Assembly: GCA_964569045.1 (NCBI GenBank)
Contig: CAZMSR010000001.1
Span: 66,593-130,592 of the forward strand
DNA length: 64,000 nt
Reading direction: 5' to 3'
From: an uncultured Gammaproteobacteria bacterium
GTDB taxonomy: Bacteria; Patescibacteriota; Patescibacteriia; Patescibacteriales; BS150m-G62
Part shown: positions 1 through 64,000 of the stretch, one piece after another
How the letters are laid out: each line of letters starts with the position of its first letter
How positions within the stretch are numbered: the stretch's first letter is position 1
Translations under genes and position numbers: made by a program
The notes under the pieces: generated by a model
Told to the model about the DNA's origin: nothing
Seen by the model: the letters and a program-made list of their open reading frames with translations, nothing else
Databases searched by the model: none

Positions 1-1302
1 AAAATTTGAAGTACCAAAAGCTTTTCGTTCAAGTGATTCGTTGTTTTTAAGAGAGCTAGCAGGTAAAGTTTCAGCATATATTGCATTACCCCATCCAATT
101 CGATCAACCTCCTTAGTGCCGGTAAAAAGTCGTAAATGTCCACCAGAATTAGGTAAGCCAATTCTTGATTTGCAAAGGTCTAAAGGTGTGTCCGGGCATA
201 CTCCTGATTCATAATACTTTTTTGATGTAATTAAATAAAAGCTATATGGAGCAATGTGAGTATTAGTAGGAAAAGTGACTTTTGTTTTCCAGTTTTTTGA
301 GTTATATTTGCTGTATTCAATTTTCCATCCACTTATATCAACCGATTCATTTCCTGAATTATATAATTCAATAAATTCTGCCCACCCATTTTCATTAATT
401 TTTGTAGCAATTTCAGAAAAGTGAATGTTTGATGGACGTGTTACTAATTCTATTGTATCTATACCATCATTACCTGCAATGTCAGTGATATTGGCTGATA
501 TTCTAAGCGTTGTGCTAGCAGTCGGAATTATTGTTTCTGAAATAACCCTATAAATATCATTTGATATTTTATTAATTTGCCCAATAGTTAATTTATTATT
601 AAAAGTATAATTTTCTATTGTTTTTGCTAGATTTTCATTTACCGGTTCTGAAAATTTTACATCTACAGATATTGGGTTAACTAGGGTTGCTTTTTCAATT
701 ATGGGTCTGATAGAGTCAATCGTTACAATACCTGAGGATATGTTGTTAATGGGTTTAATTTCATTATCAGATAAAGTTACACCACCTGATGGAATAGTTA
801 TTTGAATTTGATGATCATTGGTGCTAACGGTTGAAGTTTGAATTGCTATATAAAAAGTACTATTTTTATTTATTTTTTTTGGTTTTTTTAAAAAAAGATA
901 TAAATCGTTTTCACTAAACCAACCACTTGACGAATCTAGTTTAATTAATTTATCAGAAGAATCAAGGCCATTAGGAATAGACTCACTTTCTTCATATATT
1001 AAAACACCTGATGATGAGTTATTTGTTATGCTTTTTAAATCAGAGTTAGAAAAGCCTGATCCTGTAATTTTAGTAATAATACTTGTTAGTTTTCTTTTGT
1101 TTTTACCTGCTATATTAATTTGAAAAATTGATTGAGGTGATGAATTTTGTTTAATTCTGTTGTTTGTTGGTAATACTAAGTTAGTAAGTGTGACTGAGTT
1201 GTTGTCTGCCTTTGTTTGTATTGGCACAATAAAAGCAGTTGCAAAAAAAAGAATCAAAATAACTCTTGTTGTAAGAGATTTGTTTTTTAAAAACATAAGC
1301 AT
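1..1302 (-). CDS. Surface/secreted protein with lamin-tail-like (LTD) domain; partial, 3' end lies beyond the window start; absent from the supplied ORF track
   Basis: Plus-strand triplets 1-3 through 1300-1302 contain no tta/cta/tca (checked by hand). The minus frame is therefore open for 434 codons from ATG 1302 (alternative starts 1296 or 1323). N-terminus MLMFLKNKSLTTRVILILFFATAFIVPIQTKA looks like a signal peptide or anchor. INENGWAEFIELYNSGNESVDISGWKIEY fits the LTD pattern. Confidence 0.7.
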   Translation of the reverse strand, partial: MLMFLKNKSLTTRVILILFFATAFIVPIQTKADNNSVTLTNLVLPTNNRIKQNSSPQSIFQINIAGKNKRKLTSIITKITGSGFSNSDLKSITNNSSSGVLIYEESESIPNGLDSSDKLIKLDSSSGWFSENDLYLFLKKPKKINKNSTFYIAIQTSTVSTNDHQIQITIPSGGVTLSDNEIKPINNISSGIVTIDSIRPIIEKATLVNPISVDVKFSEPVNENLAKTIENYTFNNKLTIGQINKISNDIYRVISETIIPTASTTLRISANITDIAGNDGIDTIELVTRPSNIHFSEIATKINENGWAEFIELYNSGNESVDISGWKIEYSKYNSKNWKTKVTFPTNTHIAPYSFYLITSKKYYESGVCPDTPLDLCKSRIGLPNSGGHLRLFTGTKEVDRIGWGNAIYAETLPASSLKNNESLERKAFGTSNF

Positions 1303-1442
1303 GGGTAGAATTAAAATATGCATACAAAGGCGGTGATTCCTGTGTAAAATCTTAATTCTTAAAAAATAATAAAATTTTAAATTAACAAAATAAACTACAT
1401 GTTTGTCCACATGTATTATTAAATTATACCACAAAAGTAGTT

Positions 1443-1799
1443 TTATTTCCATTTTAGAACATATTGTCCTAATCCATTTTGATTTAATTTATTTTTGAGT
1501 TTTGTGTTCTTATTAAGAAATTGAATCAAAGATTCAAGTTCAATAGCATATCTATTTTTAATAATTTTAAAATCTATTAATTTGCCTTGTATGGCTCTTC
1601 TAATGGTTTTAGTTTGAATTCCGCCAAGTTTAGCAGCCTCAGAAACAGATAACCATATTGGATATTTTTTCTTTTTTACTCCTATTTGCTTGTTTTCGCT
1701 ATTGGTGCTTATTTTTGAAGCATCATTAATCAAGCCTAAATTAGTAAAATCAGGCATTCTGGTAGTGTTATTGTTATCACGATTAGTAGAATCGTTCAT
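1443..1799 (-). CDS. Small helix-turn-helix DNA-binding protein (excisionase/MerR-like HTH)
   Basis: 118 aa. WLSVSEAAKLGGIQTKTIRRAIQGKL is a classic short HTH segment. The N-terminal tail is N/T-rich and low-complexity. Confidence 0.55.
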   Translation of the reverse strand: MNDSTNRDNNNTTRMPDFTNLGLINDASKISTNSENKQIGVKKKKYPIWLSVSEAAKLGGIQTKTIRRAIQGKLIDFKIIKNRYAIELESLIQFLNKNTKLKNKLNQNGLGQYVLKWK

Positions 1800-2002
1800 G
1801 ATTTTATAAATCCACCATTTATCCTCACATACTTTATATGTATTTTCAAGTTAAAATCGAAAGATAAGTATATGCACAAATTGGCTAAAATAATAGAATT
1901 TATCTTGTATTATTACCTGTTTTGTGTTAAGTTTAAGTACAGAAAAATAGTAGAGTATGTTGCTGTTTTTCTATGGATTAGTTGGTGATTATTTTTATAG
2001 CT

Positions 2003-2027
2003 GTAACACATTTTAATTTTTTACGTA
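2003..2027 (+). promoter_or_regulatory. Candidate ECF-type promoter (GTAAC-N16-CGTA) upstream of the sigma gene
   Basis: gtaac at 2003-2007 and cgta at 2024-2027 are separated by a 16-nt AT-rich spacer, about 20 nt upstream of ORF start 2049. The AAC/CGT pattern is typical of autoregulated ECF promoters. Confidence 0.3.
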
Positions 2028-2048
2028 TTAATATATACAAAGTCGAAA

Positions 2049-2615
2049 ATGATCCAAAAAAAAATGAAAAACTTGTTAACTGTTGGTAGAGAAAAGGTGT
2101 TGCTTGTGAAAGTGAAATGTAAAAATAAAAGTGCTTTTATAGAGGCGTATGATGCTCATGTAGATCAGATATATAGATTCATATATTTCAAGGTTTCAAA
2201 TAAAGATGATGCAAATGACTTAACATCTCAAGTTTTTTTAAAGGCATGGAATTATATACAAGATTCCGGGATTAAAGAGGTTAATAGCTTAAAAGCATTG
2301 TTTTATAAAATTGCTCGTAATACTGTAATTGATTTTTATAGAAGTAATAAAAACGTGTTAAATGTTCCAATTGATGGTTTAGAGGGGTTGTTAAAGTATG
2401 AAAATGATATAGAAAGCGAAATAGATAATAAGCGTGAGCTTGATGTTATTGCAGCAAAAATGTTTAAACTAAAAAGCGAATACAGAGAGGTTTTGATTTT
2501 TTACTACGTTGATGAGCTTTCCACTACAGAAATAGCTAAAATTCTTGGAAAGACAAATGGAAACGTTAGAGTTTTGCTTCATAGGGCATTAAAAGCTCTA
2601 AAAACAATATTATAA
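2049..2615 (+). CDS. RNA polymerase sigma factor, sigma-70 family (ECF-like, regions 2 and 4)
   Basis: DQIYRFIYFKVSNKDDANDLTSQVFLKAW matches region 2. REVLIFYYVDELSTTEIAKILGKTNGNVRVLLHRALKALK matches the region 4 HTH. Confidence 0.85.
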   Translation: MIQKKMKNLLTVGREKVLLVKVKCKNKSAFIEAYDAHVDQIYRFIYFKVSNKDDANDLTSQVFLKAWNYIQDSGIKEVNSLKALFYKIARNTVIDFYRSNKNVLNVPIDGLEGLLKYENDIESEIDNKRELDVIAAKMFKLKSEYREVLIFYYVDELSTTEIAKILGKTNGNVRVLLHRALKALKTIL

Positions 2616-2625
2616 ATTTGTTATA

Positions 2626-3708
2626 ATGAACAACAAAAATATCATCAACCAAATAAAAACATTAAGAAAAGTTAAGCCGGATTTATTATGGAAAAACAGC
2701 AATCGTGAACTGCTAATAAGCCAAATTGGTTTTGAACACAAAGAAAGCGAACAAAAAGTTAATGTGCTGACAGAAGTTATAAAGGATTTAGCTATGGATC
2801 TTAAAGTTTATGCATCAAGACCGGGTGTTTTTGTTGTAATGCTTGCTTTAATTGCTTTGGGTGGACCGATTTATGCAGCTAAAAATCTAAACAAAGCAAA
2901 GCCGGGTGATTCGCTATATATTGCTAAAATTGTTAGTGAAAAAGCGCAGCTCGCTTTAACTTTTAATCAAGTAGAAAAAGCTAAGCTTGGCTTAGAATTT
3001 GCAGAAAATAGAACTCGCGAAATTGCTAAGGTTTTGGTTCAATTTAATAAAGATAGGCAAGAAAAAGACACAAAAGTGCAAAAATTAACTAATGATTTTA
3101 AAGGTGAAATTAATAAAATCAAAGAATATGAAGTAGTTAAAGAATCAAAAATTAAAACAGATTTAAATACTGAGAAAATTACATCCGCCGTAAAACAAGG
3201 TGAAAATAAATCTAATGACGAAATTGATAGCACGATTATTTTAGATGATGATGAAACTAAGGTATTTAGCGCTTATTTGGGAAGAGCCAAAGACGGTATT
3301 CAGTTAACAGAAAAGGAGTTTCATAAAGTTTTAGACGATGCAACAGGGTTAATTGAGAGCAAAGATTATGTTGGAACTCTTAATAAATTAGAAGAAGCTA
3401 GCGCAATTATTGAGACAGTAGAAGATAATGCTATACTAGATGTTGATAATAAAGATCTTTCATTAAATAGTGAAATACATGAAATTGTAGATTTACTTCA
3501 AGCTAAGGAAAATATTAAATCAACAAGTACCAAGGAACAAGTTAATGAATTTGAAATTCAAGATGGGCAACAATTAGAGACTTTTGATTTAGATCAGGAA
3601 GAGCTTGAAGAAAAGCAGATGCAAATTCACAAAGTAGCTTCAAGTTCAAATATCAGCAATATTAGTACAAGTTCACAAGAAATTATAGAACAGAAAAAAC
3701 AGAAATAG
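2626..3708 (+). CDS. Membrane-anchored coiled-coil protein after the sigma gene (putative anti-sigma, DUF5667-like)
   Basis: Starts 10 nt after the sigma stop. One TM helix (GVFVVMLALIALGGPIYA). The rest is K/E-rich. PGDSLYIAKIVSEKAQLAL resembles the DUF5667 segment, recalled from memory. Confidence 0.45.
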   Translation: MNNKNIINQIKTLRKVKPDLLWKNSNRELLISQIGFEHKESEQKVNVLTEVIKDLAMDLKVYASRPGVFVVMLALIALGGPIYAAKNLNKAKPGDSLYIAKIVSEKAQLALTFNQVEKAKLGLEFAENRTREIAKVLVQFNKDRQEKDTKVQKLTNDFKGEINKIKEYEVVKESKIKTDLNTEKITSAVKQGENKSNDEIDSTIILDDDETKVFSAYLGRAKDGIQLTEKEFHKVLDDATGLIESKDYVGTLNKLEEASAIIETVEDNAILDVDNKDLSLNSEIHEIVDLLQAKENIKSTSTKEQVNEFEIQDGQQLETFDLDQEELEEKQMQIHKVASSSNISNISTSSQEIIEQKKQK

Positions 3709-3766
3709 TTTAAGTGTTTCATGAGTTATATAATAGACTGTTAGCATAAAAAAGGAGGTTAATTAT

Positions 3767-4540
3767 ATGGAAAAATTATATGATGAGAGATTTGAAATTA
3801 ATAACGAATCAGTTAGCACATTAACATATAATGAGCATATAGTAAGATATTTATTTGCTAGTAATTATGTTAGTAATTTAGATGTTTTAGATATAGCATG
3901 CGGCACTGGGTACGGTACGCAAATTTTGGGCAAAGCAGGAGCTAAAAAAGTAATTGGAGTTGATTTAAATAAACAAGCTATCAGTAAGGCTAATATAAGT
4001 AATAAATTAAAGAATGTAAATTATAAAAAAGGCAATGCATGTAATTTAGATTTTAAAGATAAGAGTTTTGATTTAATAATATCGTTTGAAACAATAGAGC
4101 ATATTAAAGAATATGAAAGGTTTTTAAGCGAAATCGAGAGAGTTTTAAGAAATAATGGAGTGTTAATAATATCAACCCCTAATTATAAAGTAAGTAAAAA
4201 CAAAAATCCATTTCATGAAAAAGAATTCACAAAAAGCAAGTTTAAGGAAATTTTAAAGAAAAGGTTTAAAGTCGTAAAAATTTTAAATCAAATAAATGGA
4301 TTAGCAACAATGCTTATCGGGCAAGAGGCAAATGCAAAAATTTTAATTAATAATAACCAAGAGCCGGAATATTTTGTAGCTATTTGCAGTAATTGTGATG
4401 TAAAAATTAAAAATAGTGTAGCAAGTGTTAATTCACACGCATTAACTAAATTAAAAAGTAATCCAGGGCTAAAATTATCAGATATAGTGTATACGATTTT
4501 AGTGAAAATTTCAATAGTAAATAGATTTTTAAAAAAATAA
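3767..4540 (+). CDS. Class I SAM-dependent methyltransferase
   Basis: VLDIACGTGYGTQIL is motif I; also DLIISFETIEHI and VLIISTPN. A GGAGG Shine-Dalgarno lies at 3754-3758. Confidence 0.85.
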   Translation: MEKLYDERFEINNESVSTLTYNEHIVRYLFASNYVSNLDVLDIACGTGYGTQILGKAGAKKVIGVDLNKQAISKANISNKLKNVNYKKGNACNLDFKDKSFDLIISFETIEHIKEYERFLSEIERVLRNNGVLIISTPNYKVSKNKNPFHEKEFTKSKFKEILKKRFKVVKILNQINGLATMLIGQEANAKILINNNQEPEYFVAICSNCDVKIKNSVASVNSHALTKLKSNPGLKLSDIVYTILVKISIVNRFLKK

Positions 4541-4863
4541 AATATTAAATTCAGATTTTTGAGTTAAAAAATGCAAAAATCTGCATTTAATAGTAAATGC
4601 AGGAGTATGAGTCAGGTTGTGCTATTAATTAAGTATATTTGATTAATAATGCAACTAAAGGTCGATGTTCAAAAGAACTAGATTCATACATTAATTAATT
4701 TAACTAAAAACCTAAAGGCAATTTTGAATGACATTTAGTAGAATAATTGCTGTAGGAACGTTGTGCAGCAATGTTTCTACAAATTAACCAAAGTTGCTAA
4801 AGGTTTTCAAACTTAGTGAAATTATATTTTAATATAATTTTACTAAGTCAACATAAATTATTT

Positions 4864-7800
4864 ATGAAAAAATTACGCAAAGCTTTTATCTCAAGCGTAA
4901 TGTTTACCACAATTTTTGCATTAAGTGGTGTTGCTGCTGTTAGTCCGGCGCAAGCTGCTGCATCTGCTGGTGACTTAATCAAGATGGACGGTTTAGATAC
5001 TGTTTATTATCTTGGTGCTGATGGTAAGAGATATGTATTTCCGAATGCACAAACATATTTTTCATGGTATTCGGATTTTTCAAGCGTAGTAACAGTTCCT
5101 CAATCTGAACTAGAATCTTACAGACTAGGTTCTAATGTTACAATGAGAGCTGGTACTAAGCTTGTTAAAATTACAACTGATCCAACAGTGTATGCTGTTG
5201 AGCCAGGTGGTAATTTAAGATCAATCGTAAGTGAAGAAAATGCAATTGCTCTATACGGAGCTAATTGGGCATCACGTGTTATTGATGTGCCGGATGCATT
5301 CTTTACAAACTACGAAGTTCAATCTGATCTAACTCCCGGAATGTATCCGGCAGGTCAGATAGTATCAAGCGGTGGTAATAATTACTACTTTGATGGAACT
5401 AATTACAGAATGGTTTCCGGTGAAGCTGCTATGACTGCTAACCGTTTTCAAGCTTCTGACGTTGTTGCAACAACAATGGCAGTTACTGCCGGCGGAACAG
5501 CAATTGCAGGTGCTGAAGCTGACTTAATCGACACTTCTTCAAGTGGAGCAACTGTGGGTATTACCCCGGGAGCAGGCACAGGAGTAAGTGTTAGTTTAGC
5601 AAGTAATACTGCAATGAGTTCAACTACTATAATCGATTCTAATAATGGTGATGGAGCTCAGGCTATGGTCCCTGTTATGACAGTGAATTTAACTGCAGCA
5701 GCTGATGGTGATGTTCAAGTTAACACTTTAAAGTTTAAAAGAGGCGGAATTCCATCAAGCGACACAGATTTTGCTGAATTCTATCTATATGACGGAAGTA
5801 TGTTGATTGCAGAGTATAGTTCAATTTCGTCCGGTGTATTAAGCTTTACTAATAGTAGCGGTTTATTTAATGTTCCAGCTGGTTCAACCAAGAGTGTTAC
5901 TCTAAGAGTTAACTTAGATGATGATGCTGATAGTTCAAGAGCATTTAATTTTTCGCTCATGAATGCGTCTGACATTGTAACTAATGGTGCTGCTGTTTCT
6001 GGTAGTTTCCCCGTTACAAGCAACACAATGAGTACTGCTCGAGTATTTGACTTGGGTAAATTAACATTGGCTCACTCAACGAATTCAACTAATCCGGATC
6101 CGGGAACAGATGCACACACACTTTGGAAATTTACAGCTAATGCAACTGATCAAGACATTCAAATTGAGAAAATGAAATTCACAGTTATTGGTACGGTTGA
6201 TGCTAGTGATTTAGCTAACTTTAAGCTTGATGCTGGTGGAACTCAATTAGGATCTGTAGTTACTGCTATGGCTAGTGACAAAACAATTACATTTGATATG
6301 TCTGCTAACCCATATTTGATTTCTAAAGGAAACACAAAGACAATCAGCCTAAAAGGTGATGTGAAAAATGGAACAAGTCGAACTTACCAAGTATATTTAT
6401 ATGACAAAGAAGATGTGGTAGCTAAAGACATGGAATACGGAGTATATGTAACTCCAAACCAAGAAGATACTTGGACAAGAATTAGCGCAGCAGCTGCTTC
6501 TACTATTAGTTCAGGTAGCTTAACTGTGTCTAAAAATACTTCATCTCCAACTGGTAATGTAGCTTTAGGTGCAACTGATGTAGAAATTGCAAGATTTGAT
6601 TTTCAAGCATCAGGTGAGGACATTAAGATTGACAGCATTAATCACTATGTTGATATGAGTGCTTCAACCGGTCTTTATCAAGTAAAGATGTATATTGATG
6701 GAGCGCAAGTTGGTCAAGCTAATGATGTTCCTGAGATAACTGCTGATTCAGTTGATTTAGGTAATTCATTTATAATACCGGCAGGAACAACAAAAACATT
6801 AGTTGTTAAAGCTGATATTAAGGAGGCTGATAGTACAGACACTACAGCAGACGAAACAATAGCATTCCAATTAGGTAATACTACATCAGCTTCATACACA
6901 CTACAATCATCTGGTGGTACAGGCACAACTGGAGCAGTAACATCTAACACATTAACTGTTAGAACAGGAACTGTTACAGTATCTAAAAATCCTTCATTTG
7001 GTGATAAGACATCAAGCTTGCCAACAGGAACAGTTAATGCTACTGATGTAAGAATTGGATCATTTGTAGTTACTGCCGGTTCTGGCGAAGCTGTTGATTT
7101 AACACAAATCACTTTAAAAGATGCTGATGGAACATCTCAAGTTGGAGATAATTTCCAAAACTTAAAGATTAAGCATGATGGAACTCAAATCGGTAGTACT
7201 GTATCAAGCCCGGATAACTCTGGAACACAAGCTACATACGATTTTGACGTAAGTCCAATGGTAAGGCTAGCAGCCGGTGAGCAATATGTTATAGATGTAT
7301 ACGCTGACATTAAAGGCACACCACAAGACTCAGCTACATCACTAAGCCCAGCAGTATCATTTGACAACGTAACTGCGACTGGTGTTACTACAACATCTGA
7401 TGCTAGTTATGCTACTGATGTAACACTGCAAACAGCTTACATTTCAGCGGCTGGAACATTAACTGTAACAATTGATGGTGATACTACATTATCAGATCAA
7501 TTAGTTATGGGTGCTACTGATCAAGAACTAGCTAAGTTTAAATTCGAGTCTTCAGCTTCAGAGGCTATTACAATTTCTGAATTAATTGTTTCAGATAATG
7601 TATCTAGTGCTGCTACTGGTACTCTAATGAACTTAAAGCTTTATGATGGTGCTACATTAATCGCTGGTCCAATCCAGTTAAGTGCTACAAGTGCTACAAC
7701 AACTTACGCTAATGCTGTATTCTCTAACTTGGATATTAATATCCCAGCTAGTCAGAATAAGGTACTTACTGTAAAAGGTGATGTTTCAACTTATGACAAT

Positions 7801-8421
7801 GGAGCTACAAGTGAATCAACTCACACTTTAGCAATATTAGCTAATAATGGATCTGGAACAGATTCAGTTACTGCTAGAGGTGCATCTTCTGGAACAACTC
7901 TAAGTTCAGTTGTATCTAGTGATCAATCTGGTAGTCAAATGGAAGTATTTAGAACTAAGTTAACGGTAACTTGGGCTAGTGATACTCCATCCGGTGCTAG
8001 TGCTGGTGCTGCTGCTCAAACAATCGCTAAGATTAATGTTACAAACTCATCAAACTCAGGAAACTACGCTGCAACTGTTAAAAACATGAATTTTGCGATT
8101 TCATCAACTGTTACTGCTGCTGGCGGTTCAAGACAGCTTGATGTATATAAGAGCGCGCTTGGTACTACTGCTTTAGCTAATACAACATATCCAAATATTA
8201 ACTTTGCTGACTCTGCTATTACTGAAGCAAACTTTACTGATGTAGAGATTGCAGCTGGTACTACTAAGTTATTCTTAGTTACATTGGATACTAATGATGC
8301 TACATCTGATGAGAATCTATCAATTTATGTAGATTCAAGTGATATAACTTGGAATGATGGTGTAAATGATACAACAAGTATCAAGAGCTTACCATTAACT
8401 CCAAAAACTATTACTTACTAG
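4864..8421 (+). CDS. Large secreted Thr/Ser/Ala/Gly-rich, Cys-free modular protein; candidate S-layer or major surface protein
   Basis: The ORF track starts at GTG 4816. ATG 4864 gives a clean signal peptide, MKKLRKAFISSVMFTTIFALSGVAAVSPAQA/AAS. No Cys is seen after the signal peptide. At least six recurrent modules occur (GATDVEIARFDFQASGEDIKIDSI, GATDQELAKFKFESSASEAITISEL, NATDVRIGSFVVTAGSGEAVDLTQI and others). G+C is higher than in neighbouring genes. A strong terminator follows. Confidence 0.6.
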   Translation: MKKLRKAFISSVMFTTIFALSGVAAVSPAQAAASAGDLIKMDGLDTVYYLGADGKRYVFPNAQTYFSWYSDFSSVVTVPQSELESYRLGSNVTMRAGTKLVKITTDPTVYAVEPGGNLRSIVSEENAIALYGANWASRVIDVPDAFFTNYEVQSDLTPGMYPAGQIVSSGGNNYYFDGTNYRMVSGEAAMTANRFQASDVVATTMAVTAGGTAIAGAEADLIDTSSSGATVGITPGAGTGVSVSLASNTAMSSTTIIDSNNGDGAQAMVPVMTVNLTAAADGDVQVNTLKFKRGGIPSSDTDFAEFYLYDGSMLIAEYSSISSGVLSFTNSSGLFNVPAGSTKSVTLRVNLDDDADSSRAFNFSLMNASDIVTNGAAVSGSFPVTSNTMSTARVFDLGKLTLAHSTNSTNPDPGTDAHTLWKFTANATDQDIQIEKMKFTVIGTVDASDLANFKLDAGGTQLGSVVTAMASDKTITFDMSANPYLISKGNTKTISLKGDVKNGTSRTYQVYLYDKEDVVAKDMEYGVYVTPNQEDTWTRISAAAASTISSGSLTVSKNTSSPTGNVALGATDVEIARFDFQASGEDIKIDSINHYVDMSASTGLYQVKMYIDGAQVGQANDVPEITADSVDLGNSFIIPAGTTKTLVVKADIKEADSTDTTADETIAFQLGNTTSASYTLQSSGGTGTTGAVTSNTLTVRTGTVTVSKNPSFGDKTSSLPTGTVNATDVRIGSFVVTAGSGEAVDLTQITLKDADGTSQVGDNFQNLKIKHDGTQIGSTVSSPDNSGTQATYDFDVSPMVRLAAGEQYVIDVYADIKGTPQDSATSLSPAVSFDNVTATGVTTTSDASYATDVTLQTAYISAAGTLTVTIDGDTTLSDQLVMGATDQELAKFKFESSASEAITISELIVSDNVSSAATGTLMNLKLYDGATLIAGPIQLSATSATTTYANAVFSNLDINIPASQNKVLTVKGDVSTYDNGATSESTHTLAILANNGSGTDSVTARGASSGTTLSSVVSSDQSGSQMEVFRTKLTVTWASDTPSGASAGAAAQTIAKINVTNSSNSGNYAATVKNMNFAISSTVTAAGGSRQLDVYKSALGTTALANTTYPNINFADSAITEANFTDVEIAAGTTKLFLVTLDTNDATSDENLSIYVDSSDITWNDGVNDTTSIKSLPLTPKTITY

Positions 8422-8446
8422 TATTATTAGGTAAAAGAACTAGAAA

Positions 8447-8486
8447 AAAGAACCTCGTTAATAAAAAGCGAGGTTCTTTGATTTTT
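8447..8486 (+). terminator. Rho-independent terminator after the surface-protein gene
   Basis: aaagaacctcg (8447-8457) pairs with cgaggttcttt (8469-8479). The loop is ttaataaaaag and gattttt follows. Confidence 0.8.
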
Positions 8487-8511
8487 ACGTAATATTATGT
8501 ATAATTGAGCT

Positions 8512-10779
8512 ATGTTTAAGTTAGAAAGATTAATTAAAATAGGGTTTTATTTGGCTTTATGCCTACCTTTTGCATTTACTAGTCGAACTATGTATCCTTG
8601 GCATTTTGGCAAGACTGTTTTATTTCAAATATTGGTTGAGATTTTATTAATTTTAGGCTTAATAGATTTATTGCTTAGAAAAAGCAAGTTTTTTAAAAAA
8701 AAGTTAGTTTTAAATAATGTGGATATTAAAGTTCAGTTATTTAAGCTTTGTTGGTTTGATATATTAGTTTTATTATTTATTGGTATGCAGCTTGTGTCTG
8801 TTTTGTTAGGAGTAAACCCTGAAAGAAGTTTTTGGGGAACAGAGCAAAGGGTTCAAGGTCTGTTTACATGGACTCACTTTGTTTTATTCTATTATTTACT
8901 AAGAATATACATACGCACAAAAAAAGAATGGCTAAATTTTGGCTTTGCGTTTGTTTTAATCGCTGGTTTATCAAGTGTTGTAGCAATATTTGGGCATAAT
9001 TTTAGTTTTTTAAGAGGAATTGTGCTTGAGACAAGCAGAGTTTCGGGTTTACTGGGTAACCCGATTTTTTTAGCCGGGTATTTGATTATCCCGTTATTTA
9101 TTTGTTTAGCTTTAATTATAAAAACAAATAAAATTAAACAGAAAATTTTAATATTAAATTTTATTTTAATATTAGTAGCAATTATAATGACTCAGACTAG
9201 AGGCGCATATGTTGGGGTAATTGTTGGGTTTATTGCTATGTTTGTTCTTTATGTAAAGTATGGACTTAGTGGGTTTATAAAGCGCAATATTAGTATTGTA
9301 GTTACTGTTATATTATTACTATTTAGCGCAATTTATGTCTTTAATATTAAATCAAATTATCTATTAGAAAACTATTCAAAAATATCTCATGCTATAGATA
9401 TCAATCCTAGTTCTACCACTGCAAGTACTCGTTTACTTTCTTGGCAAGTTGCACTAGAAGGGTGGCGTGAAAAACCTTTTTTTGGCTGGGGTCTGGAAAA
9501 TTTTCAAGATTTATTTGATAATAATTATAAAGCAGATTTTCTTGATTATGGTTTTGGAGAAACTGTGTGGGATAAGCCGCATAATAATTTGGTTGAAGTG
9601 CTTTCTGAGAGTGGGGTAATAGGATTAATTCTGTATTTAACTATTATAATTTATGGTTTAAAAATTCTTTTAAATTATATTATTCAAATTGAAAATGACA
9701 AAAGTAAAATTACGTATATTGCAGTATTTGCTGCGCTTGTATCTTTTGAGGTTCAGAACTTTTTTTCTTTTTTTACTTCTGATTCACTTCTTGTTTGGAT
9801 TGTGATATTAGCCTTTATTGGGCAGATTTCTAAAAAGAAAAGCAAATATAATTTAAATAAGTTACTTGAGTTTAATGGTTTAAAAAACATATATTTCGGT
9901 GGTGCTGTATTAATAATTATTGCTTGTATGTATTTTATTAATACAAACATTAGTATATTTAAAACATCGGTAGTAATGGCAGACGCTCGTGATTGGGCTG
10001 AGGTTGGTTCGGTTTATCAATGGAAGAAACATGTTGAGTTATCATTAGAAAATGGAGGTATTTATGATTGGGAGCGAGCTGTGCTTGTTATAAGGGATTT
10101 GAGTTTTTTATCAAATAATGGGATTTTAAGTACTGAAATCTTAAAAGATATTCATAAAGATCTTGAAAATATTTTGGTTCAAGAAATCAAAAAAAATCCT
10201 CAGTCATATATGCTTAGATTTTGGTTATCTCAATTTTATGTATTAATGGGAGAATATGTAGATATTAAGTTTATAGATAAATCTAATCAATTATTAAAAG
10301 AGGCTGGAGGTATAAGTATTGAAAGACAGCAAGTGCCTTTGCACTTAAGTAAGAATTATCTAATAACTGGAGAAAAAGAAAAAAGTATTAGCATTTTAAG
10401 AGATTTAGTACTAAAAAATAAAGGTAGACCGGAATCTCATTGGTTTCATGGCATATCTTTAATAAATAATAATCAAATACAAGAAGGAGTGGATGAACTA
10501 GAAAAAGGCATAGAATTTGGTATGGATAGTAAACAGAATGCATTATATTTAATAGATAATTATGCTAAGCTTGAGCGTTTTGAGTCTATTGTTAAGATTT
10601 ATATTGAGTTAATAAAAAAAGAACCTGACAATGATCAGTTTTATGCTAGTTTAGCTGCTACTTATGCTGCTTTAAATGATTTTGATAACATGAGAAAAAA
10701 TTTAGAAAAAGCAGTAGAACTTAACCCTGCTTTAAAAGAAGAGGCAGAAATTTTTATGCAAAATAATTTAATAAATTAG
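8512..10779 (+). CDS. Wzy_C / O-antigen-ligase-family polytopic membrane protein fused to a C-terminal TPR array
   Basis: Many TM helices. MTQTRGAYVG loop and PHNNLVEVLSESGVIGL (H-N-x7-E-x-G-x2-G-L box shared with 13994 and 32322). The C-terminal 250 aa are TPR-like (YASLAATYAALNDFDNMRKNLEKAVELNP). Confidence 0.75.
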   Translation: MFKLERLIKIGFYLALCLPFAFTSRTMYPWHFGKTVLFQILVEILLILGLIDLLLRKSKFFKKKLVLNNVDIKVQLFKLCWFDILVLLFIGMQLVSVLLGVNPERSFWGTEQRVQGLFTWTHFVLFYYLLRIYIRTKKEWLNFGFAFVLIAGLSSVVAIFGHNFSFLRGIVLETSRVSGLLGNPIFLAGYLIIPLFICLALIIKTNKIKQKILILNFILILVAIIMTQTRGAYVGVIVGFIAMFVLYVKYGLSGFIKRNISIVVTVILLLFSAIYVFNIKSNYLLENYSKISHAIDINPSSTTASTRLLSWQVALEGWREKPFFGWGLENFQDLFDNNYKADFLDYGFGETVWDKPHNNLVEVLSESGVIGLILYLTIIIYGLKILLNYIIQIENDKSKITYIAVFAALVSFEVQNFFSFFTSDSLLVWIVILAFIGQISKKKSKYNLNKLLEFNGLKNIYFGGAVLIIIACMYFINTNISIFKTSVVMADARDWAEVGSVYQWKKHVELSLENGGIYDWERAVLVIRDLSFLSNNGILSTEILKDIHKDLENILVQEIKKNPQSYMLRFWLSQFYVLMGEYVDIKFIDKSNQLLKEAGGISIERQQVPLHLSKNYLITGEKEKSISILRDLVLKNKGRPESHWFHGISLINNNQIQEGVDELEKGIEFGMDSKQNALYLIDNYAKLERFESIVKIYIELIKKEPDNDQFYASLAATYAALNDFDNMRKNLEKAVELNPALKEEAEIFMQNNLIN

Positions 10780-10794
10780 AAGATTAATAAACAG

Positions 10795-10851
10795 AGTAAC
10801 TACCCGCTAACTCTTTGTTCAAAAAGCACAAAGAGTTAGCGGGTAGTTACT
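10795..10851. other. Perfect 23-bp inverted repeat hairpin (possible terminator or protein-binding palindrome)
   Basis: agtaactacccgctaactctttg (10795-10817) and caaagagttagcgggtagttact (10829-10851) flank the 11-nt loop ttcaaaaagca. It is relatively GC-rich and has no U-tract on either side. Confidence 0.6.
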
Positions 10852-10861
10852 AAACAGAAAC

Positions 10862-11494
10862 ATGAAAAAAATAATAATATTTGCAATAATTTTTTTAAAT
10901 GCTATAGGTGTTTATGTTTATATTATAAGCAATGAGGCTAAAATTAGTAAAGATGATAGAAGCATATTTAAAGAAATTGAAATTAATAAAGAGGACGAAT
11001 TAGACAAACTTGCTAAAGATTACCCAGAATTAAAAGAATTAGTAGAAAAAGTTAAAAAAAATAAAGCTATACTGGTTAATGATAAAGAGAGTATTATAAA
11101 TTATACTAATTTAGGGCTTGCTTGGAAAAGCCTTGCTGATTATGCAATGTCTTATAAAGTTGAAGATTACAAAGAATATTACAAGCAAGCTCAATTAGTT
11201 TACGAGGAAGCTATAGAAAAAACAAATAGGCTTAATACTTTATTTCTAGTCAATGCTGCTAAAATGGCTATATATAACCAGGAATTTAGTGTTGCAGAAG
11301 ATTTTTTTAAAGAGTCAATAGTTGTAGCTAGAGGGGACGCAGTTCTTTATGCAGAATTGGCTGAATTGTATGAGTATCACATGAGTAAAACAAAAGAAGA
11401 GATTTTAGAGGTGTATGACTTGGGCATTAAAAATGTAGTACAACCTACCCGTTTAGAAAAAAGAAAGCAAGAATATATAAATAGAGGTGATTAG
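10862..11494 (+). CDS. Membrane-anchored helical-repeat (TPR-like) protein, function unknown
   Basis: N-terminal TM helix KKIIIFAIIFLNAIGVYVYII. The remainder is helical and E/K/Y-rich (AWKSLADYAMSYKVEDYKEYYKQAQLVYEEAIE). Confidence 0.4.
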   Translation: MKKIIIFAIIFLNAIGVYVYIISNEAKISKDDRSIFKEIEINKEDELDKLAKDYPELKELVEKVKKNKAILVNDKESIINYTNLGLAWKSLADYAMSYKVEDYKEYYKQAQLVYEEAIEKTNRLNTLFLVNAAKMAIYNQEFSVAEDFFKESIVVARGDAVLYAELAELYEYHMSKTKEEILEVYDLGIKNVVQPTRLEKRKQEYINRGD

Positions 11495-11558
11495 TTTTGA
11501 GTTAAAGAGAAAAAGTGTTAAAATAAAAGTAGTTATTGACAAATAAACTACTTTTTAA

Positions 11559-13853
11559 ATGTTTAAAAAATTTATATATTATTCATTTAGTTTACTGGTA
11601 TTATGTTTTTTTTACGCTAATTCTAGTAAGGCTGAAATTATTCCGGCATATGATTATTATGCTAAAGAAATAGTAATAGAGCCTACTTATCCAACTGTAA
11701 ATCAAGATGTGGTTATTAAAATTAAAATAGAGAATTTAGGTGATTTAGCAGCAACGTCTACATCTAACTTTGATTCTTATTCAATAAATTTTGAAGATTT
11801 TGAGCTAACAAGCGCTAAGTTGGATAGCGTAACACAGACTCAGCAATTTAGGCCGGGCAAAGAGATATTCTATGAAATAAAGGGAAAATTTACTACAAAG
11901 GGTCTTAAAGACCTATCTTTTACTATTGATAGCGATAATGAATTAGCAGAAGAAAACGAAAATAATAATTCAATTAGTGGTGCTATAAGAATTGAAAATT
12001 ATGATGATTTGTCTATTGAAGATATTAGTTTTACACCTGAAAAGCCGGCAATGAATCAGGATATAACAATTCGTATTAAGGGTAAAAATAAAGGAAATCG
12101 TAATTTAACCAGCATGAAGGGTTTAACTACTTATGAATTAAATTTCCCTGATTTTGTAATAGATGATATTTCATCTAGCACGCGACCTTCTGTGTCTAGT
12201 CCGGTAGAGCCGGATGAATTTTTTTATATTGATGTTGAAGGGCGATTTTTAACCGGAGGTGAAAAATTGTTAGAGTTTCAAATAGATACCGGTGATGAAT
12301 TAGTTGAAAGACAGATTGATGATAACACAGATTTTGTTGATAGTAATGCTAATAATTATTATTCAGAATACTTAACAGTATTATCAGTTAACACTGATTT
12401 TGAAGTGAATGAAGTAGAAGTTGACTTAGATAAAAATGTAGTAAATTATGATACTGAGATAACTTATTTAGTAAAAAATAACGGAGAGACAACATGGACA
12501 ACTGCAGATGGACTTAAAAGAAGTTATTATAAATATATTAACGATGTTGATGAGGATTTCCCCGGTTTCGTTATTGAATCTAAAACACAAGATGAATTTC
12601 CTTCACTATCTAATCCAATTAAGTCTGGTGAAAAGTATAAATTTATTTACACCGGTAGATTTGAAAAAATAGGAACTCATAACCTGTATTTTGGCGTGGA
12701 TGTTAATAATAAGGTTATGGAGACTAATGAAAACAATAATGCTACAACAACAAGTATTACAATATACTCTACTGAAAATGAGGTTGACGCATTTAAAGTT
12801 TTAGATTTTGAACTAAATTACATCAGTTCGTCTTCGATTGAAGTAAAATGGAATACAAGCAAGCTTACTCAAGGCAAGGTTCTTCATCGATATAAGTGCT
12901 GTGAATTTCCTGTCATCGAAGTCGAAAGCGAAGTATCAGATGACGGAGCGTATGAGCATTCTGTGATTATTGATGATTTTAAGCCTGATGTTGGGTATTA
13001 TTATAAAATTGTTGCTACAAGGGACTCAGTTACTAAGGATCTAGGCTTAAGAGAGTTTTGGATGCCGGCGACTAATCAAATAAAATTTACTAGCAATCCG
13101 TCTGTTTTAGTAGATTCAGCTAATAAAAAGGCTAATATTGCTTGGAGTACTAATATAGTTGCAGATGCTAACTTGTATTATAAACTAAAAGAAAGTGAAG
13201 AATATAGTTTGTTGGCTACTTCTACCGCTTTTAGTGCTCATTCTTTTGATTTAACAAATTTAGACTTTGGTGAGTATGAATATTATGTTATTGCAAGTTC
13301 AACCGTTAATACTAGTGCAACAAGTCAAGTTCAGAGTTTTTCTTTAATAGAGCCTATAAAAGAGCGTGAATATTCTGCACCTACTGACTATTCTGTAAAA
13401 GATGTTTATAAATTAAGTGAATCAAAAGATGTAATATTAGTAACTAATGGGCAATTGTTTAAAAAATTAAAAGGCAAGATTCTTTTAAAAATTGAAGATG
13501 CTGGTGAGGCTTGGTATGTTAGCCCCGTAGATGCTAAAAAGTATTATTTAGGTAGGCCTAAAGATGCTTTTAATATTATGAGAACTTTAGGGATTGGTGC
13601 AACTAATGCGGATTTGGCAAAGATTCAAGTTGGAGATAAATATGTACCAAAAATGGCCAGAACCAAATTTGATCATGATTTTGCTAAAAAACATAGTGGA
13701 AAAATATTTTTAGCGGTTGAAGAAAATGGCGAAGCTTGGTATGTTAATCCTACTGATTTAAAGCGATATTATTTAGGTCGTCCGGAAGATGCTTTTAAGA
13801 TAATGAGAGAATTAAGCACAGGTATTACTAATGAGGATTTTATAAGTTTGTAG
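11559..13853 (+). CDS. Secreted multi-domain surface protein: CARDB-like repeats, FN3-like region and two C-terminal GEAWYV modules
   Basis: Signal peptide MFKKFIYYSFSLLVLCFFYANSSKA. CARDB-like segments (NQDVVIKIKIENLGDLAA..ENENNNS, NQDITIRIKGKNKGNRNL). Two roughly 50-aa C-terminal modules (GKILLKIEDAGEAWYVSPVDAKKYYLGRPKDAFNIMRTLGIG and GKIFLAVEENGEAWYVNPTDLKRYYLGRPEDAFKIMRELSTG). Confidence 0.6.
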   Translation: MFKKFIYYSFSLLVLCFFYANSSKAEIIPAYDYYAKEIVIEPTYPTVNQDVVIKIKIENLGDLAATSTSNFDSYSINFEDFELTSAKLDSVTQTQQFRPGKEIFYEIKGKFTTKGLKDLSFTIDSDNELAEENENNNSISGAIRIENYDDLSIEDISFTPEKPAMNQDITIRIKGKNKGNRNLTSMKGLTTYELNFPDFVIDDISSSTRPSVSSPVEPDEFFYIDVEGRFLTGGEKLLEFQIDTGDELVERQIDDNTDFVDSNANNYYSEYLTVLSVNTDFEVNEVEVDLDKNVVNYDTEITYLVKNNGETTWTTADGLKRSYYKYINDVDEDFPGFVIESKTQDEFPSLSNPIKSGEKYKFIYTGRFEKIGTHNLYFGVDVNNKVMETNENNNATTTSITIYSTENEVDAFKVLDFELNYISSSSIEVKWNTSKLTQGKVLHRYKCCEFPVIEVESEVSDDGAYEHSVIIDDFKPDVGYYYKIVATRDSVTKDLGLREFWMPATNQIKFTSNPSVLVDSANKKANIAWSTNIVADANLYYKLKESEEYSLLATSTAFSAHSFDLTNLDFGEYEYYVIASSTVNTSATSQVQSFSLIEPIKEREYSAPTDYSVKDVYKLSESKDVILVTNGQLFKKLKGKILLKIEDAGEAWYVSPVDAKKYYLGRPKDAFNIMRTLGIGATNADLAKIQVGDKYVPKMARTKFDHDFAKKHSGKIFLAVEENGEAWYVNPTDLKRYYLGRPEDAFKIMRELSTGITNEDFISL

Positions 13854-13993
13854 AAAGTTAGAATTAATGTCAAATTAAGGCAAGTGCAAGTTATACTAGG
13901 TTTACAAAAAAACTCTATTAAAAAAAGTTGGAGTTTTTTTGTTTTTTAAAATTAGTGTGATATTATTGAAATAATTAAATTTATTTTAAAGTT

Positions 13994-16234
13994 ATGTCAA
14001 AAAATATATATGAATTGATTTTAAAAGGAGGGCTTTATTTATCGCTTATAGCTGTTTTGCTTGTGTATAATGGATTTTTGTTTCCATTTATAACTACCAA
14101 GCAAATATATTTTAATATTTTAATTGAAGTTTTAAGTGTATTTTGGATTGTGTATTTGCTTAGATTTCCAGAAGAAAGACCTAAAAAAACATGGGTTAGT
14201 GTTGGGCTTGTTGCTTACTTTAGTGCGGTTTTGCTGAGTTCTATATTTGGAATAGACTTTAATTTAAGTTTTTGGGGTGATATTGAAAGGATGTTGGGGT
14301 TTTTTCATATAGCTCATTTTTTAGTGTTTTATTTTATATTAATCACTGTTATGCGTGAGTGGAAGGACTGGAAATATATGTTTGCATTTTCTCTTTTGCT
14401 TTCCGCAGTGGTTAGCTATAAATCACTTACCGGTAAGACATATTCAACTATTGGAAATACTGCTTATGTTGCCGGTTATCTTATTTTTAATATATATTTT
14501 GTTTTAATATTATTTTTTAAAGAAAAGAATTCAAAATTGAGATGGGTATATGTCTTGTTTTTGCCGCTTTTGGTAAAAACATTTTTAAATACTGGTTCGT
14601 CTGGTGGAACAGTCGGATTAGCAAGCAGTATTTTTGTTTTATTTTTTTTGTACGGATTATTTAGCGAAAATAAAAAAATCAAAAAAATAACTCTTGGACT
14701 CGCTATAATTTTAGTTATTGGAGTTGTGGGTTTATTTAGTAATAGAGAGTTGATAAAAAACTTCTCTGTTTTAAGTGATATAAGGTTGGATAAAAATACT
14801 TTTCAAACCAGGTTAATATCATGGAGGGCAGCTATGAATGATTTACCCAATCATACGCTTTTTGGGACCGGTTTTGGTAATTTTGCTATTACTTTTGACA
14901 AATACTTTGAGTCAACTTTTTATGACCACACTCGTTCAGAAACTTATTTTGATAGAGCGCATAATAATATTATTGAAATCGCTTCAACAACCGGTTTGAT
15001 AGGATTAATCACTTATCTTTCGGTATTTTTAGCGCTTGGCTTTAGTTTAATAAGAGGGTTTAAAAAAGGCGTGATTAATATAAGTGATTTTGCTTTAGTA
15101 AGTGCTGCGCTTGTTGGATATTTTGTACAAAATTTAGCTGTTTTTGACTCGCTTGTAACTTATACGGCTTTAATGATGGTTTTAGCATATAGCTATTATT
15201 TAAATAATAAATTAGAAATTAGAAATGATTTAGATAAAGTAATGCATAATATAGAAATAAATAAAATGCAAAATAAAAAGTATTTAGAGCAAAAAGATGA
15301 ACTAAAAGTTTTGGGCATTGTTGGTGCAATTATTTTTGTAATTATTTATAAAGGAAATATTGAGCCAATAAAAATGCTTAAATCAACAATACATGGCCAA
15401 GTGGCCTTTGCGCAAGGTAATGTTGAAGTGGGTTATAGTCATTATGTGAAAGCTTTAAGTTTTAATACCGGGCTTGATAGGGATTCAAGAAACACATTTG
15501 TTCGTGAAGTTGCTAATAGGCTTAAATTTTTTGAATCACTTGAAAAAGAAAAAGCAGAAGAAATTATTACTTTTGCAATTAATGCTATTGAAAAGAATGT
15601 TGAGATGAATCCAAGGGATAGTCTTGTGCTAATGCAGCAATCTCAGCTGTATAGATCTGTGGCAATGTATTATGGTAAATTAGATCCTCAAAAGGCGCTT
15701 GAATTTTTTAAAAAAGCTGATTTAGCTATTAATAAATCAATAGAAAGTTCTCCCGGAAGGATAAGGGTATATTTTTTTAAAGCACAAGTATTGCTTTCAG
15801 CAGGTAAAATTAACGAGGCAATTGATGTTTTAAAATATGCAGCAAGCTTAAATGAAAATTATTATGACAGTTTTTGTCATTTAGGAAATTTAGAGATAAT
15901 TGATAAAAGATTAGAAGAGGGTTATAAAAATATAGACAAGTGTCTCGAACTAGAAGGACAAAAAGTGCTAAGAGACCCAAAATTTGTTTTAGATTTAATA
16001 AAGCATTATCAGTCAAAAGAAGATATTGATAAAGTTATAATTCTTTTTGAAAGGCTTAGCGAAATTGATGCTAAAAATGCTCAAGTTCTTGTAGAATTAG
16101 CAAGATATTACGCTATTTCCGGAGAGATTGACAAGGCAAAAAAAACAGCCTTGCAGGCCGGCTTGGTTGATCCAACATTAAAAAAGGCAGCACAAGAATT
16201 TGTTGGCTCGTTGGGTAATGTTATTTCTGATTAA
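13994..16234 (+). CDS. Second Wzy_C / O-antigen-ligase-family membrane protein fused to TPR repeats (paralog of 8512..10779)
   Basis: Same architecture as 8512..10779. NTFQTRLISWRAA and AHNNIIEIASTTGLIGL box. C-terminal TPR region (NAQVLVELARYYAISGEIDKAKKTALQAGLVDP). Confidence 0.75.
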   Translation: MSKNIYELILKGGLYLSLIAVLLVYNGFLFPFITTKQIYFNILIEVLSVFWIVYLLRFPEERPKKTWVSVGLVAYFSAVLLSSIFGIDFNLSFWGDIERMLGFFHIAHFLVFYFILITVMREWKDWKYMFAFSLLLSAVVSYKSLTGKTYSTIGNTAYVAGYLIFNIYFVLILFFKEKNSKLRWVYVLFLPLLVKTFLNTGSSGGTVGLASSIFVLFFLYGLFSENKKIKKITLGLAIILVIGVVGLFSNRELIKNFSVLSDIRLDKNTFQTRLISWRAAMNDLPNHTLFGTGFGNFAITFDKYFESTFYDHTRSETYFDRAHNNIIEIASTTGLIGLITYLSVFLALGFSLIRGFKKGVINISDFALVSAALVGYFVQNLAVFDSLVTYTALMMVLAYSYYLNNKLEIRNDLDKVMHNIEINKMQNKKYLEQKDELKVLGIVGAIIFVIIYKGNIEPIKMLKSTIHGQVAFAQGNVEVGYSHYVKALSFNTGLDRDSRNTFVREVANRLKFFESLEKEKAEEIITFAINAIEKNVEMNPRDSLVLMQQSQLYRSVAMYYGKLDPQKALEFFKKADLAINKSIESSPGRIRVYFFKAQVLLSAGKINEAIDVLKYAASLNENYYDSFCHLGNLEIIDKRLEEGYKNIDKCLELEGQKVLRDPKFVLDLIKHYQSKEDIDKVIILFERLSEIDAKNAQVLVELARYYAISGEIDKAKKTALQAGLVDPTLKKAAQEFVGSLGNVISD

Positions 16235-16280
16235 CCATGAAAGCTATTCGATGTTTTGCAAATTAGTTTTTAGTTATTGT

Positions 16281-16331
16281 ATGTTCACTCATCATTTAGC
16301 ACTACGGTAGTATAGAATGATGAGTGGATAT
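16281..16331 (+). repeat. CACTCACCAT-terminus repeat family (A), miniature copy A3
   Basis: atgtTCACTCATCATTtagcactacggtagtatagAATGATGAGTGGAtat. The arms pair with a single T:G mismatch. Flanked by gttattgt / gttattat. Lies between convergent genes. Confidence 0.7.
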
Positions 16332-16335
16332 GTTA

Positions 16336-17526
16336 TTATTTATAAATATTATTTGTTTTTTTTATCATTGAGTTTATATTAAACGCATTTTCAACAGTTG
16401 TTTTAAGGTTTATGCCGTATTTTTTTCTTTTTTCTGCGTTATAAATAAGCTCACTAATTGATTTGGCTAATGCTTGAGAATTACTTGGCTCAACTAATAG
16501 CCCATTGTAGTTATTGCTCAAAATATCCGGTACTCCTCCAACATTAGTAGCTACTACAGCTCTTTCTGCTAGGCCGGCTTCTAATATTGAGTATGGTAAA
16601 CCTTCTTTTACTGAAGACGAAACATAAATATCAAAAGCTTTTAGGTATTTACCGGCATTGTTTATTGCTCCGGCTAAATAAATATCATCAGATAAATTTT
16701 CAGAAGTTATAAGTTTTTCTAATTTGTTTCGAGTTAAGCCTTTACCAATAATTATAGCTTTAATTTTTGTTTCATTGCCTATTTGTACTTGAAGAGCGGT
16801 TTTTGATATTTTAAAGGCTTTTATAAAGTTTTCATAGTCTTTTGTAGGGTATAAGTTTCCAATTAACCCTATTAATAGTGTGTTGCTTTCTAGATTAATA
16901 TTCTTGAGCGGTTTAATAGACCTTAGCTCTAGAAGAGCATTTTTTTTGTTTAAGAAATTGATTTTTTTGTTATTTATGCCATTTGATATTAATTTAAGTT
17001 TATTTTTTGGAATTCTTAAAATGTTTTGTGCAATATCTAAATCCTTTTTATTAATGCAAATTATAGTGTCCTTAAATTTTGCAAAAATTGATTCAGCTAA
17101 TTTATAGAATTTGATTTTTATTTTATTTAAAGGTTCTAAAAAAACCCAACCATGCACAGTGTATATAACATTAAATTGCATTTTATATATCCAAGATTTT
17201 GTAATAAAGCAAGCTAAACTACCAATGATTGAAATTTTTGAAGAATTTAAATGCACTATGCTGGGTTTAACAATTTTAATAATTTGAACAAGTTTAAAAA
17301 TCGTTATTATGTCCTTTATTGGGGATATGGAACGTTTCAATGAATTAATACAATAATACGAGATGTCGTGTTCTTTTAATTTTTTGGCAAATTCATTTTC
17401 TGTAGTCTCGCAACCGGCAATAACTCCAATGCGATATTCATCAGATAAATTACTAGCTAGATCATAAATGTATTTTTGGGCACCACCAAATTCAGATTGA
17501 GTCACAATATATAGTATTGTTTTCAT
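16336..17526 (-). CDS. Glycosyltransferase, GT4 family
   Basis: N-terminus SEFGGAQKY. C-terminus SVKEGLPYSILEAGLAERAVVATNVGGVPD (GT4 E-x7-E region). Confidence 0.85.
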   Translation of the reverse strand: MKTILYIVTQSEFGGAQKYIYDLASNLSDEYRIGVIAGCETTENEFAKKLKEHDISYYCINSLKRSISPIKDIITIFKLVQIIKIVKPSIVHLNSSKISIIGSLACFITKSWIYKMQFNVIYTVHGWVFLEPLNKIKIKFYKLAESIFAKFKDTIICINKKDLDIAQNILRIPKNKLKLISNGINNKKINFLNKKNALLELRSIKPLKNINLESNTLLIGLIGNLYPTKDYENFIKAFKISKTALQVQIGNETKIKAIIIGKGLTRNKLEKLITSENLSDDIYLAGAINNAGKYLKAFDIYVSSSVKEGLPYSILEAGLAERAVVATNVGGVPDILSNNYNGLLVEPSNSQALAKSISELIYNAEKRKKYGINLKTTVENAFNINSMIKKTNNIYK

Positions 17527-17586
17527 AAAATATTTTTTTTATGTGTAGTTATTTTATAATAATATACATTTAACAAAGATTGCTTT

Positions 17587-17784
17587 AGCATCCACTCACC
17601 ATTTTGTGTTAGGGTGGTGTAAATTTTTACTAATTATATAGTTGTAATGCAGTGATTTTTAATAAGAATCAAACGCACAAATTATTTTTTTATACAACTA
17701 TTTAAAATAACTAAGAGACACTGCGTGTTTAGCTAGGGTTAGTTAAGATTTATACTACTGTGGTGTTAAATGGTGAGTAGATAC
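17587..17784 (-). repeat. Family-A repeat, full copy A1 (198 bp), inverted partner of A2
   Basis: The reverse complement matches 18811-18964 plus 19130-19173 with two substitutions, by hand alignment. It carries the uninterrupted site caactatataattagtaaaaattt. Confidence 0.9.
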
Positions 17785-17798
17785 TCTACTTAACACCT

Positions 17799-18731
17799 CT
17801 ACTTAATGCCCATTTTCTTTTTATATAACGACAACCATTTAATTAAATCAATAGCAGGGTCCCAGGATAGTAACTTGTGAGCCTTTGAATTATTAGCAAG
17901 ATTTATTCTCGGCTCAATTCTTGGTTCAACATACGCAACCTCGCCGCCAATAGCTCGTGCAATTTCGTTTATACTATAATTTTTACCACTACCAATATTA
18001 ATAACTTCGCCAGAGCTTATACCATTGTTTAAGGCAGCCTTAATATTTGCTTGAGAAACATCATCGGCGCTCACAAAATCTCTGCGTTGTTCGCCATCTC
18101 CAGTTACTGTTAGAGCTTCACCGCTCAATCTCTGTCTAGTAAAAATACCTAATACCAAACTATAACCTCCTTTAAGCGACATTCTGTCCCCAAAAACATT
18201 AAAATAACGTAAACACACTGTTCTTAATCTATAAATATCGCTATATAATTTGCAATACATCTCCCCTGCTAGTTTTTGCACAGCATAAGGACTTAGTGGA
18301 TTTATTTTTGCTTCTTCGTTAACCGGGAAGCTCTCAGGATTTCCATAAATAGCCGCAGTTGAGCTAAACACAAACTTTTTAACATTAGCCAATCTTGACG
18401 CTTCTAATACATTTAAAGTTCCTTTTAGATTAATTTCATTATACAAAAGTGGATCTTCTATAGAGCCTTGCACAGCTACTAATGCCCCTAAATGAAAAAC
18501 ATAATCAACCCCACCAAACAACGACTTTATTTTATTAAAATACCTTATATCAGCTTTAACAAATTTTGCACCTGGATTTATATTTTCTTTTTTACCTGTA
18601 AAAAGATTATCAACTACAGTAACTTTAAAACCCTGCTCAATTAAAGCATCTACTAAATGAGAGCCTATAAAACCAGCCCCTCCTATAACTAAGCATTTCA
18701 TATATTTAAAATAATTTTTAATATTTAACAC
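17799..18731 (-). CDS. NAD-dependent sugar-nucleotide epimerase/dehydratase (GalE/WbpP-like extended SDR)
   Basis: VIGGAGFIGSHLVDAL (Rossmann fold) and SPYAVQKLAGE (YxxxK). 310 aa. Confidence 0.8.
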   Translation of the reverse strand: MLNIKNYFKYMKCLVIGGAGFIGSHLVDALIEQGFKVTVVDNLFTGKKENINPGAKFVKADIRYFNKIKSLFGGVDYVFHLGALVAVQGSIEDPLLYNEINLKGTLNVLEASRLANVKKFVFSSTAAIYGNPESFPVNEEAKINPLSPYAVQKLAGEMYCKLYSDIYRLRTVCLRYFNVFGDRMSLKGGYSLVLGIFTRQRLSGEALTVTGDGEQRRDFVSADDVSQANIKAALNNGISSGEVINIGSGKNYSINEIARAIGGEVAYVEPRIEPRINLANNSKAHKLLSWDPAIDLIKWLSLYKKKMGIK

Positions 18732-18810
18732 TAATATTTTATAATATCATACACTTCTATTTTACAGAAGTGTTGCACTTACTTATTGAATTCGGTCTAG
18801 GTTAGAGCAA

Positions 18811-19173
18811 GTATCTACTCACCATTTAACACCACAGTAGTATAAATCTTAACTAACCCTAGCTAAACACGCAGTGTCTCTTAGTTATTTTAAATAGTTG
18901 TATAAAAAAATAATTTGTGCGTTTGATTCTTATTAAAAATCACTGCATTACAACTATATAATTAGGGACTGTCGCCAAACTCGCCTCACCCATAAATTGT
19001 TAATTTTGGCTAAATTTTTTTCAAATTTTTTTGGCTTACCTTAGGGTAGGCCTCAAAAATTATTCAAAAAATTTATCTTAAAATTTCCAAATTTATGAAT
19101 TAAAGCGAGTTTGGCGACAGTCCCAATTAGTAAAAATTTACACCACCATAGCACAAAATGGTGAGTGGATGCT
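18811..19173 (+). repeat. Family-A repeat, full copy A2, interrupted by the 160-bp TIR element
   Basis: Runs from gtatCTACTCACCATTTaacaccacagtagtataaat to aaatttacaccaccatagcacAAAATGGTGAGTGGatgct. 198 bp of A sequence plus the 160-bp insert plus a 5-bp duplication gives 363 bp. Confidence 0.9.
18965..19124 (+). mobile_element. 160-bp MITE-like TIR element, copy B1 (nested in A2), TSD AATTA
   Basis: GGGACTGTCGCCAAACTCGC ... GCGAGTTTGGCGACAGTCCC are 20-bp perfect TIRs. AATTA lies at 18960-18964 and 19125-19129. The empty site is present in A1. No ORF. The body is an imperfect palindrome. Confidence 0.9.
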
Positions 19174-19219
19174 TAGTAGATAGTTATTATTTTTATTTTT
19201 TTGTGTTATAATATTTGTA

Positions 19220-20515
19220 ATGTTTAAAAGATTGCAAATATTAATTTTATTTATATATTTATTTGCTGCTAATACTACTAATGCAGCGATTATTTCTGAT
19301 CCAACGCCATCTTCTTCTGTTGGTGAATATGTTGGGTCTTTGTCACTAAAAGCTACAAAGGTATCTGGATTTTCTTATGGTTTAGAGTTAGAACCTGGTC
19401 AAAAGGATGTTGAGTTACTTAAGTTTAATTTAGAATTAAGAGGGTCAGAGGGTGCTAAGCTAACATGGCTTGGTTTGCGTCAAATTGGGTTTGAAAATAA
19501 ATTTACCAATTTAAGAGCGTATTATGGGAATTCTAAGCAGGGTAGAACGATAAATAATGATGATTTTCTTGGTGAAGTTATTGATTTTTATAGTTTAGGG
19601 CAGAATTTTGAAAAAAATACTCGTAATAGAATAAGAATAGTGGGTGATGTGTTAAGTACAGCTCCTCAAGGTCCGGCAACACTTGCTTTTGCCGGTGCTG
19701 ACTTTATTGGTTCTGATACTAATTGGGTTAGATCAATAGCTGAGATTACAAATGCGATTGAATCGAGTATTATTACAGCTGATGATACAAGATTTATTAG
19801 ACCCGTTGATCCCGGTGATGAGATTGAGGATGAATTTATTGACCCAATTGACCCTGTTTTGCCTCCAATTGACCCTGTTTTGCCTCCAATTGACCCTGTT
19901 TTGCCACCTTTAGAAGATGATGCATGCGATTCTGATTATCCAACTACAGCGGTTAGTGTAAAAGATATTGGATTGTATAATGAGCTAAAAGGACGGATTG
20001 TTCTAAAGGTTGAGGAGAACGGAGAGGCATTTTATATTCATCCAACAAAACAATATATGTATTATTTATGTCGCCCACGTCATGCTTTTAAGATTATGCG
20101 TGAGCAAGGAATAGGAATTTCAACTTTAAATTTAGAGAAAATGCCTTATGGTCTTAGTGATTTAAGTGGTAATGACAAAGATGGTGATGGCTTGCCTGAT
20201 ATTTTTGAAGATGCAATAAAAACTGATAAAAATTTAGCTAATACTGATGGAGAGGATTATTCGGACCGAGTTGATATTTTGAATGGTAGTAATCCACGCA
20301 AATCAGGAAGTTTAAATAAGAATATTTTAGGATCAATTATGCATAATGGAAAAATTTTTTTACAAGTTGAGGATAATGGCGAAGCTTGGTATGTTTATCC
20401 TGTTGATTCTATTAGGTATTATTTAGGTCGCCCTAGGCATGCTTTTACTATTATGAGAAACATGGGGCTTGGAATAAATAATAAAGATTTTAATAAAATA
20501 TATTTTGATAACTAA
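19220..20515 (+). CDS. Secreted protein with Pro-rich tandem linker, calcium-binding TSP3-like motif and two GEAWYV modules
   Basis: Signal peptide MFKRLQILILFIYLFAANTTNA. (PIDPVLP)x3 linker. NDKDGDGLPDIFED. Modules GRIVLKVEENGEAFYIHPTKQYMYYLCRPRHAFKIMREQGIG and GKIFLQVEDNGEAWYVYPVDSIRYYLGRPRHAFTIMRNMGLG. Confidence 0.6.
   Translation: MFKRLQILILFIYLFAANTTNAAIISDPTPSSSVGEYVGSLSLKATKVSGFSYGLELEPGQKDVELLKFNLELRGSEGAKLTWLGLRQIGFENKFTNLRAYYGNSKQGRTINNDDFLGEVIDFYSLGQNFEKNTRNRIRIVGDVLSTAPQGPATLAFAGADFIGSDTNWVRSIAEITNAIESSIITADDTRFIRPVDPGDEIEDEFIDPIDPVLPPIDPVLPPIDPVLPPLEDDACDSDYPTTAVSVKDIGLYNELKGRIVLKVEENGEAFYIHPTKQYMYYLCRPRHAFKIMREQGIGISTLNLEKMPYGLSDLSGNDKDGDGLPDIFEDAIKTDKNLANTDGEDYSDRVDILNGSNPRKSGSLNKNILGSIMHNGKIFLQVEDNGEAWYVYPVDSIRYYLGRPRHAFTIMRNMGLGINNKDFNKIYFDN
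19847..19909 (+). repeat. 21-bp tandem repeat x3 (attgaccctgttttgcctcca) inside the CDS
   Basis: Units at 19847-19867 and 19868-19888 are identical. The 19889-19909 unit has a variant end. A partial unit precedes at 19838-19846. The repeat encodes IDPVLPP. Confidence 0.9.
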
Positions 20516-20517
20516 AT

Positions 20518-21549
20518 ATGAAATTAATTAATTTTTCAACAATATTTATTTCACTTGTATTGGGATTTTATATTTTATTTATTGGTAAGTCGTTTTTCAT
20601 ACCATTAGTTATTGCTATAGTTATTTGGTATTTAATAATTGCTATGGCTAGTGCTTTTGGTAAGCTGATGTTAAATGAAAAGAAAGCAATTCCACATTGG
20701 CTTGCTGTATTTTTTTCACTTGTGTCTATATTTGCAATTTTTTGGATTCTAATCGGCTTATTAAACGCTAATATTCAAGCAGTGGTTAAAGCTGTTCCGG
20801 AATATCAGGTTAAGTTTCAGGCATTAATTGTGAAATTATTTGATGTCTTGCAGATTGATAAATCACCTACACTTGATACAGCTCTAGAGTCTATAAATTT
20901 AACAAGCATAGTAGGAAATTTAGCTAATTTTGCTGCTACGTTAGCCGGTAACATTAGCATGATTTTTATATATGTTTTATTTTTATTGGCTGAGTATCGA
21001 ACATTTAATAAAAAATTTGCAAAATTATTTAATAGTAAAAAGCAGTTAAGTCGCGTTAGTGATATAATGAATAAAATTGATCAAGATATTAAAACATATA
21101 TATCTATAAAAAGTGCCGTTAGTTTACTTACTGCTTTTTTAAGCTATGTAGTCCTTGTTATTGTGGGAGTAGATTTTCCAGTTTTTTGGGCACTTATTAT
21201 ATTTTTATTAAATTTTATCCCAACCGTTGGTTCAATTATTGCTGTTATTTTTCCGGTTTTACTTACTTTGATTCAGTTCGATACTTTTGGACCGTTTGTT
21301 ATTGTATTTACTTTATTAATTTCTATTCAAATGTTGATTGGAAACGTGCTTGAACCTAAATTAATGGGTAAATCTCTTAATTTAAGTCCACTCGTAATTA
21401 TTATATCTTTGGTGCTTTGGGGAAATATTTGGGGAATAACCGGAATGTTTTTATGTGTTCCAATTATGGTTATATTGAATATTATATTATCTAAATTTTC
21501 AAAAACTCGTAACTGGGCAATTATGTTTTCTGCTACCGGACGAATATAA
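20518..21549 (+). CDS. AI-2E family transporter (PerM/YhhT-like permease)
   Basis: Eight TM-like segments. FIPTVGSIIAVIFPVLLTL and LEPKLMGKSLNLSPLVIIISLVLWGNIWGITGMFLCVPIMV are typical of the family. Confidence 0.8.
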   Translation: MKLINFSTIFISLVLGFYILFIGKSFFIPLVIAIVIWYLIIAMASAFGKLMLNEKKAIPHWLAVFFSLVSIFAIFWILIGLLNANIQAVVKAVPEYQVKFQALIVKLFDVLQIDKSPTLDTALESINLTSIVGNLANFAATLAGNISMIFIYVLFLLAEYRTFNKKFAKLFNSKKQLSRVSDIMNKIDQDIKTYISIKSAVSLLTAFLSYVVLVIVGVDFPVFWALIIFLLNFIPTVGSIIAVIFPVLLTLIQFDTFGPFVIVFTLLISIQMLIGNVLEPKLMGKSLNLSPLVIIISLVLWGNIWGITGMFLCVPIMVILNIILSKFSKTRNWAIMFSATGRI

Positions 21550-21584
21550 TTAACGAGCAACAACTCTTTAAATTTTTAATTGAT

Positions 21585-23660
21585 TTATTTGGTAATAATA
21601 GCTTCAAATTGTCTATCTTTAGACAAGTCAGTTTTCCAACTTACTTTAGTGTCACTAAGTTTTTCTGAGTAAAAAGCCTTGCCGGTAATTTTAGTAATAT
21701 TATTTTCTAAATTAGCAAATACTACTAGTTCCTTTAATGTGTTTCCTGGTTGTTTTTGTACATAGAGTGAGTATTTTTCTTTATTTGAAAGCTCTTTAAC
21801 TAAGCTAGGAAGCTCATAGCTTAATTTTAGCTCATGTGAAGTTCCCGGCCAAATTTCAAAATATGTACCAAAAGAGGTTTTGCCTAGTTCATTGGTTGCT
21901 TTTATTTTATTTAAGCTTACTGAAGAGCTAATTAGTTTAGAGCCAAGAGGAGCAAAGACTCTAACATAATTTTTGTATTTTTTGTTTTCATTGTTTTTTA
22001 TGTAGTTATATTTGAGTGTTAGATTTGCAATTAATTTGTTGTTTTCTTCTTTTACTTCATAGTAAGCATATTCATCTACATTTCTATTTAGTCTTGTAGC
22101 CGGAATATTAGTGTCTGTAATCATTAAGTAATCACCAATTACTGTTTTTAACTCACCTGCCCAATTTTGCTTTTTAAGTAGGTTTTCTAGTTCATTATTT
22201 TTAGAGTAAATTAAGATATTTTTATTGTCAGCATTTTTAGCTAGTACTCCTCCTAATTCAGGCCAGCTAGAGAATGGAAGATCAAATATTTTTAAGTGAA
22301 TAGCTTTAGTTATCTTATTAATAAGAAGTTTCTTATTAGTCTGTTTGCCGGTTTTTAAGTATGTTTTATCAAGTTCTTCTTCGTAGAGGCTTATAAAGTT
22401 ATTTTTATTATACTCAACTCCATTAACATTTACAGATCCTATAACAGCAAGTAAGTCAATTGCTAGCTCCGGTGTAATACCAATTACGCCATCAAAATTA
22501 AGATTACAATCTGCAATTGGGCATTCATTATTTTTACTATTTTTTAAAGCTCCTAACAATTTAGTTCTAAATAGCCATTCGATTTGTTTTGAACTCATTG
22601 TCCAGTCCGGGCTCCAGTTAGCATCTCTAAAATTCCAAGTATTTACTTTAGTTAATTTTTTAAGTGTTGCCGGTGGTTCAATTTTGTTATTGTATTTTGT
22701 TAGCTTATCTAAATAGTTGGTATCATAAAGTTCATAACTTACAATTTCACCTTTGTTCATTTCAACAATACCGTATGTTCCAATTGTTCCACCGATTGGT
22801 CTTAGTCTGTCAGAATTTTGAAGTAAGACTAGGTATCTAGCTTTATCCGGGTATCCAACAAGAGCCGGTAAAATTTTTGTTAAAGGGACTGTTTTGTTAA
22901 TAATGTTTTCTGCTTCTTCTAGCTCTGTTTTTAGATTGTTGACCTTATCTTTAAGTAACCAAAGAGCTCCGGTTGTTTCAATTTTTTGAATACTTTTATT
23001 TGCTTTAACTATTTTTTCTTGAATTTCTGCGAATCTTTCTTCTGATTTTAAAACTTTGTCAAGAATTTGAGCTTTTTTATTGCTTGATAATGAAGAAAGA
23101 TTATTGGCATTGTTGTTTTCGAGGATGATTTGTATTTCACGTGAAAATTTAACAGTTTCATTTACTGCATTGCTAACTAAGACACCTGTTTCAAGAAGAT
23201 CGCTCATGCCTTTTATTTGCGTGCTAAAATAAGGCACTAGTTTAATTAAGAAGCTATCTTCAACATTTTTAATTTTATTAATTGATAAAGAAAAGTTATG
23301 ATTTGCTTGACTTGATTGATTCAAAGTATTTTCAAAATCTAAATTTTGAGCTAGTTCAATTGCGGCTTCCAGATCGTTTTTAGCGGCAAGTGCATATTGA
23401 TATGATTGTTTTATGTCTAACAAATAACTTGAAACTAACAAGATAAATAAAATTGGCAAAATAAGCAAAAGAATGCCTAAATATTTTAAGATTTGAAGAG
23501 CCTTGTTTTTATTAAAGTTATTCCAAAATTCTTTAAATTTATTTGAAAAAGATTTTTTTTTGTTTTTTTCGTCATTTTGAAGACCTTGGTCTTGATTGAA
23601 ATTTTGTTCATTTTTATTTTCTTCTTGATTATTTGATTGTTGGTTTAGAATATTATTCAT
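21585..23660 (-). CDS. DUF4012-like membrane-anchored protein (envelope polysaccharide loci)
   Basis: N-terminal low-complexity region plus one TM helix. RYLVLLQNSDRLRPIGGTIGTYGIVEMNKGEI matches the DUF4012 core pattern (E-L-R-P-x-G-G-x-I-G-x-Y-G), recalled from memory. Confidence 0.6.
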   Translation of the reverse strand: MNNILNQQSNNQEENKNEQNFNQDQGLQNDEKNKKKSFSNKFKEFWNNFNKNKALQILKYLGILLLILPILFILLVSSYLLDIKQSYQYALAAKNDLEAAIELAQNLDFENTLNQSSQANHNFSLSINKIKNVEDSFLIKLVPYFSTQIKGMSDLLETGVLVSNAVNETVKFSREIQIILENNNANNLSSLSSNKKAQILDKVLKSEERFAEIQEKIVKANKSIQKIETTGALWLLKDKVNNLKTELEEAENIINKTVPLTKILPALVGYPDKARYLVLLQNSDRLRPIGGTIGTYGIVEMNKGEIVSYELYDTNYLDKLTKYNNKIEPPATLKKLTKVNTWNFRDANWSPDWTMSSKQIEWLFRTKLLGALKNSKNNECPIADCNLNFDGVIGITPELAIDLLAVIGSVNVNGVEYNKNNFISLYEEELDKTYLKTGKQTNKKLLINKITKAIHLKIFDLPFSSWPELGGVLAKNADNKNILIYSKNNELENLLKKQNWAGELKTVIGDYLMITDTNIPATRLNRNVDEYAYYEVKEENNKLIANLTLKYNYIKNNENKKYKNYVRVFAPLGSKLISSSVSLNKIKATNELGKTSFGTYFEIWPGTSHELKLSYELPSLVKELSNKEKYSLYVQKQPGNTLKELVVFANLENNITKITGKAFYSEKLSDTKVSWKTDLSKDRQFEAIITK

Positions 23661-23664
23661 ATAA

Positions 23665-24858
23665 TTAAGTAGTTGGTCTACTTTTACTTTTTAGGTTAGT
23701 TTGAAACATTAATGAATTAATTAAGTTAACATTGATTTTGCTTTGTTTTTTAAATATAGCGTTTCGGTATGTTTTAATTGTGTCGTTTGTTATTGTTTGC
23801 CAATTATATTCACTTTTAATACGTTTAATACTTTTTAGTTTTTCTTTTTGGATTTTGTTTTTATTTTTAAGTAAGTAGTTTAGTTTTTGCTGTAAGCTTA
23901 ATACGTTTTTGTTTTTAAAGCTGAAATTTGTTCTGCCAATTACTTCTTTATTTTCTTTTATGTCACTAACAAGAACAGCATTTTTACTAGCCATAGCCTC
24001 TAAAAGTGCTATAGAAAGACCTTCAGAAGTTGATGGTTGAACAAATAGATAGGTATTTGTAAAAAGTTCTCTTAAACTTTTACCTCCTTGATTTCCTGTG
24101 AATATTATATTTGCGTTATTTTTTGCTAATTGTTTTAGCTTTAGAACATATTTATCTGTGTAGTAGCCATCTCCTGTAATTACAAGTTTTTTGTTTGTTT
24201 TTAATTTACTAAAAGCTTCAATTAAATAATGAATCCCTTTGTGCTCAATAAGTCTTGACACGCTAAGTATGTAGCTATTTTTAGACAACCCCCACTTACT
24301 TTTTATAATGTCAACAGGTTCATGTTTGATTATTTCTACCCCATTAGGGATGTAGGTTGCTATTTTTTTGTATTTTTTATAAGTGTAGCGAGCTAGATTT
24401 TTTGATACGGTTATGGTTTTCTCCGGTAGTTTACAAGTTAGCAGTTCTCCAAACTTCAAATATATGCGAGCTAGTAAATTCCATTTTTTGTGATAATAAT
24501 CTTGACAATGAAACGTAGTGATAATTGGTGTATTTGGTTTTAAAAGTTTAGCAAACCAAATTAATGATGATGGACCAATTGAATGAAAATGGATTATGTC
24601 TGGTTTTCTTCTAATTAAATCAAGCAAAGCTAAAAAGGTGTGCGAAATGGCTTCTAAATGCTTTGATTTTATACTTGGTAAGCTAATTAATTTTACTCCA
24701 TTAAAACTTTTTAAACTCTTTTTTGTGTAATTTGAGCGAGTGTATACAAAGACTTTATTGTCATTATTAACAAGATACTTAGAAAGCATCTCAACATGTT
24801 TTTCTACTCCACCACCTTTTGATGGTATTCCTTTTTGACCAATTATATATATATTCAT
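23665..24858 (-). CDS. Glycosyltransferase, GT4 family
   Basis: MNIYIIGQKGIPSKGGGVEKHV at the N-terminus; STSEGLSIALLEAMASKNAVLVSD. Confidence 0.85.
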   Translation of the reverse strand: MNIYIIGQKGIPSKGGGVEKHVEMLSKYLVNNDNKVFVYTRSNYTKKSLKSFNGVKLISLPSIKSKHLEAISHTFLALLDLIRRKPDIIHFHSIGPSSLIWFAKLLKPNTPIITTFHCQDYYHKKWNLLARIYLKFGELLTCKLPEKTITVSKNLARYTYKKYKKIATYIPNGVEIIKHEPVDIIKSKWGLSKNSYILSVSRLIEHKGIHYLIEAFSKLKTNKKLVITGDGYYTDKYVLKLKQLAKNNANIIFTGNQGGKSLRELFTNTYLFVQPSTSEGLSIALLEAMASKNAVLVSDIKENKEVIGRTNFSFKNKNVLSLQQKLNYLLKNKNKIQKEKLKSIKRIKSEYNWQTITNDTIKTYRNAIFKKQSKINVNLINSLMFQTNLKSKSRPTT

Positions 24859-25037
24859 TATTCGCTTAAATTAGTTGCAAAACTGTATTTTTTTAAACTT
24901 AATAACAGTTTATAAGACGTTAGCATAATCATTAATATATGTCAAGAGAATTTGCTTGACATGTCAGCCCAACGTGATAATGTCCTATCTTAACAATCTT
25001 GTGCAATAATATTTCATTAAATAATAATTAAGATTTA

Positions 25038-25077
25038 ATAAAAAAGAGAGTATCAAATTTTAAAAAATCTGATACTC
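25038..25077 (-). terminator. Rho-independent terminator of the sensor-kinase pair
   Basis: The minus strand reads gagtatca-gattttttaaaatt-tgatactc followed by tctttttt. The stem spans 25048-25055 / 25070-25077. Confidence 0.65.
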
Positions 25078-25097
25078 AATGACTATTTATTAGTCAG

Positions 25098-26201
25098 CTA
25101 TTGTTTTTGAATAGGAATGGTAAAGATGATCTTGGTTCCACCTTCATCGTTCTGCTTTGCCTGTATTGTTCCGTTATGATCCATTATAATCTGATGACAA
25201 ATGGCTAGCCCGAGTCCTTGACCTTTAGCTCCTGTGTCTGTTCGGGAGCTTAAGTCAAAAGGAGTAAAAATACGTTCAAGTTCGCTATCTGGAATTCCGC
25301 ATCCGGTGTCAGTAATATAAATATGGGCAAAGTCATCTTTCTTTTCGGCTTGCACATGCACGATTCCATCTTGCTGAGAAAATTGAATAGCGTTGTTTAG
25401 TAATTCTGTTATGACTTGTTTAATCCGAAAGACATCAAGCCAAGCAGTTAAGTTATTTTGAACATTCACTTTAATTTGAATGCCTTTTTTCTTGGCCTCC
25501 TTCCTCATATTGCTAATTGCAAAGTCTATTGGTTCGATAACTTTTTTTTGGCTACGAGTATATCCTTCTTCTCCTGCTTGTAGTTTGGAAAGATCTAAAA
25601 TGCGATTAACTAGATTCATTAGTCGATTTGAGCTTTGGCGAATTTTATCAAGATATTCTAAACCCTTTTCGATTTCTCCAGCCTTGATTCTTTTTTTAAC
25701 AATCCAGAGGAAACCATCTATATCTCCAGTAGGAGATCTTGTTTCGTGTTGTATATTCTCCAAGAAACGAGATTTTAGGTGGCTGGCCTGTTCGGCAGCC
25801 TGTTTAGCGATTTTGCTATCGCGTAGTTTTTTTTCCATCTGAATAGTTGTTAATGTGCGTTTTACCACGATTTTGAGAAAGTCGGAGTCAAATGGTTTTG
25901 GGATGAAATCATTTGCTCCATCTCGCAAGGCTTGTACGGCTACGATTTGATTGGGATCAGCTGTAAGTATCACTACCTGTGTTTCAGTGTCAGTTTCTCG
26001 AAGTTTCTTAAGCATGCTTAGCCCGGTCATATCCGGCATATGATGGTCAAGGAGGATAATATCGGGATGAAAGATGGCAACTTGTTCTAATCCTTCTATT
26101 CCATTTTTTGCTTCTTCAACTTCATAGCCTTCCACTTCCATATGAAGACGAATTGTATCGCGTACATCAGAGGTATCATCAACAATTAATATCTTATTCA
26201 T
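25098..26201 (-). CDS. Hybrid response-regulator / histidine kinase (REC + HisKA-like + HATPase_c)
   Basis: REC domain: ILIVDDTSDV..DIILLDHHMPDMTG..PKPF. H-box FLENIQHETRSP. ATPase domain: LLNNAIQFS, DTGCGIP, GQGLGLAICHQII. AAGGAG Shine-Dalgarno upstream. Confidence 0.85.
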   Translation of the reverse strand: MNKILIVDDTSDVRDTIRLHMEVEGYEVEEAKNGIEGLEQVAIFHPDIILLDHHMPDMTGLSMLKKLRETDTETQVVILTADPNQIVAVQALRDGANDFIPKPFDSDFLKIVVKRTLTTIQMEKKLRDSKIAKQAAEQASHLKSRFLENIQHETRSPTGDIDGFLWIVKKRIKAGEIEKGLEYLDKIRQSSNRLMNLVNRILDLSKLQAGEEGYTRSQKKVIEPIDFAISNMRKEAKKKGIQIKVNVQNNLTAWLDVFRIKQVITELLNNAIQFSQQDGIVHVQAEKKDDFAHIYITDTGCGIPDSELERIFTPFDLSSRTDTGAKGQGLGLAICHQIIMDHNGTIQAKQNDEGGTKIIFTIPIQKQ

Positions 26202-26393
26202 CTTACTTGCTCCTTTGAAGGATGACGGTACTAGGTAATAAAATAGAAATTTGAAACTTCGTTTCTAGCCGGAGTTGCATCATATCACGAAAAAGAATTG
26301 TTGCCATTTTTTTACTCCTATTGCTTGCTGTTATAGAAGAAGCGATCAAAAATAATTCATTCTTCTAGTATTGGTTGGTTTTTTTTATTATTC

Positions 26394-28631
26394 TTATACA
26401 TCCGGAATTATGAAGATAAAAGATGATCCTTTGCCAAGTTCGCTTTCTACAGAAATTTGACCTCCATGAAGTTCGATTAGGCGTTTAGTGATTGCTAGAC
26501 CGAGTCCTGTTCCACCGGCTTTTCGTGTAGCGGAAGAATCAGTTTGTGTGAATTTGTCAAAAACTATTCCGACTTGATCAGCCGGAATGCCACAGCCTGA
26601 ATCTTTAACTCGAAACTCCGTATGTTCATGAATACGTCTGACAGAAACTTCCACTTGTCCCTTATCGGTAAATTTGATAGCGTTTCCGATTAGGTTAATC
26701 AGGACTTGTCGTAAGCGAATTTCATCGGCAATAACTTCTCCACCTTCACCAGAATGAATTAGGGCGATGCCTTTTTCTTCGGCTTTAACATTCATATCTG
26801 CAACTACTCCGGCAACAATACTATTTACCGAAACTGATTGTTTATCAAGATCCATTTTACCGGACTCAATTTTGGAAAGGTCGAGTAGATCATCGATAAG
26901 CATTTTGAGATGCTTGCCCTGTCTATGCATCTTTGTGCCAAGGCTGGAAAGCTGTTTCATTACGCTTAAGCAAGAGACCCGTACAGGATCTTTGGGGTCT
27001 TCGTTTAAAATGGCTGTCAGCTTACGAATTGAAGGTAAAGTCTTTTCACCTTTTATAAGCTTTAGATTTCCCAAAGCTATTATAAAAGGTAGATTGCCTA
27101 ATACCACTGTTAGTGGAGTTCGAAGTTCATGACTTATTACGTTCAGGAACTCCGATTTAGCAATATTTGCCTGTTCAGCTTCTTCTTTGGCAGTGAGCAT
27201 CAGGGCTTCTGCTTTTTTTCTCTCCGTAATGTCAACGATACACCCCACGAAAATTTTTTCTCCACCAACTTTGGCAAAATTCACAGCAAGCCACATAGGG
27301 AAAATTGTAGCATCTTTTCTCCGGCCTTTTACTTCTCGGCCGATCCCGATAATTTTTCTTTTCCCTGTATGATGGAAATTCGCAATATAACCATCATGTT
27401 CAGAGTAAAATGGATCAGGCATAAGTATTTTGATATTCTTGCCAATAACCTCATCTGCTTGGTAGTTAAAGATTTTCTCAGCTGCAGGATTAAAGGTCTT
27501 AATGATACCGTCTTTGGTAATCGTAATAATCCCATTTACAGCTGTATTAACTATGGCTGCAGAACGAGCTTCGCTATCCTTTAGTTCTTCTGTGCGTTCT
27601 TTTACTTTTGCTTCGATTATTGCATGTCTTTCAGCAGCGGTTTTGAAACGAAGCATGATTAGAAATGTAAAAATTAATTCAATCATTAGTATTAGCCAAC
27701 TTCTTATCGTATTGTGGTGTTCCTTGAGATAGGTAGGTGTTGGAAATAACTGAAGTTCCCAAACACGTCCGGCAACCTCTAACTGATGTGTATGAAAAAT
27801 TCCGGAAGTTTCAGGAATATCTTGACGTTCTGATGGGTAAAGCAATTGTGGTTTTATTGGATCACTAACGTCATAAAGATGAATTTTTATTTCAGCATCT
27901 CCGATCGAACGCTCTATCATATTTCCGACTCGAAATACCCCGAGAACAAAGCCAACTAAATGTTCTCGGCGTTCGCTAATTGTTTTTGGCTCACCATGAT
28001 AAACCGGTAAAAAGACCAGAAAACCAGCTTGCTTGGCAGTTTCTTGAACCAGAGTAATTCTGGAGGTTGCAACTGGTTTTCCAGAATCACGGGATTTAAT
28101 TAGTGCATCAAGACGCGTTTTGTTTGATGCAAGATCAAAGCCAAGTGCTTTTGTGTTTCCTGCTAATGGCTCAACAAAATAAACCGGAAAATATTCTTCC
28201 CGATTATTCGCTCTTAGCATTTGTCCATTTCGTTTTTCTCGGATTTGAAAATTGGTAAGCCCATCGGTACGAGCTTCCAATTCATACTGATCTCTTTTAG
28301 AAACGGTAATTCGTGGAATCCACTCCAAGGCCTGAATTGTTGAATGACGGGTAATTGTCCCTGTAACAAAGGTTTTAAACTCTGCACGAGTAACTTTTTT
28401 CGAAGAACGGAACAAACCGCGAATACCTTCAAGGACTTCCAGATTAATCGCCTTATTTTCTTGATTTAACATTGCAGCACGATCAATTGCCAATTGCCGA
28501 AATTCAGCCAAAATACGCTTATGCTCCAAGTTGTAAGTAGTGAAAGATGCTGATATCGAAAAAACGATTCCGATTGTAGTAGTTAGAATAATGGCTAGTG
28601 AAAACCAGACAGGCTTTATGTTTTTGTTCAC
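26394..28631 (-). CDS. Sensor histidine kinase: TM - CHASE-like periplasmic domain - TM - PAS - HisKA - HATPase_c
   Basis: IQALEWIPRITVSKRDQYELEAR is CHASE-like. PAS: ITITKDGIIKTFNPAAEKIFNYQADEVIGKNI. H-box FLNVISHELRTPL. NLIGNAIKFT, DSGCGIP, GGTGLGLAITKRLIELHGG. Confidence 0.85.
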   Translation of the reverse strand: MNKNIKPVWFSLAIILTTTIGIVFSISASFTTYNLEHKRILAEFRQLAIDRAAMLNQENKAINLEVLEGIRGLFRSSKKVTRAEFKTFVTGTITRHSTIQALEWIPRITVSKRDQYELEARTDGLTNFQIREKRNGQMLRANNREEYFPVYFVEPLAGNTKALGFDLASNKTRLDALIKSRDSGKPVATSRITLVQETAKQAGFLVFLPVYHGEPKTISERREHLVGFVLGVFRVGNMIERSIGDAEIKIHLYDVSDPIKPQLLYPSERQDIPETSGIFHTHQLEVAGRVWELQLFPTPTYLKEHHNTIRSWLILMIELIFTFLIMLRFKTAAERHAIIEAKVKERTEELKDSEARSAAIVNTAVNGIITITKDGIIKTFNPAAEKIFNYQADEVIGKNIKILMPDPFYSEHDGYIANFHHTGKRKIIGIGREVKGRRKDATIFPMWLAVNFAKVGGEKIFVGCIVDITERKKAEALMLTAKEEAEQANIAKSEFLNVISHELRTPLTVVLGNLPFIIALGNLKLIKGEKTLPSIRKLTAILNEDPKDPVRVSCLSVMKQLSSLGTKMHRQGKHLKMLIDDLLDLSKIESGKMDLDKQSVSVNSIVAGVVADMNVKAEEKGIALIHSGEGGEVIADEIRLRQVLINLIGNAIKFTDKGQVEVSVRRIHEHTEFRVKDSGCGIPADQVGIVFDKFTQTDSSATRKAGGTGLGLAITKRLIELHGGQISVESELGKGSSFIFIIPDV

Positions 28632-28682
28632 TTGTTCACTCCTCTTACCGGTTGATTAGTCTAAAACCACGTCTTCCATGAT

Positions 28683-28842
28683 GGGACTGTCGCCAAACTC
28701 ACTTTAATTCATAAATTTGGAAATTTTAAGATAAATTTTTTGAATAATTTTTGAGGCATACCCTAAGGTAAGCCAAAAAAATTTGAAAAAAATTTAGCCA
28801 AAATTAACAATTTATGGGTGAAGCGAGTTTGGCGACAGTCCC
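28683..28842 (-). mobile_element. 160-bp MITE-like TIR element, copy B2 (inverted orientation), TSD ATGAT
   Basis: Same 20-bp termini as B1. ATGAT lies at 28678-28682 and 28843-28847. It sits between the kinase start (28631) and the radical-SAM gene end (29013). Confidence 0.9.
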
Positions 28843-29012
28843 ATGATTGGCCAATGGTTTTTAGACTTGGCGATAATTTTGGTTGTGTCGATTTGTTCGA
28901 TCTAGATGATACTTTTGAAATCAGGATAATCAGTATACTTGACCGAGAATGTAAGTATAAAAAAATTAAGATGATATTTTTATAAAAAAATTCTAACAAT
29001 TTTAATGGGCAG

Positions 29013-29996
29013 TTACAAATTATGATACTTACTACTTATATTTTTTTTAAGTTTAAATTTACGTATTAAAATAAATACTGCAACACGAACCCAGTGCTTT
29101 TTTATGCTTTGACGAGCTGTACAGACCATCCAATTCGGAGTGTTATTTGTCTTCTTGGTTATAATAAAATTATTTTCATCTAATTTTCCAATAGGCGTAC
29201 TAGATACATCATTTGCATATATGTCGCCTTTTGGGTTAATAAAGATGTTTAGTTTTCCTGAATAATCAGGCAAGATTCTTCTTCCTGTAGTTAATAGGTG
29301 TTTAATGCCATGTGCAAAATAAGCCCTAAGCCATTTTTTTGGAGAATTTGTTGATAGTTCGCAATCAATAAGCCAATCAAGTTGTTTTAATAAAGCTTTT
29401 TTTTGGCTAATGTAGTTTTTGGCACTAAAATAATGATCGCTAGAATGAACTATTGCTAAGCTAAATTCCATATTTAGTTTTTTGGATAACTCATATACTT
29501 TTGGTAATTCTTTAGTATTGTAATCACCTAAGGTAAAGCCAATTTTTAAGTTATTAATTCCAAGTTTTTTAAGAGAGTTAATTGTTTTTAAGATTTTATT
29601 GTACCCATTTGGAATGTTTCTTATTGCATTATGTTTTTCGTTTATTCCGTCAATAGAAAAAGCTATACCAATGTTAGGCTCTATTTTTATAAGTTCACAC
29701 ATCTTTTTTAAAATAAGCTCGCCGGCAAAGCCATTGCTAGAAATTATTATGCTCACGCGTGGACATCTTTTTTTAATTGTTTTAATAATTTCAGTAATAT
29801 CCGGACGTAAAAAAGGCTCGCCTCCGCTAATATTGATTGAGGAAAGATTTTTAGGGAGATTGTTAAGACTTTTAAGTGTAATTTCTCCATTATGATTTGT
29901 CTTTTGCCAAATATTACACATTTTGCATCTTGAGTTGCATCTATATGTGATTGCTATTACAATATCTTTTATTTTGTTTTGATTAATCTTGTTCAT
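29013..29996 (-). CDS. Radical SAM enzyme
   Basis: VIAITYRCNSRCKMCNIW (CxxxCxxC) and ISGGEPFL. The stop overlaps the upstream GT4 gene by 4 nt. Confidence 0.8.
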   Translation of the reverse strand: MNKINQNKIKDIVIAITYRCNSRCKMCNIWQKTNHNGEITLKSLNNLPKNLSSINISGGEPFLRPDITEIIKTIKKRCPRVSIIISSNGFAGELILKKMCELIKIEPNIGIAFSIDGINEKHNAIRNIPNGYNKILKTINSLKKLGINNLKIGFTLGDYNTKELPKVYELSKKLNMEFSLAIVHSSDHYFSAKNYISQKKALLKQLDWLIDCELSTNSPKKWLRAYFAHGIKHLLTTGRRILPDYSGKLNIFINPKGDIYANDVSSTPIGKLDENNFIITKKTNNTPNWMVCTARQSIKKHWVRVAVFILIRKFKLKKNISSKYHNL

Positions 29997-31219
29997 TTTT
30001 TAGGTATAATATTTTTATATTGCATTATTAGCTGGTTGCAGTATTTTTGTTTATTAAATAATGTTGCTTTTTGTTTTGCATTTTTGCTAATTTCTGCAAG
30101 ATTATAGTTATCTAAATTATTTATAATTTTTAATAGTTTATTTTTTGACCCTGCTTTAAAGAGGAATCCATTTTTGCCATTTTCTATAATTTCGGGTATT
30201 CCACCAATTTGCGATGCAATAACTACTTTTTGCATAAGCATAGCCTCTAAAATTGCAAGTGGCATATTTTCAGGCCAAATAGATGGCACTACAACAGCTT
30301 TGGCGTCAAAGATGATTTTTTTTAAACTAAGACCATATTTTGGTCCAAGAATTTTAATTTTATTTGCTAAGCTTTTTTTTAAAGTTAATTTTACTAGTTC
30401 TTTGTGCAGAGGTCCTGTGCCAACAATTTTTAGCTCTAAGTTTTTTTTTGTATTTTTAAAGGCATTTACTAATAAGTCAACTCCTTTTTCTTTAGAAAGT
30501 CTCCCAAAATATAGGATGTATTCAGGTTTTTTGTATTTTTTAAGTTCTTGTTCTTGATGAGTTGGCAAGGAATTATTTACAAAATTGTTCATTACAATTA
30601 TCTTGTGTTCCGGCAGACCATATTTTACACATATTTGCTTCATGAATATGGATGGGGCTATAAATAAATCAATATAATTGTGCGCTTTTGTAATTTTTGT
30701 GTGGTAATAGGATTCTAGCATAGACAAGAAGCTTTTTGAGTATGAATTTTTTACGCATTTATTTGTAAAACATTTGTAAAATTTATTGCCCTCACATTGG
30801 TGGCATTCTTTGTTTTTGTTAAATAATTTGTAATTAGGGCAAATTAGTTTATAGTCATGAAGAGTTAAAACAATCGGAATATTATTTTTTTTTAGAATTC
30901 GTGCTATGGAGAGAGGGATTTGATGGTAAACATTATGCAAGTGAGCTATGTCCGGCTTTTCGTTTTTTATAAGTTGTTTTAATTTTGAATTAGCTTCCGA
31001 ATTATAGAATATATTTAAGATATTTTTTAAATTGAAATTTTCAAGGCTAATTTTTGAAATAAAATATTTACTATATTTGCTATAGTTATTCCTTGAGTCG
31101 TTTGTTGAAAAGCTTATTACTTTATAGTTTTTTTGCTCCAAAAGTTTAATTAGGTCAAAGTAATGGCGTTCGCTACCACCGTTTAAATAATGAAATTTGT
31201 TTATCTGTAAAATATTCAT
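29993..31219 (-). CDS. Glycosyltransferase, GT4 family
   Basis: MNILQINKFHYLNGGSERH and PENMPLAILEAMLMQKVVIASQIGGIPEII. Confidence 0.85.
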   Translation of the reverse strand: MNILQINKFHYLNGGSERHYFDLIKLLEQKNYKVISFSTNDSRNNYSKYSKYFISKISLENFNLKNILNIFYNSEANSKLKQLIKNEKPDIAHLHNVYHQIPLSIARILKKNNIPIVLTLHDYKLICPNYKLFNKNKECHQCEGNKFYKCFTNKCVKNSYSKSFLSMLESYYHTKITKAHNYIDLFIAPSIFMKQICVKYGLPEHKIIVMNNFVNNSLPTHQEQELKKYKKPEYILYFGRLSKEKGVDLLVNAFKNTKKNLELKIVGTGPLHKELVKLTLKKSLANKIKILGPKYGLSLKKIIFDAKAVVVPSIWPENMPLAILEAMLMQKVVIASQIGGIPEIIENGKNGFLFKAGSKNKLLKIINNLDNYNLAEISKNAKQKATLFNKQKYCNQLIMQYKNIIPKK

Positions 31220-31271
31220 TTTATTTTTTAGCTATTATTATTGTTGGCGTAGTATTTATTTAGTTAGTTAT

Positions 31272-32288
31272 TCATTCATCTTTTCTGGTTTTTTTAAAAG
31301 ATTTAAAAAACGAGCAATTATAGCAATTAATGTGTTTTTTTCCTTTTTCTCCGGTTTTGAAATATTTTCGAGCATTTTGATAATTTGGATTGTTGTATAT
31401 TTTTGCAATAGAATTAGTACTGACGTTGCCAAAGCTTTGGTTATCGTGTTTATAAAAATTACAGCATGGCTCTAAATAGCCATCCCAGCTAATGCTTGGA
31501 TTTCCATATAACCAAAAACATTTACTAGTAATTGGATTTGGTTTGTTATAGCTTGGGGTTATGTCGTTCTTTAGGGTAAGGCGGTCAGCCCCAATTTTTT
31601 TAACAAATTGTTGCATTCGTGCAATATCTTTGTCTTTTGTGTGCTTGAATCTAATCATTTGTATTTCAATTAATGGGTATTTTGATTTTAAGCGTTTTTT
31701 TTCGTAAACTAAAAGTTTGACATTATTTACTACTTTTTCAAAATCTCCACCTATACGGTAGTAGTTGTAGATTTTTTTATTAGGTCCATCTAGGCTAATT
31801 ATTAGATGTGTTAGTTGGTTTTTTATTAAATTTTGAGCTAATTCAATTGGTAGATAATTTAAATTGGAGCTTATGGTTGAACCAATTTTTCTTTGAGTAA
31901 GATACTTGATCATTTGAATAATCTTAGGATAGATTAAAGGTTCACCCATTGAATAAAGTGATACTTTTACTAAGTATTGTTCTAATTCATTGATTATTTT
32001 TTTAAAAATTGAAAAATCAATTTGTCCTAAAATGCCCTTAGTTTTAAACTCGTTTCTTCCATTTGCATGAAGGCAGCCTTTGCAACGTAAGTTACAAATA
32101 TTGGTTGGTTCTATTTTTATAAAATACGGCTTAGATTTAAGTTTTGTTTTACTAAGCGAACGTTCAATTAGCGCTAAAATGATATTTAGGATTTTTTTGC
32201 AATTTAAAAAAGGTATGCTAGTGCGCAAATGACGCTTAGCTATGCTAAGAAAAGACGTATTGTAATTTTTGTAAGATAATTTAAACAT
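31272..32288 (-). CDS. Radical SAM enzyme with C-terminal Cys-rich (SPASM/twitch-like) extension
   Basis: IEPTNICNLRCKGCLH (CxxxCxxC) and SMGEPLIYP. C-terminus CFWLYGNPSISWDGYLEPCCNF...INCYNCSFF. Confidence 0.75.
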   Translation of the reverse strand: MFKLSYKNYNTSFLSIAKRHLRTSIPFLNCKKILNIILALIERSLSKTKLKSKPYFIKIEPTNICNLRCKGCLHANGRNEFKTKGILGQIDFSIFKKIINELEQYLVKVSLYSMGEPLIYPKIIQMIKYLTQRKIGSTISSNLNYLPIELAQNLIKNQLTHLIISLDGPNKKIYNYYRIGGDFEKVVNNVKLLVYEKKRLKSKYPLIEIQMIRFKHTKDKDIARMQQFVKKIGADRLTLKNDITPSYNKPNPITSKCFWLYGNPSISWDGYLEPCCNFYKHDNQSFGNVSTNSIAKIYNNPNYQNARKYFKTGEKGKKHINCYNCSFFKSFKKTRKDE

Positions 32289-32321
32289 TTACTTTGTTGT
32301 AATTGACACTATAATTAAATA

Positions 32322-33731
32322 GTGTTAGAATTAAACATTATTATGAAGATATTAAATTTAAGCATGAAAGATAAAAAAAGTCAAGTGTTTGAGTCTATTT
32401 TTTTAATAGGTTTATTTTTAGTTACATTAATTTTATTAATTGATCAACCACTTGCTTTAAAATTGACTTTTGCAGCTGTTATTGGAGTAGTACCTTTTTT
32501 TATTAAAAAGCCGATATACTTTTTGTATTTTTTGTTTTTATTTACACCAAGTATTCGAGCATTAACAAGAAATGAGCAAATTTTAGAATATTTTAATTTT
32601 AATGCTCTATTGCATATCATGCTTTTAAGTATCGGCGCTTGGTCTATTTGGCAAGCAAGAAGTAAGATTATTAAAGTGGTGCGTAATTATAGGTTTATTT
32701 GTTATTTGATTGCGTTCGTAGTCTTGGCTTTTGTGAGTGTGTTCTATAGTATTGAAAAGTCAAGCACTATTAATCATTTAATAAGGCTTGCTAGTTCATC
32801 TTTGGTAATATTGTTATTTGCAATAAGTGTAATAAAACAAAAAAAAGATTTCTATAATTTAATGTACGCTATTGTGCTTGGTGCTTTAATTCCGGGGTTG
32901 GTTGGGTATTATGAGCTTTTTACTAGTGCCGGTTGGTATGATAGTGCTATGAGAGAGTTTAGAATCAATGGAACTTTTGTTCATCCTGTAATATTTTCTG
33001 AATATATGTTTTTTACAGCACTTGTGCTATATGCCTTAATTCGTGATAAAAGTCAAGATAGGTTTAAGTACCTTTTCGGTAGTATATTTGTAAGTAATTT
33101 GATTTTAGCGGTTTCTAGTTTAACACGTGGTGTTTGGAACGGAATAATCGCTGCTTTTATGGTTTTTGCCGGTATTAAGAATGTAAAATGGTTAATTTCC
33201 GGCTTAATAGTGTTTTTTTTATTTTTTGTATTTGTAGAACCTATTAATAATAGGGTTATGGATGTTATTAGACCTAGTGCCGATAGTTCATTTACCACTA
33301 GATTAACAATTATTAAATCAACATTACCGGCTTTTGTGTCCTCGCCATTGTTTGGTTATGGATTTGGAGCTTTTGACATGGTACATCTAGATTATAATGA
33401 GCAAGCTGTATTTTGGGAATCACCACAAGCTCATAATGATTACTTGAGATTATTAATAGAGCTTGGAATTGTGGGATTATTTGTATATTTAGCAGTTTTT
33501 ATCTCACTTTTTTTATTAATAAGTAGATTGTATAAAAAGTATAAAGAAACAAATTTTGAGACATATTTACTAAGCATAGCTTTACTTTGGGTTGCTGCTG
33601 GAGTAATTTCAATAGGAGATAATTTTCTTCGTACTGTTGAGTCTCAGCAAATTGCCTGGGCGTATACTGGTGCAGTGATTGGAGTTTTAGAAATTAAAAA
33701 AATAAGCGATCGGTTTGAAGCCAATCGCTAA
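32322..33731 (+). CDS. O-antigen ligase/polymerase family (Wzy_C) membrane protein, no TPR tail
   Basis: About 11 TM helices. SLTRGVWNG loop and AHNDYLRLLIELGIVGL box. The likely true start is ATG 32343 (MKILNLS). Confidence 0.75.
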   Translation: MLELNIIMKILNLSMKDKKSQVFESIFLIGLFLVTLILLIDQPLALKLTFAAVIGVVPFFIKKPIYFLYFLFLFTPSIRALTRNEQILEYFNFNALLHIMLLSIGAWSIWQARSKIIKVVRNYRFICYLIAFVVLAFVSVFYSIEKSSTINHLIRLASSSLVILLFAISVIKQKKDFYNLMYAIVLGALIPGLVGYYELFTSAGWYDSAMREFRINGTFVHPVIFSEYMFFTALVLYALIRDKSQDRFKYLFGSIFVSNLILAVSSLTRGVWNGIIAAFMVFAGIKNVKWLISGLIVFFLFFVFVEPINNRVMDVIRPSADSSFTTRLTIIKSTLPAFVSSPLFGYGFGAFDMVHLDYNEQAVFWESPQAHNDYLRLLIELGIVGLFVYLAVFISLFLLISRLYKKYKETNFETYLLSIALLWVAAGVISIGDNFLRTVESQQIAWAYTGAVIGVLEIKKISDRFEANR

Positions 33732-33748
33732 AAAAAGAGCAGTTTCGG

Positions 33749-34351
33749 TTATTGTGCAAACATTGTGTTTGGATTTGAGGCAATATAGTCTCGTTTCCTT
33801 GCCAGGTTTTGATAGGCAGGAATCCAACCATTTTTCACCGCGTTTTCTAAGACATTCATGATTTTTCCATCTGGAGAAACCATAAATAGTAGACGAGGAT
33901 CATGGCCTTCAGAATCACCTTGTTCCAGGTACATAAATCCGCTTTCCTGGTTTTCTACAAGCCACAGTTGACGGTTCGGGCTCATCGCGTTGAAGCTCAC
34001 ATACTGTGTTTGTCCACCAAAAGGGCTATTAAAGCTGAAATTATAGGACACAACATCTGCATCCCACATTTCGTTTTTGCGGACATTCTTTGGCGCAGTT
34101 CGTGTTTCGTTGGATGAGATTTTGGTATGACCAATATAGAGTTCGGCCATAAAACGTTCGTTTTGTCTGATCGGGCGTCCATGACCAATGTTTTCGTCAT
34201 GCGCCATTCCAGTAATGACGCTTACGTTAATATCTGCGCCGTTGTTATTTCCACAAACTCGGATCCATTGATCTTCCATGCAATCTGCCCATACAGGGAA
34301 GATTGCGAAAAGACCGACTGTTGCAATGAAAAAGCTAGTGATCGTGCGCAT
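33749..34351 (-). CDS. Orphan secreted protein of unknown function with strongly atypical (high) G+C
   Basis: Signal peptide MRTITSFFIATVGLFAIFPVWA/DC. GAGGAG Shine-Dalgarno. Hand count is 32/60 G+C at 33961-34020, against 11/60 at 23701-23760. Confidence 0.75.
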   Translation of the reverse strand: MRTITSFFIATVGLFAIFPVWADCMEDQWIRVCGNNNGADINVSVITGMAHDENIGHGRPIRQNERFMAELYIGHTKISSNETRTAPKNVRKNEMWDADVVSYNFSFNSPFGGQTQYVSFNAMSPNRQLWLVENQESGFMYLEQGDSEGHDPRLLFMVSPDGKIMNVLENAVKNGWIPAYQNLARKRDYIASNPNTMFAQ

Positions 34352-34478
34352 AGTACTCTCCTCATTGTTCTGCGTTGAAAAACAAGTAAATTATAAGGTT
34401 CTGGTGGCCAATAAGTTGTATTGCTTTGACCGAAATAAAGTAAATTAATATTTACCTTATTTCGTTAAAAACAATAGT

Positions 34479-35228
34479 TTAGTATTGAATTTCTGCAATC
34501 TCTTTCTTGTCTTCACTAAAAATATCCATAACTTTTTCTTTTGGTTCTTGAGGTTTATGATTAAAGGCTTTTTTTCTTTTAAATTTGTTTGGAATTAGAT
34601 TTAGTTTAATGTTTGTTTCTGGAAATAAATAACTAAACCAAGCACCAATAATCAATCCAGCTACTAGTGCGATTGCTAAGTTGGCAAGTATATTTGGTTT
34701 TACAGGCCAGTTACTTGTTATTGGTTGGTCAATAACTTTAACTTTTACATTAGAACCTTTACCATGGTAAAGGCTATGTTTTGTTTTTAAAACATAACTA
34801 ATAGCTTGCACTATTTGTTCAGCTTGATCACGTTTGGTGCTATAAGCATCAATGGTAATAATTCCTGTGTCTCTAGTAACTTTTGTGATTATGGTTTTTT
34901 CCCATTGCTTTTTTCTTTTACGTTCATTTTGAGAAAAGTTATCATTAATTCTAAAACCAGAGTCCATTACATTATTAAAAAATGAAGAAGAATAAATCAC
35001 CTGAGTTAATATATCACTTAAATATTGAGTTGATTTTGAAGTAGAGTAATAATCAAGACCCTCGGTGTTGCCTTGAATTACTAATAGATTCATAGAAGAT
35101 TTGTATTTAAGTGGTTGAGTGATTGTAAGAATAGACGCAAAAAAACATACAATAAGCGTTATGCTTAGAATATTTTGCCATTTTTTAGCCAATATTTGCC
35201 AAATTTTGTTACTATTTTCTGCGTTCAT
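34479..35228 (-). CDS. Wzz-like polysaccharide chain-length determinant (PCP family, short form)
   Basis: IWQILAKKWQNILSITLIVCFFASILTITQPLKYKSSMNLLV is a Wzz N-terminal pattern. C-terminal TM helix ILANLAIALVAGLIIGAWFSYLF. ATG 35228 is preferred over TTG 35252. Confidence 0.6.
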   Translation of the reverse strand: MNAENSNKIWQILAKKWQNILSITLIVCFFASILTITQPLKYKSSMNLLVIQGNTEGLDYYSTSKSTQYLSDILTQVIYSSSFFNNVMDSGFRINDNFSQNERKRKKQWEKTIITKVTRDTGIITIDAYSTKRDQAEQIVQAISYVLKTKHSLYHGKGSNVKVKVIDQPITSNWPVKPNILANLAIALVAGLIIGAWFSYLFPETNIKLNLIPNKFKRKKAFNHKPQEPKEKVMDIFSEDKKEIAEIQY

Positions 35229-35290
35229 TTTTAGAATAAATATTAATGTCAAAACTTAGCATGTACTTTAAAAAATGTCAAGAAATCCAA

Positions 35291-35455
35291 GGGTATCCAC
35301 TCACCATTCTTAATAGAATATCGCACGAGGATCAATGTTTATCGGTGTGCCCAGTCTAGATCCCGGAACTTCGCTTCGCTACGTCCGGGATGACACAGGT
35401 TGTTTAATATTAGCGTATAAAAGGTAGTAAATTGTTTAGTATGGTGAGTGGTTAC
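35291..35455 (+). repeat. Family-A repeat, copy A4 (same termini, unrelated interior)
   Basis: Runs from gggtaTCCACTCACCATtc to gtATGGTGAGTGGttac. Flanked by ATCCAA at 35285-35290 and 35456-35461. The interior has a GC hairpin, atcccgga / tccgggat. Confidence 0.75.
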
Positions 35456-35467
35456 ATCCAAGATTGC

Positions 35468-35660
35468 CTGCTCACACAATGCAATACATTTCTGAACGAA
35501 TGTGCGATATGTTTTAATTTTACAGCTAAATAAAGCGATAATAGGCTTACTTGTCCGTTAGGACCGATCAAAGGGAGTTGTAAGACTATAGCTTTAATTT
35601 AGCTTAAAAATTGCCAATATTGCACTTAGTGAAGAGATGGTATTATATTGCATGAGCAGG
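35468..35660 (+). promoter_or_regulatory. Candidate structured leader RNA upstream of aspartokinase (class unknown)
   Basis: cctgctca (35468-35475) pairs with tgagcagg (35653-35660). atgcaata (35480-35487) pairs with tattgcat (35646-35653). Together this is a 15-bp interrupted closing stem around about 160 nt that contains local hairpins (gtcc-gtta-ggac, cttac...gtaag). Confidence 0.3.
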
Positions 35661-35757
35661 TATACTCAAGCAGATTAATGCATTCCCTTGTATTTTGCAG
35701 TATATTAAGTATAATAAATCAACATCAATCATTGATCTTTAAAAAAGGAAACATAGC

Positions 35758-37110
35758 ATGCTTAGGTTAACAGTATCTAAATTTGGTGGCTCTTCTTTGG
35801 CAAGTGCAAAAATTATTAAAAAAGTTAAAAAGATAATTAGTGAAGATATTGCTAGAAGAATAATTGTTGTCTCTGCCCCAGGAAAATTAGCGCCACACTC
35901 TTTAAAAGTTACAGACATGCTTTACAATATTGCTTTGGGAACGAATGAGTATTATTGGTCTCAGTTAATTATTTTGGTAAAAAAGCGTTTTGCAAAAATT
36001 GTCAATGATCTTAAGATTGGCATTCGTGATGATTATTTAGATAATGAATTTAGTATAATACTAGAGGAAATGTCTAAGTTTAATTCAAAAAAAGAAAGAG
36101 TTGAATACGTTATGAGTCGTGGTGAATACTTAACTGCTAAAATATTAGCAAAATTCTTTGGTTGTGATTTTATTGATGCTAAGAAGATTATAAAGTTTAA
36201 TGAAGATGGGTCGTTTAACCAAAAAGAAACATGTGATTGTATTAAAAAGACTTTGCTTAGTGCCAAAAGCGGTGAAAAACGTTTTATTGTTCCTGGGTTT
36301 TATGGCGCAAATTTTTCGGAAGACGTTATTTGCACTTTTTCACGTGGCGGATCTGATTTGACTGCATCATTGATTGCAAGCGTTCTTGAGGTTGATTTAT
36401 ATGAGAATTGGACAGATGTTAATGGTTTTTTAATGGCAGATCCTCAAGTTGTTAATTCTCCTAGAGTTGTAAAGAGAATGACATATAATGAACTTCAAGA
36501 ATTGGCTTATTCTGGAGCAAGAGTGATGCATGATAGGGCAATAGAGCCGGTTGCAATTACCGGGATTCCTACTCAGATACGAAATACATTTAACAAGAAG
36601 TGTCTTGGTACAAGTATATGTCTAAGTGCTCAAAGTGAGAGGAAGTCGTTAATTACAGGCATAGCAGCTCGATCTCAGTTTTCAATTATGCATTTTGAAA
36701 CAAGGTATTTGAATCAAGAAGTTGGCATTATGGCCTCAATATTGGATATTTTTAAAGAAAAAAATATTAGCATTGAGCACACTCCAACAGGTATTGATTC
36801 GTTTGGTGTCGTAGTTGCATCTAGGGTATTAAATAGGCACGAAGATGACATAACAAACAAAGTTCATGAGTCATTTGACTTGGTAAATATAACTGTAGAG
36901 CATAATTTAAGTTTGATTGCCATAGTTGGTCGAAACATGGTTGGAAAATACGGTGTTGCTGCTAGGATATTTACTGCTATAGCAAAAACAAAGACTAATG
37001 TTCATTTTATTTCTCAATGCTCAAATGAGATTAGTGTTATTATAGGAGTTTTAGATAAAGATGTTAATAAGGTAATACAAGCTTTGTACAAGGAATTTAA
37101 AAAAACATAA
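35758..37110 (+). CDS. lysC: Aspartate kinase
   Basis: VSKFGGSSLAS, VVSAPG, FSRGGSDLTAS and WTDVNGFLMADP. The C-terminal region has a paired ACT-like layout. Confidence 0.85.
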   Translation: MLRLTVSKFGGSSLASAKIIKKVKKIISEDIARRIIVVSAPGKLAPHSLKVTDMLYNIALGTNEYYWSQLIILVKKRFAKIVNDLKIGIRDDYLDNEFSIILEEMSKFNSKKERVEYVMSRGEYLTAKILAKFFGCDFIDAKKIIKFNEDGSFNQKETCDCIKKTLLSAKSGEKRFIVPGFYGANFSEDVICTFSRGGSDLTASLIASVLEVDLYENWTDVNGFLMADPQVVNSPRVVKRMTYNELQELAYSGARVMHDRAIEPVAITGIPTQIRNTFNKKCLGTSICLSAQSERKSLITGIAARSQFSIMHFETRYLNQEVGIMASILDIFKEKNISIEHTPTGIDSFGVVVASRVLNRHEDDITNKVHESFDLVNITVEHNLSLIAIVGRNMVGKYGVAARIFTAIAKTKTNVHFISQCSNEISVIIGVLDKDVNKVIQALYKEFKKT

Positions 37111-37140
37111 TGTTTCACTAAATTTACAATTTAAAATATA

Positions 37141-37170
37141 CACTCACAAAAAATGAGTGTTTTTTATTTT
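37141..37170 (+). terminator. Rho-independent terminator after lysC
   Basis: cactca-caaaaaa-tgagtg followed by ttttttatttt. The stem sequence equals the core of the family-A arms. Confidence 0.6.
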
Positions 37171-37198
37171 GTTAATAAATATATGTTATAATAATATA

Positions 37199-38947
37199 GT
37201 GAGAAAAAAGTTTTGGAATAATTTGTGGGAGTTATTAAAACCATATCATAAAAAAATTAGCGGTGTGGTTTTTTTAATTGTGGTTGTGCAGTGGTTTGGA
37301 GTGATCACACCTTATTTTTTAAAATTAGTAATAGACTTAATAACTAATTTTAATAGCCAAGATATTTTTAGAATATTGGTGCTTACCGGTGCGATTTTTA
37401 TTTCTGAACAATTAGGATCGTTAATTAGAGCATATAGTGATAAAATGTCGTACAATGTACTAGCAAATGTTGAAAATTATTTATCTGTTAGAGCACAGGA
37501 GAAAATGGTTAATCTGAGCTTAGCATATCACGAGCGAGAAAATACCGGAAGCAAAATATCAAAAATTCAAAGAGGGATATATGGAGTATTAGACCTACTT
37601 TCGAATTTTATATGGGAAATTGCTCCAACAATATTTAAGGTTGTGATAACATCAATCGTATTATTTATAACTGATTATAGATTTGGATTGGTTTTTATAT
37701 TTTTTGTCCCAATTTTTTTATATGTGTCTTATAAATATAATTTAAGAGTTTCACCAATGCGCAAGAAGCGTTATGATGCATATGAAAAATCAGCTGGCAT
37801 GATGGCACAATCAATTATTAATATTAATACAGTAAAATCATTTGCCAAAGAAGATTTTGAAATATTGAATTTTAAGAAAAATGCTAATAAAATAACTAAA
37901 AATGCTCTTTATGAGTATGCGTTAAAAGTAAAATATGCTATTGGAAGAAATTTGATTGTCGATTTAGGTAAGGGCTTTGTTCTTTTATTTGGAGTATATT
38001 TAATAGCTAACAATGATATATCTGTTGGAACTTTCGTGTTTGTTTTCACAGTTTCCGACAAGGCGCTTCTTTCGCTTTATAGTATTTCAAGGTTGTATGA
38101 CCGCGTTATGGAAAGCTCTGAGGGGATTTTGCGTTTAAGTACTTTATTTAGCGAAAAAATAGAAATTGAGAGTAAACATGGTGGAAAAAAAGTAAAAAAG
38201 TTAAAAGGATATATTGAATTTAAAAATGTTGAGTTTTCCTATGATGAAACCGGCGCAAGAGCACTACATAATGCAAGTATTAATATTGACGCCGGTGCTA
38301 TGGTTGCTTTAATAGGTCCGTCCGGAGGAGGAAAGACAACTATGGCTAGGATGATTTATAGGCATTATGACCCACAAAAAGGTAAAATTTTACTTGATGG
38401 AATAAATTTAAAAGAATACGATTTGTATAGTATGCGTAAGAGAATGGCAATTGTACCCCAAGAAGTTGAAATATTTAATGCAACCATTAAAGAAAATATA
38501 TCATATGCTTATCCAAAGGCTAGTATAAATTTGGTTAAAAAATCTGCCATGGTGGCTAATGCTCATGAATTTATTAGCTCTATAGAAAATGGTTATAGCG
38601 CAATCGTGGGTGAGCGTGGGGTTAAGTTATCAGGTGGTCAGAGGCAGAGAATAGGCATTGCTAGAGCTATTTTATCTAACCCGGATATTTTAGTTTTTGA
38701 TGAGGCTACTAGCAATCTTGATTCAGAGAGTGAGAATTTGATTCAGAGTGCACTAGAGAAAATTAGCAAAAATAGAACCACTATTGTTATTGCTCACAGG
38801 TTAAGTACTGTCGAAAAGGCAGATAAAATTATTGTTTTAAAAAAAGGGCGCATTGTTGAAGTAGGAACTCATTCAGGCTTAGCCAAGAAAAAAGCCGGTT
38901 TATATAGAGAGCTTTTGAATTTACAACGAATAGGAGAAATCGAATAA
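37199..38947 (+). CDS. ABC exporter, fused permease/ATPase (MsbA-like)
   Basis: Six-TM N-terminal domain. Walker A GPSGGGKTT, signature LSGGQRQR, Walker B ILVFDEATS. The ORF-track start GTG 37157 lies inside the lysC terminator. GTG 37199 follows TGTTATAAT at 37184-37192. Confidence 0.85.
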   Translation: MRKKFWNNLWELLKPYHKKISGVVFLIVVVQWFGVITPYFLKLVIDLITNFNSQDIFRILVLTGAIFISEQLGSLIRAYSDKMSYNVLANVENYLSVRAQEKMVNLSLAYHERENTGSKISKIQRGIYGVLDLLSNFIWEIAPTIFKVVITSIVLFITDYRFGLVFIFFVPIFLYVSYKYNLRVSPMRKKRYDAYEKSAGMMAQSIININTVKSFAKEDFEILNFKKNANKITKNALYEYALKVKYAIGRNLIVDLGKGFVLLFGVYLIANNDISVGTFVFVFTVSDKALLSLYSISRLYDRVMESSEGILRLSTLFSEKIEIESKHGGKKVKKLKGYIEFKNVEFSYDETGARALHNASINIDAGAMVALIGPSGGGKTTMARMIYRHYDPQKGKILLDGINLKEYDLYSMRKRMAIVPQEVEIFNATIKENISYAYPKASINLVKKSAMVANAHEFISSIENGYSAIVGERGVKLSGGQRQRIGIARAILSNPDILVFDEATSNLDSESENLIQSALEKISKNRTTIVIAHRLSTVEKADKIIVLKKGRIVEVGTHSGLAKKKAGLYRELLNLQRIGEIE

Positions 38948-39029
38948 TTAATATAAGCTACATTAATACTTGTTTTTATAAGTAATAGAATCTATTATTA
39001 TAAATATATTGCGTTAAATAAAATGATTT

Positions 39030-40232
39030 ATGGCAATAAGTAAAGCTCGAAACATAAAATTTTCAAATAAAATACTAATAATTATAACTAGGTACTTCCC
39101 ACACCCCTCAGGTCCGGCTGAAGCTATACGGCAGATTACCAATCAAGTTGATACTGTTAAATTTGATTTAATAACCATTAAAGAGGGAAAAGATGAATCT
39201 AGATTTGATAGGATTGATAAAGTTAATGTGCATAGATTTGGAATTGGTAATAAAATGATTGATCAGTATTTGCTTGCTTTTTTTGGGCATATATTTGCTA
39301 AAAGATTGCATAACGATAGACAGTATTCAGCTATTTGGGGTGTTGGGTCTGATTACGGATCATCTGCTGCCGCTTCGTTTAAGCTTAAGAACCCTGATGT
39401 TCCATTTTTATTAACTCTTCAAAATGAAGATGATCCAAAATATTTAAGAAAAAAAATTGGTTTGTTTGATCCTTGGTTTAGAAGAATGTTTGCTTCAGCT
39501 GATAGAATTCAATGTGTAAATGAAGCTTTAGAAGAGTGGGCTAGGCGAATGGGCACAACATGCGAGATCGATGTTGTTCCAAACGGAATAAATTTTGACC
39601 AATTTTATAAAGGTAAATTAAGAGAATTTTATATTGATGACTTAAAGGGTAGACTTGGAATTACTCCAAAAGAAAAGGTTGTAATTACCTCAAGGTTTCC
39701 AAATGTTCGTTGGACTAAAAATTTAATTAAAGCAATAGCATTATTAAAGGATATGGATGGATTAAAAATAAAATTGTTAGTGCATGCACACGGATATATA
39801 AAATGGATTTTGAAAAGAGAGGCTAAAAAAAGAGGTGTATTAAAACAAGTTTTGTTTTTAAGTAAAATTGAACATGATGAAATGCCAAATTATTTATGGA
39901 TAAGTGATTGTTTTATGGCTGCTTCAAAGGTAATTCTGCCAAACACTGCACTTCTTGAGGTAATGGCAGCTAAAGTTCCGATATTAAGCGTAAGGGGATC
40001 TATTATGCCGGATTTTTTTATTGATAGGAAAACCGGTCTTTATTATAATCCAAATGAATCGCTTAGTATTGCCGAAAAAATTAGATTTATATTTGATGAG
40101 ACAGAAATTAGAAACCACGTAATTTTGAATGGAGAGAAAGTGGCAAGAGATCAATTTAGTTATGAGAATATTAAAATTGAAATAGATAATATTTTTGATA
40201 AAATGTTTGATTTATCAAAAAAAGAAAAGTAG
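39030..40232 (+). CDS. Glycosyltransferase (GT-B fold, GT4-like, divergent)
   Basis: ILIIITRYFPHPSGPAE at the N-terminus; C-terminal ALLEVMAAKVPILS; 400 aa. Confidence 0.6.
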   Translation: MAISKARNIKFSNKILIIITRYFPHPSGPAEAIRQITNQVDTVKFDLITIKEGKDESRFDRIDKVNVHRFGIGNKMIDQYLLAFFGHIFAKRLHNDRQYSAIWGVGSDYGSSAAASFKLKNPDVPFLLTLQNEDDPKYLRKKIGLFDPWFRRMFASADRIQCVNEALEEWARRMGTTCEIDVVPNGINFDQFYKGKLREFYIDDLKGRLGITPKEKVVITSRFPNVRWTKNLIKAIALLKDMDGLKIKLLVHAHGYIKWILKREAKKRGVLKQVLFLSKIEHDEMPNYLWISDCFMAASKVILPNTALLEVMAAKVPILSVRGSIMPDFFIDRKTGLYYNPNESLSIAEKIRFIFDETEIRNHVILNGEKVARDQFSYENIKIEIDNIFDKMFDLSKKEK

Positions 40233-40233
40233 T

Positions 40234-40476
40234 ATGAAAAGTATAGCAATTATGAACACAATAGAAAAAATTAAAATTGAGTTGGATAATATTAGACCGG
40301 CTCTGCAATCAGATGGTGGTGATTTAAAATTTGTGAAGTTTAAAGATGGGGTACTTGAAGTTGAATTAATGGGTGCTTGTGTGGGTTGTCCTATGTCGCA
40401 AATTACGTTAAAAGACGGAATTGAAACTCAAATAAAAGAAAAAATACCAGAGGTTAAAGAAGTTATTGCCTCTTAA
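40234..40476 (+). CDS. NifU-like Fe-S cluster scaffold domain protein (Nfu C-terminal type)
   Basis: LQSDGGDLKFVKFKDGVLEVELMGACVGCPMSQITLKDGIE with the CxxC motif. ATG 40234 is preferred over the overlapping 40195 start. Confidence 0.8.
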   Translation: MKSIAIMNTIEKIKIELDNIRPALQSDGGDLKFVKFKDGVLEVELMGACVGCPMSQITLKDGIETQIKEKIPEVKEVIAS

Positions 40477-40526
40477 TTAAAATAAAAAATAGGCTAACAA
40501 ACAAGTTAATAAAAAGTTGTTTTTTT

Positions 40527-41753
40527 ATGTTTATAAAAAATAAAAATATATATTTAGATTATGCAGCAACTACTCCTGTTTCTCCGGATGTATTTAAGGC
40601 AGTAAATAATTGCTATGAAAATATTTTTGGAAATCCATCTTCTCAGCATGCACATGGGCAAGAAGCTTTGGCATTAGCGGATGAAGCTAGAGAGAGAGTT
40701 CAGAAATTTTTTAATTGTGCTAGTGATCAGGTTGTTTTTACTAGCGGTGCAACAGAGGCAAATAATCTATGTTTGCGAGGTGTTTTTAAAAGAGCTCAAA
40801 AAAATGGTATAGCAAAGCCGCATTTTATAACCTCGGCTATTGAACACCCTTCAGTTCTTGAGGTTTTTTATGAGTTAGAAGAAGAGGGTGCTTTAGTTGA
40901 TGTAATAAGTGTTGATCAAGTGGGGCAGGTTAATCCGGATGATATAAAAGCAAGAATTAATAATAATACTGTGTTAGTAAGTCTTATGTATGTGAATAAC
41001 GAAATAGGTGTAATTCAACCAATTAGAGAAGTTGGGAAAATAGTAAAAAAAGTTAATGATAATAGGCTTAAGCATTGGAAGCAATTAAAAGTTAATGAAC
41101 GCGCAAGAAAGCCAAATAGAATATTTTTTCATAGTGATGCTACTCAGGCTGTGCAGTTTTTAAATTGTGATATTGAGTGGAATTATATAGATATGTTAAC
41201 ATGCTCAGCACATAAAATATATGGACCAAAAGGGGTTGGGGTGTTAATAGCAAAGAATGATGCGTTTATATTGCCTTTAATTGTCGGCGGTGGTCAGGAA
41301 AGAGGTTTAAGAGCCGGTACATTAAACGTACCGGCAATTGTCGGTTTAGGAAAATCCTTAGAGTTATTGTCAGAAAAAGAAAAAAAGAAAGTTGCTGAAC
41401 GTATTAGAGTTTATAGGGAGGTCTTAATAAATGAGATTAAAAAATTAGTAAAGGGTGTAAAGATAAACAATGAATTCAGTTGTTCTGTTCCTTCTTTTTT
41501 AAATCTTGCAATAAAAGGTATTGATGCTGAGAGCTTAGCTATAGCACTTGATATGGCCGGAGTCTCAATTTCTGTTGGGTCGGCTTGCACTTCGCATAAA
41601 GTGAAAGAATCAAGTGTTTTAAAATCAATTGGGCTTAAAAAAGATGAAATTAGCTCTTCATTTAGAGTAAGTCTTGGAAAACACACAAAGAAAAATGAAT
41701 TAATGAAGTTCGCAGTTATTTTAAATGAGGTTGTATTAAAGATTAGAGGATGA
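40527..41753 (+). CDS. Cysteine desulfurase (class V aminotransferase, NifS/IscS-like)
   Basis: IYLDYAATTP, SAHKIYGPKGVG (PLP lysine) and SVGSACTS (active-site Cys). Confidence 0.9.
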   Translation: MFIKNKNIYLDYAATTPVSPDVFKAVNNCYENIFGNPSSQHAHGQEALALADEARERVQKFFNCASDQVVFTSGATEANNLCLRGVFKRAQKNGIAKPHFITSAIEHPSVLEVFYELEEEGALVDVISVDQVGQVNPDDIKARINNNTVLVSLMYVNNEIGVIQPIREVGKIVKKVNDNRLKHWKQLKVNERARKPNRIFFHSDATQAVQFLNCDIEWNYIDMLTCSAHKIYGPKGVGVLIAKNDAFILPLIVGGGQERGLRAGTLNVPAIVGLGKSLELLSEKEKKKVAERIRVYREVLINEIKKLVKGVKINNEFSCSVPSFLNLAIKGIDAESLAIALDMAGVSISVGSACTSHKVKESSVLKSIGLKKDEISSSFRVSLGKHTKKNELMKFAVILNEVVLKIRG

Positions 41754-41768
41754 TAATGCTATTTCCAA

Positions 41769-42659
41769 TTAACCATGAGGATGGCATAAATTTTGATTAA
41801 TTGCTTTTATTAGTAATTTATTGGAAAGCCTTGGGTGTCTTAGGGTTTGCCTAGTGACATTATTTACTGAAAGTATTTTTATATCGTCCTTTGGGCTGGA
41901 TTGAAATAAGATTAAGTTTAATAAATATGAAAGGTTTTTAGGGCAAATTTTTGAATTTATTAGTTTTGATATTGCGCTAGTAATATTTTTTGATGAGATT
42001 GAGAGTGTTATAGAGGATCCGCGATTACATAGGCTTATTGCTTGCTTAATTGTTTTTATGTTTGGGTTGTTTAAAGCAATAATATTCGGTCTGCTTGTCC
42101 AAATTGCTTCAAACTTATTATTGTTGCAATATTTATTAAACAATACTTGATGTATTCCATCAATGTAGTTTAGTGGTGATCTGTCAAATAGATAGATATT
42201 TGAATTTAGATTATTAAGTGTCTTAAGAAGGCTATATAGTATTGTTGATGCACAAGTATAATTTGGGCTTATTATGAAGCTAATTGTACCTTGTTTTGAT
42301 AAGTTTAGATTGCGAGTATTTATTGTGTTATTGATTGAATTTATATGGCTTGTAAGTTCTTTTATTGATGGTTCTTTTGAGATTTTAATAAATGCACGAA
42401 TTCCGTTTATTTTATTATATTCTTCATAATTTAATGTGTATGTGATTTTGTTGCAAGAGTAATGTTTAATTTTACTAACTAAACAAAGTCCCTCCAAGAT
42501 GGAGGATTGTTGATTATTATTTAATTCTAGTGTTTCGTTTTCTGTTGCGTTTATGAATTTGACTTCGTTTTGGTTATTACAAATATCTAGATCAATCGTA
42601 TGCGCTAGTGAAAAAATTGCGTAATCAATTATTTTATCTAATATGTAGTTTATTTGCAT
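41769..42659 (-). CDS. Degenerate PilB/PilT/GspE-like protein with all nucleotide-binding motifs lost (candidate pseudo-ATPase)
   Basis: Motif order is retained but residues are replaced. GTISFIISPNYTCASTILYSLL stands where G-x-x-L-V-T-G-P-T-G-S-G-K-T-T is expected. IYLFDRSPLNY replaces I-E-D-P-x-E. SRPNIIALNNPNIKT replaces R-x-x-P-D-x-I-x-x-G-E-x-R-D-x-E-T. RGSSITLSISS replaces T-G-H-x-V-x-x-T-x-H. Confidence 0.4.
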   Translation of the reverse strand: MQINYILDKIIDYAIFSLAHTIDLDICNNQNEVKFINATENETLELNNNQQSSILEGLCLVSKIKHYSCNKITYTLNYEEYNKINGIRAFIKISKEPSIKELTSHINSINNTINTRNLNLSKQGTISFIISPNYTCASTILYSLLKTLNNLNSNIYLFDRSPLNYIDGIHQVLFNKYCNNNKFEAIWTSRPNIIALNNPNIKTIKQAISLCNRGSSITLSISSKNITSAISKLINSKICPKNLSYLLNLILFQSSPKDDIKILSVNNVTRQTLRHPRLSNKLLIKAINQNLCHPHG

Positions 42660-42709
42660 ATTTTAATTATATTATAGCAAAGCGAATAAAATCATGGTAG
42701 ATTATTAAT

Positions 42710-43111
42710 ATGCTGATAAATAATAATTATTTTAGTATATTTATTTCAAATTTGTTTTATTTTGCAAAACTTTTTTTAGAATCCACGTATATGAGATTCT
42801 TTATATATTTGGGAGTATTGAGTAACGTTATGTGCTGGTTTGCAGCATATTATATATACACTAGACTTGAAAATGATCTCGTAATTTTGCATTATAATGT
42901 AGATTTTGGGTTAGATTCTATTGGGCCGGCAATAAAAATTTTTAATTATCCGTTAGTAGGATTTAGTATTATTATTTTTAATATACTTCTTTATATTGTT
43001 TTAGGAAATAGAAGTATGTTTATGGTATTTTTTTTAATTGGAGTTGCAGATTTGGTGAATATTATTATGTTAATGGTGCTAAGTTCTATTTATTTAATTA
43101 ATATTAGTTAA
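42710..43111 (+). CDS. Small integral membrane protein (3-4 TM), unknown function, abuts mraY
   Basis: Hydrophobic segments FFIYLGVLSNVMCWFAAYYIY, LVGFSIIIFNILLYIVL and FMVFFLIGVADLVNIIMLMVL. The stop is 1 nt before the mraY start. Confidence 0.6.
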   Translation: MLINNNYFSIFISNLFYFAKLFLESTYMRFFIYLGVLSNVMCWFAAYYIYTRLENDLVILHYNVDFGLDSIGPAIKIFNYPLVGFSIIIFNILLYIVLGNRSMFMVFFLIGVADLVNIIMLMVLSSIYLINIS

Positions 43112-43112
43112 T

Positions 43113-44156
43113 ATGTTAGATTTTTATATCATTAAAATATTGTTTTTAACTACATTGTCTTTTATGTTTACAGTTATGTGGACTCCTTTGATGACACATT
43201 TTTTGTATAAATATAAAGTTGGTAAGCAGATACGGGACACTGGTAAGACACCGATTTTTTCAAAAATTCATGCCAAGAAAGAGGGTACCCCAACTATGGG
43301 AGGCGTGCTTGTCTGGGGAACAGTTTTAGTCTTTAGTTTACTTTTTTATTTTTTACCTAAAATATTTGAGAGTGAGTATATTAATCAGCTTAATTTTTTA
43401 TCTCGTTCTGAAACTCTTTTGCCATTAGGGGTTTTAATAGCTACAGCTATTGTTGGACTGGTAGATGATTGGGTAGATGTTCGAGGTAATAAGAAGGGCG
43501 GTCTTACTATTGTTCATAGATTATATGTATATACATTAATTGCTGCAATTGGGGCTTGGTGGTTTTATTTTAAGTTGGATTGGGATTTATTTCATGTTCC
43601 TTTTTTTGGAAATTTTGAACTAGGTTGGTGGTATATTTTGGTTTTTGTATTTGTGATTGTGGCTAGCGCTTTCTCAGTTAATGAAACAGATGGTCTAGAT
43701 GGGTTAGCCGGTGGTGCTTTACTTACCTCTTACAGCGCATATGGTATAATTGCATTTTCTCTTGGGAAATATGATTTAGCTGCATTTTGTGGTGTATTAG
43801 TGGGCGCTCTTCTTGCTTTTTTGTGGTTTAATATTAACCCGGCACGTTTTTTTATGGGTGATACAGGTGCTATGAGCATGGGGATAACTTTGGGTGTTAT
43901 ATCGATGTTAACTAATAGTGCATTAATTCTGCCAATTATTGGGTTTGTTTTTGTTCTCGAATCGTTATCGGTAATTATTCAGGTTTTATCAAAAAAAATA
44001 AGAAAAGGTAAAAAGGTTTTTTTATCAGCGCCTATTCATCATCATTTTGAAGCTGCCGGATGGAGTGAGCCTAAGATTGTGATGAGATTTTGGATTATAT
44101 CAGCTGTGAGTGCCGGACTAGGATTGGCTATATTTTTATTAGACATGACACTATAA
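43113..44156 (+). CDS. mraY: Phospho-N-acetylmuramoyl-pentapeptide transferase
   Basis: GTPTMGG, NETDGLDGLAGG, FMGDTGAMSMG and APIHHHFE. Confidence 0.9.
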   Translation: MLDFYIIKILFLTTLSFMFTVMWTPLMTHFLYKYKVGKQIRDTGKTPIFSKIHAKKEGTPTMGGVLVWGTVLVFSLLFYFLPKIFESEYINQLNFLSRSETLLPLGVLIATAIVGLVDDWVDVRGNKKGGLTIVHRLYVYTLIAAIGAWWFYFKLDWDLFHVPFFGNFELGWWYILVFVFVIVASAFSVNETDGLDGLAGGALLTSYSAYGIIAFSLGKYDLAAFCGVLVGALLAFLWFNINPARFFMGDTGAMSMGITLGVISMLTNSALILPIIGFVFVLESLSVIIQVLSKKIRKGKKVFLSAPIHHHFEAAGWSEPKIVMRFWIISAVSAGLGLAIFLLDMTL

Positions 44157-44170
44157 TCAAATTTTTTTGT

Positions 44171-44203
44171 AAAAAATTGGTTAAGCATGGACCAATTTTT
44201 TTT
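44171..44203 (+). terminator. Rho-independent terminator after mraY
   Basis: aattggt (44175-44181) pairs with accaatt (44191-44197). The loop is taagcatgg and ttttttg follows. Confidence 0.6.
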
Positions 44204-44324
44204 GTTGTAATGAGTTAACAAATATTGACTTTGGGTGTAAGGTTAAAGTAAGATAAAAAATTACTAAATAAAAAATGAAATTTATTATTTTGCATTAGAT
44301 TATGTATTTTGAATTTATACTACT

Positions 44325-45332
44325 GTGTTTATAAAAAGAATAGGTATTGACCTTGGTACAACTTATACATTAGTGCATTTGCCAAAAAGAGGAATTGTTG
44401 TTAATGAGCCTAGTATTGTTGCTGTTTCAACTGTTGATAAAAAAATATTGGCAGTTGGGAATGAGTCTCGTGAAATGATTGGTAGAACTCCAGACTCTAT
44501 AATTGCCTTAAAGCCTCTTAAAGATGGTGTAATAGCAGATTATAGGGCAACAGAAGCAATGATGAGGTATTTTATTAACAAGGCGGTTGGTGGTGTTAGA
44601 TTGTTTAGACCTGAAGTTATGGTAGCAGTTCCTGCGGGTATATCATCTACTGAAAGAAGAGCAGTAATAGACGCTACAATTGCAGCGGGAGCTAAGGCTG
44701 CCTATATAATAAAAGAGCCGGTAGCAGCAGCAATTGGTGCTGATATTCCCATTGGATCGCCTTCCGGTCATATGGTAATAGATATTGGAGGAGGTACGGC
44801 AGAAACAGCTATAATTTCACTTGGTGGTATTGTTGTGGCCGAATCTGTTAGAGTTGGTGGCAATAAGTTTGATAGTGCGATTGTTGAATATATTAGGCGT
44901 AAATATAATTTAGCTATTGGAGATCGAACAGCAGAAGAAATAAAGATAAAAATTGGTTCTGCACTTTATTTAGAAAATAAGTTGAGCATGGAGGTTAAGG
45001 GCCGTGATTTAATAACAGGATTACCAAGAACAATAATTGTAAGTAGTGATGATATAACTGATGCATTGCAAAATGAATTAGAAGAAGTGGTTCAGGCTGC
45101 TAAAGATATATTGCACAAAACTCCACCTGAACTTGCTGCAGATATTATGGATAAAGGCATGGTTTTAACCGGAGGCAGTTCGCAGCTAAGGAATATTGAC
45201 CAGTTGCTTGTTAGAACTACAGGCGTTCCGGCTTATATAGCAGATGATAGTGGTTTATGTGTTGCTAAAGGAACAGGTGTTGCATTAAATAATTTAGATT
45301 CGTATAAAAGGAGTATATTTGCAACTAAATAA
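44325..45332 (+). CDS. mreB: Rod-shape-determining actin homolog MreB
   Basis: GTG start. IGIDLGTTYTLV, DGVIADY, EPVAAAIGA, VIDIGGGTAE and VLTGGSSQLRNI. Confidence 0.9.
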   Translation: MFIKRIGIDLGTTYTLVHLPKRGIVVNEPSIVAVSTVDKKILAVGNESREMIGRTPDSIIALKPLKDGVIADYRATEAMMRYFINKAVGGVRLFRPEVMVAVPAGISSTERRAVIDATIAAGAKAAYIIKEPVAAAIGADIPIGSPSGHMVIDIGGGTAETAIISLGGIVVAESVRVGGNKFDSAIVEYIRRKYNLAIGDRTAEEIKIKIGSALYLENKLSMEVKGRDLITGLPRTIIVSSDDITDALQNELEEVVQAAKDILHKTPPELAADIMDKGMVLTGGSSQLRNIDQLLVRTTGVPAYIADDSGLCVAKGTGVALNNLDSYKRSIFATK

Positions 45333-45395
45333 TGAGTTTATGAGTATAACTACTGTTTTGCGTAATGGTTTTTATTTATTTTATTTCTAAATTTT

Positions 45396-46679
45396 ATGAT
45401 TATTGCAATTGATGCCAGTAGAGCAAATCGTAGTCATAAGAGTGGCACAGAGTGGTATTCTTACTATTTGATTAGATGGTTTGCTCGTATAGATAAGCAT
45501 AATCAGTATTTATTATATTCTGATACACCATTAAGAGATGGTTTAGCTGATTTAACAACTGAGCAAGATTTTCAGTATAATTATAAGAATGAGCCTTATT
45601 TTGATAAGGATGGTTATCAAATTATAAAAAGTCCATACAATAATGTGCGTGCTAAGATTTTAAATTGGCCTTTTAAATATTTATGGACTCAAGGTCGTTT
45701 ATCCATTGAAATGATTTTTAATAAACCGGATGTGCTTTTTGTGCCGGCCCATACATTACCATTTATTCATCCTGAAAAATCGATAGCAACAATACATGAT
45801 ATTGGCTTTGCTCATAATGCAAAAATATATGATTGCTGTAAAGAAATTGGTCCTGATAGTCGCGTTTACAAAAAAATACTTAATGCTTTTATAAAATTAT
45901 TTACACTTGGAAAGTGTGGTGTTTCTTCTGTTGAGTATTTGGATTGGTCTACACGTTTTGGTTTAAATAAAACTAGTAAAGTAATAACAATTTCAAATTT
46001 TTCATATCATGATATTATAAATGTTTATGGTGAGAAATACAAAAATAAAATAAAAGTAATATATAACGGCTTTAATGCGGGTATGTATAAGAAAGTTCAT
46101 AATAAGAAAAAAGTCGAGGAAGTATTGAGTAAATTTAATATTGATGAAGATTACATATTTTATATTGGCAGATTAGAAAAAAAGAAAAATATCGAAATTT
46201 TGATTAAAGCTTTTGCAAAATTTAGAGACAAGAATAAAAATATTAAACATAAGCTGGTGTTATCCGGCGATGCTGGGTTTGGGTATAGTGATATTAACTA
46301 TTTGATTAGTGAAAGAGATATTGAAGATGAAGTAATTATGACCGGTTGGGTAGATGAGGCAGATGTTCCATGTTTGTATAATGGTGCATCTGTTTTTATT
46401 TTTCCAAGTAATTATGAGGGTTTTGGAATTCCATTGTTAGAATCAATGGCCTGTGGTGTACCGGTTGCTGCAGCACGATCAACTAGTATACCCGAGATAG
46501 CTGGCAAGGCTGCGTTATTTTTTGATTCTTCGGATCAAGGGGCAATAATTAATGCATTAGAAAAAATAATTTTAAATGAAAAAGTAAGAAAAGATTTAAT
46601 TAAAAAAGGATTTACTCGATCAAATCAGTTTAGTTGGGAAAAATGCGCTAGAGAAACATTGAATGAGTTAGTAAATTAG
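45396..46679 (+). CDS. Glycosyltransferase, GT4 family
   Basis: NYEGFGIPLLESMACGVPVAAARSTSIPEIAG. Confidence 0.85.
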   Translation: MIIAIDASRANRSHKSGTEWYSYYLIRWFARIDKHNQYLLYSDTPLRDGLADLTTEQDFQYNYKNEPYFDKDGYQIIKSPYNNVRAKILNWPFKYLWTQGRLSIEMIFNKPDVLFVPAHTLPFIHPEKSIATIHDIGFAHNAKIYDCCKEIGPDSRVYKKILNAFIKLFTLGKCGVSSVEYLDWSTRFGLNKTSKVITISNFSYHDIINVYGEKYKNKIKVIYNGFNAGMYKKVHNKKKVEEVLSKFNIDEDYIFYIGRLEKKKNIEILIKAFAKFRDKNKNIKHKLVLSGDAGFGYSDINYLISERDIEDEVIMTGWVDEADVPCLYNGASVFIFPSNYEGFGIPLLESMACGVPVAAARSTSIPEIAGKAALFFDSSDQGAIINALEKIILNEKVRKDLIKKGFTRSNQFSWEKCARETLNELVN

Positions 46680-46761
46680 CGCATAGTGGTGCTAAAGATA
46701 GTGAGTATTTATAATGCAATTGCTTGTGATTAACCTAAATGTATAATAAAATTAAGATGTT

Positions 46762-48987
46762 ATGATGATTAAGATAACATCTTTTTTAATATTTGTATTG
46801 CCGATTGTTATTGGTAATTTTTTTGTATCTTCAAAAGTTGCGCAAGCTAGTGTTAATGCTTTAAATCAAGAAGTATTAATAAAATATAAAAATAAAGAAA
46901 AGGTAGAGCTTAGGTTTTTAAAAGAAGGTCAAGATCAGGATAAGTATATAAAAATGCTATTAAAAGATAAAAATATAGAATATGTTGAGCCAAATTTTGT
47001 TTATAAACAAGCGATTATTCCTTCTGATACTTATTATGATAAGCAATGGTATTTTAAGAAAATAAAAGCATTTGAGGCTTGGGATGTTGTAAAAGAAAGC
47101 AAGGATATTGTTATTGCTGTGCTTGACTCCGGTGTTCAAATTGATCATCCGGATTTAAAAGATAATATATGGCGTAATATAAAAGAGGCTAAAAATGACA
47201 TTGATGATGATAAAAACGGGTATATTGATGATGTCTATGGGTGGGATTTTATAAATAAAACCGGTGATCCCGGACCAAAATTTAATAAAGGTTTTAATGA
47301 AGCAGGAGTAATGCATGGTACTATTGTTGCAGGAATTGCTGCTGCACGCGGAAATAATGCGCTTGGAGTGTCCGGTGTTACTTGGAGGGCTAAGTTAATG
47401 TCTCTAAAAGTTTTGGACGATAATGGCGAGGGTCGTACAGATAAGGTTGTGGAAGCTATTGATTACGCAATTAAGCATGATGTTGATATAATTAATTTAA
47501 GTTTTGTAGGATTTGGTAATTCAAAAAGTTTAGAGCACGCAATTGAAAGGGCCCACAATGCCGGTATTATTATTGTTGCCGCAGCCGGCAATGACCAAGG
47601 TCAGGGTGATGGGTATTTTTTAGATGATACACCAATGTACCCAGCTTGCCATGATGGACCTATTGGTGAGAATTGGGTAATTGGGGTTGCGGCAACTGAT
47701 GCGCTAGATCAGAAAACCGCATTTTCAAGTTATGGCTTTAGATGTGTTGATATTGCTGCTCCAGGCGTAAGTATTTTTACAACAAGTATATATGCACCCT
47801 TAAAGCACTATGAAAAAGAACCGTTTAATCAGTATTATCAAGGATATTGGTCTGGTACTTCAATGGCAGTGCCAATGGTAACAGGAGCTGTTGCTTTAAT
47901 TAAGGCTGTTAACCCATCTCTTGATAAGCATGGTATTTACAATGTTCTTTTTGAAAAGTCAGATAATATTAGTCGTTTGAATCAGAAATATTTAGGTCGT
48001 TTGGGTAATGGAAGGTTAAATATCGGAGCCTCTGTTAAGTATGCTTCTTATTTGCTTCAGTCTCAAAAGCAAAAAATTATTGTTGTGCCAAATAAAAATA
48101 GTAGTGCCATGATTCGATTTTTTGAAAAAAGCGGTGAAAAAGTAAATGAATTTATGCTTTTTGATAAAAAGTTTTTAGGTGGAGCTAATTTAGCTAGTTG
48201 TGATCTTGATGGTGATGGTAGTTCAGAAATTTTGGCCGGTGCTGGTAATGGTGGTGGACCACAAGTAAGAGTATTTAACTCGCAAGGTGAATTAAAGATG
48301 CAATTTTTTGCGTTTGATTTAAATTTTTTAGGAGGGGTAGATGTTGATTGCGGTGATTTAAATAATGATGGTTTTGTTGAAATTATTGTTGGAGCTGGCA
48401 ATGGAGGTGGTCCGCATGTTAGAATATTTGATATAGATGGAAAATTGCGAGGAAGTTTTTTTGCATATGACCCAAGATTTAGAGGTGGAGTCAATGTGAG
48501 TGTCGGTGATATTGATGGAGATGGAAATGATGAGATTGTTACAGGAGCGGGTGTGAAGGGGGGTCCTCATGTGAGAATATTTAATGGACATGGAAAAGTC
48601 ACCGGTCATTTTTTTGCCTTTGATAAAAAATTCAGGGATGGTGTTAATGTAGCTATAGCAAAGTTTAATGGATTTGCATCCGGTAAAAAAGAAAAGATTG
48701 TGGTATCACAAGTCTATGGAGGCGATCCAATGGTTAAAATTTTTAATAATCATGGTAAAGTGCTTCGAGTTTTTTATGCTTATGACAAAAAGTTTAGAGG
48801 AGGCGTAAATATAGCTACTGGAGATATTGATAAAGATGGATATGATGAGGTTGTTACCGGAGCTGGATTTGGTGGCGCACCTCATGTGAGAATATTTGAA
48901 TACAATGGTAAATTTATTAATTCATTTTATGCATTTGAAAAAGATTTTAGTGGAGGCGTTGCTGTTGGAGTAGTAAATACAAATTAA
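46762..48987 (+). CDS. Secreted subtilisin-like S8 peptidase fused to about five FG-GAP/VCBS-like repeats
   Basis: Catalytic triad contexts AVLDSGV, HGTIVAGIAAA and GTSMAVPMVTGA. The C-terminal half repeats the unit GD(L/I)DGDG..E(I/V)(V/L)(T/A)GAG.GGGPHVRIF. Confidence 0.85.
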   Translation: MMIKITSFLIFVLPIVIGNFFVSSKVAQASVNALNQEVLIKYKNKEKVELRFLKEGQDQDKYIKMLLKDKNIEYVEPNFVYKQAIIPSDTYYDKQWYFKKIKAFEAWDVVKESKDIVIAVLDSGVQIDHPDLKDNIWRNIKEAKNDIDDDKNGYIDDVYGWDFINKTGDPGPKFNKGFNEAGVMHGTIVAGIAAARGNNALGVSGVTWRAKLMSLKVLDDNGEGRTDKVVEAIDYAIKHDVDIINLSFVGFGNSKSLEHAIERAHNAGIIIVAAAGNDQGQGDGYFLDDTPMYPACHDGPIGENWVIGVAATDALDQKTAFSSYGFRCVDIAAPGVSIFTTSIYAPLKHYEKEPFNQYYQGYWSGTSMAVPMVTGAVALIKAVNPSLDKHGIYNVLFEKSDNISRLNQKYLGRLGNGRLNIGASVKYASYLLQSQKQKIIVVPNKNSSAMIRFFEKSGEKVNEFMLFDKKFLGGANLASCDLDGDGSSEILAGAGNGGGPQVRVFNSQGELKMQFFAFDLNFLGGVDVDCGDLNNDGFVEIIVGAGNGGGPHVRIFDIDGKLRGSFFAYDPRFRGGVNVSVGDIDGDGNDEIVTGAGVKGGPHVRIFNGHGKVTGHFFAFDKKFRDGVNVAIAKFNGFASGKKEKIVVSQVYGGDPMVKIFNNHGKVLRVFYAYDKKFRGGVNIATGDIDKDGYDEVVTGAGFGGAPHVRIFEYNGKFINSFYAFEKDFSGGVAVGVVNTN

Positions 48988-49065
48988 TATTCTTAATAAG
49001 AAGTTGTTTTTAATAGTACATTATTAGGAGTAATTATAAAATATAAGTTAATTAATTTATAAAAT

Positions 49066-50088
49066 ATGCCAAAGCAAGTAATATTTGACAGAAAAAATGT
49101 TTTAGTTACAGGTGGTTCCGGATTTATTGGATCGCATTTGTGCGATGAACTAATAAAAACATGTAAAGTGATTTGTGTTGATAATTTTTCAACCGGTCTT
49201 GAGAGGAATATTGATCATTTACTTGCTAATCCAAATTTTGCATTTGTAAAGCATGACATATCTGAAAAAATAGAATTAAAAAAATTACCAGGTTTGCAAA
49301 AATTTAAAATTGATTTTCAAGGCATACAAGAAATATATAATTTGGCCTGCCCAACCTCGCCAATAAATTTTCAAAAAAATATTGAAAATACTTTAATGGC
49401 AAATTCTATAGGTGTTAAAAATATTCTTGATTTATCATTAGAATATAAAGCAAAAATTATGCATTTTTCTTCTTCTGTTGTGTATGGTCCAAGAAGGGCT
49501 GATAACAAGAAAATTTCGGAAAAAGATCAAGGAAAAGTAGATCAACTCTCAGAAAGAAGTTCTTATGATGAAGGAAAGCGTTTTGCTGAGACGCTAGTTA
49601 TGAATTATAAAAGAATGTATGATCTTGATACAAAAATAATTAGAGTGTTTAGAACATATGGTCCTAGAATGAAGCTAGATGATGGACAGATGATACCTGA
49701 TTTTATTAATAATGCTTTGGATGGTAAAGATTTAATTGCAATTGGCAATAAGGAGTTTAAGACATCTGCTTGTTATGTGGATGATGTTGTTGATGCTGCC
49801 ATTAAATTAATGGATTTGGAAGTTAATGAACCAATAAATATTGGATCAGATGTTGATGTTAATATTGTTGATTTAGCAAATAAAGTAATTTCTTTAACAG
49901 CGTCAAAATCAAAGATTGTATTTTCTTCGTCTATGTTATTTATGACTCCTTTGCCCTTGCCTGATATAAATTTGGCTGCTAAGTTAATTGGTTGGATTCC
50001 TGTAGTAACTTTAGAAAATGGTTTAAAGAAAACAATACATGATCTGATGGCGTCTAAAGGCCTGAAAAGCGTAAAAGATATTTTGTAG
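49066..50088 (+). CDS. UDP-glucuronate decarboxylase-like extended SDR (UDP-xylose synthase family)
   Basis: VTGGSGFIGSHLCDEL and SSYDEGKRFAE (Y-D-E-G-K-R signature of the UXS clade). Confidence 0.7.
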   Translation: MPKQVIFDRKNVLVTGGSGFIGSHLCDELIKTCKVICVDNFSTGLERNIDHLLANPNFAFVKHDISEKIELKKLPGLQKFKIDFQGIQEIYNLACPTSPINFQKNIENTLMANSIGVKNILDLSLEYKAKIMHFSSSVVYGPRRADNKKISEKDQGKVDQLSERSSYDEGKRFAETLVMNYKRMYDLDTKIIRVFRTYGPRMKLDDGQMIPDFINNALDGKDLIAIGNKEFKTSACYVDDVVDAAIKLMDLEVNEPINIGSDVDVNIVDLANKVISLTASKSKIVFSSSMLFMTPLPLPDINLAAKLIGWIPVVTLENGLKKTIHDLMASKGLKSVKDIL

Positions 50089-50101
50089 TTTTTTATAACT
50101 T

Positions 50102-50129
50102 AAAAATAAAAAACCAGCTATTTTGCTGG
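50102..50129 (-). terminator. Weak rho-independent terminator for the minus-strand membrane-protein gene
   Basis: The minus strand reads ccagc-aaaata-gctgg followed by ttttttattttt. Confidence 0.4.
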
Positions 50130-50179
50130 ATAGATATTGTTTGAACTATAATGTTGTGGTTTGTTGTTGGAAAATATTT

Positions 50180-50587
50180 CTATTGAGACCTGAGTGACAT
50201 TAGGTAGCTCACAATAAAGTACGAAAGATTAAACGCTGCCATAAAGGCAAATGTTGCAACCAGTACTGCAGAAAAATCTAATTTTGTGTCTGCAGTTTCG
50301 TTTACGTAAATCATTATTAGACTCTCTCCAAGCCCGATAAAAAAACTCATAAAAAATCTTTGTTTTGGGTTTGTTATTATTATTTGGGCTATAATCCATC
50401 CAATAATGAGTCCATGATAACTTGCATTTTTTAGGGCAATGTATGGCACGAAAAACGTGTGGATGATTATGAGAGAAAGTAATGCTGGTGGTATGACGTG
50501 CGAGAAAAAAACACCAATTTGTCCCCATTGTGATTGGGTGGGTATTGTTTTATGTTGAGAAAGTTTTGTTTCAATAAGATTGGACAT
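50180..50587 (-). CDS. Small integral membrane protein (4 TM), unknown function
   Basis: 135 aa. Hydrophobic helices ALLSLIIIHTFFVPYIAL, LIIGWIIAQIII, FFMSFFIGLGESLIMIYV and AVLVATFAFMAAFNLSYFIVSYL. Confidence 0.6.
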   Translation of the reverse strand: MSNLIETKLSQHKTIPTQSQWGQIGVFFSHVIPPALLSLIIIHTFFVPYIALKNASYHGLIIGWIIAQIIITNPKQRFFMSFFIGLGESLIMIYVNETADTKLDFSAVLVATFAFMAAFNLSYFIVSYLMSLRSQ

Positions 50588-50664
50588 TGTGATTTTTCTC
50601 CACTATTGTAATGTTTAGAATGTTCAGATAATCACTTCTTATTATATATTATATTTTTACAAGA

Positions 50665-51345
50665 ATGTCAATAGTTTTTTGTATAATTCCAGCTTTTAAC
50701 GAAGAAAAAAATATTGTTCGCGTTGTGCTTGAGGTAGTTAACTATGTTGATTGTGTTGTTGTTGTTAATGATGCTTCTTATGATAAGACTCTTAAAGTAT
50801 TGAAAAAGGCTAATTTTAGTGATAAAGTTATTTTACTTAGTCATTTGGTAAACAGGGGGCAAGGAGCTGCTCTTGAGACCGGTAATGAATATGCTAGACG
50901 CAATGGTGCAAGAGTAGTTGTGCATTTTGATGCAGATGGTCAATTTTTGGCTAGCGAAATTCCGGATTTACTTGAACCGATTATGCGTGGTGAGGCAGAG
51001 GTTGTGTTTGGTTCACGATTTTTAGGTAAACAATCACAAATACCTATTCTTAAAAAGAATATACTTTTGCCATTAGGAAGAGTTGTTAATCGTTTATTTG
51101 TCGGTAAGAATACTTTAACAGACCCACAAAGTGGATTTAGAGTGTTATCATTTAAAGTATTAAGTGAGCTTAGAATAGAACAAGATAGAATGGCCCATTG
51201 CACGGAAATAATAGATGCGACGCTAAAAGCGGGGTATAAGACAGTTGAAATCCCTATTAAAGTTATTTATAACAAGTTTGGTCAAAAATTTGGTGGAGGG
51301 GTTAATATTTTAAAGGATTTGATTTTAAAAAAGATTCTTTATTAA
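50665..51345 (+). CDS. GT2 glycosyltransferase, polyprenol-phosphate sugar synthase-like (Dpm1/GtrB type)
   Basis: FCIIPAFNEEKNI, VVNDASYDKT and HFDADGQ (DxD). 226 aa soluble catalytic domain. Confidence 0.75.
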   Translation: MSIVFCIIPAFNEEKNIVRVVLEVVNYVDCVVVVNDASYDKTLKVLKKANFSDKVILLSHLVNRGQGAALETGNEYARRNGARVVVHFDADGQFLASEIPDLLEPIMRGEAEVVFGSRFLGKQSQIPILKKNILLPLGRVVNRLFVGKNTLTDPQSGFRVLSFKVLSELRIEQDRMAHCTEIIDATLKAGYKTVEIPIKVIYNKFGQKFGGGVNILKDLILKKILY

Positions 51346-51346
51346 A

Positions 51347-51697
51347 ATGTTTCAACAAATAATAGCATTAATTGTAATAATATTTTTCATTAGTAGGCTT
51401 TTTTGGCAGAAAAGTAAGAAAAAGATAAGTCAAAGCGAATTTAACTTTTGGGTATTTTTTTGGGTAGTTGGTGCCTTATCTATAGTTAATATTAAAAAAA
51501 TTGACGTTATAGTGGCAAATCTTGGTTTTTCTGCTACAGGAATTGATGTACTCTTATATTTAGCTGTAATTTTGCTTTATTATTTAGTTTTACGTTTGCG
51601 TTTGCGTGAGGAGCGAATGGAAAAAAATATTACCAAGTTAACTAGAGAGATTTCATTAAAGGAATATGAAAACAAAAATAGTTCATCTAGTATGTAG
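51347..51697 (+). CDS. Small membrane protein of the type that accompanies GT2 genes (DUF2304-like)
   Basis: 116 aa, three TM helices. Starts 1 nt after the GT2 stop. Family name recalled from memory. Confidence 0.45.
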   Translation: MFQQIIALIVIIFFISRLFWQKSKKKISQSEFNFWVFFWVVGALSIVNIKKIDVIVANLGFSATGIDVLLYLAVILLYYLVLRLRLREERMEKNITKLTREISLKEYENKNSSSSM

Positions 51698-52790
51698 CTT
51701 TCCTCCTTATCAAGGTGGAATGGGTAATAGTACGTATGAGATAGTTAGAAATATGAATTTAGAAAATGGTGCAGAAGTTTGTGTAATTACGCCAATGTAC
51801 AACAAAAATATTGATCAGGTAAATTCAGGGGTTAACACTGTTTGGGTTAAGCCTTTTTTCTCAATCGGTAATGCTGCTTTTTTACCTCAACTTGTTTTAG
51901 AATTAAGAAAATATGATATTATTCATCTGCATTATCCGTTTTATGGCGCTGAGGAATTTGTGCTTTTAGCTAAAATTTTATACGGAAATAAATTTCGTCT
52001 ATTTATTCATTATCATATGGATGCTACCGCTAAGGGGTTGAAAGGCTTGATATTTAGAGTGTATCAGAAAATTTGCTTACCGCTTATTTTAAAAAAAAGC
52101 GAAAAAGTTTCTTGTGCTTCTAAGAGTTATATAGAAAAGTCATTAATAAAAAAGTATTTTAATAAAAATAAAGAAAAATTTTACGAAATACCATTTGGAG
52201 TAAGTTCAGATAAATTTAAGGTCAAGTTAAATAAAAAAGAGCCTAAAAGGCAAATAAAAAAAGTGCTTTTTGTTGGCGGGCTTGATAGAGCGCATTATTT
52301 TAAAGGTTTAGACGTGCTAATAGAGGTGTTTTCAAAATTAAATAATGCTAATGCAAGGTTATTAATAGTAGGTGATGGAGACTTAAGGGATAATTATGAA
52401 AAGAAGGTTTGTAGTAAAGGTTTATCTAAAAAAGTAGAATTTTTGGGAAAAATAGATAATAATAAGTTGCCAGAAATCTATAGTGAGTGTGATGTATTTA
52501 TTCTTCCATCTATTAATAGGTGTGAGGCTTTTGGTTTGGTTTTACTCGAAGCTATGGCATCTGGCTTACCGGTGATTGCTTCTCGCTTACCGGGAGTTGA
52601 TAGTGTGTTTATGGATGGAGTAGAAGGCCATTATGTTGAGCCTAATAATGTGCAAGATTTAAAATATACAATAGAGAAAATATTAAATAATGACACGTTA
52701 GCAAAAAAAATGGGTGAAAATGGGCGAATGTTAGTGGAGAAGAAGTATAGCTGGGAAAAAGTGAGTAAGAAGTTTATAGAGCTATATTAG
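51666..52790 (+). CDS. Glycosyltransferase, GT4 family
   Basis: MKTKIVHLVCSFPPYQGGMG and NRCEAFGLVLLEAMASGLPVIASRLPGVDSV. Overlaps the previous ORF by 32 nt. Confidence 0.85.
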   Translation: MKTKIVHLVCSFPPYQGGMGNSTYEIVRNMNLENGAEVCVITPMYNKNIDQVNSGVNTVWVKPFFSIGNAAFLPQLVLELRKYDIIHLHYPFYGAEEFVLLAKILYGNKFRLFIHYHMDATAKGLKGLIFRVYQKICLPLILKKSEKVSCASKSYIEKSLIKKYFNKNKEKFYEIPFGVSSDKFKVKLNKKEPKRQIKKVLFVGGLDRAHYFKGLDVLIEVFSKLNNANARLLIVGDGDLRDNYEKKVCSKGLSKKVEFLGKIDNNKLPEIYSECDVFILPSINRCEAFGLVLLEAMASGLPVIASRLPGVDSVFMDGVEGHYVEPNNVQDLKYTIEKILNNDTLAKKMGENGRMLVEKKYSWEKVSKKFIELY

Positions 52791-52904
52791 CGTGTTTTTA
52801 TTCTAAATTATTTTATATTCAATTGCTAAAATAATTTTTTTTAATTAATTTAGTAATTGAGTATATAAGATAGTAAGTCGATGCGCTAAATATATTTTGA
52901 ATAT

Positions 52905-54038
52905 ATGAAAATATGCTTAATAAATAATTTACTAGAACCTTATGTTCGAGGAGGTGCTGAAAAAGTTTTAATGAATTATTCTCAAAATTTTGAAAAAGCC
53001 GGGCATAAGGTTTTTTTTATTAGCACTAAGCCCGGAAATGGTAATAAGGTAAATAATAAAGAAAAAATGTATTATCTAAAAAGTCAGTACTATGATTTAA
53101 AAAATGTAAATAAGGTATTTAGAGTTTTTTGGCACATATTTAATATTTTTAATTTTATTTCTTATTTTCATCTTAAAAAAATATTTAAAAAAGAAAAACC
53201 GGATTTAGTAATGACTCATAATTTAATGGGCATTGGTTACCTATCTACTGTATTATTTAGACAGTTAAGGATTAATCATGTGCATGTTCTTCATGATATT
53301 CAATTAATTCATCCTTCGGGGTTAATTTATGTTGGCAAAGAAGATATTGTTAATGGCGTATTTGCTAAAATTTATCAAAAAATTAATATATTATTATTTT
53401 CTTCTCCCAAAGTAATTATTTCTCCTTCAAAATGGCTATTAGACAAACATTTAAATAAAGGATTTTTTTCAAAATCTAAAACTAAAGTTGTGCGAAATCC
53501 TATTAGGTTTAATATTGGGATAAAACAGATTGAGCGTAAAAAAAATCGTATTTTGTATATTGGACAAATAGAAAAGCACAAAGGAGTGTTTAATTTAGTA
53601 AAAGCTTTTAGTTTAATAGAAGATAAAAATTTAGAATTAATTATTGCCGGAGATGGCACAAAAAAAGAAATATTAGTAGAGTTGATTAAGAAAGATAATC
53701 GAATAACATATTTGGGTAAAGTGAATTCTAAAAAAGCTAGAGAGTTAATGCAAAGTAGTGCGTTTCTAGTGGTACCTTCAATTTGCTATGAAAATTCACC
53801 AAGCGTAATTTATGAAGCGTATCACGTTAAATTACCGGTAATAGCCTCGAATAAAGGTGGTATTTCTGAATTAATTAGTTCAGAATTTTTATTTGAACCA
53901 AATGATATAAAAGAAATTTCTAATAAAGTTAAAAAGGTTTTGAGCATGACTAATATTGATCTGGGTAGTAATTTTAAATTATATAAAAAAGAATTTTTAA
54001 TATCATCTGACTTTTTTAAAAAATATATAATAATGTGA
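52905..54038 (+). CDS. Glycosyltransferase, GT4 family
   Basis: MKICLINNLLEPYVRGGAEKV and CYENSPSVIYEAYHVKLPVIASNKGGISELI. Confidence 0.8.
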   Translation: MKICLINNLLEPYVRGGAEKVLMNYSQNFEKAGHKVFFISTKPGNGNKVNNKEKMYYLKSQYYDLKNVNKVFRVFWHIFNIFNFISYFHLKKIFKKEKPDLVMTHNLMGIGYLSTVLFRQLRINHVHVLHDIQLIHPSGLIYVGKEDIVNGVFAKIYQKINILLFSSPKVIISPSKWLLDKHLNKGFFSKSKTKVVRNPIRFNIGIKQIERKKNRILYIGQIEKHKGVFNLVKAFSLIEDKNLELIIAGDGTKKEILVELIKKDNRITYLGKVNSKKARELMQSSAFLVVPSICYENSPSVIYEAYHVKLPVIASNKGGISELISSEFLFEPNDIKEISNKVKKVLSMTNIDLGSNFKLYKKEFLISSDFFKKYIIM

Positions 54039-54082
54039 ATAAGGTGAGTTTCGTTAACCTTAAATATTTGGGAGTGCCTAAA

Positions 54083-54241
54083 GGGATGTCGCCAAACTCG
54101 CTTCACCCATAAATTGTTAATTTTGGCTAAATTTTTTTCAAATTTTTTTGGCTTACCTTAGGGTAGGCCTCAAAAATTATTCAAAAAATTTATCTTAAAA
54201 TTTCCAAATTTATGAATTAAAGCGAGTTTGGCGACAGTCCC
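54083..54241 (+). mobile_element. 160-bp MITE-like TIR element, copy B3, TSD CTAAA
   Basis: The left TIR has a 1-nt deletion (GGGA-TGTCGCC). CTAAA lies at 54078-54082 and 54242-54246. It sits between convergent genes. Confidence 0.9.
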
Positions 54242-54277
54242 CTAAAGTAGAGTTTGTGAAATTTTAAATTGCTCCGG

Positions 54278-56209
54278 TTAATATAGCGGGGTTTTTTTAT
54301 ATTTAAAAACTATTACATCATTGTTCCCAAATGTTTTATAAAAATCTGCTTCAAGCTTTGCCTCGTTAGCAATTTTATCAAATGCCCACCAATATTTATT
54401 AAGCACAAAATACCCTAAATTAACATTAGCTAATGTCATGGCTTTTTTGATTGTAGTTTTGCTTGGTTCTTTGTATACCATGTCTAAATAGTATTCGTAT
54501 AATTTTCCTCCTGTTGGTATAGGATAGTAGAATAATTGCTCTTTGTTGTTTATTTTGTAATATTTATAGAATCCATATTCATGTAAACTAGCGGCACTTA
54601 CTTGTTGATTTGCCAAGACAATAAAGTCTTTTCCTTTTGAATTTTTGTAAATCCAATTTACAGCATCAATATCATATTGACTAGTTGAGTAACCACGTGA
54701 ATTATGGTAATTATCGCGTCTTGGGTAAGAAATATAAAGCGATGCAGTTACTAGCATTGCTAAAAAAAGAATAAAAGTGAGTTTTATAAAAAGATCTTCT
54801 TTGAATATTTTGTTAATTATCCGGGTTATGGCTAAAAGTAAATAAGGCAAAAGAAAAAAGCTTGATATTAGTAGAATTCTTGATGCATAATTTGACCTTT
54901 CATAATTTATTAAAAAGCTAAAATCAAGACTACTAACCAGCAGATAGGATCCAAATAATATTATTGAAAAATTTAAATATAATTTTGGAATATTGTATTT
55001 TTTTTGTTTGCTAATGGTTATTCCAAATATTGCCAATAATACAATGAGCCAAGGAATAATGCTAGAAAAAAAATAAACAAAATTTAAAATAGGCCCCTCT
55101 TTATAAGGAAAATTTATGCTAGTAAATGTATTTTTAAGATTTTGGAGTGCTGCCGATACATTAATAGAAAGTGGGGTGGCACTATTGTTTAAATAAAAAA
55201 GAGTAGGCAATGATATAAGAAGAAGTAAGTAAGAAGCGTAACTAACAATTTTTTTGTCTTTAGTTGCTTTATTATAAAGTAGTATTACGAATAGTAGAGC
55301 CGGTACTCCTGCTATTGGGTGAGTAAGGATGGTGGCGAAAGATAGTAAATAAGCTGTAAGTAAGTCTTTTTTCTTGTTTGTTGCTTGGTGAATTAAGCTG
55401 TATATGATAAGCAAGATTAAATATAGATAAGCAAGGCTCTGGGGTGTGGTAAAAGTAAAATAACTAAAAGGCAAACTTAATAAGGCTAGAATAATTAAGT
55501 TATGTTTAGATAAATTTAGTAAATTAGTTAGTTTAAGTAAGCTGATTGGAATAAAAAAGGCAGCAAGAATTGGTACAAGAGATTTATTAATAAAATTTAA
55601 ACTAAAAGGGCTAAGTTTAAAAATAAAAATTTCAAGAGCGTATGCTCCAATGTAATACGGAGATTTTGGGTCTATTTGACCATTTTTTAAAATAGTGCTA
55701 ACTGCTGCTTCATGAATAAAAGGATCAAATCCATAATTAATTTTATAGACGAGTGCATTAATGGAAAAACAAAATAGATAAATTAAAACAAGTAAGCTAA
55801 TTTGTGTTTTTTTTCGAGTGTAAATTACGGTAATAATAGTGATTATTATAAATATTAAAAAAAATTGATTAGGGAGTATGTCCCAGACTGAAATAATTGA
55901 GCTACTTATTTTGTTTGTAAAAATAACAATAAATAAATAAATAAATAATAAAAGTATTGTGAGATATGGTAGGGATTTAATTTTTTTAAAATAATAGATT
56001 ATAGGGTCTTTAAAAAAAGTTAATATTAGCTTTGTAGGCGTTGAATTATTGCTTAAAATTTTTTGATCAATTATACTATAAGAATAAATAGTTGCAACAA
56101 GAGAGACAAAAAATCCTATATTGTTAAGCGAATATATATAGTAAATCAAAGAACCCCATATTGAAATTAAGGATATAAATATTAGAATTTTTTGAATTTG
56201 ATTATTCAT
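54278..56209 (-). CDS. Large polytopic membrane protein (at least 12 TM), possible GT-C-type glycosyltransferase or polymerase
   Basis: 643 aa, almost entirely hydrophobic helices, with a soluble C-terminal domain of about 130 aa. The early loop YGFDPFIHEAA is acidic. No family was recognised with certainty. Confidence 0.45.
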   Translation of the reverse strand: MNNQIQKILIFISLISIWGSLIYYIYSLNNIGFFVSLVATIYSYSIIDQKILSNNSTPTKLILTFFKDPIIYYFKKIKSLPYLTILLLFIYLFIVIFTNKISSSIISVWDILPNQFFLIFIIITIITVIYTRKKTQISLLVLIYLFCFSINALVYKINYGFDPFIHEAAVSTILKNGQIDPKSPYYIGAYALEIFIFKLSPFSLNFINKSLVPILAAFFIPISLLKLTNLLNLSKHNLIILALLSLPFSYFTFTTPQSLAYLYLILLIIYSLIHQATNKKKDLLTAYLLSFATILTHPIAGVPALLFVILLYNKATKDKKIVSYASYLLLLISLPTLFYLNNSATPLSINVSAALQNLKNTFTSINFPYKEGPILNFVYFFSSIIPWLIVLLAIFGITISKQKKYNIPKLYLNFSIILFGSYLLVSSLDFSFLINYERSNYASRILLISSFFLLPYLLLAITRIINKIFKEDLFIKLTFILFLAMLVTASLYISYPRRDNYHNSRGYSTSQYDIDAVNWIYKNSKGKDFIVLANQQVSAASLHEYGFYKYYKINNKEQLFYYPIPTGGKLYEYYLDMVYKEPSKTTIKKAMTLANVNLGYFVLNKYWWAFDKIANEAKLEADFYKTFGNNDVIVFKYKKTPLY

Positions 56210-56211
56210 TT

Positions 56212-56838
56212 ATGTTAGACTTTTTTAAAAGATTCAAGAAAAATAAAATTGTATTAAGTAAAGAATTTGAAAATGCTGAAAGAATATTTTGGCATGATAA
56301 AATTATGGCGGTTACTGTGCTTCGGCTGATTCCGTGCTCAATTTTACCTAATCATATAACAATTTTTAGAATTATTGCTACGCCCATGGTTGCTATTTTA
56401 ATGTTTTATGGAAATTATACAATAGGGTTAGCAGCTTTTTTATTTGTAGCATTTACTGATGCTATTGATGGTTCTTTAGCTAGAGTGCGCAATCAGGTGA
56501 CAGAGTGGGGTAAGGTGTATGATCCTTTAGCTGATAAATTGTTAATTGGAAGTATGGTATTTATAATTGTTCTAAGATATATTGATGTTTTAACTTCACT
56601 AATTATAGTAGGTCTTGAGTTCGCGTTTATTTCAGCTGCTTGGGTGAGAAAGCAAGAGGGTAGAAGAATTGAGGCTAATGTTTGGGGTAAAATAAAAATG
56701 CTTCTTCAGGTTTTGGGAGTTACTGCACTACTTTTCTCTGTAATATACAATTTAGCAGCGCTTCTTCCTTTTGCCTCTGGTTTTTTATATTTAGCAATCG
56801 CTTTTGCTATTGTTAGTTTATTAACTCATGGTGTTTAA
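56212..56838 (+). CDS. CDP-alcohol phosphatidyltransferase family protein
   Basis: DAIDGSLARVRNQVTEWGKVYDPLADK fits D-x2-D-G-x2-A-R-x8-G-x3-D-x3-D exactly. Confidence 0.85.
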   Translation: MLDFFKRFKKNKIVLSKEFENAERIFWHDKIMAVTVLRLIPCSILPNHITIFRIIATPMVAILMFYGNYTIGLAAFLFVAFTDAIDGSLARVRNQVTEWGKVYDPLADKLLIGSMVFIIVLRYIDVLTSLIIVGLEFAFISAAWVRKQEGRRIEANVWGKIKMLLQVLGVTALLFSVIYNLAALLPFASGFLYLAIAFAIVSLLTHGV

Positions 56839-56849
56839 AAATTTGTAAA

Positions 56850-56902
56850 TAGATATTAGTGAAAATTTACACCATTATAGTGCTAAATGGTGGGTGGGTA
56901 TA
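56850..56902 (+). repeat. Family-A repeat, right-hand part only (A5a)
   Basis: tagatattagtgaaaatttacaccattatagtgctAAATGGTGGGTGGGtat aligns with the right third of A2. It starts 12 nt after the upstream stop codon. Confidence 0.75.
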
Positions 56903-56950
56903 GTGCAATATATTGAAAAAATTAGCTGGTTGTAGTAAGATTTATGGTTT

Positions 56951-58855
56951 ATGAAGTGGCTAATTTTTCAAAGGAAAATTAAAAAAAACTGGGAGTTATT
57001 AGTTGTAATTTTAATTGCAATTATTTTTTTTGTATCCACTTCTTTTTTTGTATGGAAAATGAATAATGATGGTTTGGTTAAGTGGTTGTCTCCTGACGAA
57101 AACGCAAATTATTTTTTTACACAATTATTTTATAAAACCGGATCTTTAGTGACATACGACTCTTTAAATATAAATGTGCAAGATATTGTACACCCTAGGA
57201 GTTTTCGTTCTGACTTAGGTGAATTAAAACCAGTAAGCTTTTTAGGTATTATATTAATTTATGGTTTTTTTGCTAAAATTTATGGCACTCAAATAATTCC
57301 ATATTTAACGCCAATTATTGGAGCTATTGGAGTTATTTTTTATTATTTATTTATTAAAAAAATTTTTACTAAAAAAATAGCGTTTATTTCAAGTTTGTTT
57401 TTAGCATTTTTCCCTGTATATGTGTATTATAGTGCGCGTAGTATGTTTCATAATATTCTTTTTAGTGTGTTATTTATTATTGGGTCGTATTTTTTATCTC
57501 AGTTTTATGAAAAAAAATATGAGTTCTTAGAAAAAAATAGTATTTTAAAAAGTTTCCTATCATATCGATTTCATGATATTAATCAGCTTGCAATATGCGC
57601 ATTAGCTGGAGTTTTTTTTGGTTTAGCATTGTTTGTCCGTACTTCAGAGTTAATATGGATTGGCCCGCTTTTGATATGTATTTGGTTTATGAATTTTAGG
57701 ACTATTAGATTAACTCATTTGGTTGTGTTTATTTTGTTCTTATTGCTTGGTTATTCACCTGCTTTTTATTTTAACCAAATATTGTATGGTTCAATTTGGC
57801 TTGGAGGGTATCATGAAATGAATAATTCAATAGTGGATATGGTCAGTGCTAGTGAAAAAATAGCAGGTGCTAATTTTTTTAGTCGCGAAAAATTAACTAA
57901 TGCATTAGAAGTATTAAAGAAAAATATATTTTATTTTGGATTTAAGTCATTTGAGTCTTGGCAGCAATTTATAAATTATTTTATGATTATGTTTTTTTGG
58001 ATATTTTGGCCGGCTGTTTTTGGGTTTTCTAGATTAGTAGAAACATGGAAAGAACAACCAAATAAGATTAAAAAATATATTGTTTCTTATTTTATTTTAC
58101 TACCTATTTTGATGTTTTATTACGGAAGTTGGAAGTTTAATGATAATCCTGATTTAAGTAGTGTAACAATAGGTAATTCTTATACAAGATATTGGTTACC
58201 AATATATATGGGTGCCTTTCCTTTTGTGGCTATCTTTTATATTAAAATATCAGAAACTTTTGCAAAAAGAAAAGCAGAATTTAGTTCAAATTTGTTTAAT
58301 ATTAAAATTCAAAATAACAGCAATGGTTTTATTGACTCCTTGCATATAATAAGCGCTAACAATGAGAGATTTAAAAAGACAAAAAAGTTTTTTAGGGAAA
58401 ATATTTTTTCTTTGTTTATGAGAAAAGAATTAATAGTTAATGCAATAATTTCTTTTTTAGTTTTAATAAGCTTATTTGTTAGTGTGCAGTATTTATTATT
58501 TGGATCAGAGGAGGGGTTAATAGAAACTTATCATAAGCATAAAATAGCTAAGCAGGATATGTTAAAAATTTTCAAGATAACTCCAAAAAATTCTGTAATT
58601 ATTACAAGGTATCATGATAAACTTCTTTTTCCTGAACGTCGGGTTATTGTTGGTTTATTTGATGATAATAATATGATAAGAAACTATGCTAAAATAGCCC
58701 ATACTACGCCTCTTTATTATTACAATTTTACATTACCGCAAAAGGACGTTGAATATTTAAATAATCGACGTCTTGTTGAATTTAATTTAAGTCTTAAAGA
58801 AATAGCAACAATTAATGATTTTAGCCTGTATAAAGTTGAGGTAATAAAAAAATAA
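56951..58855 (+). CDS. GT-C membrane glycosyltransferase (GT39 / ArnT / PMT-like)
   Basis: The first loop after TM1 carries WLSPDENANYFF (DE motif). At least 11 TM helices. C-terminal soluble domain. Confidence 0.6.
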   Translation: MKWLIFQRKIKKNWELLVVILIAIIFFVSTSFFVWKMNNDGLVKWLSPDENANYFFTQLFYKTGSLVTYDSLNINVQDIVHPRSFRSDLGELKPVSFLGIILIYGFFAKIYGTQIIPYLTPIIGAIGVIFYYLFIKKIFTKKIAFISSLFLAFFPVYVYYSARSMFHNILFSVLFIIGSYFLSQFYEKKYEFLEKNSILKSFLSYRFHDINQLAICALAGVFFGLALFVRTSELIWIGPLLICIWFMNFRTIRLTHLVVFILFLLLGYSPAFYFNQILYGSIWLGGYHEMNNSIVDMVSASEKIAGANFFSREKLTNALEVLKKNIFYFGFKSFESWQQFINYFMIMFFWIFWPAVFGFSRLVETWKEQPNKIKKYIVSYFILLPILMFYYGSWKFNDNPDLSSVTIGNSYTRYWLPIYMGAFPFVAIFYIKISETFAKRKAEFSSNLFNIKIQNNSNGFIDSLHIISANNERFKKTKKFFRENIFSLFMRKELIVNAIISFLVLISLFVSVQYLLFGSEEGLIETYHKHKIAKQDMLKIFKITPKNSVIITRYHDKLLFPERRVIVGLFDDNNMIRNYAKIAHTTPLYYYNFTLPQKDVEYLNNRRLVEFNLSLKEIATINDFSLYKVEVIKK

Positions 58856-58895
58856 TTTATAAAATTTTAACATTAAATAGTAAGTATCTTTTTTT

Positions 58896-59054
58896 ATGCC
58901 CACTTACTATTTAGCACTGTGGTAGTATAAATTTTAACTAATTTTAGTTAAATACGAAGTGTCTTTTAATTATTTTAAATGGTTGTGTATAAAAATAATT
59001 TGTAAATTTTCTTCTTATCAAAAACTACTGCATTATAACTAGATAATTAGTGAA
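58896..59054 (+). repeat. Family-A repeat, left-hand two-thirds only (A5b)
   Basis: Runs from atgcCCACTTACTATTTagcactgtggtagtataaatttt to cattataactagataattagtgaa. Collinear with A2 18811-18969, with many substitutions. Confidence 0.8.
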
Positions 59055-59268
59055 GAGATGCATATGTTGTGGGAGTAAGTATTTCTTTTTTTGTTGACAA
59101 GTGAATTTTATTATGATAAAAAGATATGATGTTCACATATCGGAAACTCTAAACAATTTATGGTTGCGGAGTTTTGATAGCTATGAATTTTTTAGAGTTT
59201 TCAGTTGTTTTTAGATGCCCTTTTAAATTAAATAAGCAGGATCAGTTACTTTTGGGTTGGAGGCTGTG

Positions 59269-60225
59269 ATGAATAATTGCATTAATTTTTTTTTGCTTGC
59301 TTTTATTTTTTTTTCAGGTTGCGCTTTTACAACTCCACCGGATCATTTACTTGTTGATCCGGCGCATTCAATTAGTGCGACAAGATTAAGAAAATATGAA
59401 AATTTTGGCGTGGATTATGTCACGATATTTAAATTTCCGGCAAATACCGGAATGGTAGCAACAGAGGCTGAGTTTAAGGAATATGATGGAATACCGGTTG
59501 TTGAAGGCAATTGGCGAATTTTAGCTTTATTAGATAGTCCTCGATTATATCAAGGCGAGGCATTTTTGGCTCACGAAGCACGCCAAAATCCACTTGACTT
59601 TGATTGCAAATATACTCTTATGGCAATATTTCCCGGATATTTGAATAATAGCTTAAAAATTCTTCTTTCCGGTAGAGACTATGATACTTTTTATCGTTTA
59701 ACAGGTGAAGAAGTGTCATATAATCCTGAACTATTTAACGATAAAAAGTCTGTAAAAGAATATCGAGAATATATTTTTCGTAAATTTGGAATTAGTCTTG
59801 GTGAGGCAAAAAAAGTACGCGGCCCATATTATATTGATTGGATAAAAGTTGGCACAAAAGCCTGGGAAGATTTTAAGTCTGAGTTTGTGCGAATTATGCC
59901 ATTAAAAATAAATGTTGGCCAAGATATGCGGGCAACTAGGTTAAGCGAAGATGATTTTCGTAATCGTTCTAATGAGGAGCCCGGACACACTGTTTCTGGA
60001 AGAGTAATGCAAAAAGGCATGCTTTCTGCTTCTGGAATTGCCGTTGGTTTAGCTGGCGGCGGAATTCCATTAATTGCATCAGCAGCTCTTTTGGGTGATA
60101 CTGTTTCAGCTACAATTGACGATCGTCCTAGTGGGCTATATGCGCAATCATTTGTTGAGCGTGAGAGTTTAGCTACGGGTGCAAACTATTATGAACGCTG
60201 GTGTCGGCAACGAAGATTTAAGTAG
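59269..60225 (+). CDS. Putative lipoprotein, unknown function
   Basis: GGAGG at 59259-59263, then ATG 59269. MNNCINFFLLAFIFFSGC ends in a lipobox-like Cys. The C-terminus has a Gly/Ala-rich hydrophobic stretch, GIAVGLAGGGIPLIASAALLG. Confidence 0.55.
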   Translation: MNNCINFFLLAFIFFSGCAFTTPPDHLLVDPAHSISATRLRKYENFGVDYVTIFKFPANTGMVATEAEFKEYDGIPVVEGNWRILALLDSPRLYQGEAFLAHEARQNPLDFDCKYTLMAIFPGYLNNSLKILLSGRDYDTFYRLTGEEVSYNPELFNDKKSVKEYREYIFRKFGISLGEAKKVRGPYYIDWIKVGTKAWEDFKSEFVRIMPLKINVGQDMRATRLSEDDFRNRSNEEPGHTVSGRVMQKGMLSASGIAVGLAGGGIPLIASAALLGDTVSATIDDRPSGLYAQSFVERESLATGANYYERWCRQRRFK

Positions 60226-60301
60226 ATTTTCAAGAGGTAAGCACGGTGCTTGCCTAAGCCAAGGTGGACTAGCTCCACAAAACATGATAAAGGATATAGT
60301 T

Positions 60302-61636
60302 ATGAAAGCAACAACCAAGAAGGTTCTGAAAAGCGCAGTTTTTGGTTTTATCGCTCTTATGATCTGGTTGCCAAAAGTTGCAATCTCTGATGAGGTTGGT
60401 TGCTCGATTATTCAAGGAGTAAGACACAGCTGGGCTTGCGTTAAAGACAAAAAGGTAGTTCCCGTATATAGACTTGTTCCATATCAAGATAGTCAAAACA
60501 AGAGTGTAAACTCGCAAGCTAAAGAATATCAGCATTGGCAAGGTACGAGTTGGAGTGATCAGTATCATCAGCAAAACTATCAAAAACAGTTTTTGAATAA
60601 TGAATCTGATTCGCTGAAAAACTCAGAAAGTACAATGCCAATTAAATACCAGCAAAATCGTAAGAGTTCAAGTATCTTTGAGCAAACTCTACAAGATCAA
60701 AGCAAGCGCGAGTCTCGAGGTAAAGAAAATCTTAAAAGTTCCGGTTCATTTGAAGATACGCTTTCAAATGTAGATACTAATGCATATCGTGGTCATGAAG
60801 AAAGCGATGAAATACATGTTTTTGAAGCCGGAGGATGGACAGGAAATATAAATATGAGAGATGAAAGAATTGTGTATCGTGGTGCAGAAGCACATTATAG
60901 GCCTATAAAGACAAAAGGTAGTAATGGAAATGTTACATATCATGGAGGAAATGTAGGCATTAATCATGTCCGCGGTCATGGTAATAGTTGGGACTTTGAC
61001 ACTACAACTACTACGGTTGGATATAGTCAAAAAACTGTCTCTCAAAAAAAAGGTTGGGATGCATCATTAAATGCACGCGTCGGGCATTCAGACATAAAAA
61101 CCGGTTTTCGAAAAAAAGAAAGTGTTTTTATTCCATCTGTTGCTGTTGGTAATTGGTCAAGGCGCAAGGACGGAAAAGCGTTTTTGCCAATTACAAATGC
61201 GAATGTTATGGGGTATTTTCCATTCAACGAACGTTATAGTGAAACAGAGACAAATGGAGGAACAGATAATCAAGCAGTATACACTAGTATTAGACAGGGG
61301 ATTTATGATATTCCGATTAATGAAAATGTTGCTTTAACTCCAGCCCTTGATTTGGGTCTGGGATATCAAAAAGGTCAAAACAGGTTTACTGGAAAAGTTG
61401 GGCCAAATATCTCAACATCCTACAAAGGAGATCAAGTTTTTTCTGTTGGAGCAGCTTTTGTTAGCGATGGTTATCAACCCTTAGATTTGTATGTTAATTT
61501 TCACACGCTCCACAAACTTGGGCGAGACGCGATTACTCATCGTGTAGAGAACGAGGATGATATCCAATATGGTGATTCGCAAGTTCAAGTTGAAAAAGAA
61601 AATGCTATAATTTCATTGCATGATGAGGATTGGTAA
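60302..61636 (+). CDS. Secreted protein with Q/N/S-rich N-terminal half and beta-strand-rich C-terminal half (possible beta-barrel)
   Basis: AAGGA Shine-Dalgarno, then ATG 60302. Signal peptide MKATTKKVLKSAVFGFIALMIWLPKVAISD. Alternating-hydrophobic segments VALTPALDLGLGY, VFSVGAAFVS and LDLYVNF. The last residue is W. Confidence 0.45.
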   Translation: MKATTKKVLKSAVFGFIALMIWLPKVAISDEVGCSIIQGVRHSWACVKDKKVVPVYRLVPYQDSQNKSVNSQAKEYQHWQGTSWSDQYHQQNYQKQFLNNESDSLKNSESTMPIKYQQNRKSSSIFEQTLQDQSKRESRGKENLKSSGSFEDTLSNVDTNAYRGHEESDEIHVFEAGGWTGNINMRDERIVYRGAEAHYRPIKTKGSNGNVTYHGGNVGINHVRGHGNSWDFDTTTTTVGYSQKTVSQKKGWDASLNARVGHSDIKTGFRKKESVFIPSVAVGNWSRRKDGKAFLPITNANVMGYFPFNERYSETETNGGTDNQAVYTSIRQGIYDIPINENVALTPALDLGLGYQKGQNRFTGKVGPNISTSYKGDQVFSVGAAFVSDGYQPLDLYVNFHTLHKLGRDAITHRVENEDDIQYGDSQVQVEKENAIISLHDEDW

Positions 61637-61749
61637 TGCTTAAAATGATAAAAATCATAAATTTTGAGATTAGGGTAGTGCTAAATTGGCCTACCCTTGT
61701 TTTTTTAATAAGTAGTATTTCCAGAAATTACAACGAAAAGGGCATCCCA

Positions 61750-62694
61750 ATGAAAAATAACATTCAGGACTTGAAGAAAATTGTACGTCGTGATTCTGCT
61801 AGTTTGGTTTTTTTTGTTTGCCTAATAGTTCTTATGTTGGTGCAAAATAGTTTAGCAAATATAAACCAAGCAAAAATGGAAAACATGCTTAAGTTGAGGA
61901 GTGATATTGCTCGTACAAAAACAGAAAAATTCGAGCAAGATATTAACATAATTCTTGGAGAGAATTTTATAAGTGCTATTATTGAGTCAGAAAGAGAAAT
62001 GAAAAATAGTAGTATACCTACTAATGCTTATAAAATATTGCAAGCATTACGTAGTGAAGCCCAAGAAAGCTTTGCAAAAATGCGTTTACTAGAACTTAAA
62101 AGAAAACCATGGGGTAGACCTCGTTATACAGGTGCAGATGAAAATGCTTTTAATTTAGTGTTCTATGGTAATGGCAGTGAGGATTTAAGGCGTAAAATTC
62201 TTGAGCCTATATTTTTGCGAGCTGCAAAAGTTAATAATGTTGATCCTGTTTTACTCATAGCTATGGCTAAGCAAGAGTCTCGATTTACAGGAAAGGTTTA
62301 TTCCAAAAAAGGTGCTATTGGAATAATGCAATTAATGCCCGGAACTGCAAAAGAAATGGATGTGCGTGATCCATGGGATATTATTCAGAATATTCACGGT
62401 GGTGCTAGATATTTAGCTGTTCTTGAAAAAATGTTAATTCCGGAAAATATGACTCGATTCTGTGCTGAAAAAAGACCCAGTGGAAAGCCGGCGCATACAT
62501 GCGCTAATCTTACTTGGATTCAAACTCAATTAAAAAATAATAAAAAAAGAGAGTTAAAAATTAAAATGTATAATGCTGGAATTGGAAATTTGTTTAATGG
62601 TACGCGTTTAGGTAAAGAAAATAAACAGTATGTAATATTAGTATCAAAATTTTATAATAATTATAAAAAAAAGTTGTTTTATTTGGATGGGTAA
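61750..62694 (+). CDS. Lytic transglycosylase, SLT (GH23) domain, membrane-anchored
   Basis: LIAMAKQESRFTG (catalytic E-S), GIMQLMPGTA and KMYNAGIGN. N-terminal TM helix SLVFFVCLIVLMLV. ATG 61750 is preferred over 61630. Confidence 0.8.
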   Translation: MKNNIQDLKKIVRRDSASLVFFVCLIVLMLVQNSLANINQAKMENMLKLRSDIARTKTEKFEQDINIILGENFISAIIESEREMKNSSIPTNAYKILQALRSEAQESFAKMRLLELKRKPWGRPRYTGADENAFNLVFYGNGSEDLRRKILEPIFLRAAKVNNVDPVLLIAMAKQESRFTGKVYSKKGAIGIMQLMPGTAKEMDVRDPWDIIQNIHGGARYLAVLEKMLIPENMTRFCAEKRPSGKPAHTCANLTWIQTQLKNNKKRELKIKMYNAGIGNLFNGTRLGKENKQYVILVSKFYNNYKKKLFYLDG

Positions 62695-62709
62695 TGGATA
62701 TCTATTATT

Positions 62710-62734
62710 GGCGCACTAAGGTGCGTCTTTTTTT
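62710..62734 (+). terminator. Rho-independent terminator after the SLT gene
   Basis: ggcgcac-taag-gtgcgtc followed by ttttttt. Confidence 0.75.
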
Positions 62735-62797
62735 AATAAATATTTATTAAAAAAAATCCCTCATAAGATTTAATCTAGAGGGAATATATTTAAGTTT

Positions 62798-64000
62798 TTA
62801 GTTTGAGCAGTTTTTATAATCAATTGGGGAGTGTTCGATTTTGTCCAGTTCTTGGTCGGTTATGACTCTAGATCTGTTTAGTGCAATACGTTGTTGTTCA
62901 ATTTTTTTCTTACTTTCTTTTTTTTCTGAATCTGTAAGCGCAATAGATGTCATAATTTCTTGTAGACGAGCGTCTAATCCAAATACAGCGTCATTAAGTG
63001 TGGTAAGATGATGTGATAGTGCCATTGAGTAGCTTAAAATAGCATGACACAAATTATTTTCTTGTTCTATAATTATTGCATCTCTGTTTTTAGTTGGTGT
63101 ATTTCTTAAGCTGTTTTTATCTTGTATTTCATTCACAATCCTCTCGTAAACGATTCTTGCCAGATTTACTTTTCTGGCAGAATCAGCCGGAGTATCGGGT
63201 TGTTCATGGTAGGTCTTTTGATTTTCAGTAGAGATCATTGGTTTTATTACTGCAGTTGAATCTTGTTTTTTTGTTTCTACTCTCGAGTCAGGTATTGGCT
63301 CAGCTTTGATTATATTAGTAGTTTCTTGTTTGGGTGTTTTTGTGTAAGAAGTATTATTTGGAGTAGTTTGTGTTTTAGGCTCTGGCAAGTCTAATTTTGG
63401 TGTAATTGTGTTGTTCTGTCTATTTGAAATTGACCTAGAATTATTTGTTTGCTCTGTCTGATTTTTAAGTTGTTGACCAACTAGATCATTCATTGTTTTT
63501 TTGTACCATGTTGTTCTTTCGATCTCTTGCAGAATGACGTATGAGCAAAGTGATGCAAGAAGAAGGCCAAGTACAAAATTTCTTGCTCTGCGAAATGTAA
63601 ACCATAAAAAGAAGTTTAATCGTCTGCTTGGCATAATTGGCGTAACTTGAAGTAATCGGTCACTTTGTATCGGTCGCATATCAATTACTTCGGTAGAGGT
63701 TTTCTTTTGTTGGTCGGTAGTCCTAATATTTTTTAATCGTGGCTTATTTTGATCCTCTACTTCTTTAAGTTTTTTTGACTCATGCCATATTTTTCCATCA
63801 ACCACCACTCTGCACTCAAATTGTAAATTTCCGCCTGTGCTGATTGTGTCACATTCAATCGTGCGACCTTTATCTCCTTCTTCCAGAAAGTCCATGTTTC
63901 CGCAACTTAGGTCAAGGTGACCTGCTTTGATATTAGCATCAACTGCTGTTCCTTTGCTGCCAATGAATTCATCACAGGTTAGTAAGTCGCATACCAGCGC
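62798..64000 (-). CDS. Membrane protein with N-terminal beta-helix (bactofilin-like?) repeats, one TM, a P/T/Q/N-rich linker and a C-terminal helical domain; reading frame open to the window edge
   Basis: The track starts at ATG 63895. Triplets 63896-64000 have no in-frame stop (checked by hand) and encode ALVCDLLTCDEFIGSKGTAVDANIKAGHLDLSCGN. TM helix FVLGLLLASLCSYVIL. Confidence 0.5.
   Translation of the reverse strand, partial: ALVCDLLTCDEFIGSKGTAVDANIKAGHLDLSCGNMDFLEEGDKGRTIECDTISTGGNLQFECRVVVDGKIWHESKKLKEVEDQNKPRLKNIRTTDQQKKTSTEVIDMRPIQSDRLLQVTPIMPSRRLNFFLWFTFRRARNFVLGLLLASLCSYVILQEIERTTWYKKTMNDLVGQQLKNQTEQTNNSRSISNRQNNTITPKLDLPEPKTQTTPNNTSYTKTPKQETTNIIKAEPIPDSRVETKKQDSTAVIKPMISTENQKTYHEQPDTPADSARKVNLARIVYERIVNEIQDKNSLRNTPTKNRDAIIIEQENNLCHAILSYSMALSHHLTTLNDAVFGLDARLQEIMTSIALTDSEKKESKKKIEQQRIALNRSRVITDQELDKIEHSPIDYKNCSN

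Follow-up and report, generated by a model that had tools for sequence, protein, structure and literature searches.

Introduction

Invertons, of which the Bacteroides PS loci, fimS and Hin are examples, have inverted repeats of tens of bp and are acted on by a recombinase of their own, of the tyrosine or serine type; what they invert is a promoter and not an entire gene that brings its upstream region along. The units of Acinetobacter that are bracketed by MITEs (miniature transposable elements with inverted repeats) carry foreign cargo and show a target site duplication (TSD) around the whole unit. Correia elements have outward promoters and are substrates of RNase III. Intramolecular replicative transposition in trans can lead to inversion-duplication, as described for IS26, for Tn4401 and the Tn3 family, and for IS1 and IS903 (He et al. 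2015, mBio, PMC4471558). In this process the DNA between the original element and a new, inverted copy is itself inverted, and the target duplication is found inverted, one per element (PMC4471558). Insertion followed by recombination is an acknowledged alternative for the same signature (He et al. 2015, PMC4471558). Correia/CREE elements have been located at rearrangement points in Neisseria (PMC2649163), and several bacterial MITEs, including Correia/NEMIS, ERIC and RPE, fold as RNA hairpins and affect their neighbors (review PMC10969869).

The locus described here lies in a 64-kb stretch of the chromosome of an uncultivated member of the Patescibacteria, hereafter the window. Two near-identical, inverted copies of a 199-bp element bracket a 1024-bp segment that includes a single gene, coding for a sugar epimerase. 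We favor, with moderate confidence, the interpretation that this segment was inverted through the MITE pair, either by one-step replicative transposition or by insertion followed by homologous recombination.

Results and Discussion

Structure of the repeat arms and of elements A and B

A repeat search identified nucleotides 17630-17785 and 18810-18965 as 156-nt sequences with 100% complementarity located 1024 nt apart (BLAST E=3e-76 for the arm pair). The outer 49 nt of the arms, 17587-17635 and 19125-19173, are identical at 47 of 49 positions, and once a nested insertion (18965-19124) and one copy of the sequence AATTA are removed the two arms share 197 of 199 positions. They differ at 17609 (T/C) and 17612 (G/T), i.e. 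caccaccCtaAcac versus caccaccAtaGcac. A preliminary description of this DNA, which reported 198-bp inverted arms with 196 of 198 identical positions, was essentially right in this respect, and its statement that the near-identical inverted copies bracket exactly one SDR epimerase gene was verified.

The arms are copies of a 199-bp non-coding, MITE-like element, which we call A. The left copy encompasses nucleotides 17587 to 17785 (plus strand) and has imperfect terminal inverted repeats (TIRs), AGCATCCACTCACCATTT ... AAATGGTGAGTAGATACT, of 48 nt with 73% complementarity. The right copy, 18810-19173 (minus strand), is inverted and split by a second element, B, so that its A-derived portions are 18810-18964 and 19130-19173. 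A third, diverged copy at 58896-59095 (minus strand), in a separate intergenic region, has about 80% identity and a local alignment score of 156 against a null of 23; the divergent copy that had been placed at about 58896-59054 is real. The flanks of this third copy are T-runs, which makes a TSD reading there ambiguous. Within approximately 72 kb we found two near-identical A copies, one at 80% identity, and TIR-like fragments; the only near-identical ones are the two arms, 1 kb apart and inverted. ORFs of at least 20 amino acids are absent from A except at the edge proximal to the glycosyltransferase (GT) gene. The RNA fold of A is a long hairpin with an 18-bp terminal stem closing the TIRs (dG -48.1, z -5.5).

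Element B (18965-19124) is a 160-bp palindromic sequence with perfect 20-nt TIRs, GGGACTGTCGCCAAACTCGC, nested in the right copy of A and flanked by the 5-bp target duplication AATTA (18960-18964 and 19125-19129). The only ORF overlapping it is a 33-amino-acid frame with a GTG start, and its predicted fold has a dG of -72.4 and a z of -12.3. Other copies are found at 28683-28842 (TSD ATGAT), at 54083-54241 (CTAAA), and at nucleotides 645-804 of the separate contig L090 (ATATT), for a total of four copies in about 72 kb with 96-99% identity. All four are flanked by perfect 5-bp TSDs, from which it follows that MITEs have transposed in this genome.

Both elements are thus MITE-like: they have TIRs, lack coding capacity, are below the approximate 600-bp limit for MITEs (199 and 160 bp) and are present in multiple dispersed copies, some of them nearby. 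A TSD is seen at each of the four copies of B. For A, 6-bp repeats matching at 5 of 6 positions flank the two arms, but only if the segment is flipped as discussed below. Pfam scans of the 64-kb window detected no transposase able to mobilize A or B; the termini that a cognate insertion sequence would share are AGCATCCACTCACC or GGGACTGTCGCC. A scan of a genome collection with the consensus of the A termini, AGYATCYACTCACCATTT, produced 22 single matches of 18-22 nt in unrelated taxa, attributable to chance, and did not find A in the GTDB representatives. Of two metagenome scans, one with a 20-mer from the A outer terminus gave no matches and one with a degenerate A terminus gave 52, all by chance; the collection is evidently devoid of contigs of this organism, and the 20-mer absent from it is present in L003, one of the contigs described below. 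At gathering thresholds no Rfam family was detected in the whole window, and A and B individually had no Rfam match. A tRNA search was negative. A palindrome located 3' of the epimerase gene in a related contig, L031, appeared suggestive as an A relative in a MAFFT alignment and was rejected on its local score (25 versus 22.7+/-3.1 for shuffled sequences). A full-text literature search found no MITE studies in Patescibacteria, and A and B are apparently two undescribed MITE families in this group.

The epimerase gene and its neighborhood

The unique segment between the arms (17786-18809, 1024 bp) consists of the epimerase gene and its own upstream DNA. The gene (17799-18701, minus strand) is intact and codes for a 300-amino acid UDP-sugar 4-epimerase of the extended SDR type (GalE/WbpP/WbgU-like). 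Its product matches PF01370 (Pfam, 7e-60), and the best PDB matches are the UDP-glucose 4-epimerase 4zrm (7e-56) and WbgU/WbpP (1e-47). The N-terminal NAD-binding motif GxxGxxG is present as GGAGFIG (residue 7) and the catalytic YxxxK as YAVQK (residue 139), and the similarity to characterized epimerases is full-length. The score for the NCBIfam GalE model (183 bits) is under the cutoff, and the assignment is therefore to the group of UDP-hexose 4-epimerases and not to a particular substrate. Translation most likely starts at the ATG at 18701 (MKCLVIGGAGFIGS...) rather than at the GTG at 18731, to which the gene had initially been extended. The two unique spacers, first given as 14 and 79 bp, become 13 bp (17786-17798) and 108 bp (18702-18809), the latter being reduced to 78 bp if the GTG is used.

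Pfam scans identify numerous GT and Wzy_C genes in the surroundings, which form a cell-surface glycan region. To the left of the segment is a gene for a GT4-family glycosyltransferase (16336-17526, minus strand); this single minus-strand GT gene beside a plus-strand Wzy_C gene is all that corresponds to what had been called a flanking GT operon, and such an operon is absent on this side. To the right are genes for a conserved 431-amino acid protein with no assigned function (19220-20515, plus strand) and for an AI-2E family transporter (20518-21549, plus strand); in the ancestral order both lie downstream of the epimerase gene as its partners.

The ancestral state was deduced from two relatives, L031 and L035, whose epimerases are 68% and 61% identical to that of the window. 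Both contigs have the order Wzy_C (plus), GT (minus), epimerase (plus), 431-amino acid protein homolog (plus), AI-2E (plus), DUF4012 (minus). The neighboring genes show 57-85% amino acid identity and occupy the same strands, so that in the window only the strand of the epimerase gene differs: the GT gene, divergent from the epimerase gene in the relatives, is downstream of it and co-directional in the window. No A-type repeats were found at the GT-epimerase junction in either relative. A third epimerase relative, L033 (60%), is non-syntenic and was left out. The gaps between the genes for a dehydrogenase, the epimerase, a 428-amino acid protein and AI-2E in L035 are 27, 67 and 8 bp, and the ancestral arrangement looks operon-like. 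These conserved neighbors show that the epimerase gene is resident and not an imported cassette, and the 1024-bp segment, if the assembly is correct, is in a non-ancestral orientation in the window.

Putative target duplications around the arms

The sequences that abut the two copies of A point to the same conclusion. The outer-left flank, TGCTTT (17581-17586, plus strand), is a putative half of the duplicated target of the left copy. It pairs, at 5 of 6 positions, with the inner-right flank AGAGCA (18804-18809, minus strand) when the latter is reverse-complemented (TGCTCT on the other strand). Similarly, the outer-right flank TAGTAG (19174-19179, plus strand), a putative half of the duplicated target of the right copy, matches at 5 of 6 positions the inner-left flank CTACTT (17786-17791, minus strand; AAGTAG on the other strand). 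The pairs TGCTTT/TGCTCT and AAGTAG/TAGTAG match only when the segment is flipped back, and no flank match exists in the configuration as it stands. In 200,000 random flank sets the probability of such a pairing was 2e-4 for the flipped configuration and 4.4e-4 for any configuration. Each pair includes one mismatch, and the third copy of A gives no independent TSD length. The unit as such is not enclosed by a TSD: compared with each other, its two outer flanks share 1-4 matches for lengths of 2 to 12 nt (2 of 6 at a length of 6), which is chance level.

The flanks consequently have the arrangement expected for inversion-duplication, an inverted target duplication with one half per element and no abutted TSD at either copy; if the assembly is correct, the inverted element pair also brackets a segment inverted with respect to the ancestor. 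The empty left site was reconstructed as ...AAAGATTGCT[T/C]T followed by AACCTAGACCG..., also given as ...GATTGCT[T/C]T followed by AACCTAG.... The corresponding empty right site, ...GAGGTGTTAAGTAG followed by ATAGTTATTATT..., also written ...GTTAAGTAG followed by ATAGTT..., would join the epimerase stop region to the region upstream of the gene for the 431-amino acid protein. By eye, the GT-epimerase spacer of L031 shares the 9-nt sequence TTGCTTTAA with the empty left site as reconstructed; this match was not counted as evidence because its distance from the GT start differs.

Other assemblies and the orientation of the segment

Assemblies from JGI and Logan show the inverted-repeat structure in several samples that are independent of one another. 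Contigs L001 and L002 comprise the unique 1024 bp extended by k-1 bases into each arm, while L003 and L005 to L007 are flank contigs that end inside the arms, L003 and L007 doing so 119 nt into the arm. The most informative contig is L004, from a near-identical strain that differs by 2 SNPs and an 11-bp deletion over 9.7 kb. L004 runs from the GT flank through a complete copy of A into the end of the segment at 18809, which is the ancestral orientation, and its copy of A is flanked directly by AGAGCA and AAAGCA. For L004 to be a chimera by chance two uncovered junctions are needed, for which the probability is about 1e-4 to 1e-6 if coverage is judged from the length of the contig. L004 crosses one arm only and ends mid-gene, and it comes from a different sample and strain than the window; of the contigs viewed, that of the window alone crosses both arms. 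L094, which derives from the sample that gave L004, begins inside the gene for the 431-amino acid protein and is uninformative on the right arm. No ORF spans an arm, hence there is no protein-based orientation test. Taken together, synteny, the reciprocal TSDs and the opposite junction in L004 indicate that the inversion of the segment, raised as a possibility in the preliminary description, appears to have occurred.

The leading alternative, which we consider unlikely, is an assembly artefact in which both copies of A are real, the gene is still in its ancestral orientation, and the segment was placed backwards between the collapsed repeats, so that the locus would reflect two MITE insertions, one of them with a nested MITE, and no rearrangement. 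Short-read assemblers cannot easily orient 1 kb of DNA between 156-nt perfect inverted repeats, the orientation in the window was taken from the assembly, and most of the assemblies break at the arms (L001, L002, L003 and L007). Synteny, the TSD logic and L004 all give the other orientation as the original one. In addition, the junctions between an arm and 17786 and between an arm and 18809 occur in either orientation, and telling the two apart takes read pairs, or long reads, with a span of 156 nt or more. On the other hand, the window contig is long (up to 133 kb on record) and crosses both arms, and unresolved repeats normally make assemblers break rather than guess. The artefact also needs two independent, opposite insertions 1 kb apart of a low-copy element with 156 nt of perfect identity, when the sole other copy of A in 72 kb has diverged by 20%; duplicative inversion in one step would account for these features at no extra cost.

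Possible mechanism of the proposed inversion

The inversion through the MITE pair, the interpretation that we prefer, can be outlined as follows. Two copies of A, a 199-bp non-autonomous MITE, occupy the intergenic DNA on either side of the resident epimerase gene, within a cell-envelope glycan region of a member of the Patescibacteria (CPR). Relative to the ancestral order GT (minus), epimerase (plus), 431-amino acid protein (plus), AI-2E (plus), the 1024-bp segment would have been flipped through this pair. In a one-step route, a single copy of A would transpose intramolecularly and replicatively into a target across the gene, an event that would yield the second, inverted copy and flip the intervening DNA simultaneously. 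In a two-step route, a second insertion of A would be followed by RecA-type recombination between the arms of 156-199 nt. B would have been inserted into the right arm later. As an outcome, the epimerase gene would be uncoupled from its ancestral co-directional cluster and face the GT gene, and the 156 nt of perfect homology could allow the segment to flip both ways by general recombination, although we saw no sign of a dedicated or regulated switch. Since it keeps its own upstream DNA, the epimerase gene is probably still expressed. The anatomy of the repeats, the marks of mobility, the residency of the gene, its orientation in the window as assembled and the reciprocal pairing of the flanks are observed, while the choice between the two routes, the timing, and any effect on expression are what we infer from these data; replicative transposition of A is purely inferential, as no transposase for A or B was found in the 64-kb window or through the scans of the collections.

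Two features of the arms bear on these routes. The mismatches are distributed unevenly, 0 of 156 in the inner portion versus 2 of 43 in the outer one (Fisher p=0.046; p=0.004 when the TSD mismatches are counted), a skew that fits recombination homogenizing the uninterrupted homology. The occurrence of a lone near-identical pair of A copies, 1 kb apart and inverted, favors a local duplicative event. The earlier suggestion of recent duplication and/or gene conversion is still the best reading of the arms, which are the sole near-identical A pair in about 72 kb and whose mismatches are outside the B site. No new mechanism is revealed, both candidate routes being textbook ones.

Functional interpretations

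An improbable interpretation is that the segment is a phase-variation switch, a reversible whole-gene inverton that would vary the surface glycan by alternating between epimerase to 431-amino acid protein to AI-2E and epimerase to GT. Both orientations are seen in near-identical strains (the window and L004), the locus is a surface-glycan locus whose ancestral gaps are operon-like (in L035, 27, 67 and 8 bp), identity is maintained over the inner 156 nt of the arms, and an outward TTAAAA-18-TATAAT sequence is located near the outer end of A in both arms. Against this, no invertase, recombinase or integrase domain was found in any ORF of at least 120 amino acids in the 64-kb window, and the arms are transposon copies and not short dedicated recombination sites. 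The 108-bp upstream region travels with the gene, so that inversion is not an on/off event; promoter- and terminator-like sequences number 16 versus 17.6 expected, as by chance in AT-rich DNA; the relatives lack such repeats at the GT-epimerase junction; and there is no within-sample sign of mixed orientations in the assemblies, as distinct from reads. A variant in which the MITE pair acts, in a cell with a reduced genome, as a recombinase-free reversible switch through general recombination between its 156-nt arms, the outward promoter-like sites of A re-driving the abandoned neighbors, with two glycan states in the population and selection for flipping keeping the arms identical, seems to us similarly improbable. 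The outward -35/-10 sequences (near 17633 and 18962) and a terminator-like hairpin of A are not claimed as functional, the scan counts being at chance level.

It had also been proposed that the arms form a 198-bp RNA duplex that is a substrate of RNase III. This is weakly motivated, because it needs a minus-strand transcript starting to the right of 19173, where there is no minus-strand gene, and because the segment already provides the epimerase gene with 108 bp of upstream DNA. Since B interrupts the right arm, any duplex would consist of 156 bp plus 43 bp. A and B each fold alone into a strong hairpin, the form in which RNase III acts on Correia MITEs.

The view of the unit as a composite, cassette-like module, in which two copies of A carried the epimerase gene as cargo and were inserted as a whole into the glycan locus, is rejected as very improbable: two copies of one element do bracket exactly one gene, and MITE pairs around integrons and resistance genes are known in Acinetobacter, but the epimerase gene occupies the same site among orthologous neighbors in L031 and L035, which are devoid of A, the outer flanks share no direct repeat (2 of 6 at a length of 6), and insertion of a unit does not predict the reciprocal pairing of the flanks.

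Significance and comparison with known systems

The locus is most likely a rearrangement driven by a transposon, a clear one although ordinary in its mechanism. If reads bear out the inversion, it will be a clean natural case in which a tiny non-coding transposon reorients a single resident gene and breaks an operon-like cluster, with the state before (L004 and the relatives) and after (the window) both visible. Patescibacteria have small genomes and are usually regarded as repeat-poor. For users of metagenome-assembled genomes, the orientation of a gene between MITE copies is unreliable in short-read assemblies, and MITE-flanked sites fragment the assemblies at cell-surface loci.

Like the class 1 integrons of Acinetobacter, the locus has two copies of one MITE around a functional gene; unlike them, it holds a resident gene and its putative TSDs pair reciprocally. 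With invertons it shares a segment flanked by inverted repeats, a surface-glycan locus and the observation of two orientations, whereas the short inverted repeats, the dedicated recombinase and the inversion of a promoter are all absent. A and B resemble Correia/NEMIS, ERIC and RPE in being small, non-coding and intergenic by gene ends, and in having TIRs, TSDs (putative in the case of A) and strong hairpins; they differ in matching no Rfam family and no element in the collections scanned. As in repeat-mediated inversion, small dispersed repeats give homology for RecA, the 156 nt of perfect arm identity being ample substrate, and the flank signature of the two-step route is identical to the one seen here. 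The known cases usually involve large blocks, while here one 1-kb gene has been turned out of an operon-like cluster. With respect to the IS26/Tn4401 route, the window differs in that its element is a MITE of 199 bp, non-coding and lacking any visible transposase; the putative TSD, 6 bp long, has one mismatch per pair, and the host DNA is the chromosome of an uncultivated member of the Patescibacteria instead of a resistance plasmid; the window nevertheless shows the same pattern of inverted copies and reciprocal TSDs.

Structure of the arms and of elements A and B

A repeat search revealed a perfect inverted pair, 17630-17785 and 18810-18965, with 156 nt that are 100% complementary and 1024 nt between the copies (E=3e-76 in self-BLAST). 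Beyond a 160-bp insertion in the right copy the homology picks up again, with 47 of 49 positions identical between 17587-17635 and 19125-19173. The preliminary description of inverted arms around a single gene was correct in substance: once 18965-19124 and one copy of the AATTA target-site duplication (TSD) are removed, the arms are 199 nt each and identical at 197 positions, the two mismatches being located at 17609 and 17612.

The arms (17587-17785 and, inverted, 18810-19173) are copies of an element, named A, which has no coding capacity. Its ends are imperfect terminal inverted repeats (TIRs), AGCATCCACTCACCATTT on one side and AAATGGTGAGTAGATACT on the other, and its fold is a single extended hairpin with a terminal stem of 18 bp (dG -48.1, z -5.5). 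A third copy with 80% identity is found in another intergenic region (approximately 58896-59095), and the only near-identical copies in about 72 kb are the two arms, 1 kb apart and inverted. Searches of genome and metagenome collections with the A termini returned nothing beyond 18-22-nt chance matches. Two fragments of 28-43 nt resembling the termini (77-86% identity) are present in intergenic spacers at 56855-56897 and 16287-16314, one of them between a Wzy_C gene and a glycosyltransferase (GT) gene, immediately left of the locus; both could be solo TIRs left over from older A copies, or could match by chance.

The insertion in the right arm is a copy of a second element, B, which is 160 bp long, almost fully palindromic (dG -72.4, z -12.3) and bounded by perfect 20-nt TIRs (GGGACTGTCGCCAAACTCGC). 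Its four copies are located at 18965-19124 (TSD AATTA), 28683-28842 (ATGAT), 54083-54241 (CTAAA) and, about 7 kb upstream of the window, at 645-804 of contig L090 (ATATT). All four are flanked by a perfect 5-bp TSD, share 96-99% identity and lie within about 72 kb, an unusually dense occurrence for a Patescibacteria genome. The TIRs, the absence of coding capacity in A, the hairpin folds, the dispersed copies and the TSDs of B mark both as MITE-like elements, with transposition footprints at four separate sites for at least B. Neither matched an Rfam family. None of the window ORFs of at least 120 amino acids showed a transposase, integrase or invertase domain, and no cognate transposase for B was seen.

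Element A also includes a TTAAAA-18-TATAAT motif facing out of its outer end (17662 to 17633, minus; 18933 to 18962, plus) and, at its outer terminus, a terminator-like hairpin with a T-run facing transcripts that arrive from outside (17597-17619, plus; 19143-19164, minus). Both kinds of motif occur in the region about as often as chance predicts, and they are noted only as leads. Both arm mismatches fall within the terminator-like hairpin, and the B insertion point in the right arm is 2 nt past the -10 box.

The epimerase gene and its ancestral orientation

The window (31% GC) is a single long region devoted to the cell envelope and glycans, with three Wzy_C-TPR proteins, about 10 glycosyltransferases, CARDB, DUF4012 and DUF5667 proteins, and MreB and MraY-like genes. 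The ORF between the arms codes for an extended-SDR UDP-sugar 4-epimerase (Pfam PF01370, 7e-60) with intact GGAGFIG and YAVQK motifs; its nearest solved structures are UDP-glucose 4-epimerase, WbgU and WbpP, and its homologues are annotated as Patescibacteria/Paceibacterota. The start is likely the ATG at 18701, which places the left arm 13 bp from the stop codon and the right arm 108 bp from the start codon.

Beyond this species, the nearest epimerase homologue (68% identity) is found in an 88.8-kb contig of a relative, L031, and another (61%) in a second relative, L035. The gene order in L031 is Wzy_C-TPR(+), GT(-), epimerase(+), a 442-aa protein(+) and AI-2E transporter(+), followed further on by DUF4012(-) and GT(-). 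In L035 it is Wzy_C-TPR(+), GT(-), UDP-sugar dehydrogenase(+), epimerase(+), a 428-aa protein(+) and AI-2E(+), with gaps of 27, 67 and 8 bp from the dehydrogenase through AI-2E. All neighbours are orthologous by tblastn (57-85% amino acid identity) and keep the strands they have in the window, where the GT (16336-17526, minus) lies to the left of the arms and a 431-aa protein gene (19220-20515, plus) and AI-2E to the right. The sole discordant gene is the epimerase, whose strand is minus in the window but plus in L031 and L035. On this comparison, the epimerase ancestrally ran in the same direction as the genes for the 431-aa protein and AI-2E, and the window shows the non-ancestral orientation. 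Since the locus is syntenic in both relatives and the GT-epimerase spacer of L031 is 69 bp without an arm, the suggestion that the unit is an imported cassette was rejected.

In L031 the spacer between the epimerase and 442-aa genes is occupied by a palindromic MITE-like element other than A, about 200 bp in size (8907-9171), with TTAATTAAG bounding both sides. Its position is that of the right arm in the ancestral orientation and its similarity to A is not significant, so the spacer downstream of the epimerase seems to be a recurrent landing site.

Other repeats were observed in the window. The gene for the conserved 431-aa protein includes three tandem 21-bp repeats (CCAATTGACCCTGTTTTGCCTCC, 19844-19908), and DNA stretches of about 120-150 bp, 74-79% identical, are common to this gene (20342-20490) and the C-terminal part of the CARDB gene (13470-13840; gene 11559-13853), which suggests a repeated domain common to two surface-protein genes. 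The spacer that follows the Wzy_C gene 8512-10779 contains a 57-nt palindrome, 88% self-complementary (10795-10851), which could be a terminator or a further small repeat. Within an S8 peptidase/FG-GAP protein gene (46762-48987), direct repeats of about 180 bp (48304-48914, 70-72% identity) most likely represent FG-GAP repeat units.

Independent assemblies

Assemblies of this organism from JGI and Logan end at the arms: two contigs comprise the unique segment extended into each arm by 119 or 30 nt (L001, L002), two end 119 nt into an arm (L003, L007) and two end 30 nt into the shared part (L005, L006). These breaks confirm the inverted repeat in several samples and show that the orientation of the segment is beyond the reach of short-read graphs. 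An ENA contig, L004, does span one arm: it contains the GT flank, then a whole A copy lacking B, then the end of the segment at 18809, and so has the ancestral orientation. This contig represents a distinct but very close strain, separated from the window by two SNPs and by a deletion of 11 bp (14272-14282) that shifts the reading frame of the Wzy_C gene. The deletion splits the 746-aa Wzy_C-TPR protein into ORFs of 647 and 93 aa, a strain-level inactivation of a glycan polymerase/ligase-like gene adjoining the MITE locus.

Accidental crossing of the 156-nt repeat by a plain de Bruijn assembler needs two uncovered junctions; at the 5-7x coverage implied by the 9.7-kb length of L004, the probability of this is about 1e-4 to 1e-6. 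Because of this low probability, the strain of L004, a contig that covers the GT side only, may simply have no second arm; L094, from the same sample, begins inside the 431-aa gene. None of the contigs compared runs through both arms.

Mechanism of the probable inversion

No direct repeat was found around either arm or around the whole unit in the window as it stands. When the segment (17786-18809) is flipped, a 6-bp direct repeat with one mismatch appears around each arm, TGCTTT|A|TGCTCT on the left and AAGTAG|A|TAGTAG on the right. In 200,000 random window flank sets a signal as good arose with P=2e-4 in this configuration and with P=4.4e-4 when all configurations were allowed. The flanks thus have the reciprocal arrangement X[A>]rc(Y) ... 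rc(X)[<A]Y, the pattern in He et al. (PMC4471558) for intramolecular replicative transposition; the same authors name a two-step alternative.

We consider it probable that the MITE pair inverted a resident epimerase segment. In one step, replicative transposition of A would create the inverted second copy and flip the segment in the same event; in two steps, a second A insertion would be followed by inversion between the copies. Sequence alone cannot separate these routes. The one-step route is slightly favoured because these two are the only near-identical A copies in about 72 kb, 1 kb apart and inverted, because a single event accounts for their proximity, orientation and identity as well as the inversion, and because the only states seen are its predicted "before", which L004 may represent, and "after". 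The two-step route is fully viable. Neither arm mismatch falls on the inner side of the point where B inserted (0/156 versus 2/43, p=0.046, or p=0.004 when mismatches in the TSDs are counted), as expected from recombination or gene conversion confined to uninterrupted homology.

The main rival explanation, that the orientation of the window is an assembly error and no inversion exists, we regard as unlikely. A regulated phase-variation switch is improbable: no recombinase was found among window ORFs of at least 120 amino acids, the epimerase brings its own upstream DNA, and the promoter-like and terminator-like motifs occur at chance frequency. A composite transposon is contradicted by both the synteny and the flanks and can hardly be entertained.

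In the orientation of the window, the epimerase would no longer be coupled to the 431-aa and AI-2E genes, reading toward the GT through the left arm. The hypothetical 198-bp inter-arm RNA duplex proposed in the preliminary description would need a minus-strand transcript begun to the right of 19173, where no minus-strand gene lies. Single A or B hairpins inside transcripts could, by analogy with Correia elements, act as RNase III or stability determinants. A full-text search found no MITE literature on Patescibacteria. Inversions mediated by repeats or by transposition are textbook events; the novelty lies in the two MITE families and in a clean single-gene case in Patescibacteria.

Follow-up and report, generated by a model that had tools for sequence, protein, structure and literature searches.

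In the 64,000-nt stretch of DNA analyzed here (the window), a 199-nt host repeat is present as two arms, one of them intact and the other split by a 160-bp sequence. The locus raises the question of what the inserted sequence is, how it came to be there, and which enzyme moved it. The element is a MITE in a genome of the Patescibacteria (candidate phyla radiation, CPR). For the whole explanation, in which a family of MITEs set by its ends is moved in trans by a DDE transposase from elsewhere, we estimate a probability of roughly 0.85. The two arms, the insert and its flanks are located as follows.

18965-19124, + strand: MITE copy A, 160 bp, inside the right arm of the 199-nt host repeat.
18960-18964, strand not applicable: left target-site duplication (TSD) of copy A, AATTA.
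19125-19129, strand not applicable: right TSD of copy A, AATTA.
17587-17785, - strand: left host-repeat arm, uninterrupted, 199 nt, downstream of the epimerase gene at 17799-18701.
17631-17635, - strand: empty site, with one AATTA, in the uninterrupted left host-repeat arm.
18810-19173, + strand: right host-repeat arm, split by copy A (18810-18964 and 19130-19173).

On the minus strand the empty site reads caactatatAATTAgtaaaaattt, without the insert. Once the insert and one AATTA are taken out of the right arm, the two arms agree at 197 of 199 positions, and the two differences fall within the loop of a small hairpin past the insertion point. Because this comparison of filled and empty arms is clean, it fixes the boundaries of the element and a duplication of exactly 5 bp. 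An element of 160 bp with terminal inverted repeats (TIRs), inserted with a 5-bp duplication, had been proposed in a first-pass annotation of this DNA, and the arms confirm it. The TIRs of copy A, GGGACTGTCGCCAAACTCGC, are located at 18965-18984 and 19105-19124; they are 20 bp long and 100% complementary. Copy A lies upstream of the gene at 19220-20515, at a distance of 95 nt, and its insertion point coincides with the -10 box of a promoter-like site (18933-18962). The empty site at 17631-17635 is a paralogue of the filled site, not an allele. A third copy of the host repeat, at 58902-59054, is 80% identical and is likewise uninterrupted.

Three more copies of the element were located, two of them in the window and one to its left.

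28683-28842, - strand (inverse to copy A): MITE copy B, 160 bp, TSD ATGAT at 28678-28682 and 28843-28847.
54083-54241, + strand: MITE copy C, 159 bp, TSD CTAAA at 54078-54082 and 54242-54246.
Contig L048 68-227 (the same as L071 9782-9941): fourth copy (D), 7.3 kb upstream of the window, TSD ATATT.

The four copies have four different 5-bp TSDs (AATTA, ATGAT, CTAAA and ATATT). The separate duplications that had been assigned to copies B and C (ATGAT and CTAAA) are correct. Copy C is 159 bp long, its left TIR having lost a single base (GGGA-TGTC), and in copy B one arm of the TIR carries one substitution. The perfect 20-bp TIRs originally described are thus a property of copy A, with one defect each in copies B and C. 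The copies differ from each other at 2-6 positions in pairwise comparisons, corresponding to 96-99% identity, and they are found within ~82 kb of one replicon, or about 1 per 20 kb. With up to 3 mismatches allowed, the terminal 20-mer occurs 6 times in the window, compared to 0 occurrences in 100 shuffles, and a search of the window for further degenerate ends found none beyond the known copies.

All four copies are intergenic, in both orientations relative to the neighboring genes. Copy B is located 52 nt upstream of a CHASE histidine-kinase gene (26394-28631, - strand). Copy C is placed between convergent genes, with 45 and 37 nt separating it from the two stop codons, and the fourth copy between a phosphoribosyltransferase-like gene and the RF-2 gene. 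Only one ORF of at least 20 codons touches the element, a 33-codon ORF with a GTG start that overlaps the right end of copy A. As this ORF continues into the flanking DNA and shows no conservation as a unit, the earlier statement that the element has no ORF holds in substance. Its description as non-autonomous also agrees with these observations, the element being 160 bp long and without a transposase gene.

The window has a G+C content of ~30% and is dense with genes, including those for glycosyltransferases, O-antigen-ligase-like proteins with TPR repeats, DUF4012 proteins and a CHASE sensor kinase. It contains no tRNA, and none of its sequence reaches an Rfam gathering score. For the RF-2 gene just upstream of the window, the nearest named homologues share 60-72% identity and come without exception from Patescibacteria, Parcubacteria or Falkowbacteria; the host is therefore a CPR bacterium. 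The 17 kb to the left of the window contain the fourth copy and a type-IV-secretion-like cluster. Exact protein look-ups for the region to the right of the window gave no match on record.

The same population was found in several JGI, ENA and Logan assemblies by exact protein look-ups. Its samples include JGI 3300008625, 3300009008 and 3300007755, ENA ERZ23499124 and ERZ23499085, and the runs SRR9166047 and SRR8062320. Sites A, B, C and D are all filled in every other assembly that covers them. The filled site of copy B is found again in L003 and L004, and that of copy C, including the 1-nt deletion, is also present in L083-L086. No presence/absence polymorphism was observed at the four sites among the independent assemblies that were fetched. 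Many contigs of the other assemblies end inside the element, as is expected of a multi-copy repeat. In two related species, whose RF-2 is 71-72% identical and whose genes follow the same order, the 21 kb examined from each contain no copy, and the amplification is therefore specific to the lineage of the host. Measured against the divergence of species it is recent, yet it is fixed in the sampled population. The first-pass annotation had called the element recently active. The 96-99% identity and the intact duplications support this indirectly; on the other hand, all four sites are filled in every assembly. Recent activity of the element is plausible.

The whole element folds into a single long hairpin, with a body that is an imperfect palindrome. 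The folding energy of this hairpin is -72.4 kcal/mol as RNA (z = -12.3) and -45.3 kcal/mol as DNA (z = -11.1), and the palindromic body noted at the outset is thereby extended to the entire element (z of about -12). Folding into a single hairpin is common for MITEs. It also brings up a reading in which the element is not a transposon, and is instead a palindromic structural or regulatory repeat (REP-like, a terminator or an RNA gene) that was spread by recombination, the 5-bp repeats being incidental. The great stability of the hairpin and the intergenic position of every copy would agree with such a repeat, as would one compensatory double change, found among five sequences in the copy-A allele of another assembly (L003). 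However, covariation in the five sequences is not above the shuffle control (92/500), and the compensatory pair therefore gives no evidence of selection on the structure itself. Rfam has no family for the element at threshold, and the sub-threshold matches are plant miRNA precursors, i.e. generic long hairpins. Moreover, exact and differing 5-bp repeats abut identical ends in 4/4 copies here and in at least 5 elsewhere, the chance of three such repeats alone being ~1e-9. The filled and empty sites differ by a clean insertion, and the copies are found in both orientations to the neighboring genes. Taken with these observations, a repeat of this kind is extremely improbable. In its anatomy the element corresponds to a DDE-type transposon, cut-and-paste or copy-and-paste, that lacks its gene.

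The element shares many features with bacterial MITEs such as Correia, ERIC and MITEAba12. Like them it is small and non-coding, with TIRs and a TSD, and is present as multiple near-identical intergenic copies; the long hairpin of the whole element and the presumed mobilization in trans are also held in common. It differs from them in its host, a CPR bacterium, and in an end sequence for which the searchable literature and PLSDB gave no match.

The outer 18 nt of the element, GGGACTGTCGCCAAACTC, also bound elements of 98-181 bp in a Kaiserbacteria MAG, a metagenome contig and a Bradymonadales MAG. An exact scan with this 18-mer was carried out over one genome per species for 185,579 species, and it found 24 loci, compared to ~17 expected by chance. 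Ten of the 24 look like chance matches, nine of them being inside genes of high-GC genomes and one on a moderate-GC cyanobacterial contig. The other 14 are in six genomes, with nine loci in a single Bradymonadales MAG, REDG01 (DLM2.Bin98), and one in each of five CPR MAGs, and they are located in intergenic DNA with an element-like context. From their distribution and setting, these 14 loci clearly do not look like chance matches. The two elements outside Bradymonadales that have a defined extent are given below.

L016 4785-4882: Kaiserbacteria element, 98 bp, with both ends and ACGAA duplicated.
L047 851-1010: metagenome element, 160 bp, with CTGAG flanks, on a 40%-GC contig (from the metagenome scan).

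The Bradymonadales elements are 104-181 bp long. Their right end is the 18-mer and their left end is a variant, GGGAGTGTCGCTAAAGGC. Clean 5-bp duplications are found for three of them (GCAAT in L012, CTAAA in L005 and TTTGT in L024), and a fourth has a 7-base match. Single ends were observed in intergenic DNA of three Saccharibacteria MAGs, among them CAZRNX01 and CAYXAG01, and one Falkowbacteria MAG, and two of these four loci have subterminal sequence in common. The first-pass annotation had suggested a search for further copies with TSDs outside the three then recognized. Such copies are indeed present, as the fourth copy in this genome (ATATT) and in other genomes with ACGAA, CTGAG, GCAAT, CTAAA and TTTGT.

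In an alignment across the lineages, only the terminal 18-24 nt are common to the elements, and the interiors are unrelated. The consensus for the end of the family is GGGA[C/G]TGTCGC[C/T]AAA. All 8 clear duplications across the family are 5 bp long, and a ninth is ambiguous. As judged from these alignments, the family is defined by the conserved end and the 5-bp duplication, and not by the interior. A conserved end with unrelated interiors is what is expected if a conserved transposase recognizes that end. It is mildly unusual that Patescibacteria and Bradymonadales have exactly the same 18-nt end.

An autonomous partner with these ends was sought with the 18-mer in genome contigs, a 20-mer in metagenome contigs and a 16-mer in viral contigs. 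These scans yielded only short elements, solitary ends and chance matches in high-GC genes, and blastn of the end against the plasmids of PLSDB gave no match. No autonomous element with these ends was thus found in the genome (185,579 species), metagenome, IMG/VR or PLSDB collections, or in the ~100 kb of this organism's genome that were examined, and the 17 kb to the left of the window contain no transposase. A long element with the same termini and a transposase, the other object that the first-pass annotation had proposed to look for, accordingly did not emerge from the collections scanned or from these ~100 kb. In the Bradymonadales loci, a Pfam search of the ORFs adjoining the ends found no transposase. 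Multi-copy IS elements usually drop out of genome bins.

Two ORFs near ends in other genomes were considered as transposase candidates and set aside. The 72-aa ORF behind the end in a Saccharibacteria contig (L010), which at first looked like the N-terminus of IS5/IS1182 transposases, was dropped as a candidate: neither Pfam nor NCBIfam has a match for it, a set of 5.8 billion proteins contains no homologue, and tblastn against plasmids found nothing. In the Kaiserbacteria locus (L016), a 233-aa ORF with an HTH has motifs that, by eye, appear to be those of a homing endonuclease rather than a transposase.

The identity of the partner was therefore approached through the end and the length of the duplication, in comparison with Tn3 and its miniature elements (TIMEs), the ISAba11 group and IS6/IS26. 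In this comparison IS6/IS26 gives the best match to the end. The IS6/IS26 end consensus is GGTTCTGTTGCAAA, in which G1, G2 and G7 are near-invariant, G10 is highly conserved, and positions 3-4 are the most variable (PMC6807381). The end of this element, GGGACTGTCGCCAA, has G1, G2, G7 and G10 and agrees with the consensus at 10 of 14 positions, with two of the four mismatches falling at positions 3-4. An end from a real IS6-family element (L082/L057, GGCACTGTTGCAAAAA) matches at 12 of 16 positions, ungapped from base 1, for which the chance probability is ~4e-5 per comparison. The short GGnnnTG-type end of 14-20 bp is a further likeness to IS6/IS26 and its MITEs (MITEBth2 and MITEHarch3; PMC6807381). 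ISfinder lists MITEs with IS6 ends, and the archaeal entry ISSto2 is recorded there with a 5-bp duplication. However, bacterial IS6/IS26 duplications are 8 bp wherever they are recorded, compared to 5 bp here, and these elements move by cointegrate formation. The GGnnnTG motif is also found in IS1 and other families. The transposases of IS6/IS26 are H-HTH plus DDE proteins of about 230-250 aa, and when two of them were searched by tblastn in the window and in every fetched locus, no match below E = 0.1 came up. A partner that is a relative of IS6/IS26, or of the wider GGnnnTG-ended group, and that makes 5-bp instead of 8-bp duplications is possible, if somewhat unlikely. The combination of an IS6-like end with a 5-bp duplication is mildly unusual. 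The duplication itself would be accounted for by the ISAba11 group of the IS701 family, or by a divergent relative, with 5-bp duplications and short conserved ends. For this group the ends were determined for 15 elements, from bacteria and a probable archaeon (the sources being Acinetobacter, Nostoc, Meiothermus, Chondrinema, Planktothrix, Polaromonas, Fulvitalea, Moraxella, Piscirickettsia and two metagenome contigs), and 10 of the 15 have clean 5-bp duplications, for example TATTT, ATTTA, GCGGA, CATTA, AATTA, TACTA and AGATA. A 5-bp repeat has been described as 'characteristic' of the ISAba11 group (PMC7885321). Like this family, the group has a constant 5-bp duplication, AT-rich targets and short ends that are conserved across phyla in distant hosts. 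Its ends read (T)AGGACTTACGCA or ACTGAnnTTACGCA, and GGACT..CGC is shared with the end studied here, corresponding to 8 of 13 positions with a 1-nt offset; this match is weak, with p ~0.006 before allowing for offsets. The group differs in its near-invariant core, TTACGCA, which is kept even at 25% protein identity and is absent from this element, where TGTCGCC is found (4/7). Ten ISAba11-like transposases were used to build a profile query, which recovered more than 5,000 relatives, and the two AT-rich metagenomic ones that were fetched have canonical TAGGACTTAC ends and not the end of this family. The transposases of the group are of the DDE_5/DDE_Tnp_1 type and about 330-350 aa long, and five of them gave no tblastn match in the window or the fetched loci. 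A partner from this group is unlikely.

The first-pass annotation had suggested a Tn3-derived miniature element (TIME), on which a Tn3-family transposase would act through Tn3-type repeats with 5-bp duplications. To the Tn3 repeat, with GGGGTCTGACGC, the outer end of this element, GGG-ACTGTCGC, aligns at 9 of 12 positions with one gap, a weaker match than the ungapped 12/16 to the IS6/IS26 end. The 5-bp duplication and the AT-rich targets agree with TIMEs (PMC4133298), which resemble this element also in being non-autonomous, with a duplication of 5 bp (or 5-6 bp), a hairpin body and a start with a run of G. On the other hand, TIMEs are ~262 bp in length, with 38-bp repeats homologous to those of the Tn3 family. 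The repeats of Tn3 and TIMEs are ~38 bp and are conserved along their length (PMC4133298). Here, no 38-bp repeat is present: conservation stops after 18-20 nt, both between the two ends and between lineages, with nothing conserved at positions 19-38, no inner TAAG box, and no such box in common at positions 30-40. The end also begins with GGGA rather than GGGG. TIMEs are mostly single-copy, which has been attributed to transposition immunity (PMC4133298); four copies are found here in 82 kb of one replicon, although a low copy number is typical rather than strictly defining. There is no Tn3-like gene near any of the copies, and no Tn3 transposase of ~1000 aa in the ~100 kb reached. The absence of the 38-bp repeat, the GGGA start and the four copies in 82 kb argue against the proposed Tn3 origin, which is very unlikely.

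No known family satisfies both the end and the duplication, because IS6/IS26 fits the end best and not the TSD, whereas ISAba11 and Tn3 fit the TSD and not the end. The autonomous partner is more likely to belong to an undescribed or divergent group of DDE transposases than to Tn3. A specific form of this suggestion is that the 18-nt end marks an undescribed DDE clade, with IS6-like GGnnnTG ends and a catalytic geometry yielding 5-bp instead of 8-bp duplications, that would be active in CPR bacteria with their small genomes and in the predatory Bradymonadales, the identical ends having arisen by horizontal transfer of the autonomous element. We offer this as a tentative proposal that is rather unlikely as it stands. 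The rest of the probability goes to a partner outside the IS6-like/GGnnnTG, ISAba11/IS701 and Tn3 options.

For the MITE family moved in trans by a DDE transposase, the anatomy, the boundaries, the 5-bp duplication, the copy number, the near-identity of the copies and the conservation of the end across lineages were observed directly. We infer the mobilization in trans, the DDE chemistry and the nature of the partner. A transposase encoded elsewhere would bind both TIRs, with the outer 18 nt as the essential part. It would bring the two ends together and join them to the target through cuts that are staggered by 5 bp, and repair of the gaps would then leave the 5-bp direct duplication. The targets are intergenic and AT-rich.

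In kind, the element is a standard bacterial MITE, and as MITEs are well known, there is nothing out of the ordinary in the basic finding. The family appears to be undescribed: neither the searchable literature nor PLSDB gave a match to its end, and one full-text search that combined MITEs with the candidate phyla radiation yielded nothing relevant, its single paper being on diversity-generating retroelements.

The mobile elements of CPR bacteria/Patescibacteria have barely been described, and a clean and recently amplified family is found here in a reduced genome. A practical consequence is that short-read assemblies of this population are broken by the element. Its copies adjoin genes for cell-surface glycosylation, a sensor kinase and RF-2 at distances of 37-95 nt, and a hairpin of -72 kcal/mol or a split promoter near those genes could alter their expression. 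An end that is exactly conserved across phyla, with interiors that differ, offers a way to trace the transposase responsible. If this transposase is IS6-like and makes a 5-bp duplication, it would bear on how the length of the duplication is set in the IS6 group. A new clade of transposases common to CPR bacteria and Bradymonadales, if true, would raise the interest of the finding.

The 199-nt host repeat, whose right arm holds copy A of the 160-bp miniature element, is a member of a dispersed intergenic repeat family in the window. The two arms form an inverted repeat around an epimerase gene. The relevant features of the window are as follows.

17587-17785 and 18810-19173: arms of the host repeat, inverted around the epimerase gene, 197/199 identical
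17799-18701, minus strand: GalE-like epimerase gene, bracketed by the 199-nt host repeat
58902-59054: further copy of the host repeat, 80% identical, with the ATAATTAG site likewise uninterrupted
56855-56897, 57100-57138, 16300-16329 and 35292-35309: shorter pieces of the host repeat
18933-18962: promoter-like site (TTAAAA, 18 nt, TATAAT; 10/12), directed at the gene at 19220
19844-19908: 21-nt unit repeated three times in tandem (CCAATTGACCCTGTTTTGCCTCC register), within the 431-aa ORF 19220-20515

A hairpin motif with the consensus CACCAC..A..ACAAAATGGTGAGTGGAT is located at either end of the host-repeat unit, and the two terminal motifs constitute imperfect 48-nt inverted repeats. The host repeat could represent a further miniature element, or alternatively a promoter/terminator module. 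The epimerase gene is also found alone on short contigs from two other assemblies (L001 and L002, 1262 and 1084 bp), the ends of which lie within both repeat arms. As an assembly-graph pattern, these contigs are consistent with a segment that may be present in both orientations.

The AATTA sequence duplicated at copy A overlaps the -10 box of the promoter-like site, and as a result copy A is positioned directly downstream of this box. Any transcript from this site would either begin inside the 160-nt hairpin or run across it. The same promoter-like site is present in the uninterrupted arm, where it is directed at the glycosyltransferase gene 16336-17526. Further downstream of copy A, the 431-aa ORF has no Pfam match, and its tandem units would encode a repeated heptapeptide.

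Copy A in the same population (L003 119-278, JGI 3300008625) shows two changes relative to the window, which keep a base pair of the central hairpin (ggCttacc..ggtagGcc in the window, ggTttacc..ggtagAcc in L003). This compensatory change is one event, and it is not significant in a pair-count control. At permissive thresholds, Rfam returns sub-threshold matches to plant microRNA precursors for the minus strand of 18963-19126 (MIR7533, 44 bits against a cut-off of 230 bits). These matches most likely reflect only the shape of a long, AT-rich hairpin.

The short elements in the Bradymonadales genome REDG01 (L005, L012, L013, L014, L018, L024 and L025), which bear the same 18-nt end as the window element, have asymmetric ends, with GGGAGTGTCGCTAAAGGC on the left and GGGACTGTCGCCAAACTC on the right. 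A second, inner left-type motif is located 25 nt inward from the right end. The direct repeat around one of these elements (L018) is 7 bases long, not 5.

Strain-level variation is observed upstream of the window, with a 529-aa ORF in L048 (5131-6720; rich in Ser/Thr/Asn and without a Pfam match) compared to three short ORFs in L050 (5126-6367). In some assemblies, contigs stop within the Wzy_C gene equivalent to 8512-10779 of the window.

Copy D, the fourth copy of the element, is located upstream of the window, in the intergenic DNA that precedes the RF-2 gene. Two related observations, one of them from another species, are as follows.

L071 3849-8378: type-IV-secretion-like cluster (PrgI-like, TraC-like and VirB4/TraG-like ATPase genes), located upstream of copy D at a distance of 2-6 kb
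L081 9390-9570 (related species): palindromic element distinct from the 160-bp element, about 180 bp long, intergenic, upstream of the RF-2 gene

The cluster is conserved in related species (L078 and L081). The palindromic element in L081 has perfect 34-nt inverted arms (GCTCACATAACATATAGTGGGTATATTAATTTTA), and it occupies the RF-2 upstream region, which in the organism of the window contains copy D. Small repeats therefore seem to land in this region recurrently.
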